Under the pieces are notes generated by a model, which ran no database searches, was not told where the DNA came from, and worked only from the letters and a program-made list of their open reading frames with translations. The translations under genes were made by a program, and so were the position numbers. A stretch of DNA of 62,986 bases, the filler included, from Dimorphilus gyrociliatus (lineage: Eukaryota; Animalia; Annelida), in assembly GCA_904063045.1 (NCBI GenBank). It is 4 parts of 4 records of this genome, joined end to end, with 100 filler letters (N's around TTAATTAATTAA, not from the genome) between each part and the next. Parts side by side here need not be neighbours in the genome. Positions count along the whole stretch, not along the records: positions 24,776 to 38,232 come from CAJFCJ010000243.1; 3 more parts are not named here. One strand, written 5' to 3'. The first letter of the stretch is position 1; each line of letters starts with the position of its first letter. Shown here one piece after another: positions 1-62,986 of the stretch.

Positions 1-689
1 CTGTTTGGATTGTGGTAAAACAATAAATGAACTAATTTTCACAACACAAAATCAATTTGCAAATTTAAATTCGTGGTGGTGTGCCAATAATAAATTAGTC
101 ATAAGTCGTTTTTAGTGTTTTAGACCGGATATAACAATTACTTTTAATGACTAAGATAAACGGTTCAACATTATAAATTATTCATAATATTTGAATAGTT
201 TAAAGCTTTTTTTCTACACATTTAAATAATTGTAAAAAGAATTGAAAGTTTATCAATATAGTTACAAAAGTCTTAAGAAAAAATAATATCTGAAACTGAA
301 TAATCATTAATCAAGTATTGTCTGTTTCAATCTTGAAAGTTTTTTCAATCAGTTCAAGTATAAAAGAATGAATATAAAAGTACTCATTTATAGAACTCAG
401 TAAAGCTTTCTTTAGCAGAAATTGTTGAACAAGATGGTTGACAAAGTTAAGAATTTTAAAATGTTTCTTCATATTTTTCAAGTTAGCTGCTTAATATCGA
501 TCTCAGCTGCAACGATAAAATACAGTTTTGTATTTCTATATTTTTTATTGTTTGTGGTAATTTTAAAAATATGTTGGATACTATGCTAAAACTTGAAGCA
601 AAAGTTATGACATCTCAGTAGTTATTTATTTATATGTTGTTAGGGTGAAAGTATAAAGCAAGTAAAGTATTTTTTCAAACAATTTCTAG

Positions 690-2703
690 GTGGAAAATTG
701 ATAAATATTGCTGACAAGTCGATGAATCCTAGCTGTCAATGTGAATCCGTAAAAGGCCCATACAAAACATTCAACTTTGAATGTGAAAATGTTCTTTATC
801 CTAATTGGGTGGAATTAGATTCTTGGATAACAAGTTGTACTAACTGCTACTATCAAAGGATTACATTAACTTTTAAAAAGAAATATGATATTTTCGAATT
901 TTGTGTATCTCAATCCTATTTAGGTATAAAAAACAAAGTAAATGATATTCAATTTACTTTTAGCAGTAGCCAAAACTTCAGTGTCAAACTGGATCAAATC
1001 GGAAGTATAGAGTGTTTTCTACCGAAATTGAACTATGGAAAACAACAACAAAAGCTCGACATATTTGTAAGTAATTCATATGATGACTTTAACACTGGCC
1101 TAAGTTCAATATTGATCTATGCTTATGATGATGGTTAATAACTTTTATAAATAAGCTTAAAATACCGTGTAAACGTACTCTTTGAGTTGCAGATATTACA
1201 GAAAATACAGACTTTTTTATAGATGTATCATCCATTGAAAATGGAGCAACTTGTACAGCAAAAACTGAATACAAGCAGAAAAGGAAATGCGAACATGCAC
1301 TAGACTTTATAAATGCAATGTATGACAGTTACCAAGAGTGGACTTCTTCTTGCGTTGAAAATAAGTGCATTGGACAGTATATTAAAATTAATTTTAAAAT
1401 CTATGGCAAACCAGATATCTTTTGCTTTACAAATAGGTAATCTATACAAATTTACTAATGAAAATTGATTTCCATTACATAATTTTATCTTACATTTCAC
1501 TCAAAAGACAATATACTGAAAAATATATGACAAAGATCAAAGTAAGATGGACATCTGGTTTCGTCAAACTTCTCAACCTAAAACCACACCCATATCAGCA
1601 ATGTTTTAATTATTCTAGTGAATTTATTGAAACTGGATTTCATGTTGAAGTAAAAGCTACATCAAATGGTAATAATGTTGGATTTGGGAAAGTTCAAGTT
1701 TTTATAAAAGGTTTAAAAATGTAATAATTTTAACTATTAAATTTTTTTAAGCTTGTTTTTCTCTGTGCTACAGATACACTTGGAAGGGAATATGCTTTAA
1801 AAGACACTTCAAAATATGCTTACACTCTTCCATCTTATGTTCTTGATCATTTCAAATCATTTAGTTTTAGTTTATTCAAAAGAGAATACTCTAACAAAGA
1901 TTGTGGTGAAATCCTTGTTTCATTCTATTCAAATGATAATGAAATTTTCCAAATTTTCATATCAAATACAATAAACAGTTATATTAAGGTCATCAATACT
2001 AATACTACATCAAGTACATCTGTAATTCAAAATTACATCAATTGCAATCAATTAAATGACTTTTGGATAACTACAACTAATGGTATGATTCAATTTGGTA
2101 AAGGTTTAACATATAATGTAAATAAGGAGATTAGTACTGAATTCCATGTAAACAATATATCTCAAATTGTGTGGCAAAACACTCAACCTGACTTTGAAAA
2201 TTATATTAAAATTAATGATTTAGGTATCATTTCATTTTCTTTTGAATAAACAACATCTCTTTAATAATGATTGACTTTTGTCGAAAATAGATGGAAAAGT
2301 TGTTTATTTACATGACAAGGAATCGTGTACAAAAATTACAAACAAGAATTTATCAGACAAACTAATTTCAACTTGTGTTAATTTACCAACAAAATCAAAT
2401 ATAATTGAAACATACAATTTAAATGGAATAGTATACAATTTAAAAGATATTGAACCGGAAGTAGTTTTAAAATTTCACAAAGATCTACAACATTTGATTA
2501 AAGTTCAAGTATATTTTAACAATTTGTAATACGATGAATATGGAGAATATTGTGATACGAAAATCTCTGCTATTAGTAATAATAATCATCATAGATACAT
2601 TTTGTCTTGCGGTACAGAAAGTACTAATATTACAAAATTGTACTTTAAGATAACAACTGAAATACCTTTAAGTAATGTTGAAATTTGCTATGTTTATCCC
2701 TGA
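690..2703 (+). CDS. Multi-exon gene for a Cys-containing modular protein (discoidin/F5-8-like segments plus a FAMeT/Methyltransf_FA-like segment); 5' end not resolved; one in-frame TAA in the last exon
   Basis: Exons 690-1133, 1193-1436, 1508-1710, 1774-2223 and 2291-2703 join in frame through GT-AG introns of 59-71 nt. Motifs: ATCTAKTEY..KCEHALD..EWTSSC..CIGQYIKINF (discoidin-like) and YINCNQLNDFWITTTNGMIQFGKG (FAMeT-like). The TAA at 2527-2529 is followed by 57 open codons ending VEICYVYP. Domain names are inferred by eye. Confidence 0.55.
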
Positions 2704-3498
2704 TTACTAATTTCATGAAATACAACTTTACTTTGATTATGATCATTTTATTTTAAAATAAATAATAAGCTGAATTTCTAATTATTTCCTTTATCAAGAT
2801 CCATAACTGAGTTATGGTTGGGATAAATTCTATCTACGTTTTAGCAATTCTTATTTGTAAAGCATAATAAATTCATTCATCGCTAACTTTAAATTATGTT
2901 ACCATTCGTCCATTGTATCATATGTCTATTGCTGACAATACTATCCTTTTGATTTTTTCTTACTGTAGATGTATTTTGAAATCATGACTGATTGTCTTGA
3001 TGCTCCTATTCAATTTATTCCTTGGAGCACTTCTTGGATATAACAGTTATCCGGCTCCTAGTAGGATGGACTGATGGGCTGTTGTAATTGATGGGGAAAG
3101 GACATTTCGGGCAATTTTAAAACAGTTTAGCCCAGGACATGGTGTCTCACTTGGAGATATTTCTAGTACAAAATAATTGATAAATGTGATAATTATTGTA
3201 AGTTCATGGAGTGTTTGCATGTCTTGGAGTACATCTCCAGGTGATGGAACATTCATTTTTCTATTTACAGAATATAAACAAATTTTGTGTATGAGTAATT
3301 CTTTACCTTTTAACAATTTTTTAAATCATCTGAGCAAGTTTCAATAATGTTACATTGTTTCTCCATCTCAAATGAAATGTATAAAAGATAGTTATTGAAT
3401 ATATTGGAAAGAGAGAATATGTTCTATCCAGAATTTCAGACCCTGAATGTCAGCAGTTCCAAATTTCTATCAATTCTATTTGGGAAAAATTTGGACAT

Positions 3499-3693
3499 GA
3501 CAGAAAACGTCCCCAAATTCATGGTTTAACCCTAACCCAAACCTAGCCCTTGTCTCTCCTTAACCTTTTTGATTACCCCTAATCCTTAGATGGATCCCCC
3601 CTAACTATAAATCAAAAGCTACGTTACTCCTCCTAACCACTATTCAATCCGAAATGTTGCCTTCAAAAATCCCACCTAGGGACGTTTTCTGTC
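3499..3693 (+). mobile_element. MITE-like element with internal CCTAAC (telomere-like) motifs, family A
   Basis: Perfect 15-bp inverted repeat GACAGAAAACGTCCC (3499) / GGGACGTTTTCTGTC (3679-3693). The interior aligns with the copy at 23713-23917. Confidence 0.8.
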
Positions 3694-3797
3694 GGCCCAG
3701 ATAACTTAAACAACAGTACCTTAAACTGGTAAAGATAAAGATATCAAAGCATTCTAAAACCATCAAACATACCGAAGTATTTAAATAAATCAGATAA

Positions 3798-3951
3798 GAC
3801 AGAAAATGTCAACCAATGCCTGATTTTAACTCAGCCCTTGGCTGTACCTAAACTTTAGAGGAAGCCCTCCTTAGTATAAATCATCTTCTTCCCAACCATT
3901 TTTTAATTTAAAATCTGGCCTTGAAATTTCTCATTTTGTGGACATTTTATC
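3798..3951 (+). mobile_element. Degenerate relative of the family A MITE (subfamily B)
   Basis: Starts GACAGAAAATGTC and ends GTGGACATTTTATC. The internal CTGGCCTTGAAATTTCTCATTTTGTGGA recurs near 33430-33470, and CAGCCCTTGGCTGTACCTA recurs inverted near 30740-30762. Confidence 0.55.
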
Positions 3952-5091
3952 AATTCAAAAATATTTAATAAACTAAACTTTGTATGTTTGTAACAAATAT
4001 TTTATGAATTTTCTTATAGGAAGTAGCAATATAAATACTTATGATACATAAACTTTGAATGCTGGATAGAACGTCTCCTGGACAAAACATTCCCGTCATC
4101 TTGAAAGACATTTGTTGAATGTTTCCACCATTCCTCTGATCCAATAATCCTTTAATAGGTTTAATAGCTTCCAGTTTATCCCTTATATTAACAAGAGCAC
4201 CCCCAATTCTTGTATTTAAAATGTTCACAAATAACTTTGCTGAAAAAATGATTATATGGTTTACCTCAACTTTTTTATAAAGAGTTTGGGTCCAGTGCAA
4301 GATGCCATTTATTCTAGAGACTCTTTTAGTTCTTGCAGGGTGGCAACCAGTATTATCTTGCTGGATGATGTACCTTCTGTCTATTTTAGCGAGACATTTT
4401 TTCAATTAAAGAAAGAATATCTTCTACAAGAAAGCAGCTATAATTGTTTTTCTTTCTGAAAGTCTCTTTTGACAACTCTTAGTCTCTTGTACTGATGGCT
4501 TAAAATTTTAAAATATTGCTAATTGAGTATGATAAAATCAGATAAATGAAATAAAATGTTATGCATTTTTTAAATAGATCGTTTCGTTTATTACATTGAT
4601 TTGTTAATGATTTGAAATTCTTAATTGCTTTAGTTCAGTAAACTTTTGTCTGATAATATCAAGCTCTTTTCATCTTTTTTAACGTTTTTCTTTGGTATTT
4701 ATCAATTATGATTATGATTTTTGTCTTTTTTTACCTTTCGTCATTCAATTCTCTTTAAATTTTGTTTAAATAATTCAAATTCATTCATAGAAAAAGTTTT
4801 ATAATTTTTGTAGTTTTAACGCAAACATGAAACATTTGTATTTTCTTACATAATTTTTAAGCAGTGTGTCCATATGTTGTATAAAATTTATTGGTTTAAG
4901 CATAAAATATATCGACATTTAAGGAATATTAATTTAAAATTAACAATAAAAATTGATACTAAATGATTTATTCAAAAGATAAAATAGGTACTCAGATGAT
5001 AACTTATTTGGAATGAAACTGTACGAGTATATATACAATTTGTTATTTGGTCTGTCAAGTTGATGATGTCATAGAGAGCCTTTTAGAGATG

Positions 5092-6744
5092 TTAGTTAAT
5101 TGATTTATAAAGGTAATTAGATATTTTTAATGGTTTTAAAATATCATTTACATTCAACAGCCAACAGTTTTGTGATCCATATCTACCTCTTCTACTCCCC
5201 TTAATTAAATCATTTCCAATGAGAATTGAAACAAATTGCCAATCATTGTCATTTCCCTCTAATTGAACTTGTGGATAAAATTTATACTTTTTTTTGCCAA
5301 TATCACCAAAAATTCCATTAATTTTCTTATAATCTACAGATAATAATTTAAAATTGATGTTTAAATGTTTTTCAGTAAAACTATGAAGTGATTTCTCAAC
5401 ATGAATTTGTAGAAATGAATCTTTCAAGGATGAAAGAAATATTTCATTTTCAATTATTTCATATTCAAAGAATTCTGATTTAAACTTAATATTATTTGAA
5501 TTACTATTTTCCCATTGCAATAAATTTTTATTGTCTAAAATTATAGAATTTGTTTCTATTGTTATATTACCAAAAACGGATTTAATTATTATTTTATGCA
5601 TGTAATAATCATCTTTAAGTTGTCCAAAAATTTTAATACCACTTTCACTAAAACCAACTATATGTAAATAGTCATTGGCTGAACCAGTGATATCATAACA
5701 GATTGTTTTCATCTTCAAGCCCAAACTGTCAAAGATATTTTGTTTAAAATGTGGATCACCAATAGCAGAAGCATAGGGGTCAGTATCAGGTGTAAAATAG
5801 ATGGGGATGTCAAAAGTATCTGAAAAATATGGCTGCATTCTTGTGCAATTTACTCTCATTACAGCTGAATTACTGGAACCAACTCGAGTAGCTACTATCA
5901 TATCATTGTCTTCCCTTATAAATTTTTTTCCAGTTTTATTTATTGTGGCTCTACTACTGTCAACAACAGAATAACTGAAAGGCATAATATTCGTAAATAT
6001 TTGGGGGTTGATGTTACTTGACAGTAGTTCAATTTTGAACATTTAACCTACACAAAAGATTCTAAACCCTAAAATGACGTTGTTTAAATTTAATACCAAC
6101 CTGCAATAAATCTCTAAATTGTCACTGTATACAGTAATATTTGCCAATGATTCTTGCTTATTTGACACTTCAACAGCAAAATGAACTGATGGAGGTATTA
6201 CATTATCTGATAGATGTTAAAACATGTCACTAATATATTTTTATATTTCTAAATTCATACTTTCTTCTGCATAAATTTTTGTTTTAAAGTCAAAAGAAAC
6301 AGCATTAATTCCTTCATTACATGTTAAAGTGTGAGTGGCTATAAAATCTTTACTTAAAACACCAAAAATACCATTTGGAGAAATGGCACTTTGCCTTGGG
6401 TCAACAACCTGTATAGTATCTTGATAAATTTCACTGCCATCAGATTTTCTAGCTACATATCTAGAAGATAATGATCACGAAAATAATTAAAATTATAACG
6501 TAATAATTAGTATACAGACTTGCATGTTGGAGAACCAAAAATTTTATGTAGATAACAACCAATACCAGAACTTTCTGTTTTGAAAGCTGGAATAATAATT
6601 TTCAAATTGAAATCATTCGGATTGGCATCAGTTGCTAAAACATAATCACATAGAATTTAGGAAAAATTGTATAGAAATAATAAATCAAACACTACTCAGT
6701 AACAGGCAGGAGAAGAAGAACAAGTAGTTTAGTATAGTCTTCAT
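5092..6744 (-). CDS. Secreted protein with GDPHF motif and ITI-heavy-chain-C/VWD-like C-terminal domain (multi-exon)
   Basis: Signal-peptide-like exon MKTILNYLFFFSCLLL (ATG 6744), several small exons, and a long last exon (ORF 5092-6042) with SAIGDPHFKQ..KTICYDITG..IKIFGQLKDDYYMHKI..CWLLNVNDIL. Clear paralogue at 61095-62250. Confidence 0.7.
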
Positions 6745-7511
6745 TTCTATCTTTCATTGATCTTATAAGCAATTTCACAAAGGTATATACAGTACATATA
6801 TATGTAATAAATCAAACAATGCTACCATTGATTTCAAGACTTGCTCAAAGCTTACAGTGTTTTCATTCTCTTTTGTTGAAAAGCACAAAACATGTAATTA
6901 ACAAATACAAGGCTTCTATTGTACATTTATATCTGTTTGAAGGTATGAATAGAAGCTATCTTTGACTTCTAAGTAGAATTTTTGACAATAGCAAAATTTC
7001 ACTAACATCAATAGAGACTAAGAAACGTACTATTAACATTTATTGATCAACACTGAATCAGAGAGAGTATTGTTCAATTTATTAAAGAAATACAATGTGT
7101 ATCTGTCAATTCAAAAAATGAATTTTAAAATGGCAGCCATTCAATATTTTCTTGATAAAGATTGATATGAATGTGGAAATTTGGTTAGAAATGTGTATAA
7201 GAAATTATTTGTACTTAATAAAAAAGTGAAGCAATGTATGTTTTCAAGAAGAGCACTGCAATTTTTTTAAATAAACAGTGATTTTCTTTTTGACAATTAT
7301 CCAAACAGACATTAAATAGTAATCAAAGTATAATTTTATTGGCTTTTATCTTCATTTAACATTTTCTTGATTATGTAAATTGTATCTTACTAATACTCCT
7401 CTTTCCTGATTTGAAATCCATGTAGATAAAAATAAACTATACTCAGATTATAATATTTCAAAATTGTAAAAACATGATCAGATTAAGTGGTAATTTTCAG
7501 CAAATTGTACT

Positions 7512-7989
7512 TTTTTACCTGTGTTTCCTTCCTGAATTGTACAATTTTGAATACTTGTATTATCACCAGGGCAATCAGTTCCCCCTTATTTCGGAACTGG
7601 ATTATTACACTCTCGTTTTCTTATTGTCTTATTTTCATTAGAACAGCCGCCCCATTATCCCCAATTTGACCATCCTCCATCAGTAGGACACGGCTTTGTA
7701 TAGATCATTCTGACCAGTTTAGTGAATCTAAAATGAGAAAAAAAAACATTAAAAACTTATTTGACTATTAAATATAAATTTTCTTACCGTAAGAATAAAC
7801 TGGTAAATTCTCAGAAAGTAGAGTAATAGAGACAAGTACAATTTTCATTTGCTTTCTCTTTCCTTCTTTATTGAATAAAAGAGAACCAAAACTTTTAGAC
7901 TGTATCTTCTCTTTTGGGAGTAGCTGTGGACTGAATTTTTCAACTTTTGTTAGAAAGCAAATTGAGATGATTAATGATTTAAATGACAT
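7512..7989 (-). pseudogene. Thrombospondin type-1 (TSP1) repeat gene remnant
   Basis: Minus strand reads PCPTDGGWSNWG*WGGCSNENKTIRKRECNNPVPK*GGTDCPG, a canonical TSP1 pattern with in-frame TAA at 7655-7657 and 7586-7588. A signal-like ORF lies at 7768-7989 upstream. Confidence 0.75.
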
Positions 7990-8958
7990 TTGCTTCTCTT
8001 ACGTTTTCAATGAAATAGCTAATTCAACTATAATTTAGCCTATCATATCACATGCAAATATATCCAATCATTGTTCTGTGAAGATAGGTTACAAAATAGT
8101 TGAACCATTCAAGATTATATTATATCTAGATATCTACCCCAACACTTCTATTATATAATAAGTATCATTTACACAATATCTATTAACTATAGTTCATAAG
8201 AATACAACATCTTTTTCAATTTTTCCAATGATGCGGTCAGTTTAAATATTTGAAATATTCTAAATATTTGAAATAATCCCTTTTCAATATATTAATTGTT
8301 GTTGATGGCATTTCAATGTATTATGGATTTGAACTCTTCCAATAGAGCAGAAAGATTAATGATGATGTCTGTGATATTATAGCGTTGACCCAGATTGTCA
8401 AGATATTGTGAAATCTTCAGTCGATTAGGTAGGAAAATAGAAATTTTAATAAAGCTATTATATATATGAAAATGAACTAGGTTACGGATGCGTATAGGCC
8501 TCTTTAACATCATTATAATTGTTTATAATGTACAACTTTGATTTTATTTTATACTTAAAATTTATAGAAATCTGATTAGAAAAACCTATGTAGGAAAATA
8601 CAGTGAGATAGTTCATCAATTGTAAAGCAATGATTGAATGTTAAAAAGCATAATTAGACAATATACATCATTATCAATTCACTCCAATCATCTAATCATC
8701 GTATACACTCTCCAAAGTGAAACTCTGTTTCAACCATTTCCTCTTTCAAAATGGTTGCCATTTTACTTTTCAAAAATATTTCATTTTTTAAATAGTAATT
8801 CATTATGATGAATTATTAATAATGTGTAAAATCACTGTATGTAATCAAAGTCAGTAATAAATTGAAGATAAACTCACATTTAACTCAAAATTTATACTAT
8901 TTGATCAAAATATAAACATACATCTATAATCAAACCATTCATTCAAAAATACACCTGG

Positions 8959-9445
8959 GTGCAATCACACCAACCTTGGATACGTTTATATTTTCAAGAA
9001 TGGAAGCCAAAAAGGAAACTATTAATGATTGACAATGGTTTTTCATATACAATAAAAGAATATAGAGAGAACTTCAGAATATGGAGATGCAGTGTGAGAT
9101 ATAAAAACAGAAAATATTGTGAAAGTATAAATGAATATAAGGCTAATTGCCAAATAGGCTTCAAACAACACATTCATCCTGCAGCCTCAAATTTGGAAAA
9201 GATCACAGAAATGAAAAGAAGAAAAAATAGACCAAAGGAACCGGAATCAATAGCTTTTCTGCTAAATTTTACATTTATTCCAAATGGAATTTTCAGGAGA
9301 GGATATTCATAAAAAATGTGAAAGAATAACAATTTTTGGAACTGACCATCAATTACAACTAGTATCTTCTGCAAAGATTTGGTTTTTAGATGGAAGTTTC
9401 TATTTTGTAAACCCTCCCTTCAAATAGCTGTTTTTCATTCACTCA
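8959..9445 (+). mobile_element. Degenerate Mutator/MULE transposase fragment (FLYWCH zinc finger plus first catalytic motif)
   Basis: LMIDNGFSY..WRCSVRYKNRKYC..QHIH matches FLYWCH. Downstream in another frame, WFLDGSFYFVNPPFK*LFFIH matches the MULE DGTF..F.QL..IH motif. Stops and frameshifts are present. Confidence 0.75.
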
Positions 9446-9789
9446 AATTGTTCTAAAATATATTTTTAACATTAGATGTGCTCCACTTTTTAGTTCAAGT
9501 TGTTACTTTTAGTAGTTTCTCTTTTTTCTAATTGTTTTTATGTTCTTTCATTTTCATTAAATAAATATCTTCAAACTATTCTTATCATTTATAGTAATCG
9601 ATATTATTTTTTACATAAAACTAGGTCTTTGGCCACTTTCAATCACAGCTCTGGCCGTTTTCTACCATATTTCTGCAGAAAACACCAACCAGGATAAGCA
9701 GAATGAAACGATTGTTTATTTCTAATTCATTGTCTTAAGAAACACAGACAGTAACTTGAAATGTTGAGAAAATTCTCAAGCAAATAATG

Positions 9790-9980
9790 TCCACAATTTA
9801 ATAGCTAGTCTTCAATGTAAAATTTGTTTAAATCATTTAGCAAATGTTCAACTGTTGTCTTGCAATCATGTCATTGTTTGCAAAAATTGTCTACTAAATC
9901 TTCGAAAGACAAAATGTCCAATTTGCCAACAATTCCTTAGAGAAAATGTTATTTTGCAGTCAGATATGGATGATTTATAG
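9790..9980 (+). pseudogene. C3HC4-type RING finger exon (zf-C3HC4_3-like); upstream frame interrupted
   Basis: QCKICLNHLANVQLLSCNHVIVCKNCLLNLRKTKCPICQQ ending TAG at 9978-9980. There is an in-frame TGA at 9765 upstream. Not in the ORF track. Similar RING at 62749-62905. Confidence 0.65.
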
Positions 9981-10576
9981 ATATTCTTTGGAAAGTTAGA
10001 GTGATAAGTAACAGATAGAGAGAAGAATATTTTAAATTATTGAACATTTTATGAATGATACCATCTATTAATTAAAAAATGAAGAAAATATTTGTCATAA
10101 TAAACAACTGATTTGTGTATTTTTTATGACTTTTATCAATAAATTAATATTCAAACAAAGTACATTCTTATACCCTTCGCGAAACTGGGTCAATACTGCT
10201 TATCTCCAACAGTGTTATGTGCACAGTACAATACTACTTATCTATTGTAGAGTATAGCTGACAAATACATGTGTACAATTATGACTTTGACAAAATATCT
10301 TCAAGATTTAGATTACGGCTTTACTAATTAAAAATGGTTTTGGTGTTAATGTTGTCTTTTTAATGAATTAATTTTATAAAAGTACTAAAGAGTGTATTAT
10401 GCACTGTATAATTACAACAAAGGCACTTTTGTCTGGTTAAAAATTTCACTCTTTAATTGCATTTTAAATTAAGTTTGCAATTAAAAAGAAAAAATAATAT
10501 AAAAGTGATACGACTCATCATATTAAAAATATTACAGAAATAAGATTCTTGGGACTTTTAGTTTAAAGAAGAAAAT

Positions 10577-11590
10577 ATGAATGCCTCACTGGATTTTAGT
10601 GATATTTATCCACATTCAATCAGATGGATTCTCACTGATCTTGTTCCAATTACGTCATTGGTACTCGCATCAGTAATTGGTATTCCATTTAATTTCCTCT
10701 CCATGGTAACAATTATAAAAGGTAACTTAATGAAAACGACTGTTTTTAGATATCTTCTTGCTGTGACAGTCTCTGATCTGATGGTTTGTATCAGTCTGAT
10801 AATACAAGCAGGTAGTCAGATCTCAATACGGTCTATTGGTGAAACAGCGTATTTTTGGTTAGCATGTAGATTCTATACTTATCTATCCCATGTATTTTCT
10901 ATATCATCGTCTCTATGCCTGATCTTTGTTACATTCGATCGACTTTTATGTATAGCTTTTCCAACAAAATCTAAAATTTGGTCAACCAATAAAGTTTGTA
11001 ATTGTATCATTCTGTTTGTAGCCCTATTTTGCATATTGACAGCTATACCTCTATTTTGGATGGTGAATGGAGTTTTTAGAATTTCTCCTGAAATGTTTGA
11101 CTGTACCCTAGATTTTAATTTATCATACATTACCCAATATGTCATATTTTTAAAAGTAATGTCTAGTATCTTTCCATGTATTTGCATGGGACTACTAAAC
11201 GTTTTAATCATCATCTTTCTGAATCGACACATAAAAAAAATGAGCAAGATTAGCAGTAAAGATCATGAAAAAAAGATGAAAGCATCAGCAATAAAACTGA
11301 TTTATTTAACTCTATCACTTTCAATTGTTTTTGTGGTAACAACCTTTTCCTCTGCTATACATGCTATGATTTATATAATTGATCCAATCATCATTTCAAA
11401 TACGCTCGGAATCGTATTTGGGAATGTCTTGCCTTTAATTGGTCATACAAATAACATGGTTAATTTTATATTCTATTGTCTCAATGGTGGAAATTTTAAA
11501 AATGAATTCTATAAACTCATCCTTTGCAAAAATCATCTTCCGAAAGAGAGTTCAATTTCATCTAATTCACAAAAGCGAATACAACAATGA
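10577..11590 (+). CDS. Intronless class A (rhodopsin-like) GPCR, probable peptide receptor, 337 aa
   Basis: Seven hydrophobic segments: GIPFN (TM1), LAVTVSDL (TM2), TFDRLLCIAFP (DRY-like), ECL2 Cys, and NNMVNFIFYCL (NPxxY-like). Confidence 0.9.
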   Translation: MNASLDFSDIYPHSIRWILTDLVPITSLVLASVIGIPFNFLSMVTIIKGNLMKTTVFRYLLAVTVSDLMVCISLIIQAGSQISIRSIGETAYFWLACRFYTYLSHVFSISSSLCLIFVTFDRLLCIAFPTKSKIWSTNKVCNCIILFVALFCILTAIPLFWMVNGVFRISPEMFDCTLDFNLSYITQYVIFLKVMSSIFPCICMGLLNVLIIIFLNRHIKKMSKISSKDHEKKMKASAIKLIYLTLSLSIVFVVTTFSSAIHAMIYIIDPIIISNTLGIVFGNVLPLIGHTNNMVNFIFYCLNGGNFKNEFYKLILCKNHLPKESSISSNSQKRIQQ

Positions 11591-11699
11591 CACTAATATG
11601 GAAATGTCTCAACCTCAGCTTTATAACCGAAAACATCGATATATCATATTGTGGATGTGGCTGTAACATTGTGTTTTCATATAAAATGCAAACAAGCAG

Positions 11700-12893
11700 A
11701 AGTAATATAGTAGCCATTTGTCAGTTGAATAACCCCAATTTGTTGTATGTATCTCATTATACTGTTTTTTTAAGGCATTTTAGTACACTACAAAATTTCA
11801 ATAAAGATATATTTATACCAAGATAGGCCATAGTCTTGGAAGAAATTGTTCAGGTGCCCTACCCACAAATTATTTATAATAAATATGAATTTAAATAGAC
11901 TAAGCACTGCAGAGAAACTATGCCTTAATTATTACAAGGAAGATATAGAAGAAAAACTAAAAATACAATCATTCTTTGATGCATTTTCAACAAAACTAGT
12001 ATCACATAGAGTAATAAATAATCATTGGCAGAGTACACTACTACACTACTTGCCTTACAAGTCTATCAGAGAGTAAAGTTATTTTGGAAGATGATAAAAA
12101 TCAAGTTGAATTCATTGAGTCAAATTTAAAAAGTATAATTCAAATTATTCCAATGACAACAAACAAAGTTGAAATACAGTTTTATCATTTATCCTTTCAA
12201 GAGTTTCTTGCAGCCAAATTTTTAAATGGAAAACTTGAAAGCAAAAACAAAAAACGAAGATTAAAATTGCCTAACTTCTTCACACCAAAGAAGAATGACC
12301 TTGATGAGATTTTTAAAAAACTGAATAATATTAATATTTTTAATGTTATGGAATTTGTAAAACAAAAACACATGGATTTCTTCGAAAGAATTCTCCTACA
12401 TTCTAAAATTGCAAGAAACATGCTTCACTTCAGTGATAACATAAGAAAACTTTTAGAAGAAAGTTTAGAAGAAGAAAATATATTGGAAATAAAGAAAGAA
12501 ATGTTAAGCAATGACATCCTTAACATTATTTTAAATAAATTTGGTAAAACTTTAGAAAATGTTATACTGGTAGACACATCTGTTAATTTGCATATATTAT
12601 TTAAATACTGTTGTGTACATTGTAAAAAATTGCAATCTTTGGAAGTGAGAGATCAAGAAAATTTTGATACCAATGGGATATTACATAAAGAAGACTTTTT
12701 ATTTGAGGATGTTTTAGATTTAACAGTTTTAACAAATATAAAGAAGATACAAATTGGAAACAAATTTATCATTGTGAAAAGTAAAGCTATTTCTCCAAAA
12801 GTTTGTTGCAGAGCAAACATTTTTGGCAATTTGTTTGGATATTTTTCTCAAATTACTATAATGTATTCTTCCAAGTATTACAGAATTCATTGA
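11700..12893 (+). pseudogene. NLR-like (NACHT HD1/winged-helix/HD2) gene remnant, P-loop absent
   Basis: IQFYHLSFQEFLAA is the F.H.S.QEF.AA motif of NACHT-associated domains. The ORFs 11846-12076 and 12084-12893 are joined by a frameshift near 12060 (LPYKS / LSESKVIL). No Walker A motif seen. Confidence 0.65.
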
Positions 12894-13742
12894 TGTATTG
12901 TTCAGTTTCAAAAACTATTCACAGAAAACAAAATTAAATTTTTTAACAGTTTATTTCACTTAAGAAAAATGGTTATTGCAAATAGAAAATTTGGAATACA
13001 AGGCAGAGACCACTTTTTTTAATGATAAACAAATTAAGAAGCAAATGCTTCAAAAACTTATATATGTTTTCAATTAAAAGATTGATAAAATATCTGCACA
13101 AAGAAAGGTTGACGCCAAACAAACGTTGATGAACACTTAGAAATAATATTAATATTAAATATTCAAGTACAATACTGCAATTCTTTCCAAGTTTGATGAT
13201 TTCTATCTTGAAACATGTTTTCTAGTGAAGTTTTTTCATTATTTCAATTATATTTTTGTGTCCTGAGCATAACATGAACAGCCAAGGAATAAAAGAGGGA
13301 AAGAGAGAGAGAGAGGTAACATTTGTTTTGCTCTTACAGATGAAAAGAGATATCATCACTGATCCAAAATCAGATGCTGCTAAGACTTTTATCATTTACT
13401 GACCTAATTTGGGTGTTGTGACAAATCTTTGACAAATTCTCAAATTGTACCGTGTTTGCTCATATTCTTTCCCAATTCTTTAGGCGCCACTCCTAGATAG
13501 TTTAGTGATATAAATTTTAATAAAATAGCAAGTAACGCATTTGGATTGATACCTTTTTGTCGAGATTTGACTACTAAAACTAAGTTTAAAAATATTATTC
13601 AGTAACATAATAATATTTAAAACACCAATCTTTCTAAATTTTCCAAGGTGACTTATAAATAGTTGGTCCATACTGAATATATCGCATGATAATCCCATTT
13701 TTTTTCTTCATATATTAACCCTTGGAAATTGACTATACTTGT

Positions 13743-14618
13743 TTATGTTTTGCTCATTCCAATTATTTCAATTTCTGAATTGCTAGATAAAAGATTTCTT
13801 AACTCCTTGTATTCACTTTCTGCAAGATTACAATTCTGAACATTGATATGCTTTAGAGTGCCTGTTGAATGTTTAAGCCCCGTGAAAATATCTGAAAATC
13901 TAACTGCAATATTAAAATTTTCTGCCAGATTAATACTCTCTATTTTGGAACATTCTTTCAATAGACTACCAATTTCGCCACATTCTTGTTCATTAATATT
14001 ACAATATTCAAAATTTAGACTCCTTAAACTATTTACAGATTGCAAAAGTGCTTTGCAAATGTATAATAATCCACAACCAATGTGATTGTTATAAGAAATA
14101 TTAATTACTTCTATTTTGGAACACTGTTGAAAAAGATTAGCTAAACTCTTACAATCAGCTTCTGTTAAATAGCAACGTTCAAAGTTCACATTGTTCAAAC
14201 TTTCTTTTGAGTGAATAAGTCCTTCGCAAATATAAGCCAATCCATTTTCTGTTTGAAAATTCTGTCCAAGATTTATTGATTGAATGTGGGAACAACCTTC
14301 TAAAAACTTTCCAATTTTTTGACACATTTCTTTATTTAAATTATACGATTTGAAATTCAGATGTTTTAAAGTATTTGATGATGGAACTAGTCCGCATAAA
14401 ATATTCTCTAATCCTTTTTCAATAAAGTTATTACCTCCAAGATTGATTTTCTCCAATTTGGAACAAAGTCTAAAGAGTTCTTCAATCAATTGATGACCTT
14501 CTTCCGAAATGTTACAATATGTAAAATTGACATGTTTCAAAGTGTTGACTGATTTGGCAAGTCCAACAGTAATACTTTCCAATCTTTTGGAACTTTTCAA
14601 ATCAATATCTCTCTTCAT
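13743..14618 (-). CDS. RI-like/NLR-type leucine-rich repeat ORF, copy 1 (291 aa; N-terminus probably missing or in another exon)
   Basis: About 28-aa repeats such as LEKINLGGN, LKHLNFKSY, IQSINLGQN, LNNVNFERC and IEVINISYN. Confidence 0.8.
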   Translation of the reverse strand: MKRDIDLKSSKRLESITVGLAKSVNTLKHVNFTYCNISEEGHQLIEELFRLCSKLEKINLGGNNFIEKGLENILCGLVPSSNTLKHLNFKSYNLNKEMCQKIGKFLEGCSHIQSINLGQNFQTENGLAYICEGLIHSKESLNNVNFERCYLTEADCKSLANLFQQCSKIEVINISYNNHIGCGLLYICKALLQSVNSLRSLNFEYCNINEQECGEIGSLLKECSKIESINLAENFNIAVRFSDIFTGLKHSTGTLKHINVQNCNLAESEYKELRNLLSSNSEIEIIGMSKT

Positions 14619-15487
14619 TTTTCACAACAAAACAAAATTATCTATAATTAAGCCTTTGTTGACGTCTCAATTAACTGATTTTTACTGCAAAACTTCTTAA
14701 TTTTACTAACCTTTTGTTAAAGACTGGCATATCAGGTATTACTTTAATTTGGAGTGTTATATTCAATTACAGTTCAATTATTGATTATTAAATCTTTGAC
14801 TTTGAAACGCCATAATCACTATTAAAGATATCCAATTAACTTTTCATTGTAACTCTACTAACTATATCAGAAATTTTTTATGCAATTAACTGAAAATTTA
14901 AGAAGATTCTTTTTTCTCTAATACTTCTTAATCCTAGCATGAAGCGTATTTTTTCGCTGCTAATTCATCTGTTACAGTCCAATATTAAATTTCTTATATA
15001 ACTATTTCTAAGTGAATACTTATACTAATCAGCTATAAAATTGTAATTGAGTGGGGAAAATGGCTGATTTAAAATGTATTGTGCTGCCCTTGCTTGACCA
15101 ATTTATAAGTTTGCAAGTTACAACAGTACTGGTTCTACTCAAACTTTTAAAGAAACGTTTAAATTTTAAATACTTAAGCAAATAACAATCTCAAAATTCA
15201 ATGGCAGAGCAGATAGTTTGTAATAGCAGGTTGCCAAATCACCAAACTGTCTTCCTATGTTGAGGAGTAGAAGGCTTTTTCCTGTGAAGGTTGTTTCTAG
15301 AAAATATCTTCTAGGATGGTTTGGCTGGGATGTCATGATTTGAATGAAAACAGTGAGGGTTGATTCACTTTGAGGATTGCCTCGTTTTAATGATAAGACA
15401 AATTCAGTATTTATGTTACCTTGTTAGTTAAAATATTTGCATCTCTGTTTTAAATTATCAATTTTCTGAATCTTTCAGTAATTGCAG

Positions 15488-15942
15488 AACACAAAAATCT
15501 TGGAATACATTCATATAGAATGGTTGATAGTATATGCAAATTAGGTGGTTTATCAAAACCAGAGAGATACAATACTTGTGCTAATCTGACTTCTGATGCA
15601 TTTGAACAAAAATTTTTATATCAAATTTATGAACCAAATAATTTCAATATTAAAGTAGAAGTTAGAGGAATAAATTTTAATTGTTCATTTTCAACTATGA
15701 AACCATATTTGATGGTTTATGTGAAAGCATATAATCAATATTTTAAGGGAAATGATCTATGGAGTGGAGAATTTCTTTCTTGTACATTGGATAGTAATGA
15801 TGGAAAATGTTCATATAATTGTATTTGTAAGCAGTCAATATGTAAACTGGTATATCTGAAATGGATAATAAGCTATGACAAGTCTCAAAATCCATTAAAT
15901 AAAGTAGCTATATGTGATATAAATGTTGTTGGACTAAGTTGA
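15488..15942 (+). CDS. Terminal exon of an unknown Cys-rich protein (inside the inverted duplication)
   Basis: Acceptor TTGCAG at 15487. The open frame reads EHKNLGIHSYRMVDSICK..KCSYNCICKQSICKLVYLKW..VAICDINVVGLS. No family recognised. Confidence 0.45.
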
Positions 15943-16343
15943 ACAAATTCAAATTTTCCTTTGTAAAATGAAATGTTTAAAATCATTAGATCTATGCACT
16001 ACTCACATTTATGCTTGATAGGATTAAATTTTTCAAAAGTTCAATACTAGCCATTAGCTATAAAATCATTTAGTCTATGCACTACTCAAAGGCTATTGGC
16101 TCATGAATTTGTAATTCAAACATGATGTGTTAATGATTAATAGTACTGAATTCTTCAGTAAATCAATCTCATTTATTTGGAATAGCTATTTCTTCATTAT
16201 TAACTTCTTAGAATAAATTTATAAATCTATACAATTTTTTTTATAATTTTTCTGCTGCTTGAGTTTTACGTGAGCCAAAATGCAGATGTCGCTAGTAGTA
16301 CTATTTTGATTAAAGCTTTAGAAACATTGATTAGTAAGATATA

Positions 16344-16669
16344 CAGTATAGGCAAAAAGTGCCCAGCCACCTTGTAAAATTTTAATAATTCATGTAGATA
16401 AATTGTAAAACAGTGTCCTAAGGTAGATTTAATGTAAAATATTTAATTAAATAGATGGTGACTCATTTATAACTAGCCCCTTTTTTCGAGGTATAATTAC
16501 TAAAACTGGATTTTATAAAAGAAAAACAACTTTTTGATACATTTTCATAAAGGATATTAGTTTCTACATATTAATCATTGTTATTACTAATTCAAAGTAG
16601 TTATACTGTATAGCTTAATATCTAAACTAAAAATTTTACAAGGTGCCTGGGCACTTTTTGCCTATACTG
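16344..16669. mobile_element. Tc1/mariner MITE (326 bp)
   Basis: About 40-bp TIRs CAGTATAGGCAAAAAGTGCCCAG..TTGTAAAATTTT, flanked by TA on both sides. The interior matches the transposase-end region of the element at 17611. Confidence 0.92.
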
Positions 16670-16844
16670 TATTGTACGTGGCTAGCTAAGGTGGATTTAT
16701 ATATGAATAATAAAATATTTTGGACTGAAGCCAAAGTTTCAGAGATTGACATTTCTATTTATTAACCCATAACATTAACAAATTTTAAAGTTTTTTCCTC
16801 CATTATTCGAATAATAACCCAGCAATTTTCATATGTCACTTTTT

Positions 16845-16985
16845 AATTGGCTGAGTGTTAGCCATCCAATAATAGGAGGTTTTTTAAATATAAAGTTAAT
16901 ACGGCATTTTGGTGGTTTTCTCTTTTTTTACACAATAATTAAGTTTCTTAAATAGAATAAAATATATCCTAGGACTTATAAAGCA
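16845..16985 (+). promoter_or_regulatory. Candidate promoter of the LRR gene (ATTGG and CCAAT pair, TTATAAA); mirrored at about 19593-19733 upstream of the intact ORF
   Basis: TAATTGGCTGAG..GCCATCCAATAAT about 270 nt and TTATAAA about 160 nt upstream of the ATG at 17138 (mirror ATG 19440). Function is inferred. Confidence 0.3.
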
Positions 16986-17137
16986 ATTATAATATTGCTG
17001 ACTCATTGAATTAATAACTCGATTATTGAACTGAATGAAAGAATAAAAAAAATATTCTGCTCACTAGTTTCCCAAAAACTGCAGAAGCAGTTTTCGTGAA
17101 AAAATCATACTATTCAGAAAAGTAAACAAACACCAAA

Positions 17138-17398
17138 ATGTTTGACTTAATTGTAATTACTTTGTCTGTAGAAGACAATGATTCTTGTCGCTTCGAACAG
17201 CTTACTAATCTTTTAAAATTGAAAAATCAGTCTCATGGAATTCATTTAAAAATTTATTCACTTTTTATGTGTGGAAGAATAGCGGATCTGTTGACTGACA
17301 TTTATATAGACACAATTGATCTCAAAGTTTCCATAGGAGATGGAAAAGAACTTGTTAAATTCTGTAAACAACTTTCTTATCAGAACAATTGCTTTTAA
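17138..17398 (+). pseudogene. Truncated N-terminal copy of the 407-aa LRR gene
   Basis: First 78 codons (MFDLIV..KFCKQ) are identical to ORF 18217-19440. The sequence then diverges at the duplication breakpoint 17371. Confidence 0.85.
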
Positions 17399-17610
17399 AG
17401 AAAAAGAAAATGAAGAAAAGTTTGATTTTATCTTGCCAATTTTGACAGTTTTCATTTATTCAATAAAAATTTGTTGATAAAATTTATGTGTAAACATAAA
17501 TTGATTTATAAATTACTACTTTCGTGAAAATTGGCAAATTCTTTTCAATCGGTTTTTGTATTTCTTTAATAAGTGAGTCAAAACTGTTATTTAAGAATTC
17601 ATACAATATA

Positions 17611-18161
17611 CAGTATAGGCAAAAAGTCCCCAGCCACCCTGTAAAATTTTTAGTTTTGATATTAAGATATACAGAATAACTACTTTTAATAGATAATAAT
17701 AATGATTAATATGTATAAACTAATATCCTTTATGAAAAATTATCAAAAAATTGTTTTTCTTTTAAAAAATGCAGTTTTAGTAATTATGCCTCGAAAAAAG
17801 GGGTTGGTTAAAAATGAGTCACCATCATATTGTCAAATTCTTGCTGTGTTACCCTCCATAGATCATCAACATTTGTGCACATATGTTTACCAACCCTTCC
17901 TTTTAGGTATGACCATAAATTTTCAATAGGATTTAGGTCAGGAGTCTGGGCTGGCCAGTCTTGCAAGTGCCTAATGTTCTTTTCATCCAAATACCTTAAG
18001 GTACTCCTAGATGTATGGCATGGAGCACCATCCTGCATGAATACTTGGTCCCTATTATAATTCTCTAGAAAAGATTTATCAAGAATTTCTTGATATTTTT
18101 TGGAATTTAAGTTACCTTTATATAAATGTATACCTCTGCTGCCATACTGAATATATCGCAT
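17611..18161 (-). mobile_element. Truncated Tc1/mariner transposon (one TIR plus DDE transposase C-terminal part)
   Basis: TA then TIR CAGTATAGGCAAAAAGTCCCCAG at 17611. The ORF contains FMQDGAPCH and WPAQTPDLNPIENLWSYLK (Tc1 DDE_3 motifs). Confidence 0.9.
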
Positions 18162-18216
18162 GATAATCCCATTTTTTTTCTTCAGATATTAACCCTTGGA
18201 AATTGACTATACTTGT

Positions 18217-19440
18217 TTATGTTTTGCTCATTCCAATTATTTCAATTTCTGAATTGCTAGATAAAAGATTTCTTAACTCCTTGTATTCACTTTCTGCAAG
18301 ATTACAATTCTGAACATTGATATGCTTTAGAGTGCCTGTTGAATGTTTAAGCCCCGTGAAAATATCTGAAAATCTAACTGCAATATTAAAATTTTCTGCC
18401 AGATTAATACTCTCTATTTTGGAACATTCTTTCAATAGACTACCAATTTCGCCACATTCTTGTTCATTAATATTACAATATTCAAAATTTAGACTCCTTA
18501 AACTATTTACAGATTGTAAAAGTGCTTTGCAAATGTATAATAATCCACAACCAATGTGATTGTTATAAGAAATATTAATTACTTCTATTTTGGAACACTG
18601 TTGAAAAAGATTAGCTAAACTCTTACAATCAGCTTCTGTTAAATAGCAACGTTCAAAGTTCACATTGTTCAAACTTTCTTTTGAGTGAATAAGTCCTTCG
18701 CAAATATAAGCCAATCCATTTTCTGTTTGAAAATTCTGTCCAAGATTTATCGATTGAATGTGGGAACAACCTTCTAAAAACTTTCCAATTTTTTGACACA
18801 TTTCTTTATTTAAATTATACGATTTGAAATTCAGATGTTTTAAAGTATTTGATGATGGAACTAGTCCGCATAAAATTTTCTCTAGTCCATTTTTCATAAA
18901 ATTATTTCCTCCAAGGTTGATTATCTCCAGTCTGGAACAAAGTCTAAAGAGTTCTTTAATCCATTGATGACCTTCTTCCGAAATGTTACAATATGTAAAA
19001 TTGACATGTTTCAAAGTGTTGACTGATGTGGCCAGTCCATCAGTAATATATTCGAATCCATTTCCCAATTGATAATTTTTTGATAGATCTATTGATTCTA
19101 ATTTTGAGCATTCTTTAAGGAGACTTCCAATCTCTTTACAATTGTCTTCCTTTAAAGAACAATTGGAAAGATAAAGATTTTTTAGAGAAGTGGTTGAAGA
19201 TTGAACTTGTTTACAGAATTTAACAAGTTCTTTTCCATCTCCTATGGAAACTTTGAGATCAATTGTGTCTATATAAATGTCAGTCAACAGATCCGCTATT
19301 CTTCCACACATAAAAAGTGAATAAATTTTTAAATGAATTCCATGAGACTGATTTTTCAATTTTAAAAGATTAGTAAGCTGTTCGAAGCGACAAGAATCAT
19401 TGTCTTCTACAGACAAAGTAATTACAATTAAGTCAAACAT
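18217..19440 (-). CDS. LRR-only protein, copy 2 (407 aa, intact ORF from ATG)
   Basis: Uninterrupted ORF with RI-like LRRs. The C-terminal part is essentially identical to copy 1; the middle part matches copy 4. Confidence 0.85.
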   Translation of the reverse strand: MFDLIVITLSVEDNDSCRFEQLTNLLKLKNQSHGIHLKIYSLFMCGRIADLLTDIYIDTIDLKVSIGDGKELVKFCKQVQSSTTSLKNLYLSNCSLKEDNCKEIGSLLKECSKLESIDLSKNYQLGNGFEYITDGLATSVNTLKHVNFTYCNISEEGHQWIKELFRLCSRLEIINLGGNNFMKNGLEKILCGLVPSSNTLKHLNFKSYNLNKEMCQKIGKFLEGCSHIQSINLGQNFQTENGLAYICEGLIHSKESLNNVNFERCYLTEADCKSLANLFQQCSKIEVINISYNNHIGCGLLYICKALLQSVNSLRSLNFEYCNINEQECGEIGSLLKECSKIESINLAENFNIAVRFSDIFTGLKHSTGTLKHINVQNCNLAESEYKELRNLLSSNSEIEIIGMSKT

Positions 19441-19908
19441 TTTGGTGTTTGTTTACTTTTCTGAATAGTATGATTTTTTCACGAAAACTGCTTCTGCAGT
19501 TTTTGGGAAACTAGTGAGCAGAATATTTTTTTTATTCTTTCATTCAGTTCAATAATCGAGTTATTAATTCAATGAGTCAGCAATATTATAATTGCTTTAT
19601 AAGTCCTAGGATATATTTTATTCTATTTAAGAAACTTAATTATTGTGTAAAAAAAGAGAAAACCACCAAAATGCCGTATTAACTTTATATTTAAAAAACC
19701 TCCTATTATTGGATGGCTAACACTCAGCCAATTAAAAAGTGACATATGAAAATTGCTGGGTTATTATTCGAATAATGGAGGAAAAAACTTTAAAATTTGT
19801 TAATGTTATGGGTTAATAAATAGAAATGTCAATCTCTGAAACTTTGGCTTCAGTCCAAAATATTTTATTATTCATATATAAATCCACCTTAGCTAGCCAC
19901 GTACAATA

Positions 19909-20233
19909 CAGTATAGGCAAAAAGTGCCCAGGCACCTTGTAAAATTTTAGTTTAGATATTAAGCTATACAGTATAACTACTTTGAATTAGTAATAACAAT
20001 GATTAATATGTAGAAACTAATATCCTTTATGAAAATGTATCAAAAAGTTGTTTTTCTTTTATAAAATCCAGTTTTAGTAATTATACCTCGAAAAAAGGGG
20101 CTAGTTATAAATGAGTCACCATCTATTTAATTAAATATTTTACATTAAATCTACCTTAGGACACTGTTTTACAATTTATCTACATGAATTATTAAAATTT
20201 TACAAGGTGGCTGGGCACTTTTTGCCTATACTG
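19909..20233. mobile_element. Tc1/mariner MITE, mirror copy within the right arm
   Basis: Same TIRs and TA flanks; duplicated as part of the inverted arm. Confidence 0.92.
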
Positions 20234-20634
20234 TATATCTTACTAATCAATGTTTCTAAAGCTTTAATCAAAATAGTACTACTAGCGACATCTGCATTTT
20301 GGCTCACGTAAAACTCAAGCAGCAGAAAAATTATAAAAAAAATTGTATAGATTTATAAATTTATTCTAAGAAGTTAATAATGAAGAAATAGCTATTCCAA
20401 ATAAATGAGATTGATTTACTGAAGAATTCAGTACTATTAATCATTAACACATCATGTTTGAATTACAAATTCATGAGCCAATAGCCTTTGAGTAGTGCAT
20501 AGACTAAATGATTTTATAGCTAATGGCTAGTATTGAACTTTTGAAAAATTTAATCCTATCAAGCATAAATGTGAGTAGTGCATAGATCTAATGATTTTAA
20601 ACATTTCATTTTACAAAGGAAAATTTGAATTTGT

Positions 20635-21089
20635 TCAACTTAGTCCAACAACATTTATATCACATATAGCTACTTTATTTAATGGATTTTGAGACTTGTC
20701 ATAGCTTATTATCCATTTCAGATATACCAGTTTACATATTGACTGCTTACAAATACAATTATATGAACATTTTCCATCATTACTATCCAATGTACAAGAA
20801 AGAAATTCTCCACTCCATAGATCATTTCCCTTAAAATATTGATTATATGCTTTCACATAAACCATCAAATATGGTTTCATAGTTGAAAATGAACAATTAA
20901 AATTTATTCCTCTAACTTCTACTTTAATATTGAAATTATTTGGTTCATAAATTTGATATAAAAATTTTTGTTCAAATGCATCAGAAGTCAGATTAGCACA
21001 AGTATTGTATCTCTCTGGTTTTGATAAACCACCTAATTTGCATATACTATCAACCATTCTATATGAATGTATTCCAAGATTTTTGTGTT
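20635..21089 (-). CDS. Mirror copy of the unknown Cys-rich exon
   Basis: Identical translation to 15520-15942. Confidence 0.45.
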
Positions 21090-21958
21090 CTGCAATTACT
21101 GAAAGATTCAGAAAATTGATAATTTAAAACAGAGATGCAAATATTTTAACTAACAAGGTAACATAAATACTGAATTTGTCTTATCATTAAAACGAGGCAA
21201 TCCTCAAAGTGAATCAACCCTCACTGTTTTCATTCAAATCATGACATCCCAGCCAAACCATCCTAGAAGATATTTTCTAGAAACAACCTTCACAGGAAAA
21301 AGCCTTCTACTCCTCAACATAGGAAGACAGTTTGGTGATTTGGCAACCTGCTATTACAAACTATCTGCTCTGCCATTGAATTTTGAGATTGTTATTTGCT
21401 TAAGTATTTAAAATTTAAACGTTTCTTTAAAAGTTTGAGTAGAACCAGTACTGTTGTAACTTGCAAACTTATAAATTGGTCAAGCAAGGGCAGCACAATA
21501 CATTTTAAATCAGCCATTTTCCCCACTCAATTACAATTTTATAGCTGATTAGTATAAGTATTCACTTAGAAATAGTTATATAAGAAATTTAATATTGGAC
21601 TGTAACAGATGAATTAGCAGCGAAAAAATACGCTTCATGCTAGGATTAAGAAGTATTAGAGAAAAAAGAATCTTCTTAAATTTTCAGTTAATTGCATAAA
21701 AAATTTCTGATATAGTTAGTAGAGTTACAATGAAAAGTTAATTGGATATCTTTAATAGTGATTATGGCGTTTCAAAGTCAAAGATTTAATAATCAATAAT
21801 TGAACTGTAATTGAATATAACACTCCAAATTAAAGTAATACCTGATATGCCAGTCTTTAACAAAAGGTTAGTAAAATTAAGAAGTTTTGCAGTAAAAATC
21901 AGTTAATTGAGACGTCAACAAAGGCTTAATTATAGATAATTTTGTTTTGTTGTGAAAA

Positions 21959-22834
21959 ATGAAGAGAGATATTGATTTGAAAAGTTCCAAAAGATTGGAA
22001 AGTATTACTGTTGGACTTGCCAAATCAGTCAACACTTTGAAACATGTCAATTTTACATATTGTAACATTTCGGAAGAAGGTCATCAATTGATTGAAGAAC
22101 TCTTTAGACTTTGTTCCAAATTGGAGAAAATCAATCTTGGAGGTAATAACTTTATTGAAAAAGGATTAGAGAATATTTTATGCGGACTAGTTCCATCATC
22201 AAATACTTTAAAACATCTGAATTTCAAATCGTATAATTTAAATAAAGAAATGTGTCAAAAAATTGGAAAGTTTTTAGAAGGTTGTTCCCACATTCAATCA
22301 ATAAATCTTGGACAGAATTTTCAAACAGAAAATGGATTGGCTTATATTTGCGAAGGACTTATTCACTCAAAAGAAAGTTTGAACAATGTGAACTTTGAAC
22401 GTTGCTATTTAACAGAAGCTGATTGTAAGAGTTTAGCTAATCTTTTTCAACAGTGTTCCAAAATAGAAGTAATTAATATTTCTTATAACAATCACATTGG
22501 TTGTGGATTATTATACATTTGCAAAGCACTTTTGCAATCTGTAAATAGTTTAAGGAGTCTAAATTTTGAATATTGTAATATTAATGAACAAGAATGTGGC
22601 GAAATTGGTAGTCTATTGAAAGAATGTTCCAAAATAGAGAGTATTAATCTGGCAGAAAATTTTAATATTGCAGTTAGATTTTCAGATATTTTCACGGGGC
22701 TTAAACATTCAACAGGCACTCTAAAGCATATCAATGTTCAGAATTGTAATCTTGCAGAAAGTGAATACAAGGAGTTAAGAAATCTTTTATCTAGCAATTC
22801 AGAAATTGAAATAATTGGAATGAGCAAAACATAA
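21959..22834 (+). CDS. LRR ORF, copy 3 (mirror of copy 1)
   Basis: Translation identical to 13743-14618. Confidence 0.8.
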   Translation: MKRDIDLKSSKRLESITVGLAKSVNTLKHVNFTYCNISEEGHQLIEELFRLCSKLEKINLGGNNFIEKGLENILCGLVPSSNTLKHLNFKSYNLNKEMCQKIGKFLEGCSHIQSINLGQNFQTENGLAYICEGLIHSKESLNNVNFERCYLTEADCKSLANLFQQCSKIEVINISYNNHIGCGLLYICKALLQSVNSLRSLNFEYCNINEQECGEIGSLLKECSKIESINLAENFNIAVRFSDIFTGLKHSTGTLKHINVQNCNLAESEYKELRNLLSSNSEIEIIGMSKT

Positions 22835-23712
22835 ACAAGTATAGTCAATTTCCAAGGGTTAATATATGAAGAAAAAAAATGGGATTATCATGCGATATAT
22901 TCAGTATGGACCAACTATTTATAAGTCACCTTGGAAAATTTAGAAAGATTGGTGTTTTAAATATTATTATGTTACTGAATAATATTTTTAAACTTAGTTT
23001 TAGTAGTCAAATCTCGACAAAAAGGTATCAATCCAAATGCGTTACTTGCTATTTTATTAAAATTTATATCACTAAACTATCTAGGAGTGGCGCCTAAAGA
23101 ATTGGGAAAGAATATGAGCAAACACGGTACAATTTGAGAATTTGTCAAAGATTTGTCACAACACCCAAATTAGGTCAGTAAATGATAAAAGTCTTAGCAG
23201 CATCTGATTTTGGATCAGTGATGATATCTCTTTTCATCTGTAAGAGCAAAACAAATGTTACCTCTCTCTCTCTCTTTCCCTCTTTTATTCCTTGGCTGTT
23301 CATGTTATGCTCAGGACACAAAAATATAATTGAAATAATGAAAAAACTTCACTAGAAAACATGTTTCAAGATAGAAATCATCAAACTTGGAAAGAATTGC
23401 AGTATTGTACTTGAATATTTAATATTAATATTATTTCTAAGTGTTCATCAACGTTTGTTTGGCGTCAACCTTTCTTTGTGCAGATATTTTATCAATCTTT
23501 TAATTGAAAACATATAATAAAATCTTTATATTTTGCTTAGCTTTCATTATCTTGATCTAAAATAATAATAAAGTCACTGGTTTTTATTGATTTTACGGCA
23601 AAGTTTGACTTCCATGTTCTAGTTTCAAAATAAAAGTTGCATAAAAAATCAAGAAGTAGAACATTAGAGATAAGGTTAAGTAAATTTATTGAAATTGTTT
23701 AACCAGACAAAA

Positions 23713-23917
23713 AGGGATACGACAGAAAACGTCCCCAAATGCAAGGTTTAACCCTAACCCTAGCCTAGCCCTTGTCTTTCTCTAATCTTTTTGATTACCC
23801 CTAACCCTTAGATGGAACCTAACTACAAATCAAAAGCTACTTTACTCCTGCTAACCATTTTTCAATCCAAAATGTTGCTTTCAAAAATCTCACTTGGGGA
23901 CGTTTTCTGTCAGCCCT
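23713..23917 (+). mobile_element. Family A MITE with apparent 7-bp target-site duplication
   Basis: Termini AGGGATACGACAGAAAACGTCCCC .. GGGGACGTTTTCTGTCAGCCCT, flanked by GACAAAA at 23706-23712 and 23918-23924. Confidence 0.85.
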
Positions 23918-24005
23918 GACAAAAGCTATATATTCACCATGACTTTGTTAAAATATATTAATCATATGTAAATTGAGTAATATCGCTTGTGAAATATTCT
24001 AATGT

Positions 24006-24675
24006 TTGGAAATAGGCCTCGATAACGTCAAGAAAAAAAGAAAGTTAGTGTTTGTTAATAGGACAAGAATGTCTAAGGACAAGAATGTACATTTGATATC
24101 AAATGAGAAGTTAGGTAGAGATAGTTTAAAGATTGGTATTTTACAAGACACACAATATGAAAAGATAATTAATATGAAGTATACATCTGTAGAAACGATT
24201 GATCTGAAGGAAAATAATCAGATAGACAAAGTAGAACTATCCAAATTGTTTAAACAACTCAGCCATTCATTGAATATGTTAAAAAATATTCATCTTGGCA
24301 ATTGCTTTTTAAACAAAGACCATTACAAAGAGATCGGTAATCTGATTAAAGAATGCTGAAAATTAGAATCAATAGATCTATCAAAAAATTATCAATTGGG
24401 AAATGGATTGGAAAATATTACTGATGGACTGGCCGCATCAGTCAACACTTTGAAACATGTCAATTTTACATATTGTAACATTTCGGAAGAAGGTCATCAA
24501 TGGATTAAAGAACTCTTTAGACTTTGTTCCAGACTGGAGACAATCAACCTTGGAGGAAATAATTTTATGAAAAATGGACTAGAGAATATTTTATGCGGAC
24601 TAGTTCCATCATCAAATACTTTAAAACATCTGAATTTCAAATCGTATAATTTAAATAAAGAAATGTGTCAAAAAA
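24006..24675 (+). pseudogene. LRR copy 4 with a nonsense codon, cut by the contig end
   Basis: GAA TGC TGA AAA TTA (TGA at 24357-24359) where copy 2 has GAA TGC TCA AAA TTA (ECSKL). The reading frame continues in register to the gap. Confidence 0.85.
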
Positions 24676-24775
24676 NNNNNNNNNNNNNNNNNNNNNNNNN
24701 NNNNNNNNNNNNNNNNNNNTTAATTAATTAANNNNNNNNNNNNNNNNNNNNNNNNNNNNNNNNNNNNNNNNNNNN
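24676..24775. other. Artificial contig linker
   Basis: 44 N + TTAATTAATTAA (stop codons in all six frames) + 44 N. Confidence 0.97.
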
Positions 24776-25330
24776 TAGGAAATTTTTAAAGTATCTATAT
24801 TGATCATCTAGCGGATTACAATCTTGAAAATTAATATTCTTTAAAGTATGTAATGATGAAGACAGTCCATCACAAATCATTGATAATCCTCTTCCCATTC
24901 CTTTATTATAACCAAAGTCTATACTATCAATTTTAGAACAATTTTTCAAAAATTTTCCAAAACTTTCACACTGTTTCTCAGTCAGATCGCAAGCTTTCAA
25001 TTTGATATTTTTTAAACATTTGATGATTTTAAAAGTCCATTGGAAACTTTTTCTAAACCATTTTTCAAATTTTGATTCCAGCTTAAATTTATTGTTTCTA
25101 TACCAGAACATTCATTTAACATATTTCCAATATCTTTACATTGCCTCTTACTGAGTTACAATCTTCAAATTCAATATGTTTTAAGTGTTGGATGATTTTG
25201 ATAGATTTTGACAAATATCTTGCTGAATATCTTCAAGTTTCTATTATTAGACAGAATTATAGTGTTTATATCATTACTTTTTCTTAATAATTGAATAAAA
25301 TTATCCTTAGTGCATTCATAGAAGGAAGAG
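24776..25330 (-). pseudogene. Diverged RI-like LRR fragment at the contig edge
   Basis: CLKNIKLKACDL, IDSIDFGYN and LKNINFQDCN repeats; the frame breaks upstream of 25111. Confidence 0.65.
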
Positions 25331-26315
25331 AAGACTGTTCAAAACTTTTTGTCTTTCCCTGAGAATCAATCATTTCTTTCCTAAAATATTCTGTGTTGTT
25401 CGATTTCTATTATCTTTATCTAAATAGACTTTAATCAAGCAATCTCTTCCTTCAGCGCATTTTGGGCAAGAATTCTTGCAATTCCTTGCTTGACATGATA
25501 ATGTTAATTCTATAATACTCATTTTTAATAGAACAATGGTAAAAATTCTTTTATAAGTTTTATAACCATCAAGTTCATCTCTTTTGCTTAATTATAACCA
25601 TACATAGCTACCTTTCTGTTATCTATAACCATAAAAAATACTTTGATTTATTGCTTTTAAAAACTGTTTAACATTAGCAAGTAGGAGAAGGCATTATTTC
25701 CCTATCCTAATCTTGAACTTTAGCCATAAGTTCATATATTAAACACAAATAGTATAAAATTAAAACCATATAACCATAAAACCTTGTAGATAACTTTCAC
25801 ATGAAATATAAGAATAACATCCTTAATCTTAAATCATTTTGAACACTTTGTGTTTAATGTTTAACGAATATTAAATAATTAAATAATGCAAAAGTAGTTG
25901 GCACGACTAGTTTGGTATAAAAGAAAATTTTTCATATCCATTCGATTTATATAAAGAAGTCTGAAAAATCCTTACAATTATTCAAAGTTATGAATGTTGC
26001 ATTTATATTTATCGTCTGCAATTCATTCTCCATTGTTAGGGCAATCATTCACGTTTGGACAAGTTTGCTGTGTACTGCAACAATCTCCCAAAAATACTGT
26101 AAAAGCATTTTCAATGCCTAAACATTTATCATGATGACATGATTGATATTCGATATCAGAGGCAAACCTCAAAGTATATAAATCATTCTAAGCATTCCTA
26201 TCTTCAACAACCAATTTGCCCATATTGTCGACAGAGTATTAGAGGTTATACAGAAGTTAAGACGGATGCAAATAATTTTAGTTTTTATGAAGACTAGTTG
26301 TGGAATTCAATAGAA

Positions 26316-26412
26316 AGGGTTAGGGGTAATCAAAAAAGGTTAGAGAGAGACAAGGGCTAGGTTAGGGTTAGGGTTAAACCAGGCATTTGGGGACGTTTTC
26401 TGTCGTATCCCT
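26316..26412 (-). mobile_element. Half copy of the family A MITE
   Basis: Ends GGGGACGTTTTCTGTCGTATCCCT, the exact reverse complement of the 23713 terminus, and contains GGTTAGGGTTAGGGTT. Confidence 0.8.
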
Positions 26413-26697
26413 TCCATTTATGTGGTTGATACGTTCAAAAATGGCAAGGGCACCCATAAAAATTGGATTGAGTGCATTCACCATCACTAATTTATGTCAC
26501 TCCAACTACTTATCAACATTAATTTAGCTCCTAAACTAAAAAGTACCAAAAAGGTAAAACTTGACTTTTTGGACCAGTTCCAACATTTAAAATTCAATCA
26601 TTGAATTGAATGTTACAAAAATTGCTACATCATACCCAAAAAAAAGCTTATAGCTTAAAATCTATTTGAACTAGTGTTTTGGCGTATTGTTACAGAC

Positions 26698-26910
26698 GGG
26701 GTCAGGACTGTTTGCCCTATTTCAGAGACACAAACAGGTAACAATTACACGAATGAGGTATGTTTTGCAGATATATAATATCAAAGATATATTAATAACA
26801 TAAAAAAGTATGACTCGTAATATAGCATAACACTTCCCTTTACTTAATGGTCAATTGATCCTAAAGAGGGACATATTATCCCTGAAAAAAGGGCGAACTG
26901 TCCCTGAACC
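26698..26910. mobile_element. Mutator-like MITE (213 bp)
   Basis: About 28-bp imperfect TIRs GGGGTCAGGACTGTTTGCCCTATTTCAG / CTGAAAAAAGGGCGAACTGTCCCTGAACC, with 9-bp flanking repeats GTTACAGAC (26689-26697) and ATTACAGAC (26911-26919). Confidence 0.7.
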
Positions 26911-29900
26911 ATTACAGACAATTTCGGTTGGGACGAGAACGAAATTCCTACAATATTGATAAAAAAAAAAAAGTAGAAATGCGTAACATGATAAACAATT
27001 GGAATGATTTTTATTCAAAAGTGAATTATTTAAAATTTTTTTCCAATTAATTTTTGAATTTTTGTATAAAGATTATTTAATTTCTCGCAAGCCAATCAGC
27101 CGTGGTCGACTAAACCCCTTCTTATCGAAATTTTCCATTTTGCGCGCTAATTCCTCCAAGGCCTATTGAATAAAGAGTAAAATTTACTTTCTAAACCTTT
27201 CCGCCCCCCATCCCTCCACCCCTACTAAATTGTTAACTAACCCTTTCCTGAGCATCTTCTACCAGTAATCTTTTCCACGATCTCATCTAAAAATATTGAA
27301 AATATATACATAACTAAAACAAATTGAATAACTGTAGGCCTTGTAGTGTAGGCCTATACTAAAGAACAAAATTTTAGTAAATTGTTTGAATATTTCATAC
27401 TATAGGCGTCTAATTCACATTATTCTACTAACCAATTTCTCTTCGGCGTCATTTAAAAGTAGTTGCTTTAAGGATTTCAACTTTAAAAGTAAAATATAGA
27501 AGACATTTGAAAAAAATTTCATGAAAAATGTAAAATTTTCTTACAACTGTTTCCGTTCCTCTCTTGACAACGATAATCCAATCAAAGTTGCACAAATTAC
27601 AATAATAAATAATGTCTTCATAATTCTCCAAATTGTCCTGTTGCACAAACTATACTCTACTATGAAATAGTATTAATATCTTTGTGTAGACTTTGTATAA
27701 AAACTGTGTGACCCCCTTTCCCCCCTTTAATTGACATTGGTATTTATTTTACAATACTATTCTCATTATGAATGTTTTATCGATCAGTGTTCTATCTGAG
27801 AGATTACAACTAATTTCAAATTCAATGTAATGTTGAAGTATGAAGAAAAAGAGCATTTTGTTGATTTTACATTTATTTTTAAAATAAATAAAGAGAGAAT
27901 TTTAAATTTAAATTTCAAATTTTTAATTTTTTTACAGTTATATTTTCAATGTTGACAAAGAAAAATCTTTATAATCTATTCTTCAAGATTGAAAAACAAA
28001 TTTTTAGGATAAAAGAAAATGATGAACAGCATTTAAAATATTATGACATTTGCAAGAAAACCTTATTAAATTTCCATACAAGTCATGAAAGATAATACAA
28101 GAATCTACAAAATCTTCATTTTTTTGTACTGTTGAGAATGTCAATAATTCATTATCATGGAAGATAGATAAGGGTCATGATGATGATATTGAGTTTAACA
28201 AGTTTTCTTCTGCAACAGAAGAACAGCATTTTATCACAAAATCTCAGTATATTATCCCTTTAATGTTTTCAATATCAATTCAAAAAGTAGCAGCTTGCAA
28301 CTACGTATGCTGGCAAGTAATGAAAGGTCAATACATTATGAAATGTGAGACGAAGAAACATTTTGAACATTTTCATGAAAAAATCATTGATGGCTGTCAG
28401 ATGATTGAAAATAATCAAGTTGGCAATTGTTTTCTATCAAATGCACCTGGTGTTAACGTATTTCAATTTATAACTGTTGTTTGTCATCCAAATTTAGAAA
28501 ATGGAACATTTTCACTCGTCAAAAAGTTGCACCTGTAGTAATAACTTCTAAAAATGATATTCAAATGTAAACGAGAGAGAATGGAAACAAAAAAAGAAAA
28601 GAAAAAAATACTGACAAAAATATCTCTGATAAGAAGTTCTGTCATTTTATCTTTTCTTCTCTCTAGACTCTAAAACATATTTGCAAATTATTTACCAACA
28701 ATTTTTTAGACTTAAAAACCAAAAAAAAATAAAACACCAGTAGATTTTCTTTTCTGTTTTTGCATTTATATTTCAACTTGATAATAGAAGATTTGAGAGA
28801 AAATTCACTGAATTCTTAATTTCAAAATCTTCTTAAAAATTTATTGAGTTCTTTCCACCAACCAAAATATATTGAAAAAACATTAATTATCTGCAAAAAA
28901 ATCTTTTCAGAGTTTGTTACAAAAAGAAAATTTCCACTAAACTTTTATTTCTAAAATGTTACAAGAGAAATCAAACATGTAAAAATTAAATGACAATATA
29001 AACCTAATTCATTTATAAAGGTTTTGAAGTATTTAAAAATGAAGGCTTTACCATTTTAGTTGGTAAAGAGGTAAAGATGACATCAATTTTGCCTTTCAAA
29101 GTGAATTAGCATAAGAATCTCCAAAATCCTGATCTAATTTTCTTTTTTTTTAAAAAAAGATACTTTTTCACAGTATGGAAAGGATGATAAATATAAATTA
29201 TTCTATAGGAATAATGGCCACATCTTTCAAGTTTATGGAACTAAAGAAGAAAGGAGAAATTTATGCAAAACAACACAATTCAATTTAAAATTTGAACAAA
29301 ATCTCTCTGAAATCTACATTAATTGAACAAACTTCATTCACAAAAACAAATAGTATTATTTGAACTTTTTGGTAATGGAAGTCTTACCTTTAATATTACT
29401 ACTCAACAGCAATTTTTTTCAGATTTAACTAGAAAATATAATGAGAATTTGAATGTCAAGAATTTTGTATTATTGTCAAAAACCTATGGTGTTGTTAGGC
29501 AAGTTTTTAGGATACCTTTAAAAAATAATATTGGAAGTGAATGTACTTTTCTTTGTCAAGTTATGAATTTAATTCGAAGTGAAAAAAGATGCAAGCAAAT
29601 GTTTGTTAATGTTGTTTGTTAATAAGTATAAAGAAATTTTTAAAAAAAATCTATTTCTCAGAATTCACATCACAATTTTATACATAGAATTGCAAGACAG
29701 AGAAATGTACCAGAAATTTGTTTTGAAATATCACTAACCTCTTCAAAAAAAGTCATTGAAACAAAAGAAGTTGATTGTCAGCAAACTTTTTCAAATTTTA
29801 TAATATGCCAAACTGGTTCAAGTAATAAAAGCAAATACAAAAACACATTAAAAATTCAAAGAAAAAATTATAATTGATCTTGTCAGTGTTCTAGAAAATC

Positions 29901-30734
29901 TAATCAAATTAGGCCTAAAGAGAGATTATTGTTTGAATTGAAACAAAAAATCCAAAAACAATACAAGTCATCCATTGATTAAGATTTTCCAGTGACACTA
30001 ACTTTTGAATATTTACTAAACTTAAAAAAAAACAATAAAAATCTCTTACAGTTTTTGAACCTTGCCCTGAAAGTGATTATATTCAATGCAAAAATAACAA
30101 GCAATGTATTCCCAAACATCAATTGTTGGATAATGAAAAGAATTGTTTTGACGGAAGTAGCGAATTATCAACCGTTGAGAAAATATCATTTATCTTTAGT
30201 GAAGGGTTGTAGAGATATCTATCAATTTGAATGCGACAAGACTTGTATCCATAGCCTCTATATAAAAGATTTAAACAAGATTGTTGACGACGAAGGACCT
30301 CTACTTTATTTTAGAGGTTTTAAATCTTTAAAGTATACCAGTAAATTGATTAAAAACCAATGTTATTATGGAATATCATCAATTGGCTATCCTATAAGAC
30401 TAGCCAATGTTACCATGGCGATGAAGTTAACTGCGGTTGGTAGTAGTAGAAATCCTAAAAACTGTTTCCTCTTAAACATATTTTTTTTAAAAAGCAGAAA
30501 ATTTCTATCCAAAAAACTTCTTCAGATGTCATGAAAATGAGAAATTTATCAAATTATCCCAAGTATGCAATGGAATTATCAATTGTAAAGATGGAAATGA
30601 AGAACTATTGCGCATTTCTCCAAAGCATAACAATAACAATTCAATGTGTCAGCAAATAAGTGTTTTTTCATTAATCTGTAATTTTTCAATTGAGTACAAT
30701 GATGGAAATAATCAAGCGGAAATTGAAATGTTGA

Positions 30735-30805
30735 AAATGTAGGTACAGCTAAGGGCTGGGTTAGGGTTAGGGTAAAAGTACTGATTTGTGGACGTATCCC
30801 AGAAA
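30735..30805 (-). repeat. Fragment of the subfamily B MITE
   Basis: GTAGGTACAGCTAAGGGCTGGGTTAGGGTTAGGG matches the reverse complement of about 3830-3850. Confidence 0.55.
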
Positions 30806-31194
30806 ATACTGTTCCTCCATTGATAATCAATTTTAAAGTACTCATTAGGATGTATAAGATCCATAAAAGACAGTGAATTAACGAAAAATGACATTGCCAA
30901 ATCGCAAACAGAGTATCATACAAACAAGATGTTTATCAGGATAACTCGATGTAAAGTTAACAATTAAAGATAAGATAGTAATTACAATATAGAAAACTCC
31001 AATAATGAAGATAGCAATATCATTAAAGCACAAAGTTTCATTTACTGTTATAAGACTCTTGAGGAGACATTGCTCACTTCCCTTACACTTTTCATACTCA
31101 TCCCCTGAACAGGATGGAAAAACTGAAAAAAAGAAAATAGATATATCACTATTGCCAAACTAGAATGTTTGTTGTTATTGTTATTATTACCGCA

Positions 31195-31479
31195 ATCAAT
31201 TTCATCAGATCCATCGGAGCATTCCTTGTTATGGTTGCACAAGAATAAATAGTTCAACGATTCACTTGAATTGTGGCATTTAAATTGAAAGTTTGTCTTG
31301 TGTAAATGATCATAAAATTTATCTTGAATTTCACAGTCCGAAGTATTTTTGTATAGAAATGCTAAATTAATATAAAAATCGTATTTTGAACAGTGGAAAC
31401 AGTTATCCGACAATTGTGTGTTTGTTGATCCAATGCTAGGATTAGTTAAAATATCATCCCTTTTTGCAAAAACATTCAA
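31195..31479 (-). pseudogene. Isolated LDL-receptor class A exon
   Basis: FKCHNSSESLNYLFLCNHNKECSDGSDEIDC followed by a donor G|GTAATA; the rest of the gene was not traced. Confidence 0.55.
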
Positions 31480-31616
31480 AATCTTTGCCCAATAAAACTA
31501 TATTCAAAATGGTCATTTATCACTCCTTCCACCCCTCTTAGCTTTTCTCCTTTCCTCTTTCATGCTGTTCTCCTTCCTCTGCTCTCTCCTTAGCTCTCTT
31601 CTTGTCCCTATCATTC

Positions 31617-31642
31617 CTCTCTCTCTCTCTCTCTCTCTCTCT
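31617..31642 (+). repeat. (CT)13 microsatellite in a pyrimidine-rich tract
   Basis: Read directly from the sequence. Confidence 0.95.
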
Positions 31643-32295
31643 CCTTAGCAATACACACATACAAAAGCGTAATGCATTATATTACTTTGGATGAATGCTC
31701 AAGTAATTTTTGCATTAATAAAAAACCCATCCAGGATAGGATAGCAATGGAGCATACATTGCTCAATTATTATCAAAGAAAAGGATCTTTTTTCAGGTGG
31801 GCATCCAGATTAAAAGTCTATTATAATGCTAGTCCCAATCATTTCATGCATATACAGGTACATGTATCAGTTATTTAACTGTGATAAAGACTTAGAACTC
31901 AATGTCCACTTCAAATTCGAAACCTTTACTTTAACGTCTACTTCTACAAAAATGTAATCCTTCTAGACATTCTCTGACAATTTCTATGAAAAGGAAAAAC
32001 TTGGAATTTCTGTTACTTAGTTTGGTATTGTATTAAATCTACATTAGAAGGTAATTTGCTGTAAATAGATAATTATAATACACTTCAGTGATTACATTAT
32101 TTTTTCCATGTCCACTGCTTTTAGCTTCTATAGAAAAGTACTATTGATTATCATTAATTATTATTAGGAGAGAAATAAAGGGGAGGTGGGGAGACAGACA
32201 ACAGAAGGACAGAGTGGCAGAGTTTTGTAGTGCAGTAATTTTATTACTCCATTTTTTTCTTCCCTGTCATCAGATGAAAAACTAAGTATTTAAAA

Positions 32296-33204
32296 ATGTT
32301 TTTTGAAAAGCATTATGTAATGGCCATTTGTGTTTGTAATCAAGTTGTTGGTTTACTTCTAAACAGTAATTTAATCGTTATTCATATAATAAATAAAGAT
32401 TTATTAAGGTTAGAATATTTTGGTGTCACAGCTTTAACAATTACAGATGTTGTATCCTCAATCACTGTAATACTTTGTAGCACTTTACTTGGCAATGATA
32501 TTAATGTTTACTCTTGTCTTATCGCATTCCAATTTGTTTTTGTCATCATTGCAGTATCATCTTTTACATTGACACTAATCACTTTTGAAAAGTTTATAGC
32601 TGTTTTCAGACCATTCACCTTTCTAAAAGTTTGGACAATGAGAAGGGCGCTTATTTTACTTTCTTGTATATGGTTAGTGAGCTTTATCATTGCTTTACCT
32701 CCAGTTTTGGGATGGAATGAAATTGAAAATGCAATGGAGAATAATACTTTTGAATGTGATTCTCTTAATATTTTGTCGTATTCATACCTATACTTTTGGG
32801 GTTTAAGCGCTGTTTTACCAAATGCTATTGTCAGCTTTATATTATTTATACCTATAGCAAGTGTAATAAGGAAACACAGGCAAGCCATATCGAATGTGTC
32901 AAATGATACTAATTTAGAAACTAAAGGCTGTAGCATTCGAATTTTGACCACTTTATTAATAATCAACTGCTTTTTGTGGATTCTAGCTATTGCACTGATT
33001 ATTTATGATAACTACGAAGAACCTTCAGAGGACAATTCTGTAGAGGATCAATATTATACATTTATTTACTCATTCATTGCAATTATCCTTTCAAATTCAA
33101 CAATAAATCCTCTTGTTCATGGATATACTAATTTATCTATAAGACTTCAAACCAAGAAACTCTACATAGATTTGTTTAAAAGGATTACTTGGGCCAAAAT
33201 ATAA
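32296..33204 (+). CDS. Intronless class A GPCR, 302 aa
   Basis: Seven TM segments: GLLLN (TM1), LTITD (TM2), TFEKFIAVFRP (DRY-like), LPPVLGWN (TM4) and NSTINPLVHG (TM7). Confidence 0.88.
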   Translation: MFFEKHYVMAICVCNQVVGLLLNSNLIVIHIINKDLLRLEYFGVTALTITDVVSSITVILCSTLLGNDINVYSCLIAFQFVFVIIAVSSFTLTLITFEKFIAVFRPFTFLKVWTMRRALILLSCIWLVSFIIALPPVLGWNEIENAMENNTFECDSLNILSYSYLYFWGLSAVLPNAIVSFILFIPIASVIRKHRQAISNVSNDTNLETKGCSIRILTTLLIINCFLWILAIALIIYDNYEEPSEDNSVEDQYYTFIYSFIAIILSNSTINPLVHGYTNLSIRLQTKKLYIDLFKRITWAKI

Positions 33205-33339
33205 ATTCACTCCGGCGAATGATGTGTAAAGGACTTGAAACATACTCGAACAATCTCCAAGGAATCTCTGCCAGGATATAACTTTTGTCCAAAACAAGCG
33301 ATTTGTTCCGGAGTATTATTTTAACATTGCTGTTCATTG

Positions 33340-33478
33340 GATAATTTTTCCATTACCCCTAATTTTTCCTAACCCTCCCCCAAGTAGAAATCAGTTGCTG
33401 TCCTCCTCTTCCCTACCACTTTTAAACTAAAACCTAGCCTTGAAATTTCTCATTTGTGGATGTTTTCTGTCAATCCCA
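33340..33478 (+). repeat. Degenerate subfamily B MITE
   Basis: TTACCCCTAA..CCTAACCC interior and right end GTGGATGTTTTCTGTCAATCCC. Confidence 0.55.
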
Positions 33479-33606
33479 TCAAAATACAACAAAGTACAGA
33501 TTCAGACATTAGCTTAAATTCAATTGGATGTTCTGACAAATGGATTAAAACTTTAAAAAGATATTATGGATGGAGCTAATTTAGATGGTGATGGAGCATT
33601 TAGAAT

Positions 33607-33661
33607 TTTCAAGAATGGGAGCCAAGAAGGAAAACCATTAATGATTCACAATGGTTTTTCA
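33607..33661 (+). mobile_element. Second fragment of the MULE element seen at 8959
   Basis: TTTTCAAGAATGGGAGCCAAGAAGGAAAACCATTAATGATTCACAATGGTTTTTCA aligns with about 8992-9046. Confidence 0.6.
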
Positions 33662-34072
33662 ATTCTGGCTGTTTTCCACCACATCCCAACTATTGTCAAT
33701 TATTAAATGTCCCAATCAAAAACTTTTATCTTATTTAGATAAGACTTTATCGGCTACTATATAAATGTTGTCTCTTCTATTGATAGTACTCATTGAGCAA
33801 AACAGATTTTGAATTATTTTCTAATTATTGAACATGTTTGGCAAATCATTTGCTCAAGAAAACTTACGAATGGACTGTCAGAATTTATCTATCTATGCTC
33901 TTTGAATTTGAATAATATCTATTAACTTTGAATTTTTTAAGTGAATGATGAAGTCTTTAATATTTTCAGCATTGTGTGTTCTTTTTATATTGATGAAAGA
34001 GAATATCATTTAAATCCTTGGCAATGAGAATATAGTTTTGTTTTTTTTTAAATAAAATAAACCTTGATATAA

Positions 34073-36077
34073 TTATATATTTATACCTAGTTGTAATAAT
34101 TCAGTAAGTCTGACAACTTCTAGTTTTGGTTCTTCAATTTGACTGTTGATTTTCATTCTGATTGATTGTGCTGCTGCTGTTTGGAACCTGCATCCTTTCC
34201 TTGTATAATAGATAAATGCCTTCTTGCCAGAATGTATGGCATATTGGTTTTGTTTTGCATCCAAAGGATTTTTCTTGATCTTGAAGAGATGCTGAGTTTG
34301 GTCACATGTACCATATCTTATGTCTTCTTTAGTGGTGTGGTAAGCATGATGAAGTATTGGATCAATTGAGAATAGGAGATCTTTATATTTGATCAGAAAT
34401 TCTTTTGAACATAATCCATTTTTTGTTATAATTGTTGTGTCACAAACTACTTGAACAGTTTTTAATTCTGTACATGTATTGAGGGTTGTTAGATCTCCTA
34501 ACCATGTACTATGGGTTCCATGTTTAGATCCAAGTATTGTTGGTAGTTGAGGTGATAGTGGTGTAAGTAGGGCTATCATCTTGTTTCTCATGATAAATTC
34601 TTTGCAGAAAAGTTGTGAAACTTGTTTAAAAACTGTTTGTAAATTTTGAAAATTTTTGTCAATATTGTTTAACAGTGCAGCTGTTCTTATAGCATCTTTT
34701 ATATTTATTTGGTGTGATTCTGGAATCTCTATGCTTTCTAATTGTTTCCTCTTCCATTTGTGATTTATTGGTTTTCTTTGTAAAAGTGTATATTTTCCAT
34801 TTTTGGTATGAATTTGAAATTGTGTATCTTTTGGGCTTTGATACCAAATATTCATGTTTGGGATTGGGTTGAAAGTAACTGGTTTTTCGTCCAATTCAAA
34901 CTCTTGTGATCTTAATAGTCTGGCAGGTTTTAGCTTTGTTGTTTTCAGCATTTTTAGTATGTATTTGTTGTGAATATCCCAGATGTCTGGAGAAATAATT
35001 TCTTTGACAAACCAAGTCCTCACTAATGGTGTTGCATGATTTTTTATCAGCATATGGTAGGTTTTGTCAGCATCTCTATACCAATCATTATATGTTAAAA
35101 TATCTTGTATTTCTGTGACATTGGCCTTTCTTAGTGATGATTTCTTTCCAATATATTTCTCCAATCTAGTAACTTCTTTATTTGAAATGATCTTGTATTT
35201 TGTATCCTCTATTAATTTATTGTCAGCAGAATTGGAATTTGTAAGATCAGTTCTAAGTAAGTCATATTCTTTCTGGGGTACCAATACTCTGGTACCAGGA
35301 CCACCATATCCTTTGATATATCTGTCTTGGTAAGGTAAATCCATTATTGCATAGTTGGGGCAGGAAAAATATCCTCCAAGTTTTACACATTCCACATTAT
35401 GGGAAACTATTTTCCATGGTGAAACATGGCCTAAAAGACTTTGACCTTTTTCTGGATTAAATATAATGATTGAATCCAAAGTTCTACAAAATAATAGAAC
35501 AGTCTTCTAAATATTCCAAATTTGTGGTTATTTTATCTTGACTTGGATTCCAATAAGCCTTGCCAATTTGAAGGATTGTTGTAAATTCTTCCACCACTGT
35601 GGTTCTTGGCCATTTGTAATTTGGTCCTTTGTTTTCATTATACATAAGAAGTTTGCCTTTTTCAATTAGGTTTTGTCCATTTAAGGTTTTGTGTGTGTAT
35701 AGCATTGTTCTGCATTGTTTTTCACTTAAGGCAAGTGTTTGTTTTTCAATTCTGTGTTTCTTTGCTCCAAAAAAGTAATGAGTGTAGAAATTGATTCTTC
35801 TTTTCACTAAACACTTGACAGCTTGAATTGCCAAATTGTCAGCTTTAATTTCATAGATGTTAGCTACAATTTTGATCATTTGTTTAGTTTCAAAGGTACA
35901 TACTGGTTCATCTGCTAAATCAAATGATTGGTGTACTTGTTGTCCTTGACAAAACTGTACTGATGGTAGCATTCTTACAGTTATGTTTGCTTTTGTTATG
36001 GATACATTTGCTTGGACCAAGTTTAAACAGCATATTGCTAACAGTGTATAAATTATTGATCCTCTGATAGGAAGCAT
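34073..36077 (-). CDS. env: Envelope-like glycoprotein, putative class III fusion protein (chuvirus G / herpesvirus gB-like); frameshift near 35484, no C-terminal TM anchor
   Basis: Internal ATG 36077 opens the signal peptide MLPIRGSIIYTLLAICCLNLVQA. Cys pattern QFCQG..FDLADEPVC..VKCLVKRR..YFFGAKKH..LSEKQCRTM, and later LFCKE..LSPQL..WLGDLTTLNTC..CSKEF. Homology is inferred from memory of family motifs. Confidence 0.7.
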
Positions 36078-37688
36078 TCCACCATTTGTTTGGTGTTTCC
36101 TTACTGTCACTGTGTTAACTGTTATAGGTTGTTTGTTAGCTAGTCTTAGTCTACTAGCACGATAGAATTTTCTTTTATCTGCCAATATTTGTAATTCATA
36201 CAAACATTTTGTAGTATCTGTAGCAGTTACAAGATATGGTCCACTCCATTTGCTTGTATTTATTCTGTTCATTCCTTGACCAATGTTTTCATTTCTTATG
36301 TGTACCCAATCACCAATTTTGTAAGTTGGAGGTTTTCTTGTAATAGCTTTATTAACTCTATCTCTATATTCATTCTTTTTTAGAACAGATTTGCAAAGTG
36401 CTGTTGCTCTAATTTCTTCAAGTTCATGTTTTCTATCAAATAAGAATTTTGTTGTTGGTTCTAATCTTGGAACTACCATTAACAGGTCTAAAACATTTCT
36501 ATTCTTCAATCCAAATAATATTTCATGTGGGGTTTTGCCAGTGCTTCCAACTGGAATTTGATTTAAACATGTCTGAATTAATGGTAACTGTCTTGTCCAA
36601 TCTATCAATTGTTCCATAACTACATGTTTATGTAGTGCTCTACGAATTTCCAAATTCTTTCTTTCTACCATTCCATTACTTTGGCTATGGAATGCTGTTG
36701 TTTTAATTTTTCGTATTCCCATTGATGTCACCATTTCTGTAAAGATTTCCCCAAGAAAATTCCTTCCTTGATCTGTGAGAATTTCTTCTGGGATACCAAA
36801 TATTGGGAAATAGTTGAAAAACAAATGTTTAGAAATCTCCTCAACTGTTTGAGTTTTTAGAGGGAATATGTTGGTAAATCTGGACATGTGGTCTATAATG
36901 ACAAGTATATACTTGTAAGAATCATGTCCAGTCAGAGGTCCCATTATATCCATAGCTATTCTTTGCATTGGTAAAGTTGGGTGAGGTGTTTCAACCAACA
37001 GATGTTTGTTGCCTGGTGCTCTTAATTGCTCACAAAATTCACAACCCTTTGTGTGATCTTTAATTGTTTTCTTTAGCTTGGGGTGCCAGAAAGCTTGCTC
37101 CAAAGTGTGAATTGTTATGTCTACACCATAGTACTCAAATAGTTGATGTTGATGAATTTGTCCAAGTAAGTTGGTTAGAGTTGATAGTGGAATTACAAGT
37201 AGTGGTTGACAGCCATTTAGATACCATACAAGATCTTCTTTTACAAACATAGATTCAATAAAGTTTCCATATTCATTCAAAGACCCATTATCAATGTTTT
37301 CTCCTTCCAATTTGTCTACAACTTTCATTAGTGGAGTATCTAATACTTGTTCTCTATAGAAGTTTATTTCAACTGGTGTGATTTTTAGTTTCATAATCTG
37401 GGCTTGGATTTCAGTTCTGTCTTCATCATAATCATTGTCTAGATTGTCATCTAAACAATCATCTAATTCTTCTAAGTCCTCTGTATCAATATAAAAGCAT
37501 TTAAGCATATCCTTTCTTTCTGCTAATTGGGGAACTGTATTGCCATTTTGTTTTTCTTCATTTAATCTTTCCTTAAGTAAATTACGAAAATCAATTACTT
37601 CATCAGTTTCACCAATTCTTGATATCCAGTCTGCTCTATTAGTTCTTCCTGGTATGTATATTATTTCAAATCCATTTTTTTTGTCCAT
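36078..37688 (-). CDS. Gypsy integrase (RNase H tail, acidic linker, zinc-binding domain, DDE core, GPY/F), in frame with Env
   Basis: FEIIYIPGRTNRADWISR; HQHQ..CEFC; IAMDIMGPL; ILTDQGRNF; QSNGMVERKN; KWSGPYLV. Confidence 0.92.
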
Positions 37689-38232
37689 TTCAGTTTTTCT
37701 GTCTTTTGGTGTACTTTTAATAATTCTCTCAAAGGTTTTGTGATTTTTGCAAAATCTTTAACAAATCTTCTATAATAACCACAAAATGCCACAAAACTCA
37801 ACAGAGTATTTGCAAACATAGGTAATTTGGCATCTTTTATTTTCTGAATCTTTTCAGGATCAGTTTCAATACCATTCTGTGTAATTCTATGACCAAGGAA
37901 TTGAACTGATTCTTGTAAGAATGCACATTTGCTCAGTTTAATTCTAAAGTCTTTTTCCTTGATTCTTTCCATAAGTTTCTATAGAGCTACAAAGTGTTCT
38001 TCCAATGTTTTGGTAAAAACTATAATATCATCCATATAATTAATGCAGAAGTTTTCCAATCCATTAATAACAAAATTTGCCATGATATAGCTGAAGTGTG
38101 AAGGTGCATTTGCCAAACCAAATGGCATGGGGTTGAATTCAAATAAACCAAATGGTGTAATAAAAGCAGTTTTCTCCTTATCTTCTTCTTTGATTGGAAT
38201 ATGATGAAATGCACTTGTTAAATCCAATATAG
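37689..38232 (-). pseudogene. pol: Reverse transcriptase of the Gypsy element (in-frame TAG at 37979-37981; RNase H missing)
   Basis: DLTSAFHHIP..YMDDIIVF..FVAL*KLMERIKE..FCGYYRRFVKDFAKITKPLRELLK..KLKW, then a direct jump to the RH-end motif. Confidence 0.88.
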
Positions 38233-38332
38233 NNNNNNNNNNNNNNNNNNNNNNNNNNNNNNNNNNNNNNNNNNNNTTAATTAATTAANNNNNNNNNNNN
38301 NNNNNNNNNNNNNNNNNNNNNNNNNNNNNNNN
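38233..38332. other. Artificial contig linker
   Basis: 44 N + TTAATTAATTAA + 44 N. Confidence 0.97.
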
Positions 38333-38517
38333 TTGAACTCTTCTTCGGTCATTTCACTTAACTGTAGGTCTGTTAGATCACCAGCATGGAGAGTCCATCT
38401 CTCTTTTTGTAGCATTATTTCTGCTTCTATAAGTTCTGCGTTCTTCTTTCTCGCGTTTTTCTTTGGTGTTTCTGCAGATTCTGTAGTACTTAAGTTCAAA
38501 ATTACTGTCAAAAACAT
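38333..38517 (-). CDS. Small signal-peptide protein, family S1 copy 1 (cut by the contig end)
   Basis: MFLTVILNLS..QKERWTLHAGDLTD..EMTEEEF, a clear paralogue of 41154-41519. Confidence 0.65.
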
Positions 38518-39299
38518 ACGAATAGGAATAATTTTTATATTTATTCAAAAAAAATCAAAATGATCAAATAAAGAATATTTAGATTTAAATCGACCTAAAA
38601 ATCAAGAATAAATCAAATACAACTTATTTAATATCTAAAATTTAAGTATTTTTGAAATAAATAGTATAGATTAGGCTTTAGTTGGTTATTATAAATACGT
38701 TAAACTTAATCAATATTTAGGAAAGAATCAAAAACTCAAGCAATATAGAGATATTAACTTAGTTTAAGTCATCTCTCAATTTTATCTTAAAATATACTTT
38801 AATTTGAATGTTTTTATCTTCTTTTTCGTTTAGGACAAAGAAAAAGAATTAAATCCTTAAATTAAGAGTGATTCTAAGTAAAATAGATTTTACACTAGCT
38901 TATAAAACTAACAAAACAGCTGTTAAGCAAAGGATAGTAATAAAACTATTAAATCAACTAAATCTTTTTTCAAGAATACAATATACTAAACAATCATGAT
39001 TCTAGTTTAATATATAATTTTTTAGAAAGATCAAGTATTAATAATAAAATGATTGAATTTATAAAAAATTGTTATTATTGTTTTAACTCTGAAAACCCAA
39101 ACGACCAGAAGAAAAATATGTTGATCTTTTATATGTTTTCTACCTAAAATCATCTCTTTTATAAATTAAATATTATTTAGTTTTTGTAAAATATAACACT
39201 TTTAAAAACATTTTCATATGTCAATAATTCCAGAAAAGATAGGATTATTAACAAATAACAAGCTATAAAAAAACATCAAGATATAGGTAATATAACAGC

Positions 39300-39870
39300 G
39301 AAAGTTGGAATCGTGGTTATTTAATGATACGGGTCAAATTTAATTTTTGTCAGAGGTTGTTAAATCATTAATAACCTCAGCTATAATACTGGTTTATACA
39401 TTTAATTAGAAGACTGACAAAAATATTTGTAAGAAGTACTTGTCTAATGAAAGGTTATATGATTAAATAAAGTAGTAAAAACATTATTTTTAATGAAAAT
39501 ACTTCTGATAGAAACACATCGCAGGTGTGTGAATAAAGTACTTAACGAGTTTTAGAATGACATTATATTTGTAAATTACAAGTAATGTAGGGCTGTTTTA
39601 TGTTGTAATTCAAAAGCTAACAAGTAAAGAATTTAATACCAGCTGCTAAACATAGTGGAAGTATTTTCATTGCTAGGGATGCAATATCATATGGAAGTGT
39701 TAAGAAATACTTATTAATTGATGGGGAAATAGATGATATTAAATATATTTAAAGATATTTTAGGAGGTACCCTTCTTTCTCTTGTACAAGATAACGATCC
39801 TAAGCATACATAATGGTTAACAACCAAGTTCTTTAATGAGAATAAAATTAGAGTATTACTATGGTCATCT
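39300..39870 (+). mobile_element. Highly decayed Tc1/mariner transposase remnant
   Basis: Fragments HSGSIF..AISYGSV..IDGEID..KYI and LVQDNDPKHT (QDNDPKH is a Tc1 motif), with many stops. Confidence 0.6.
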
Positions 39871-41153
39871 AAATACTCTAAAAATAATCAAATCTCTGAA
39901 TTCATATACAACAAAAGTTAATTATGACTAAAAAAGAAATTGGTTAATTTTAACTATTAAATCATGTAATGTGCTTTTTATATTTATACCAGAAGACTTG
40001 AAGTATTATATTTGGTTAAATGTGGACTAACGAGTAAAAGTTATTTCCAATATTTTCGTCTTGGATAATTTTTCTTTGATTAACCACCTATAACTGTTTT
40101 ATGTAATAAATCCTTTTATCAGTAAATATTAAACAGATAATAAAACTTTAATTGATTACTTTTTTAAAATAACGTATACAAAAAAAATGTCTAAGTATAT
40201 AAATATATAAAAGTGTTTATAGAAAAGGAATAGACTGTTTTTCTCTCACAAAATTAATAATTTTTTCTAAGGTTATTAGTTTTTGGTTAAGAAATTATAG
40301 AGACTTCTATTATAAATAAAGAATTGCTATTAAATCCTAGAAATTTTACTTCCTATTATTAAAAATATACTTTTTAAAAGAATTTGATATGATTAACCAA
40401 AGCTTGTTAAAACAAAGTATAATACTGATTGTTAATAGAATGTGTATGTGATAAGATTTATCAAAATACTATTTAAAGTTGAGTATGATACAGAAAAAGA
40501 TATGATAAGTGATTTCGATGTAGAATTTATTGTTAATAAAAATATAGAGAAAGACTATTTATATAAAAAGGAGAATATCAGCATTTAACAATAAACCATA
40601 AGAGTAATTATAAAGATAATATAATGTATTTAATACAAGAATTATTAAAGGTAAATTAAAAAACAGATATTAAAAATTTACAAATGTTTTGCATGTTTAT
40701 TAAAATCTATGATAAAAAAATATAAGAAAATGATTATTTAAAAGTTATAGTTAATTTTTATTGAGATTTTATTTTGATGGGTTGAAATTTATTTTGATAT
40801 ACTCTACTTTTTTGTATAGATTGACATTTTATACATTTCTAAGCTACCTAAGTTATTGATATATTTTTGAATATTGAATAGATCTGATGAATTCGAAATG
40901 ATATAATTTACTAAAATTTAAATTAATTGCTAAAATAGACTTTTGGAAAATTATATTTCTATAATAAATCTATTATTTCCTAAAATGAAAATAAAATTCT
41001 AAAAATTTAGATCTTGAATTTTTATATAAACTTTTAGTATTTTGTATTTGATTCATATTATTATTATTATTAGATGATTTTTTTTATTGAATATTTTTTA
41101 TTTGATCGTTTAAATTAGATTTTAACTTAAATATAAAAGTACACCTTAATCCT

Positions 41154-41519
41154 ATGTTTTTGATACTAATTTTATATTTAAGTAGTTTAAAATCTACACA
41201 AGCACCAAAGAGAAACATAAGAAAAAGCGATTCAGAACTAACAGAAGCTGAGAAGGTAAAACAGAAAGAGAGATGGAAACTTCATGCTGATGACTTAACA
41301 GATGAACAAATTGATGAAATGACTAAAGAAGAGTTTGATGATAGAATATCCTTTGATCCACATTTATATGACAGAATGTATTGCCGTGGAACAACAATAG
41401 GAAGTGATGAAGAGCCTAATCTTGAACAAACTCAAGAATGTGACAGAATCCCTCCATTTGTTAAAACACCGGAAAGTATGAAACGAGCTGAGAAATTACC
41501 AGAGTATAGGGACTTTTAG
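41154..41519 (+). CDS. Small charged signal-peptide protein, family S1 copy 2 (121 aa)
   Basis: Hydrophobic N-terminus MFLILILYLSSLKS and shared core KQKERWKLHADDLTDEQIDEMTKEEF; intronless. Confidence 0.7.
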   Translation: MFLILILYLSSLKSTQAPKRNIRKSDSELTEAEKVKQKERWKLHADDLTDEQIDEMTKEEFDDRISFDPHLYDRMYCRGTTIGSDEEPNLEQTQECDRIPPFVKTPESMKRAEKLPEYRDF

Positions 41520-41760
41520 AAAGTAAAGATGATGATATAGAATTTGATTGTGAACAACCAAAAAATAATACTAAAAAGGAAGATAACCGTCGGCCATTAG
41601 AAGAAGTAATATATAATATGGATTCAAGAGATGCTCAAAGCTGTGTTATTTTATAATTATTAAATGAACTTTGAACTATTTTATTTTTCTTCAATTAAAG
41701 TGATTTTCTATATAATATTACGATTTAATTATTGCTTATTTTTGTTTACAATCAAGTTTT

Positions 41761-41826
41761 AAGTAAATAAATAAGTATTTTTAAATGAATAAATAAGTGT
41801 TTTTAAGTAAATGAATAAGTGTTTTT
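41761..41826 (+). repeat. 22-bp minisatellite, three copies
   Basis: AAGTAAATAAATAAGTATTTTT / AAATGAATAAATAAGTGTTTTT / AAGTAAATGAATAAGTGTTTTT. Confidence 0.8.
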
Positions 41827-43757
41827 GAATAAATATTTAAAATAAAATATACATAATACAAATTTGGTCAGGAAAAAAAATACATTTTTATAAATTTTCA
41901 ACTTTTTTATATTTAAATTTATTTTACATAAAAAACCTGTAAATTAACCGAAGTGATTCAATAAATATAAAGTATTGATATTGCAATATTTGAGTATTTT
42001 AAATTATTTTAATAAAAATATAAAATAAAAAAAGTCTGTTCTTTTATTATTATCGAATTTTCCTGGTTCGCTTAAAAAGTTTCCATATCGGGTTTTTAAC
42101 AAAATATATACTTTATTTAAATATAATAAGGGATGGTATGTTTTCTAGCGACAGAACTACACATTTCAAATTCTAAATATTTTCCCATAAAAGATCTCTT
42201 ATGTATCTTTTAAAACAGGTTATTAGCCGCATTTATCTCTTCTAAAAAATGATTGTATTATTATTAAGAAATTAAATATAAAGTTTTCAAAATAAAATAA
42301 ATAGTATGTTACTATAGTTCTATATGTAGTGATATTATAACGAAATATAATAATATTAATATATTTCCATTGATAGAAATGATTGATTTTATAATTAAAG
42401 CTTTCAAAGCATCCTAAATAATAATAATAAGATTTTATATAAATTACAAAACCTTATTTTTATTAAAAAGTACAAAATTCCTTTCTCATATAGAACAAGT
42501 TGCAAAAAATAGTAAAACCACCATTAGTAGTAAAAAATATTTCTCTTATTATTATGATAAGAGAAAACAGGGAAATTAACAACTCCAGTGATTAGTTTTT
42601 GTGTAGAATAACTATGAAATTTGATTTATTAAACTTAAGAAGTGGTGAGCTTCCTTTATTGTTGTATATTCTTAGAATATAATTAATATTTTTAATAAAC
42701 TTTAAAACCAACTTTTCCCATCTATAAAAATACACATACCTATAACGTAATAAAACACGTGTTTTAAAAAGTTGTAAATTATGTATTTTTGTTGTATCCA
42801 ATCTTAAAATAATCTTTTTTTATTTCGCTGATTTCAGATTAACATTTCCTAAAATACAATTTTTATTTCTTCTAAAGAGGAAACTTTTTTTGCTAATATA
42901 AGCTTTACAAGTAAACAAATTTTCCAAGTATATGAATAAAATTTGAAATTTTTATATTTTCCGATAAAATAAAAATACCTAAACACTTTACTGTGTATTT
43001 ATTTAATTATCTTAAGTCCCTAAATATTTTACATCGAGTTTCTATCTTCAATTTACTAATAAATTTACTGTTATAAACTATTTACCCTTTATAGTAAATA
43101 TATAAAAAAGAAAAAAATTTATAAACAATAATGATATCCTCTAAAGTCTATTAAATCAATTAGAATAAATATACACTATGTTAATGTTCGGTTAAAGTTT
43201 ATTATTACTTAATTTATTTATAACAATAATTTAGTATTTCGTAAAAATTATGTGATTATTATATTTTAAATAAAATTATTTTTTTAAAAAACATGTGATA
43301 TTAAAAAACTTAATTTTTTATAATTTAAAAAGAATTATAATAATTTAGTATTTCTTTATATTTAATTTTTAATCTATTTACTTTTTAAAATTTTATTAAC
43401 TGAAAAATTTAAATTGAACTTTAGCACTGAAATAATTTAATATAATCAAATACTAAAACAAATTTTTATATTCTTTTAAAATCACATTATTCTTTACATA
43501 AAACCTAATTAAATATTAAATAAAATAAAGTTTACAACAAATCAATTGGTTGTATTAAAAATATAGTTTTTAATAGAAAAAGAATTTTTTTGATTTTAAT
43601 TAAAACAGTGTATTTTAAAAATCAACTTAGATTAGATTGTTTATAGAATGTAAACTGAATAATAGATTTATATTTGAAGTAGTTATAAAATTAAATTTAA
43701 AAAATCTTAATAAATAGAAATAATAAGTAAATGAAGTATTAAAATATTAAAAAATTT

Positions 43758-44743
43758 GGTAAAAGGGATTTTTGGGGTACAGCTATATTTGCTTCTTAAA
43801 TAAAAATAAAGATATTTTTAGATTTAAAACGTTTTTTTATTAATTTTCATCCGAGCCAAAATTTTCAAAAAAGGATTTTCCGTTTTTAGAAATAAATAGT
43901 CTTCGATATATGATTTTATATTTGGTTTTATGTTACTCCCTCTTGTTTTTAAATAGTATTTGAGCCATTTCCATTGATTTTCTATGTTCTGAGTATGTTT
44001 TTCTTCGTTTTTAGGGTCTACAAATACATCTTTATGTTTAATAGTAAAATGACCATATTCAAGTAACTTCACTCCATTATAGCCTTTCCACTCATCAGTT
44101 ATGATAACTGAATATTCTTCTACATTCTTTATTATTATTTTAGATAGTGTTTCTTCATCTCTTTTTGTGACAACCTCAAAGAAACACTCTTTTGTAGCTC
44201 TACAGAAACCACCTACTACCCATATCTGCTCTATTAGTCTTCCTTTGTTATTTTTCCTTTTACTGACGGCACTCTCATCAATTTCAATAATTCTACCGCC
44301 GCCCCCTATTTTTTTTTCTGAAAAGTCATCATATCGTCTACGAATAATTTTTAAAATACTATTATATAATGTTTTGGTGATGTTATATTCATTATAAATT
44401 TGGATTGGTGGTGTTTTAATGCTCCATTCATATATTATAAAAATGATTTTTTTAACGAGATTTAATATTGTCGAAATAAGACATTTACGTATCGAAACTT
44501 TTATATTATTACATTTTCTCGTCTTAAAAAGCCAAATGAAACCATCTATGTTATGATGTGGTACCAAAACCATCGTCTTTTTACAGCTTTTACACAAAAA
44601 TTTTTTCTTCAATAAACCCAAATCCATCATCCATGATAAAAATCTGCTCGGATCAAATGAAATAGTAAATAATTCCAATCTCGAAAATACCATTGGGGTA
44701 AATATTAAGCAAATATAGCTGTACCCCAAAAATCCTTTTTACC
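43758..44743 (-). mobile_element. Merlin (ISXO2/IS1595-like) DNA transposon 1, 986 bp
   Basis: About 37-bp TIRs GGTAAAA(G/A)GGATTTTTGGGGTACAGCTATATTTGCTT enclose the transposase. No matching TSD. Confidence 0.88.
43824..44693 (-). CDS. Merlin/ISXO2-like DDE transposase (289 aa from ATG 44693)
   Basis: CKSC zinc ribbon, IEIDES, WVVGG, IITDEWKGY and HTQNIENQWKWLK; CCCC immediately upstream of the ATG. Confidence 0.88.
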   Translation of the reverse strand: MVFSRLELFTISFDPSRFLSWMMDLGLLKKKFLCKSCKKTMVLVPHHNIDGFIWLFKTRKCNNIKVSIRKCLISTILNLVKKIIFIIYEWSIKTPPIQIYNEYNITKTLYNSILKIIRRRYDDFSEKKIGGGGRIIEIDESAVSKRKNNKGRLIEQIWVVGGFCRATKECFFEVVTKRDEETLSKIIIKNVEEYSVIITDEWKGYNGVKLLEYGHFTIKHKDVFVDPKNEEKHTQNIENQWKWLKYYLKTRGSNIKPNIKSYIEDYLFLKTENPFLKILARMKINKKTF

Positions 44744-45161
44744 AAAATATGTTCTTTGAGTTTGGACTGGAATGTCCTCTTGTCCATATTGGATTGGTTC
44801 TTCACTTTTTTAAAATAATTATATTTTAGTATGCTTATAGTTTGACCTCCTATCTGTGCCTTCAGATATGGAAATAGAATTTTCGTAGGTTCTTTTTCTA
44901 ATCTATCAAAATATTTTGTCTTCACCTTTCTTAGTCTTTCTTTTTCATCGTATAAATTCATTTCTTGTGAGATTTTTTTGTATTTTACGTCCTCGTGAAT
45001 AAAAATTCTTGCATAATCTATACAAAACGTTCTTTTTTGAAAAAAATATGGCGCTCTTTTTCGTTTATGATAAACTTTACCATCAAATATATCACTATCG
45101 TGTGGCATGTAACCTAAGTTGTTATAAAAAGTGATAATAGTAAATATATTTTTATAATCAT
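44744..45161 (-). pseudogene. 5' half of an S2-family signal-peptide gene, frameshifted and cut by Merlin 1
   Basis: Nearly collinear with 49540-49949, including the upstream region. A 1-nt loss in the signal peptide gives ACT TAG, and similarity ends exactly at the Merlin TIR (EHIL|). Confidence 0.88.
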
Positions 45162-45418
45162 TTTAAGGGTAATTTGATTGTTCATTTTGGGACATTTTTA
45201 CAAGTTAGAAATATTTTTAATAGATCATAGGTATCTCTTTATATTTTAAATATTATAATTTAAATAAATTTATTATTATTATTATTAAATTTGGTAACAT
45301 GGAACTTAGGATCCTTTTCGATCAAAAATTGATTTTTTTAGAAATATGGAAAGATCGAAGAGAAGCGGATAAAAATAAAATTTTAAAAAAAATTTATAAC
45401 ATTTCTAAAGTATTCCTT

Positions 45419-46385
45419 GGTAAAATTGCTTTCAGAGTCCCTTAAAATTTAATATTATAGGAAAATAAAAATATAATTAAGTTCAAAATGACATTTTAAT
45501 AATTTCATCCGAGTTGAAATGTCTAAAAATGGATTTTCTTTTTAGAAATAAATAATCGTTTATATGTTCGTCTTTGTAATTATTTATATTACTACCGCGA
45601 CTTTTAGATAATACTTTAACCATCTCCATTGATTTTCAATGTTTTGTGTATGGATTTCTGATATATTTTTGTGTTTAAAATTGGTTTTTATGTCTAATTG
45701 TTAAATGCCCATAATCATAATATATCCTTTCCAGAGTCAGTTATAATAATGGGAAGTTCTTCTACATGTTTATTGATAATTCTTTGAAGAGTTAATGAAC
45801 CTCTTTTTTCTACAACTTCAAAAAAGCATCTTCTTGTGGTTCTACAAAGACCACCAATCACCCACAATTGCTCATTACACCTTCCTACATTATATTTTCT
45901 CTTAGTCACAGCACTTTCATTAATCTCTATGATTAAACCAGGATCTCCTATTTTAGGTCAACTGTCAGATGTAATTTTACTTCTAATTAGTGATATGACT
46001 GTTTTATAAAGTTTATAGTTTACACCGTATTGTTCAAATATATCCATAATTGGAGTTTTTATGGACCATTCAAAGATTATAAAAATTATTTTTTAGTGAT
46101 ACTTTTATTAAAGTGAAAACATAGCCATCATGAATTGAAACCTTACTTTTACCACACTTCTTTGATTTACACATCCAAATTAAGCGATCTATATTATGAT
46201 GTGCTACTGTATTTCTATCAATTTTACATTTTTTACAGAATGATTTTTTTTTCAAAATATTTAATTTAGACAACCAAGAAAAAAAAGTGCTCGGACCAAT
46301 CATTTTTTCTTGCAATCGCAACCTTGTTATTAACATTAGGGGGTAATATAATTCAATTTTAAGGGGCCTGAAAGCAGTTTTTACG
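45419..46385 (-). mobile_element. Merlin DNA transposon 2, decayed
   Basis: TIRs GGTAAAATTGCTTTCAGAGTCCCTTAAAAT / ATTTTAAGGGGCCTGAAAGCAGTTTTTAC. Broken ORFs with CKKC, WMCKSKKC, KRKYNVGR and LWVIGG. Confidence 0.82.
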
Positions 46386-46414
46386 TATTATTATAGCTCT
46401 TTTTAATTAAAAAT

Positions 46415-48130
46415 TGTTGGGTATACTTAAAGTACATAAATTCTTCCTATTAAATTAGTATAAAAAAAATTTTTTTTTATTATTTTTGACTCCTTTTTGT
46501 TGATATAGGTAAGGTATAATTAAGTAAATGGTAAATTGATAGGGATTTTTCTGTCCCCCAAAAAAAATAAATAGGAATTTTTACCATAATTTTTTTTTGT
46601 GTATACACTTCCAGAATTAAGTACATAAATTTTTTAAAAAGGATTTTTGTTAAAAATTTTTTGATAAAACTTATTTATTCGATTCTCTCGTATAACCCAT
46701 GGCTAGAATACCAAATATCACTACTTTAGGCGATAAAAGCGATATTATTGACCTTTTATGTAATGGAACAATACCTAATAATTTTAAAGATGAACCAAAA
46801 AGACAGTTCATTAAAAAACGAGAAGGTTTGTCTATAGAGATTCTATTTTATCAATCGAACAGAATAACACAAAAAGGGAGTATATTTGTGATTTTGAAAT
46901 CGAAAGAAAAAAAATATTATCAAGCGAATACATTTACCAGGACACCTTTGTCTAACTAAAATGAAAGAGTTAATTGATAATATATATATCAATATAAAGA
47001 CAAATGATTTAACAGAATATATAAATAGTTGTGAAGGCTGTCAAAGAGAAGTAAACTTGAATGTTCAACGACCTATAACACCAATTCTTGTATTTAATGT
47101 ACATGAACGATTACAAGCAGATATTGTTGATATGAGCACTTATTCACAGTCAAATGGAGATTATAAATATGTTTTAAATTTGATTGATTGTTTCTCAAAG
47201 TTTGTTTTTAGCTATAAATTACACAATAAAAGCTCTGAATCTGTATTGGAAATTTTAGAAATATATTTTATTCAGAAGGTCCTTGGAAACTCTCCATACA
47301 GATAATGGAAGAGAGTTTGTCAATCAAAGAGTAAGAATATGCTCTACTTTCAATGTAGAACATTTAACTGGACGCTCTAGACACCCACAATCACAAGGAG
47401 TTGTGGAAGATTTAACAGGATATTTAAGCTAAGACTAAGAGAGGCTTTAAGTGGGTCTACTAATTGGATTAGTATTCAAGATGATATTGTATACCAATAC
47501 AATAATAGTAAACATAGTGCCACTGGATTCAACCCCTTTGTGCTATTTAAAAATGTAGACCCTAATAATTTCAACAATAACAATATTTTAGCACTTCAGA
47601 CTGTAAGAAATAATTATATTAATTATGTAAGTGGCTATATCAATGAGTATAACAGTAGAGCAGCGAATAATAACCCAATTTTAGAGGTGATAGGTGCTTA
47701 CTTGCGAGGGATTTCGACAGTAACATTAATACTAGACGACTTCCCTAACATCATTATATCATGAAGAAATATATACTGTTATATCAGTCTATAATGACGA
47801 TAAATTTCGATAAAGATGAAGATAATAATATAAAGATGGCTTCGAAATATGTTTTGAAACGTCTCATTGAATAAATGAGTTTTATCAAAAAATTTTTAAC
47901 AAAAATCCTTTTTAAAAAATTTATGTACTTAATTCTGGAAGTGTATACACAAAAAAAATTATGGTAAAAATTCCTATTTATTTTTTTGGGGGGACAGAAA
48001 AATCCCTATCAATTTACCATGTACTTAATTATACCCTTACCTATATCAACAAAAAGGGTTCAAAAATAATAAAAAAAAAATTTTATACTAATTTAATAGG
48101 AAAAGTTTATGTACTTAATTATACCCAACA
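46415..48130 (+). mobile_element. Ginger/TDD-like DNA transposon with retroviral-type integrase and about 265-bp TIRs; frameshifted
   Basis: 46415-46680 is the reverse complement of 47869-48130, with TGT..ACA termini. Coding fragments: CEGC, LQADIVDM, YKYVLNLIDCFSKF, TDNGREF and RHPQSQGVVE. No RT. Confidence 0.82.
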
Positions 48131-48720
48131 ATTATTTTCCTATAGATAAAGTTGAACACTTTCGTTCCTTTTTAATTAGATTATATTTTATTAAAATCTC
48201 TATTGTCGTTTTCTCATCTACCGTCTCTAAAACAAAACTTCTATATTTCATTAAGGGGATAAATAAATTTTTTGAATAAATAAGACTTTTATTATAAAAC
48301 AACAAAAAAAATCTCCCCCCCATTCTTCAATTTTATCTTGATCAAACCTCCCATCATTTTTGATCGAAGGGGAACATACTTCAACCTTGTCCTTTTTTTA
48401 CTATAAAAAAGACAAAAACTGCTGATGAATAAAAAAGAAGATTTATCGTAATAAAAAGTAGTAAAACAACAATAATAACTTATATATGGACAGGTTATAA
48501 TTACATCCAATCACTTAATATGAAACACTCGAAAATAAATCATAAAAAATACTTTGTAGATCCAAGAATCGTAAAATTAACACACAATTGGTAGAAAACA
48601 AATGGAAATATCTAAAAGACTCCCTTAAAGCAAAGGATCTAATATTTAAAAAAAAATTAAAAGTTATATAATGGAATATAGCTATATCATCAAGAAAAAA
48701 GGTATTTTACTGAATATTAG
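48131..48720. mobile_element. Fragments of further Merlin elements
   Basis: Minus strand MKYRSFVLETVDEKTTIEILIKYNLIKKERKC (N-terminus). Plus strand near 48525-48640 HSKINHKKYFVDP and TQLVENKWKYLK (C-terminal motifs). Confidence 0.6.
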
Positions 48721-48854
48721 AACTATTTAAAGTAAACTAATGCTATATCGTTTTTTGATACCTTTTTTCATTTTTTTTTGGGACCGTTAATACGACTTTT
48801 TATTGAAATATGCATTTATTATAAAAATTAAACTGAATAGAATTTAATGTTCAA

Positions 48855-49949
48855 TCACATCACAGAACAAGAACTGTTATTATTGCGATTTTCATATAAA
48901 TTATCGGTTACCTTACGAATTAGTTTGTAATAAACTGTATAATTTTTATAATACCAAGTCTTAAAAGAACCTCCAATAACCATTTCATAGCAGATATCAA
49001 AAGTAAATTCTCTTAACGTATCTTTCCATAAATCTTGATAGTGCTTATCGATTTTGCTTAAAGCAAGTTTATCATCTTTAATATCTCCAATATAATTAAC
49101 AATCACAGCATCAAATATGATTGAATAAACATCGTAGTACATCCCATAACATGTTATAAGAAGAGTGTAAAACGTTATATTATAAGATAAAAGTTCCTCA
49201 AAGGTACGTATTTTTTTATTTTCTTTATTTTGTTCTCTTAAAAATATACTATTAGTATAGTCTTGATATTCTTTGGCCCAAACCCTCTGAAACTTTTGTG
49301 AGACTTTCAGTAGTTCATCTTTTAGTTTAAAAATGAAGGTTTTATATGCAATTTTATCATTGAAAAAAGCTTCAATTTTTCGTAAAAAGTATCTTTTGAA
49401 ATATTTTAGGTAAAAATGTTTTTTTGCTGTAAAGAAGAAATCGTATTCTTCGTTATATTCGTTGCTGATTTCTTTTAAAACATTTTTTTCTATTTCTATA
49501 ACTTTTAATATAAAGGTTTCAAATTCATTCAAAATATGTTCTTTGAGTTTGGACTGGAATGTACTCTTGTCCATATTGGATTGATTCTTCACTTTTTTAA
49601 AATAATTATTTCCAACTATGCTTATAGTTTGGCCTCCTATCTGTGCCTTTAGATATGGAAACAGAACTTTCGTAGGTTCTTTTTCTAATCTATCAAAATA
49701 TTTTGTCTTTACCTTTCTTAGTCTTTCTTTTTCATCGTATAAATTCATTTCTTGTGAGATTTTTTTGCATTTTACGTCCTTGTGAATAAAAATTCTTGCA
49801 TAATCTATACAAAATTTTCTTTCTTGGAAAAAACGTGGCACCTTCTTTTGTTTATGATAAACTTTACCATCAAATATATCACTATCGTGTGGCATGTAAC
49901 CTAAAATTGTAATAAAAAGTGATAATAGTAAATATATTTTTATAATCAT
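48855..49949 (-). CDS. Intact S2-family secreted protein (364 aa from ATG 49949), unknown function
   Basis: Signal peptide MIIKIYLLLSLFITILG; intronless; rich in Lys, Tyr and Phe; paralogue of the disrupted copy at 44744-45161. Confidence 0.78.
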   Translation of the reverse strand: MIIKIYLLLSLFITILGYMPHDSDIFDGKVYHKQKKVPRFFQERKFCIDYARIFIHKDVKCKKISQEMNLYDEKERLRKVKTKYFDRLEKEPTKVLFPYLKAQIGGQTISIVGNNYFKKVKNQSNMDKSTFQSKLKEHILNEFETFILKVIEIEKNVLKEISNEYNEEYDFFFTAKKHFYLKYFKRYFLRKIEAFFNDKIAYKTFIFKLKDELLKVSQKFQRVWAKEYQDYTNSIFLREQNKENKKIRTFEELLSYNITFYTLLITCYGMYYDVYSIIFDAVIVNYIGDIKDDKLALSKIDKHYQDLWKDTLREFTFDICYEMVIGGSFKTWYYKNYTVYYKLIRKVTDNLYENRNNNSSCSVM

Positions 49950-51136
49950 TTTATGGATAATTGGATTTTTCATTTTGGGATATTTTTTTTAAATTTAGAA
50001 ATATTTTGATATATCACAAAAGTTTCTTTATATTCTAAATATTACCATATTAATTTAGATCTTTATGTATATTAAGACTATTCATATAGATCTACCATTT
50101 CAATGGCTAAATGAGATAGTTTTATACGGATTTATAAGTTACTTAAATAATTATTAGAAAGAGAATAGAATTTGTATTTTCTCTCGCTAAACCCCATTAT
50201 TGGAAGTTAATACCTTTTAATATTAGATATTTAAGTTTAAGTAATACAATACGTATTAGTGGGTTTTCTTTTTTCTGGTATTAATATATATTATGTATTA
50301 GTAATGTCTTTTCTTTTTGTTACTAAAGTACATTACGTTTTATTAATGTCTCTTCTTTCTGTTGTTAAAATCATTATTTATTTATTTATTTAATACGTAT
50401 CTCTATAATAACCTTCTAGTTTTAAAACTATGTTTTATCTCTTGAACAGAATGGAAAAAAAATTATTATATTCAAGAGAGTATTGGCTAATTTGAATTAA
50501 AAACTATTAATTTTCTTAACAGGTAAACGTTGATTTAGAGTCATACTAATAAAATTTTTAATCCAGTTTGAAATTTTTATATATATAAAGTTTGTAAAAA
50601 ACAATATATTTTACTTTTGTCAGTTAAATGAGAAGGATAGTTTAATTCTCTGTGTATATCTGGATTAAACTTTACTTTATTCCGTATTTTTTTATCATAT
50701 ATGTTTTTACAAATGTTCATTATAAAAAATGATACTCCATCTTTTCTATTAAGAAAGAACATTTATTTGTAAGAGACCAATTCTTTATAGGTCAAAATTA
50801 AGAAAAGATTAGTAAACGGATGAGAAGTTAATTTTCGGGTAGTAGAACTAATATAAAAGAAGTTAAAAACGCCTGCTTTATTATCGAAAGGTTCAACAAA
50901 ACTCTGGCAACATAGTTTATAGGTTAATTGGATAGTGCTATAATATGACTTAGAACAAAAACAAGAAGCTTGTATTTGATATAAGTAAGTTATACACATG
51001 AGCTATCCTTACTTTGAAACATAAAAGATCTACGAAAACAACAAAGGTTTTTAACACCTAGTAAGTCCTTTTTAAGGTACTTTCACATGATTTTATATTT
51101 TTTTCTACATCCGATATTAATTTATAATGACAAAAA

Positions 51137-51236
51137 NNNNNNNNNNNNNNNNNNNNNNNNNNNNNNNNNNNNNNNNNNNNTTAATTAATTAANNNNNNNN
51201 NNNNNNNNNNNNNNNNNNNNNNNNNNNNNNNNNNNN
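51137..51236. other. Artificial contig linker
   Basis: 44 N + TTAATTAATTAA + 44 N. Confidence 0.97.
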
Positions 51237-52124
51237 TGGTAAATATGAATTTATTACTTTGGAAAGCGATTTATATCAGAAATTCCTAGAGACACCTTAA
51301 TTAATTATTAACAGAAGTAATCTCTATTGTTTATCTCCAGTTGTAGACAATATGAGGGAGTATGAAACACGTGATAATTCTATAGTGTCTATTGTGTTTT
51401 GTTAATTTATAAATACCATAGCTGTGTTGATGATTTAATCTATGAAACAGTTACAGTACATGGCATATTCATCAATAATTACAAAATTTTAGCAGTAAAT
51501 AACTTCCAAGAGTTACCAATGGCAACGCAACAAATATCTATAGTAATAACTGGTAGGCAGGTTTAATTATCCCGACTTATGTCATAAGTCTATAACCAAT
51601 TGTAATGATACCAACCAATGAATCTCTGAGAAACTCTAATAAAAGCTGTGATGAGTTTTTCAATTAAATTCAATGTCACTTCCAAAGCATTGTAAACATT
51701 CTCAAAGGTGATCTTGAAGCGGAATGGTAGAAGTTTGAAGACGCAACTATAGTAGACAGATCTAAAGAGTCCAATTATTTATTAATATACAGTATATAAA
51801 CAAATATTATTTCGGGTATGTTCGGGTTTTTATACCAGGTGAACTTTGTAATGTGATAGGATGTATAATTTGTTTTCGAGTTCTTTTCTACATTTGAACA
51901 TTGCCTAGCATTAGTCGAATAAAGTAATGAATGTAGAGAAAATCTGTTAATTAAAAGCTATTTTACCAACTATCTCATTACCATTAATTAAAAGTAATTA
52001 AAATATTTTCTAATGTTACTTTTTAAAAAATATAATGTGAAATCTTGTTAATATAAAAAGTATTATTTTAAGAAAAAAATTGATTTGAAAATTGTTTATT
52101 TACTTTTTATCAGAGAATGTCAGA

Positions 52125-55100
52125 ATGTTTTTAATAATATTCAATTTTCTTTTTATATTCCTTACCAATTGTCTAGTTAATAAGAATTTTGACTTGGAAA
52201 TTATACAAAATAGTACAGCTTATATAATTGGAAAATTATTGATTAAGCAACCTAAAATTAAATCAAAAACACTTTTAAAAATGGAAAAATGCATTATGGA
52301 TAAATATTTTCCAAATATTTGTAAACAATTCAACTACGATCCAATTTTTAACGAATATTCATCCTGTCCTCGAAATACCAGTTTTTATTTCTTTTTTCAT
52401 TAAAAAACATTTCTTTTGTATTGCTTCCATATTCAGTAGACGCAATTGTACAATACTACTCAACTGTGGATAAATTCAAGAAATGTTGCAGTTTGTAAGT
52501 TGTAAATTTAGTTTCTGATTTTTATTAAAACAAGAAATTTTCCTCTAAAAGTTTATTAACTGAAAGAAAGAAGAATGAACATGTTGAATATGTTTGTTTT
52601 AAATGTTTTAAAACAGACGTTCCATGTATTATATTCAAAATATATCTAAATTTATTTAGAGGCCTAATTCTACAGGTTTTATTTCACCAATAGATTTCTA
52701 TGTAACACCATTCTCAAACAATCCATCACTGTTTGAATCTCATTTGAGGTATAAAAAATTACTTTATAGAATGGCCAAGTCAAATTTTACAAGGGAAATA
52801 TGCAAAAATTCTCATTTCTTGTATCATACAACTTTTTATTATTCCCCTAAACTCATTGAAATTGCAAATTTTCGAGGAGATTCATTCGAAATGAAAACTT
52901 CTAGAAATAGATATTTTAAAGCAGTTGTTTGTAATTTTGGTGAAATTCAAAGTTAAAAAACAAACAAATTGATATTAAAATCTTCCTTGTTAACTTTTTA
53001 TCATCAATTTTTTTAATAGGAAATGCATATAATGTGACGTTTTCGCCTAATAAAGACGATGTTAAAAAAGTCCTTAATGACACTTTTTATTCAAAAATAT
53101 TTGATGACCTCAATGAAATTTCTAAAATTGAACTAAAGGCACTAAACAAAAGCTGTATTGAGCAAAAGAAAGTACTTTCAGCAAGACATTTCAATCATGT
53201 TCATGACAATTTGGTTAAAATTCAACTGATTTCTTTTTACCAGTCTGTATTCTTTTTCTTTTTATAGAATTCGGAGATTTGCTCTACTAGATTTCATGAA
53301 ATTGGCTTAATTGTTCCTGTAAGCAGTTGTTATTTTCTATTCAATATTTGGAGATTTCTTTGCGTTCTATTTATCAATAATGAACTGAGTTAACACCAAA
53401 TACATCCCCTACATAAACAACTCAATTATACAAATCTTCTAATAAAACACATTTTTATTTTCAATTTCCAGTTCAATCTCACTAATCAACCTATCTATTT
53501 GCATTGTAAGAAACTAAATGACTCTAGATACCTCTGTTCAATTCATGAACAAGTTAAAACAGTAGATATGATGAGCTTTATCTGTGAAGAAAATCATCAA
53601 TTCTTATCAGGTTTACAAAAAAAGTTATGATAATTAGATCATTACACATAACGCTTTGCTTTTTTAAATCTACTAGATGGAGACGTAAGATTTTACGACG
53701 ATTATAGTGGTTACATTTATAAGAATACATTGTCAAATTCTATGTCACGTGGCATTGGAGCTTTTGAAGTGTTTAAGTTTAGTGTTTGGTGGTCAGTCAA
53801 CCAACTTACGATTAATCATCGAGAAGCGAATCTAATTTGTAAAAATTTCGGATTCGAGTCTGGTTCTCTGATTATAATGAATGTAAATTTTAAATCAACT
53901 GCAAACCCGATAGCCTTTTATGATCTAGTTTGTCTAAAAAGCAATACTTCTGTAAAAGAATGTCTATATAAGAATATGGCGGAAACGAAACTAAATTTAC
54001 TGTATCTATTAATGAATGAAATATGACTACTGGTTATTATATCGTTAATAAATAATTATTTTTATAGGCCTATTAATCTAGTTAAAAAAATTAATGAAAA
54101 CGTAAAAATTAAGTGCACAAATGTCAAAGGAGAAGGTATGTTGATTGAAGAAATTCAATAGCTGTTGGATAATTTATTTTTGATAATAGAATGTCCAGAT
54201 GAGAAAAATGCTTACAAAATAGCAGATGTCTGTTATTATATCTATGATCAACAGAGAAAGTTTTCAATTGAAACCCTGAGAGGAAATTGTGAAAAGAAAC
54301 ATTTAGAAATGATTGATGAACCATTAAATTTTGAAGTTATACTATACGATTTTCTAGTAGTATTGAGATTGTATTTATTGGAAATTTTAAAAGAATCTAT
54401 CAGTTCATTAGACGATTTGAAAACAAATAGAAATAATTTATTAGTAATTCCAACTGGTTAGAAAAATAAATACGAAAATAACTTTTACAATTATTAAATT
54501 TGAAGTTAATTAGCATTGAAATGGATGACTGTAAAGTCTACTAATAAGCCAAAACTACTCTCTCCAACACATATGTACTCAAATTTTTGGTCTGGATTCC
54601 ATACAGATCACAATCAGATTATAAAGTAAAGGCAATTAATTCAATTTTTGATTTAATTCGCTTTTCTTTTTCTACCCGTTTATATAGTTCAGAAAATATT
54701 TTATTAATACAAAATGATAAGGATAGTGAATGTTTTCTACTTAAACGGATAACAAATAATAACGGGCCACACGAAGTAACATTCTATTTAAAAATGTCAA
54801 CTTCTTGTACAAAGAGAATAAAAATCTCTCTATTTTGTCAGAAACTTTTGAGTAAAGATTAGTTAAGTTCCTTAGATATAAAACCATTTTTTAAATTTAT
54901 CTAGAATCATCCATGGTGCAACAATCGATTATGGATAGATATATCAATGTTGCATTATTCAATTGTCCTCATTCAAGCTTTCACTGTGTCAAGGATAACA
55001 TTTGTATATCTCTTCTGGAAATTTGCAATGGTCATTCCGATTGTTTATCCGGAGAAGATGAAGAGAATTGTACTCAAACATCTAAATTCTTTTGCGATGA

Positions 55101-57956
55101 TGATAAAGCAATAATCCTATATCAAAATGTCTGCAACTACAGGAATGATTGTCTTGATGGCTCAGATGAAATTCATTGCTGTGAGTCTAAGGAAACATAA
55201 AAATACTAAAGTTATCACACAACATTTTCCTTTTCAACAGTTCAAAAGCCTTGTTCAGAAAATGAATTGTATACATTTAAATTTCAAATATTTAAATATA
55301 AAAAGAATCTATTTACAGACAATGTAAAAATATGGAATGTACTTTTAAAGACAACGTTTGTAATTCTGAGGCAAATTGTTTCGACGGAAGTGATGAAGAC
55401 TGTTATTCATTTTCAAACAACCAATCAAATCGTTTCAATCAGTTTGGTAAGTAGGAAAAATTTTCTTTAAAGTTAAGATAGTTTATGTAAATTTTTTTTA
55501 TAAAAAACCCAGGTTGTAATAAACAAACTTATTTTCTGTGCGATAATGTTTGTACATTAAGAAGTGTAAAATGCGATTTTGTAATTGATTGTTTAGACGG
55601 AAGTGATGAGGATATAGCTGCCTGTTCCAGAGGAGTTTACTATAAGACAAACTTGTATGTTCTCTTTGAGTAAGTGTCCAAGGCCTATTAAATATGCCAT
55701 TAAATGTGTTTTAAGAATACAAACAAGTAAAAGATGTGAACTTCTATACGATTCAACTGGTAATCTACAAACCCGGGTAAGAAAACCAATAGGACTATTA
55801 TCCAATTGCAGTAAAACATTCTGCCATACTGGAGAATTTTTATGCCAAACAAGCCGTTACTGCATTTCAATTGAGCAAGTATGCGATGGAATTAACAATT
55901 GTTGGTATAATGACGATGAAATTGATTGTGGTAGGAAAATAAAAAACAATCTCATCAGTTTCCCATTCAAATTTTGTTTGCTTGTTTACACTTTTAGATG
56001 TTTACAAACCTACAGGCTTCTTTAAATGCCAAAGACAGAATAAATATATTAACATCAGTAAAATTTGCGACGGAATTATCAATTGTTTTGAAGGGAATGA
56101 TGAGATTTTCTGCCCAAAGACAAATCATTCTTGTCCCTATTCCTGCACCTGTCCACTGCCATTCGAGATCTATTGCCAAACTGGAAATGAATTATTCAAC
56201 ATTGAATCAATATCTTCCCTAAAATTGAAAAGAGTATACATAAAAAATTCTTTAAATTTGACTGGTTCAATTCAATCTTTTGAATTGATTGATTTAAAAA
56301 TTCAAAATTCAAAAATTGATAATCTACAAAAATATTTTACAATTCCAAATATAGTTTTGTTGAATTTAACAAATAATAAAATATCTGACCTTCTCTCTGT
56401 GTTATCACGCAAAAGAAATCCATTATTGCAATTATTAGATATTTCTTATAATCCTATTGAAAAACTTGGCGATTTTAATACTTATGAATTTTTAAGAGAA
56501 CTCGACATTTCATTTACAAAAATTTCTATTCTCGAATTTAAATCGCTCTACAAACTACGTAAATTAACAGTTTTAACAATAAAAGGCTGTCGATTGAATT
56601 CTATTGAACGTAAAGTGTTCAAATTCTCTAACATAAAATCGTTAGATCTAAGCCTAACGATAATATCTAAGGGCGATTATATGAAAATTTTAATTGAGTA
56701 TCTAGATAAGGTTGAAGTGATAAAAAGTGATTATTACAGATTATGTTGTTTTGCATGGAAATATGTTAAATCAATTATGGAATGCACTCCAAAATCATCA
56801 ATATTTAGTACGTGTTCAGATTTATTAGCTTCCTTACTACTTAAAGTACTTTTATGGATATTTGGAATATTTGGAATAGTATTGAATACAATGTGTATTT
56901 ATCTTTATCTTTCTACTCAAAATACTTTTAGCAATATATTCTATTTGATAATGTCGTTTTCTGACATGTTGACAAGTGTTTATCTTCTATCCATAGCAGC
57001 AGCAAATGTATATTACCAAGGAAGATTTTTTGAGTATAAAGACGAATGGACAACTGGCATTGTTTGTAAAGTAATTGCACTATTAATGAACTTTTCCCTG
57101 CTGTCTTCAACTACCAGTCTTCTTTCTATTAGTTTTCAAAAATATTTCGGCATATTTCATTCCAGGAATCATTTTTTTAATAAGCTCAATATCATTGCAA
57201 TTATTGTTGGAAGTACAAGTTTGAATTCTTTTTTAAGTTCATTTCCGGTTTTTTATTTTCAAGTAAGTTTGATAAATGGAAAAATTCATAATTTTCTCTA
57301 TGGTTTTTTTTTGTTCAAAAGAATTATTTAAATAATTCACCCGTTTGTTTTAAATTACATATAAGAAGTGAATTGGGAAACGAGACATTGTATTCATTTA
57401 CTATATTTGGATTATATATATTTGTAATATCACTCATTAACACATTTTGCTATATAAAAATAATAGCATTTGTGAAAAGGAATTCAGGAAAATTTGAAAA
57501 AACAAATAGAACTTTTGGTAGGAAATCAATATCAAAAAAGATTTATTTGATAATAACAACAAACTTATTGTGCTCCATACCAATATCCTTCCTTGGTATG
57601 GCTCTTTAGTTTTCTCTTTGTCGATGATTCAGAGATACTTGTGTCTCTGAACTACACACTAGTTTCCTAAACTGTAATTCTGATCTTGACATTCATTATC
57701 TCTTATAGGTATTTTATCAAATGTTATTCAAATTAAGATGAGTAATGACATCTATTCGTTAATTATTCTGATATTTATTCCAATTAATTCCGTTCTAAAT
57801 CCTTTATTTCACAATTCGTCTCAATTTTCAAAAATGATTAAATTAAAGAAAGTTAACGCCATAAAGGAAAAGTTTGAGTCTTTTTTAATTTGCTCTTTAC
57901 ATCACTTTAAATTGTATTTCAATCAGAATGAGAGCAGACAAATTGTTAATGAATAA
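52125..57956 (+). CDS. GRL101-like LDLa-LRR GPCR (type C LGR), multi-exon; 5' exons uncertain and possibly disrupted
   Basis: At least five LDLa repeats (CLSGEDEENC, CLDGSDEIHC, CLDGSDEDIAAC, CWYNDDEIDC, CFEGNDEIFC), CPYSCTC, LRRs, YRLCC hinge, CSDLL, and TM1-TM7 ending NSVLNP. Signal-like MFLIIFNFLFIFL at 52125. Confidence 0.8.
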
Positions 57957-59470
57957 TGTAAGATTTTCCGGTAGGAACTTAACTATGTTTTTCTTTTTTA
58001 TTGAAAAAATAAAGAAAATGTATATTTTTGTCTTCAAAGCTTGTGTCTTTATGAATAAATCATTTTCAAATCACCTTAAACTTTGTAAATGTAACGCTCG
58101 TAAGGAGGATGATGGTAATGACAATTTTTGTCAAAAATCTGATTGGATAAAATATATTTCAAATATTGACACACTTTTAAACATATTCTATTGTTCGATT
58201 AAAGCAATATTATTTTGTCACAAAAGCAATTTTACACTAAATGGGCTATTTACTCAATCTATGATAATAGATGAAGTTTGTTTCAATTTTAACTTCAAAT
58301 GTTAATAAAATTCTTTTTTTATAAAAATATTGACAGCAAATACGACCACCTAGAAGATTCTATGTTAAACCAAAAGTTCTTCTTCCTTTCACAAATGAAT
58401 TGGAAAAGGAAGACATTCTTGCATATGGTCAAGTGTGTAGAAAATTATTACAAAAGAGAATGATAATAAAGTTAATTTATTAATTGATTAACATATTTTT
58501 TCTATATACAATCATATAAAAAATTGAAAACAAAGTATTCTTTATACATTGTATAAATTCTATATTCTAATTGTCATGTGACTAAAATATTTTAAGAATA
58601 AGTCTAAAATTTAATTTCAAATTAGTAATCTAGAGAATGTCTAACTGAAAATTTTACAGATTTTACAGAGAATTCATAGTTAAAAAGTACACTAATTTAT
58701 TCTTTTGACTAAAAATTTATTTATCTCATTTGCATGCTAAGTAGTTTAGATTAACATTATAAAGAGAGCAGTCTTTTGTGCTAATTATGCTTAGTTTCGG
58801 AAAATTTTCATCAGTTTACAATACATATTAAAATTTCAAATTTACTCAATTGCCACGTGCCATGTAGAAAAAAGAGAGGCATGAATGACAAAAGAGTTTC
58901 ATAGAAGACAAGAGTTTTTATAATTGCATCTAGTAAAATACCAACAGATGACGCTCTCGTCGCGTTCATTCAATGTTTGTAAGAGGTTATAGAATACTTG
59001 GAATACTTTCAATTTCTCAATCTATATGTGCTTGGTTCTTTTGCACTTCAGTGGATAGAATAAGAAATAGTAAGCATTAGGCATATTTTTGGGTGGAGCC
59101 TTAGATACGTGGATGTTTTCAACAACATCTATTATTAAAAATTTATTAGAATCCATATATAGATATACTTTCTATAAATCTTTTGGATATCTGCCAAAAA
59201 AAGTGAAAAATAATGTTTAAGATGAAATAGTATTGAAGAAGCCTTGGCCTCGTGTTTAAAATTTATGCAGAATAGTTCCAAATAGAACTGATTTCGGTGT
59301 TTGCGTCAAAGGGAAGCAGTTTTTTTCTTAACTTAATTTAGCTTTTGAAACGAAAAAAGTAAAAAATGAATCATTTTTTTACACATAAATTGTTTTCCTT
59401 TGTATTTTTATTTACTGGATTCATATATTAAATAAAAAACACAATTTTTCTGTTCTATGCGTTTGTAAAT

Positions 59471-59531
59471 ATGAAAACCCTACTTTTGGTTGCAATTTGT
59501 GCAATCTTGATTGGATTGTCACTTTCACAAG
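59471..59531 (+). CDS. First exon (signal peptide) of an unidentified secreted protein
   Basis: MKTLLLVAICAILIGLSLSQ followed by a donor G|GTAATC; downstream exons not traced. Confidence 0.5.
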
Positions 59532-61094
59532 GTAATCAGATTTTATATTTTTTCTTTCCATTTTCAAACGAAATTTGGCTGGTAAAAGCAGGAATTTTGT
59601 TGGTGTAAGTAGTCTTTACGCAAATCAAGTAACTTTGCATTTTTATAATTTATGTTTCATTCTCGTTCCCAAAATTAGGCAAACTTCTTATACTGTCTTT
59701 TTATCTGTGCTTCATAGCAAATAAAGAATGAAATATTTAACAAGAATCTTCTGCCATTCTTACCCAACAACAATGTTAAGTGTCCAAATGAGTCTTTCAT
59801 AAAAATTCCAGCTTGGACATCCACTAAAAATATGTTTTTAAATATAGTGTAAACATTATTTATTATATTATGACCAAACCTATCTATAAAAAGTAGAGTA
59901 GTATTGATAAAAAAGACTATTTTCGGTATACAATTCTACGAAAGATATTTAATACTGTAGTTGATAGATTATGCATTTAGAAGAATTATTTAAGTCCCAG
60001 AGTTGTTGACTATTGTAGCATAATCAATTATTGCTGTCTTTTTCAAAAAGTTAAGTTTTTGAAGAATTTACTCAAAAAAGAACGGCTTTGAAAGTCTTAA
60101 GAAATTTGGAGAATGTGTGCGTCAGAGGAAGAAGCTAAGAATGAAGCTAAGAACGCAATTTTCATTGTACCTAAACATATATGCCAAATCTCAATAAATA
60201 ATAAACAAAGTTTAAAATTATGACAATTAGTTTTTTTTAACAACGATCACTAAAAAGCCCTGTTCGATAGATAAATATTCCACAAAGGAATAAATAAGAA
60301 AAGATATTCAACTTTTTAGCAAAAGAATTCAGCAAATAGCATTTCAGTCAATAAATAGTGTCCAACAGACAATAGACAATTTAAAGTAGCCGTTTTTTTC
60401 ACTATCTAGCCTGTAATAAAAGTTAAGTTAAATCGTACAATACGACTGTGGACACTAGCCTTTTCTCCCTGAAAGTTTGCTACGTAGGAATGACAATGTG
60501 AGGGAAAATGGTGTATTATCAGTCCTAAAGGGAACCATACCAATGGTGATGTTTGTAATATATATGTTTCTTACAATCGTTTATCAAAAATTATAAATAA
60601 GTGGGAAAAATATAGTCTATATGGATAAAACAAAGAATTTTAAGAGACTCTAATGCAGAACATAATTGACGAGCAACTGGTAATTAGTGACCCTTAACTT
60701 TCTATTCTACATTCCGGAAAAATTTGTTTTTGATTGACCATCTCAATTAACAAATATCTAAGAATGGGCTCTCAGACTCTTGGATCATATCAGGATGAAT
60801 CACAAACTAGTGCGGCTTGTTCACAGTTTCATTAAAATTTTGTTTAAAGGGCAGGTATATCCATTTCTCTCCATTGCAGGAATAAGTGCTGTTTTTCTTA
60901 TTGTACTATGCTACAATAGCCCATACCTCCAATGTTTTAACAGATCTGGAAGTGATAAATTTCAGTGTAGGAAAAATATACATATCAATTTTCTGCTCAA
61001 ATGTGTCAGTTTGTTAACGCTTTTTTTTTAATTCAACAGTCAAATAAGTTTTTCGAATTTTCATGTCTTTTATACAAAAGTTCACACTTTTAAA

Positions 61095-62250
61095 TTATTC
61101 TTTTGAAATAAACTTATCGAGAGAATTTAGATAAAGAATATCATTAACATTGATTAGCCAACATTCCGATTTTCCTCTTGAAATGATTTCACTTGAATAA
61201 ATCTTCTTATTGATTTTTATGCTAGTTTTCTTTGAATTTTGAATTGATTGAAAAAATCTAAATGATTGATTCATTGCATAGCCTAAAAGGCCGTCAATTG
61301 ATTTGTATGATTCTATATTATTGATGAAAACATCGAGATAAACACCTATCATAGCATTCATTGATTTCTTGACAACAAAACTATTTTCCTCCAGACTGTC
61401 GTCATTTCTTGAGATTGTCAGATATAATAAATCAGTTTTTATACGTGCTACGATATGTCTATGTTTTATTTTGAATTTAAATGATTGATCATTCCAAGTA
61501 AGGAGATAAGCATTTTCCAAAAAACTTTTATAAGGTTGAACTCGAAAGTATTGGCCATCAATATCGAAGAGTATCTCATGCATATAGTAGTCATCCTTCA
61601 ATACTCCATATATGGTAATATTCTCTCTTTTATCATGGAAAATCTCTATTTTATCCCCTTTCGTAGAACTAACATCGAAACAAATATTTTTCCTTAATGT
61701 TTTATCATTTTTATCTGAAACAAGTAGCGCAAAATGAGGATCGCCACTTCCACCAGCTGCATCTAAAACTGACAACTCAAATATGAGGGGAATATTGTTT
61801 CCACCAGTTTCATTACAATCTATAAGTAAAGTAACCAGATCGCTGCCCTCCGCTTGACCATCAGATATTAAGGATATAGTTGCAGTTGCTTGTGATTGAC
61901 TCGGCATGTTGAAAACATCCTGCCCTATAACAGTATAGTCGGGATTGGGCGTCTCCACTCTTAAAGTCAGATAAAAGTGTATTGTAAAAATGTGAGTGAA
62001 GATAAAGCGAAAATACTCTTACGTGCATTCCACACCAAGATCTCCACTTGTTAAAGTTATTTCTACATTTGAGCCCTCTTGGTAAGGTGGGGTTCCTTTG
62101 ACCAGGCCAGTGATAGTAGCAGTAGATTTCACCTCAGGAATAACTGAACAATAGAGGAGAATTATTTTATTTTTATTTTCTAATAAACCTTGTAGTAAAG
62201 AGATACTACTCACTTAAGCAAACAACTACAATGCAAGCAAATCGAATCAT
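61095..62250 (-). CDS. Secreted GDPHF-motif protein, paralogue of 5092-6744 (three exons)
   Basis: Exon 1 MIRFACIVVVCL (62250-62214), exon 2 (about 62143-62022) and exon 3 from 61959 with GGSGDPHFA..RKNICFDVSS..IYGVLKDDYYMHEI..CWLINVNDIL; GT-AG junctions join in frame. Confidence 0.8.
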
Positions 62251-62748
62251 TTTCTTAGTTTTTTCACTCTTAAAATTGCAATTGCTTAGATAAAAATTCA
62301 CTAGATTGAAGTTGTATATCCTCTTCTCTGGTAGGAAATAACTAAATAAGCAGCCTTCTTTAGGAATAAATATAGAATATTTTCAATTCTCCATTGAAAT
62401 TGATAACAATGAAATCTGCTTGGTTTAAAAATGAATTTGACAAGAAAACATTTTTATAAATAAGTATATTTAGTTCTTTAACAATAAAAAATATCTCTTA
62501 CGTATTACTTACCTACTGAAGTCTTGGCATTATGCCATTTTGACTATCACATTGTTTACATTGTTCACATTTATCAAGATGAAAAACATTACAAAAATCA
62601 TATAGTTATAAGAAGAATTCAATCATTGATTTAGTGTAGAATCAGAGCTTTAACATTATTTATGCATAGAACAAAGAACCTTGAAAGATGATCAATCTTC
62701 TCTACTAACATTTAAATTTAAATTTTCCATATCTTCTTTAACTTTTAC

Positions 62749-62905
62749 GTATCCTCAATTTTGAAATACATTCCATGCAGCTCATCATGTGACTACAAGG
62801 CAAGAAGAATGTGTTTGCTGTTTTAGTCAAGCAGATTCTACATTGAAAACTATATTTTTCCCCACAAAAAGCAGTTTTCTCTTTGTTAAATGAACCATAC
62901 TTTGC
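62749..62905 (-). CDS. RING finger exon (zf-C3HC4_3-like), partial gene
   Basis: FQCRICLTKTANTFFLPCSHMMSCMECISKLRI followed by donor GTAAAAG. A candidate DKCEQCKQ continuation lies near 62580-62520, but no AG acceptor was seen. Confidence 0.65.
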
Positions 62906-62986
62906 GCTGCTGAAAATGAAAAATAACCTGACAACCATAAAATGATAAAACTGTCCCCAACATGCAAAAGAAACGTTACTTTGAAT

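What the first reader, a model, noticed from the sequence alone, without database searches (positions are those of the whole stretch)
34073..37688. Gypsy retrotransposon with a putative class III (gB/chuvirus-like) envelope fused in frame to integrase
Seen: the 734-aa integrase ORF has no stop after the GPY motif. It continues into a signal peptide (internal ATG 36077) and a Cys-patterned ectodomain, which carries on for 468 aa after one frameshift at about 35484. Established: Gypsy-group env genes (errantiviruses) are usually a separate ORF related to baculovirus F, whereas gB-like or chuvirus-like glycoproteins are known from BEL/Pao elements (nematode Tas, mosquito Anakin). Inferred: the motifs YC/FC..DL.D...C, KC......FFG.K..LS..QCR.M and LFC..L.P..GD...L.TC match class III fusogens. 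This would be an independent env capture by a Ty3/Gypsy lineage, expressed as a Pol-Env polyprotein or from the internal ATG, i.e. a candidate undescribed enveloped endogenous virus of an invertebrate.
Basis: partly seen in the sequence, partly recalled or inferred. Interest (0 to 1): 0.82.

Follow-up and report, generated by a model that had tools for sequence, protein, structure and literature searches.

The report
Broken gypsy retrotransposon with herpes-like envelope
This is a damaged copy of a likely multi-copy jumping gene in an invertebrate animal; its integrase runs without a stop into a protein predicted to fold like the herpesvirus membrane-fusion protein, a real feature but of a kind already catalogued across animals.

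Summary
A Ty3/gypsy integrase reads in frame past GPY into a signal-like stretch and a Cys-patterned ectodomain, which a frame break splits into two ORFs. The env piece is predicted to fold as a class III fusogen: all 9 PDB Foldseek hits at E<=0.001 are herpes gB, and a homolog passes Pfam's rhabdovirus-G fusion-domain cut-off. Public runs show the in-frame junction is shared by the dominant copies. The env break, the missing RNase H and the 3' truncation are private to this copy. The novelty claim fails. Chary and Hayashi (PMC13524379) list 221 HSV/gB-type env-bearing Ty3/gypsy elements among 1,512; their tunicate ENVs share this motif pattern. An unrelated intact single-ORF Gag-Pol-class III Env gypsy protein also turned up (P0051). 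The scan earlier noted related single-ORF Gag-Env-Pol layouts on other DNA. One open point: a second subfamily lacks the internal ATG but keeps the hydrophobic stretch, so Env is likely made from a Pol-Env polyprotein or a spliced RNA. Verdict: new member of a known kind, low interest.

The parts
37664..38232 (-). Reverse transcriptase C-terminal half (YMDD motif) and start of the connection region; one internal stop at 37981-37979; cut upstream by the contig linker
   Evidence: Best PDB hits are Ty3 RT 4ol8 (E 5e-18) and Ty3 Gag-Pol 7q5b; weak RVT_1 hit, E 0.0024, below cut-off; sequence
37617..37676 (-). RNase H tail only; most of the domain is missing from this copy
   Evidence: Tail motif at 37670; contigs of X5 and X6 carry about 0.4 kb more at this place, with loose ends there in X2 and X3
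36150..37199 (-). Integrase: H2C2 zinc finger, DDE core (36953, 36776, 36668), GPY module (36242)
   Evidence: Pfam rve and Integrase_H2C2; PFV integrase and Ty3 hits; coordinates
36009..36077 (-). Signal-peptide-like hydrophobic stretch, in frame with the integrase
   Evidence: Hydropathy; N-terminal helix in the model; no signal-peptide predictor was run
35484..36008 (-). Env N-terminal ectodomain with a predicted class III fusion domain; putative fusion loops at HYFFG (35780) and YKWP (35618)
   Evidence: AlphaFold model and fold searches; homolog P0002 hits PF00974 above cut-off; loop assignment is inferred
35484..35506 (-). Frame break in env, private to this copy
   Evidence: ORF overlap; high-depth contigs in 4 of 4 runs do not share it; P0001 and P0002 run across it
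34073..35506 (-). Env continuation (central helix with LFC motif, GD motif, Cys-rich domain), truncated near 34080 before any transmembrane anchor
   Evidence: BLASTP to P0002 (E 9e-14) and P0001 (E 3e-36); loose ends at 34080 in X2, X3 and X5; no C-terminal hydrophobic stretch

Best explanation
This is a dead, truncated copy of a likely multi-copy Ty3/gypsy LTR retrotransposon family whose pol gene continues in frame into an envelope gene predicted to be an HSV/gB-type class III fusogen. Shown: the domain order, the in-frame junction in the dominant copies, and the private damage to this copy. Predicted from models: the class III fold. Inferred: intact copies likely make a Pol-Env (or Gag-Pol-Env) polyprotein. 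The hydrophobic stretch after GPY would act as an internal signal that sends Env into the ER while Pol stays in the cytosol, and signal peptidase would release Env. The trimeric Env would let virus-like particles enter neighbouring or germ-line cells, as known for Drosophila errantiviruses. My split for how Env is made: polyprotein 0.55, spliced env RNA 0.3, internal ATG alone 0.15.
For: Gypsy identity: Ty3 RT is the best PDB hit. 61 of 62 long integrase relatives carry the RT_RNaseH families PF17917 or PF17919. Class III fold, window's own piece: 9 of 9 PDB Foldseek hits at E<=0.001 are herpes gB; VIA ranks 1-6 are class III proteins, best Z 7.8, rmsd 3.9, 117 aligned; BFVD gives herpes, chu-like and rhabdovirus glycoproteins. 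Homolog P0002: VIA ranks 1-11 are class III, best Z 8.9; PF00974 at 25.6 bits against a cut-off of 22. Family-wide fusion: single contigs in X3 and X1 span 35940 to about 36265 with 1 difference (missense, read by hand) and no gap; X2 and X5 contigs tile the same stretch. A second subfamily (56 differences in 324 nt, no gap) keeps the hydrophobic stretch, but two listed substitutions remove the ATG. Repetition: X2 depth is about 5,800-7,100 on the dominant contigs against 80-145 on flank contigs. Precedent: P0051 is one 2,439-aa ORF with Gag, protease, RT, RNase H, integrase, chromo-like domain, signal-like stretch, homologous env and C-terminal hydrophobic stretch.
Against: The models are weak overall: mean pLDDT 58.9 and 46.4, with confidence mainly in the fusion domain. 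VIA Z under 8 for the window piece is within the tool's background range, and secretins follow at Z 5.1-5.5. The window's env pieces hit no fusogen family in Pfam, the PDB sequences or the ESM Atlas. No transmembrane anchor, gag, protease or LTR is in the window, and no contig spans the whole element. Only 33 of the second subfamily's 56 differences were displayed, so a stop or a new ATG among the other 23 is not excluded. A minor variant has a frame-shifting indel at GPY (X2 607 of 27,194; X5 20 of 84). Contig depth is not a copy number. The polyprotein step has no expression evidence.
Confidence: 0.85

Rival explanations
1. Env is made from a spliced subgenomic RNA whose acceptor lies near the end of the integrase, as is known for Drosophila gypsy and retroviruses (recalled). 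The open frame across the junction would then be incidental.
For: A CTAAC followed by TAACAG lies about 45-65 nt upstream of ATG 36077 (seen). Loss of the ATG in the second subfamily is also compatible with an upstream start brought in by splicing.
Against: The candidate acceptor has no pyrimidine tract and was not scored. The frame stays open across the junction in two subfamilies about 17% apart, as far as the table shows.
Confidence: 0.3
2. This lineage captured its class III glycoprotein independently and recently, from a chu-like or rhabdo-like virus.
For: The integrase is a long, unplaced branch with at most 32% identity among 65 rows and is not sister to P0051 (quick tree). Only 4 env homologs were found among 1.84 billion representatives. 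Viral glycoproteins head the BFVD list.
Against: Identity to viral glycoproteins is only 7-20%. The THYFFG-(A/S)-K ... WP-TT pattern is shared with catalogued tunicate errantivirus ENVs (compared by eye). The env is homologous to that of another gypsy polyprotein, P0051 (profile E about 1e-8 over 66 proteins). PMC13524379 argues for ancient acquisition.
Confidence: 0.1
3. The fusion is an accident of this copy or of the assembly: a lost stop, or a viral fragment inserted behind the integrase.
For: The copy is damaged at four places, and the window is made of linked contigs.
Against: Dominant contigs from two studies cross the junction with at most one substitution and no gap. Depth is similar over integrase and env.
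Confidence: 0.03

Closest known systems
'Ancient errantiviruses' with HSV/gB-type ENV (Chary and Hayashi, eLife 2026, PMC13524379), e.g. the Tunicata C3 group
   Same: Ty3/gypsy Pol followed by a class III gB-like Env in invertebrates, in multiple copies; shared fusion-domain motif pattern with the tunicate ENVs
   Different: The main text does not discuss in-frame Pol-Env fusion ('fused', 'polyprotein', 'in-frame', 'single ORF': 0 occurrences each). Supplement labels such as 'GAG-POL-ENV_RT' beside 'POL_RT' suggest single-ORF cases (my inference from labels). Two motifs of this protein (YKWPRT, GYGGPGT) had no match in the 7 supplements, where long cells are cut. The catalogue gives coordinates rather than sequences, so this family may be among the 221.
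P0051, an unnamed ENA protein: intact single-ORF Gag-Pol-class III Env Ty3/gypsy polyprotein
   Same: Env fused in frame behind integrase through an internal signal-like stretch; env homologous to this one
   Different: Has a chromo-like domain between integrase and signal; integrase 25% identical and not sister in the quick tree
Belpaoviridae with in-frame env: Atlas virus (PMC9094657); mosquito BEL elements with chuvirus-like gB (Anakin; Tas recalled)
   Same: Atlas encodes a single Gag-Pol-Env polyprotein without stops or introns; mosquito BEL elements carry a gB-like Env
   Different: BEL/Pao Pol rather than gypsy; Atlas Env is class II; the mosquito BEL ENV sequences lack the YFFG ... WP pattern (by eye)
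Herpesvirus gB, rhabdovirus G and GP64 (class III fusogens)
   Same: Predicted fusion-domain fold
   Different: Only about 4-14% identity; the match covers domains I-II only

Membership tests
Ty3/gypsy (Metaviridae) | RT and integrase of Ty3/gypsy type, in the order RT-RNase H-IN | tested here: met
   order seen
Ty3/gypsy (Metaviridae) | LTRs, primer-binding site, gag and protease | tested here: inconclusive
   None in this copy: contig ends at 38232 and the copy is truncated near 34080; no genome held
Belpaoviridae (BEL/Pao) | BEL-type Pol (Peptidase_A17 and DUF5641 domains; names recalled) | tested here: not met
   No such Pfam hit in ORF A at E<=1; 1 of 62 integrase relatives carries PF18701, beside gypsy domains; best RT hit is Ty3
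Belpaoviridae (BEL/Pao) | Grouping with BEL/Pao in an RT or integrase tree | not tested
   The tree had no BEL/Pao rows
HSV/gB-type errantivirus ENV | Class III fusion domain with fusion loops (domains I-II) | tested here: met
   (predicted models, moderate confidence)
HSV/gB-type errantivirus ENV | Signal peptide before the ectodomain | tested here: inconclusive
   Hydrophobic stretch and helix are present; no dedicated predictor was available
HSV/gB-type errantivirus ENV | Domains III-V and trimeric hairpin | tested here: inconclusive
   ORF B matches P0002 and, weakly, the P0051 env (E 0.007); that part of the P0002 model has pLDDT under 50
HSV/gB-type errantivirus ENV | C-terminal transmembrane anchor | tested here: inconclusive
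   Absent from this truncated copy; other copies continue past 34080, but that part was not read
HSV/gB-type errantivirus ENV | Multiple near-identical genomic copies | tested here: inconclusive
   Contig depth is tens of times that of the flanks, and contigs are 95-100% alike; depth is not a copy number, and no intact copy was seen whole
Infectious endogenous virus | Env expression, particles, membrane fusion, cell-to-cell spread | not testable with these tools
   Needs RNA, protein and cell data from the host

The most novel reading that the evidence does not exclude
A deep-branching gypsy lineage, without close relatives in the databases, in which the class III Env has no start codon of its own and can be made only as the tail of the Pol polyprotein. 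It coexists with an env-deleted derivative in the same host. It would be a clean natural case of obligatory Pol-Env co-translation in a gB-type invertebrate endogenous virus, an expression mode the survey paper does not discuss.
Probability: 0.35. Interest if true: 0.45.

Novelty: new member of a known kind. Interest (0 to 1): 0.25.

Why it matters
It adds one divergent family to a recently described, widespread class of invertebrate retrotransposons with gB-like envelopes. How these elements make Env and enter cells is unknown (PMC13524379, Discussion). A family with two subfamilies, one lacking the internal ATG, and an env-deleted derivative gives a natural handle on that question. The copy in this window is itself broken.

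Tried and rejected
No whole genome is held, so intact copies and LTRs could not be sought. The word-based protein search with the env part found nothing. The A1 profile returned only 2 of its own members. The ESM Atlas gave only rotavirus VP7 at 0.82 or lower, which is chance level. PDB sequence searches with the two env pieces were blank apart from one chance hit at E 2.4. The search for related loci found no relatives in viral contigs or metagenome contigs, and alignment A1 had no usable stretch. No RNA holder was listed among the runs, which says nothing about expression. The integrase tree is the quick version: the careful search did not finish, the window's row is a long branch, and there was no BEL/Pao outgroup. 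No RT tree was built. PMC10309623 (Cer1), of which I saw passages only, gave nothing on Pol-Env fusion. The scan's look-up for look-alike stretches in other genomes was empty. Five paper searches gave no listing devoted to in-frame Pol-Env fusion in gypsy elements. I saw listings only for most papers, and subscription journals are missing. The paper's figures and GitHub sequences could not be seen and may show such fusions. The host species was not determined.

Full report
Observation. On the minus strand, ORF A (37757-35484, 757 aa stop to stop, 734 aa from ATG 37688) holds an integrase with H2C2 and rve domains and a GPY module at 36242. It runs on without a stop through ATG 36077, a hydrophobic stretch and a Cys-patterned region. 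The 249 codons after GPY are stop-free, against 0 of 5000 shuffles. ORF B (35506-34073, 477 aa) starts in another frame at the end of A. Two natural proteins, P0001 and P0002, match both pieces in order, so A and B are one broken gene.

Anatomy of this copy. Upstream lies half an RT with a stop at 37981-37979, cut at 38232 by a contig linker. Only the tail of RNase H remains. The copy ends near 34080 with no transmembrane stretch, and no LTR-like repeat flanks it. Four public DNA runs from three studies were laid on it; the best holders may include the source sample. The high-depth contigs do not share the env frame break (4 of 4 runs) or the RT stop. Contigs in X5 and X6 carry about 0.4 kb more where RNase H is missing. 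Contigs in X2, X3 and X5 continue past 34080. In X2 the dominant contigs have depth about 5,800-7,100, against 80-145 for flank contigs. This is consistent with tens of copies, though depth is not a copy number, and no contig spans the whole element.

Is the fusion real? A second, narrower lay (four runs, two studies) shows single contigs in X3 and X1 spanning GPY to beyond the signal with one missense difference and no gap. Contigs in X2 and X5 tile the same stretch. A second subfamily differs at 56 of 324 positions without a gap. Of those differences, 33 were displayed. Read by hand, none makes a stop, the hydrophobic stretch is kept, and two remove the ATG at 36077. The other 23 were not shown. 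A minor variant has a frame-shifting indel at GPY.

Is it class III? The window's env pieces hit no fusogen by sequence. A full HMMER scan found 4 homologs among 1.84 billion representatives. One, P0002, passes the Pfam cut-off for the rhabdovirus G fusion domain. A model of the window's own N-terminal piece has mean pLDDT 58.9, mostly 70-84 in the fusion domain. It gives herpes gB for all 9 Foldseek PDB hits at E<=0.001, and herpes, chu-like and rhabdovirus glycoproteins in BFVD. VIA ranks 1-6 are class III proteins with Z up to 7.8, within background range and with secretins close behind. The P0002 model (mean pLDDT 46.4) gives 82 Foldseek hits at E<=0.001, and all listed rows are class III. 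Its VIA ranks 1-11 are class III, with Z up to 8.9. The rest of the ectodomain was not modelled with confidence.

Is it gypsy? The RT fragment's best solved relatives are Ty3 RT, and the integrase hits foamy virus and Ty3. Of 62 long integrase relatives, 61 carry the RT_RNaseH families PF17917 or PF17919, and one also has PF18701. A quick integrase tree of 65 rows leaves the window's row on a long branch (at most 32% identity), unplaced, with no BEL/Pao outgroup.

Comparison with what is known. I read the abstract, sections 5 (part 1), 6, 9 (part 1), 14 and 22, keyword passages and parts of the supplements of Chary and Hayashi, PMC13524379. They list 1,512 env-bearing Ty3/gypsy elements, 221 of them with HSV/gB-type ENV, across invertebrate phyla. 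Their tunicate C3 ENV sequences share the THYFFG-(A/S)-K ... WP-TT pattern (by eye). The main text does not discuss in-frame Pol-Env fusion, but supplement labels suggest single-ORF elements. Independently, 1 of the 62 long relatives, P0051, is an intact single ORF from Gag to a homologous class III env with a C-terminal hydrophobic stretch. P0039 seems to do the same with another env type. Single Gag-Pol-Env polyproteins are also described for the belpaovirus Atlas (PMC9094657, passages). Two earlier notes of this scan describe related Gag-Env-Pol single-ORF elements on other DNA (not checked here).

How it likely works. Intact copies would transpose as ordinary gypsy elements. Env is most likely translated as the tail of Pol, entering the ER through the internal signal and freed by signal peptidase (0.55). 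A spliced env RNA (0.3) and the internal ATG alone (0.15) are the alternatives. Particle entry into other cells is inferred from Drosophila errantiviruses and is untested for gB-type elements.

Verdict. The feature is real and the class III reading is right, but the kind is published and the fusion has parallels. New member of a known kind; interest 0.25. Whether this very family is among the 221 catalogued could not be checked.

Noticed in passing
window 24676-24775, 38233-38332, 51137-51236: Three identical 100-nt linkers of Ns around TTAATTAATTAA: the window is four joined contigs, and the element is cut by one of them.
   Followed up: yes
joint 34358-36243 in runs X2, X3, X5: A derivative lacking most of env, joined near GPY (depth 66, 41, 193; only 43 letters on the short side). 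Possibly an env-less subfamily, as abundant as the env-bearing one in X3 and X5.
   Followed up: partly
window 38333-51136: This contig is more AT-rich (GC 23.9%, down to 16.5% locally) and has duplicated ORFs, two of which were scanned and had no Pfam hit (48855-49988 and 41106-41519). It may come from another organism, such as a parasite.
   Followed up: partly
window 43755-44746: ISXO2-like DDE transposase (PF12762) between 40-nt inverted repeats; looks like a Merlin-type DNA transposon (name recalled).
   Followed up: partly
window 46430-48120: Integrase fragments (H2C2 and rve) between inverted repeats of 50-130 nt; possibly a Ginger-like DNA element (name recalled).
   Followed up: no
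window 12018-25111: Cluster of NLR-like LRR genes with a 3,576-nt perfect inverted duplication (13061-16636 and 19941-23516): a recent duplication or an assembly artefact.
   Followed up: no
window 55618-57331, 32278-33204, 10562-11590: Animal GPCR genes: one LRR-7TM receptor with upstream Cys-rich LDL-like repeats (seen by eye) and two rhodopsin-family ORFs. They show the host is an animal.
   Followed up: partly
P0039 (2,339 aa; cluster with P0067, P0068): Another intact single-ORF Gag-Pol gypsy protein with an in-frame tail: signal-like stretch, basic cleavage-like site followed by a hydrophobic peptide, and a second hydrophobic stretch. It looks like an F-type env by eye; no Pfam hit in the tail.
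   Followed up: partly
window 17808-18188: Tc1/mariner-like transposase fragment (motif recalled).
   Followed up: no
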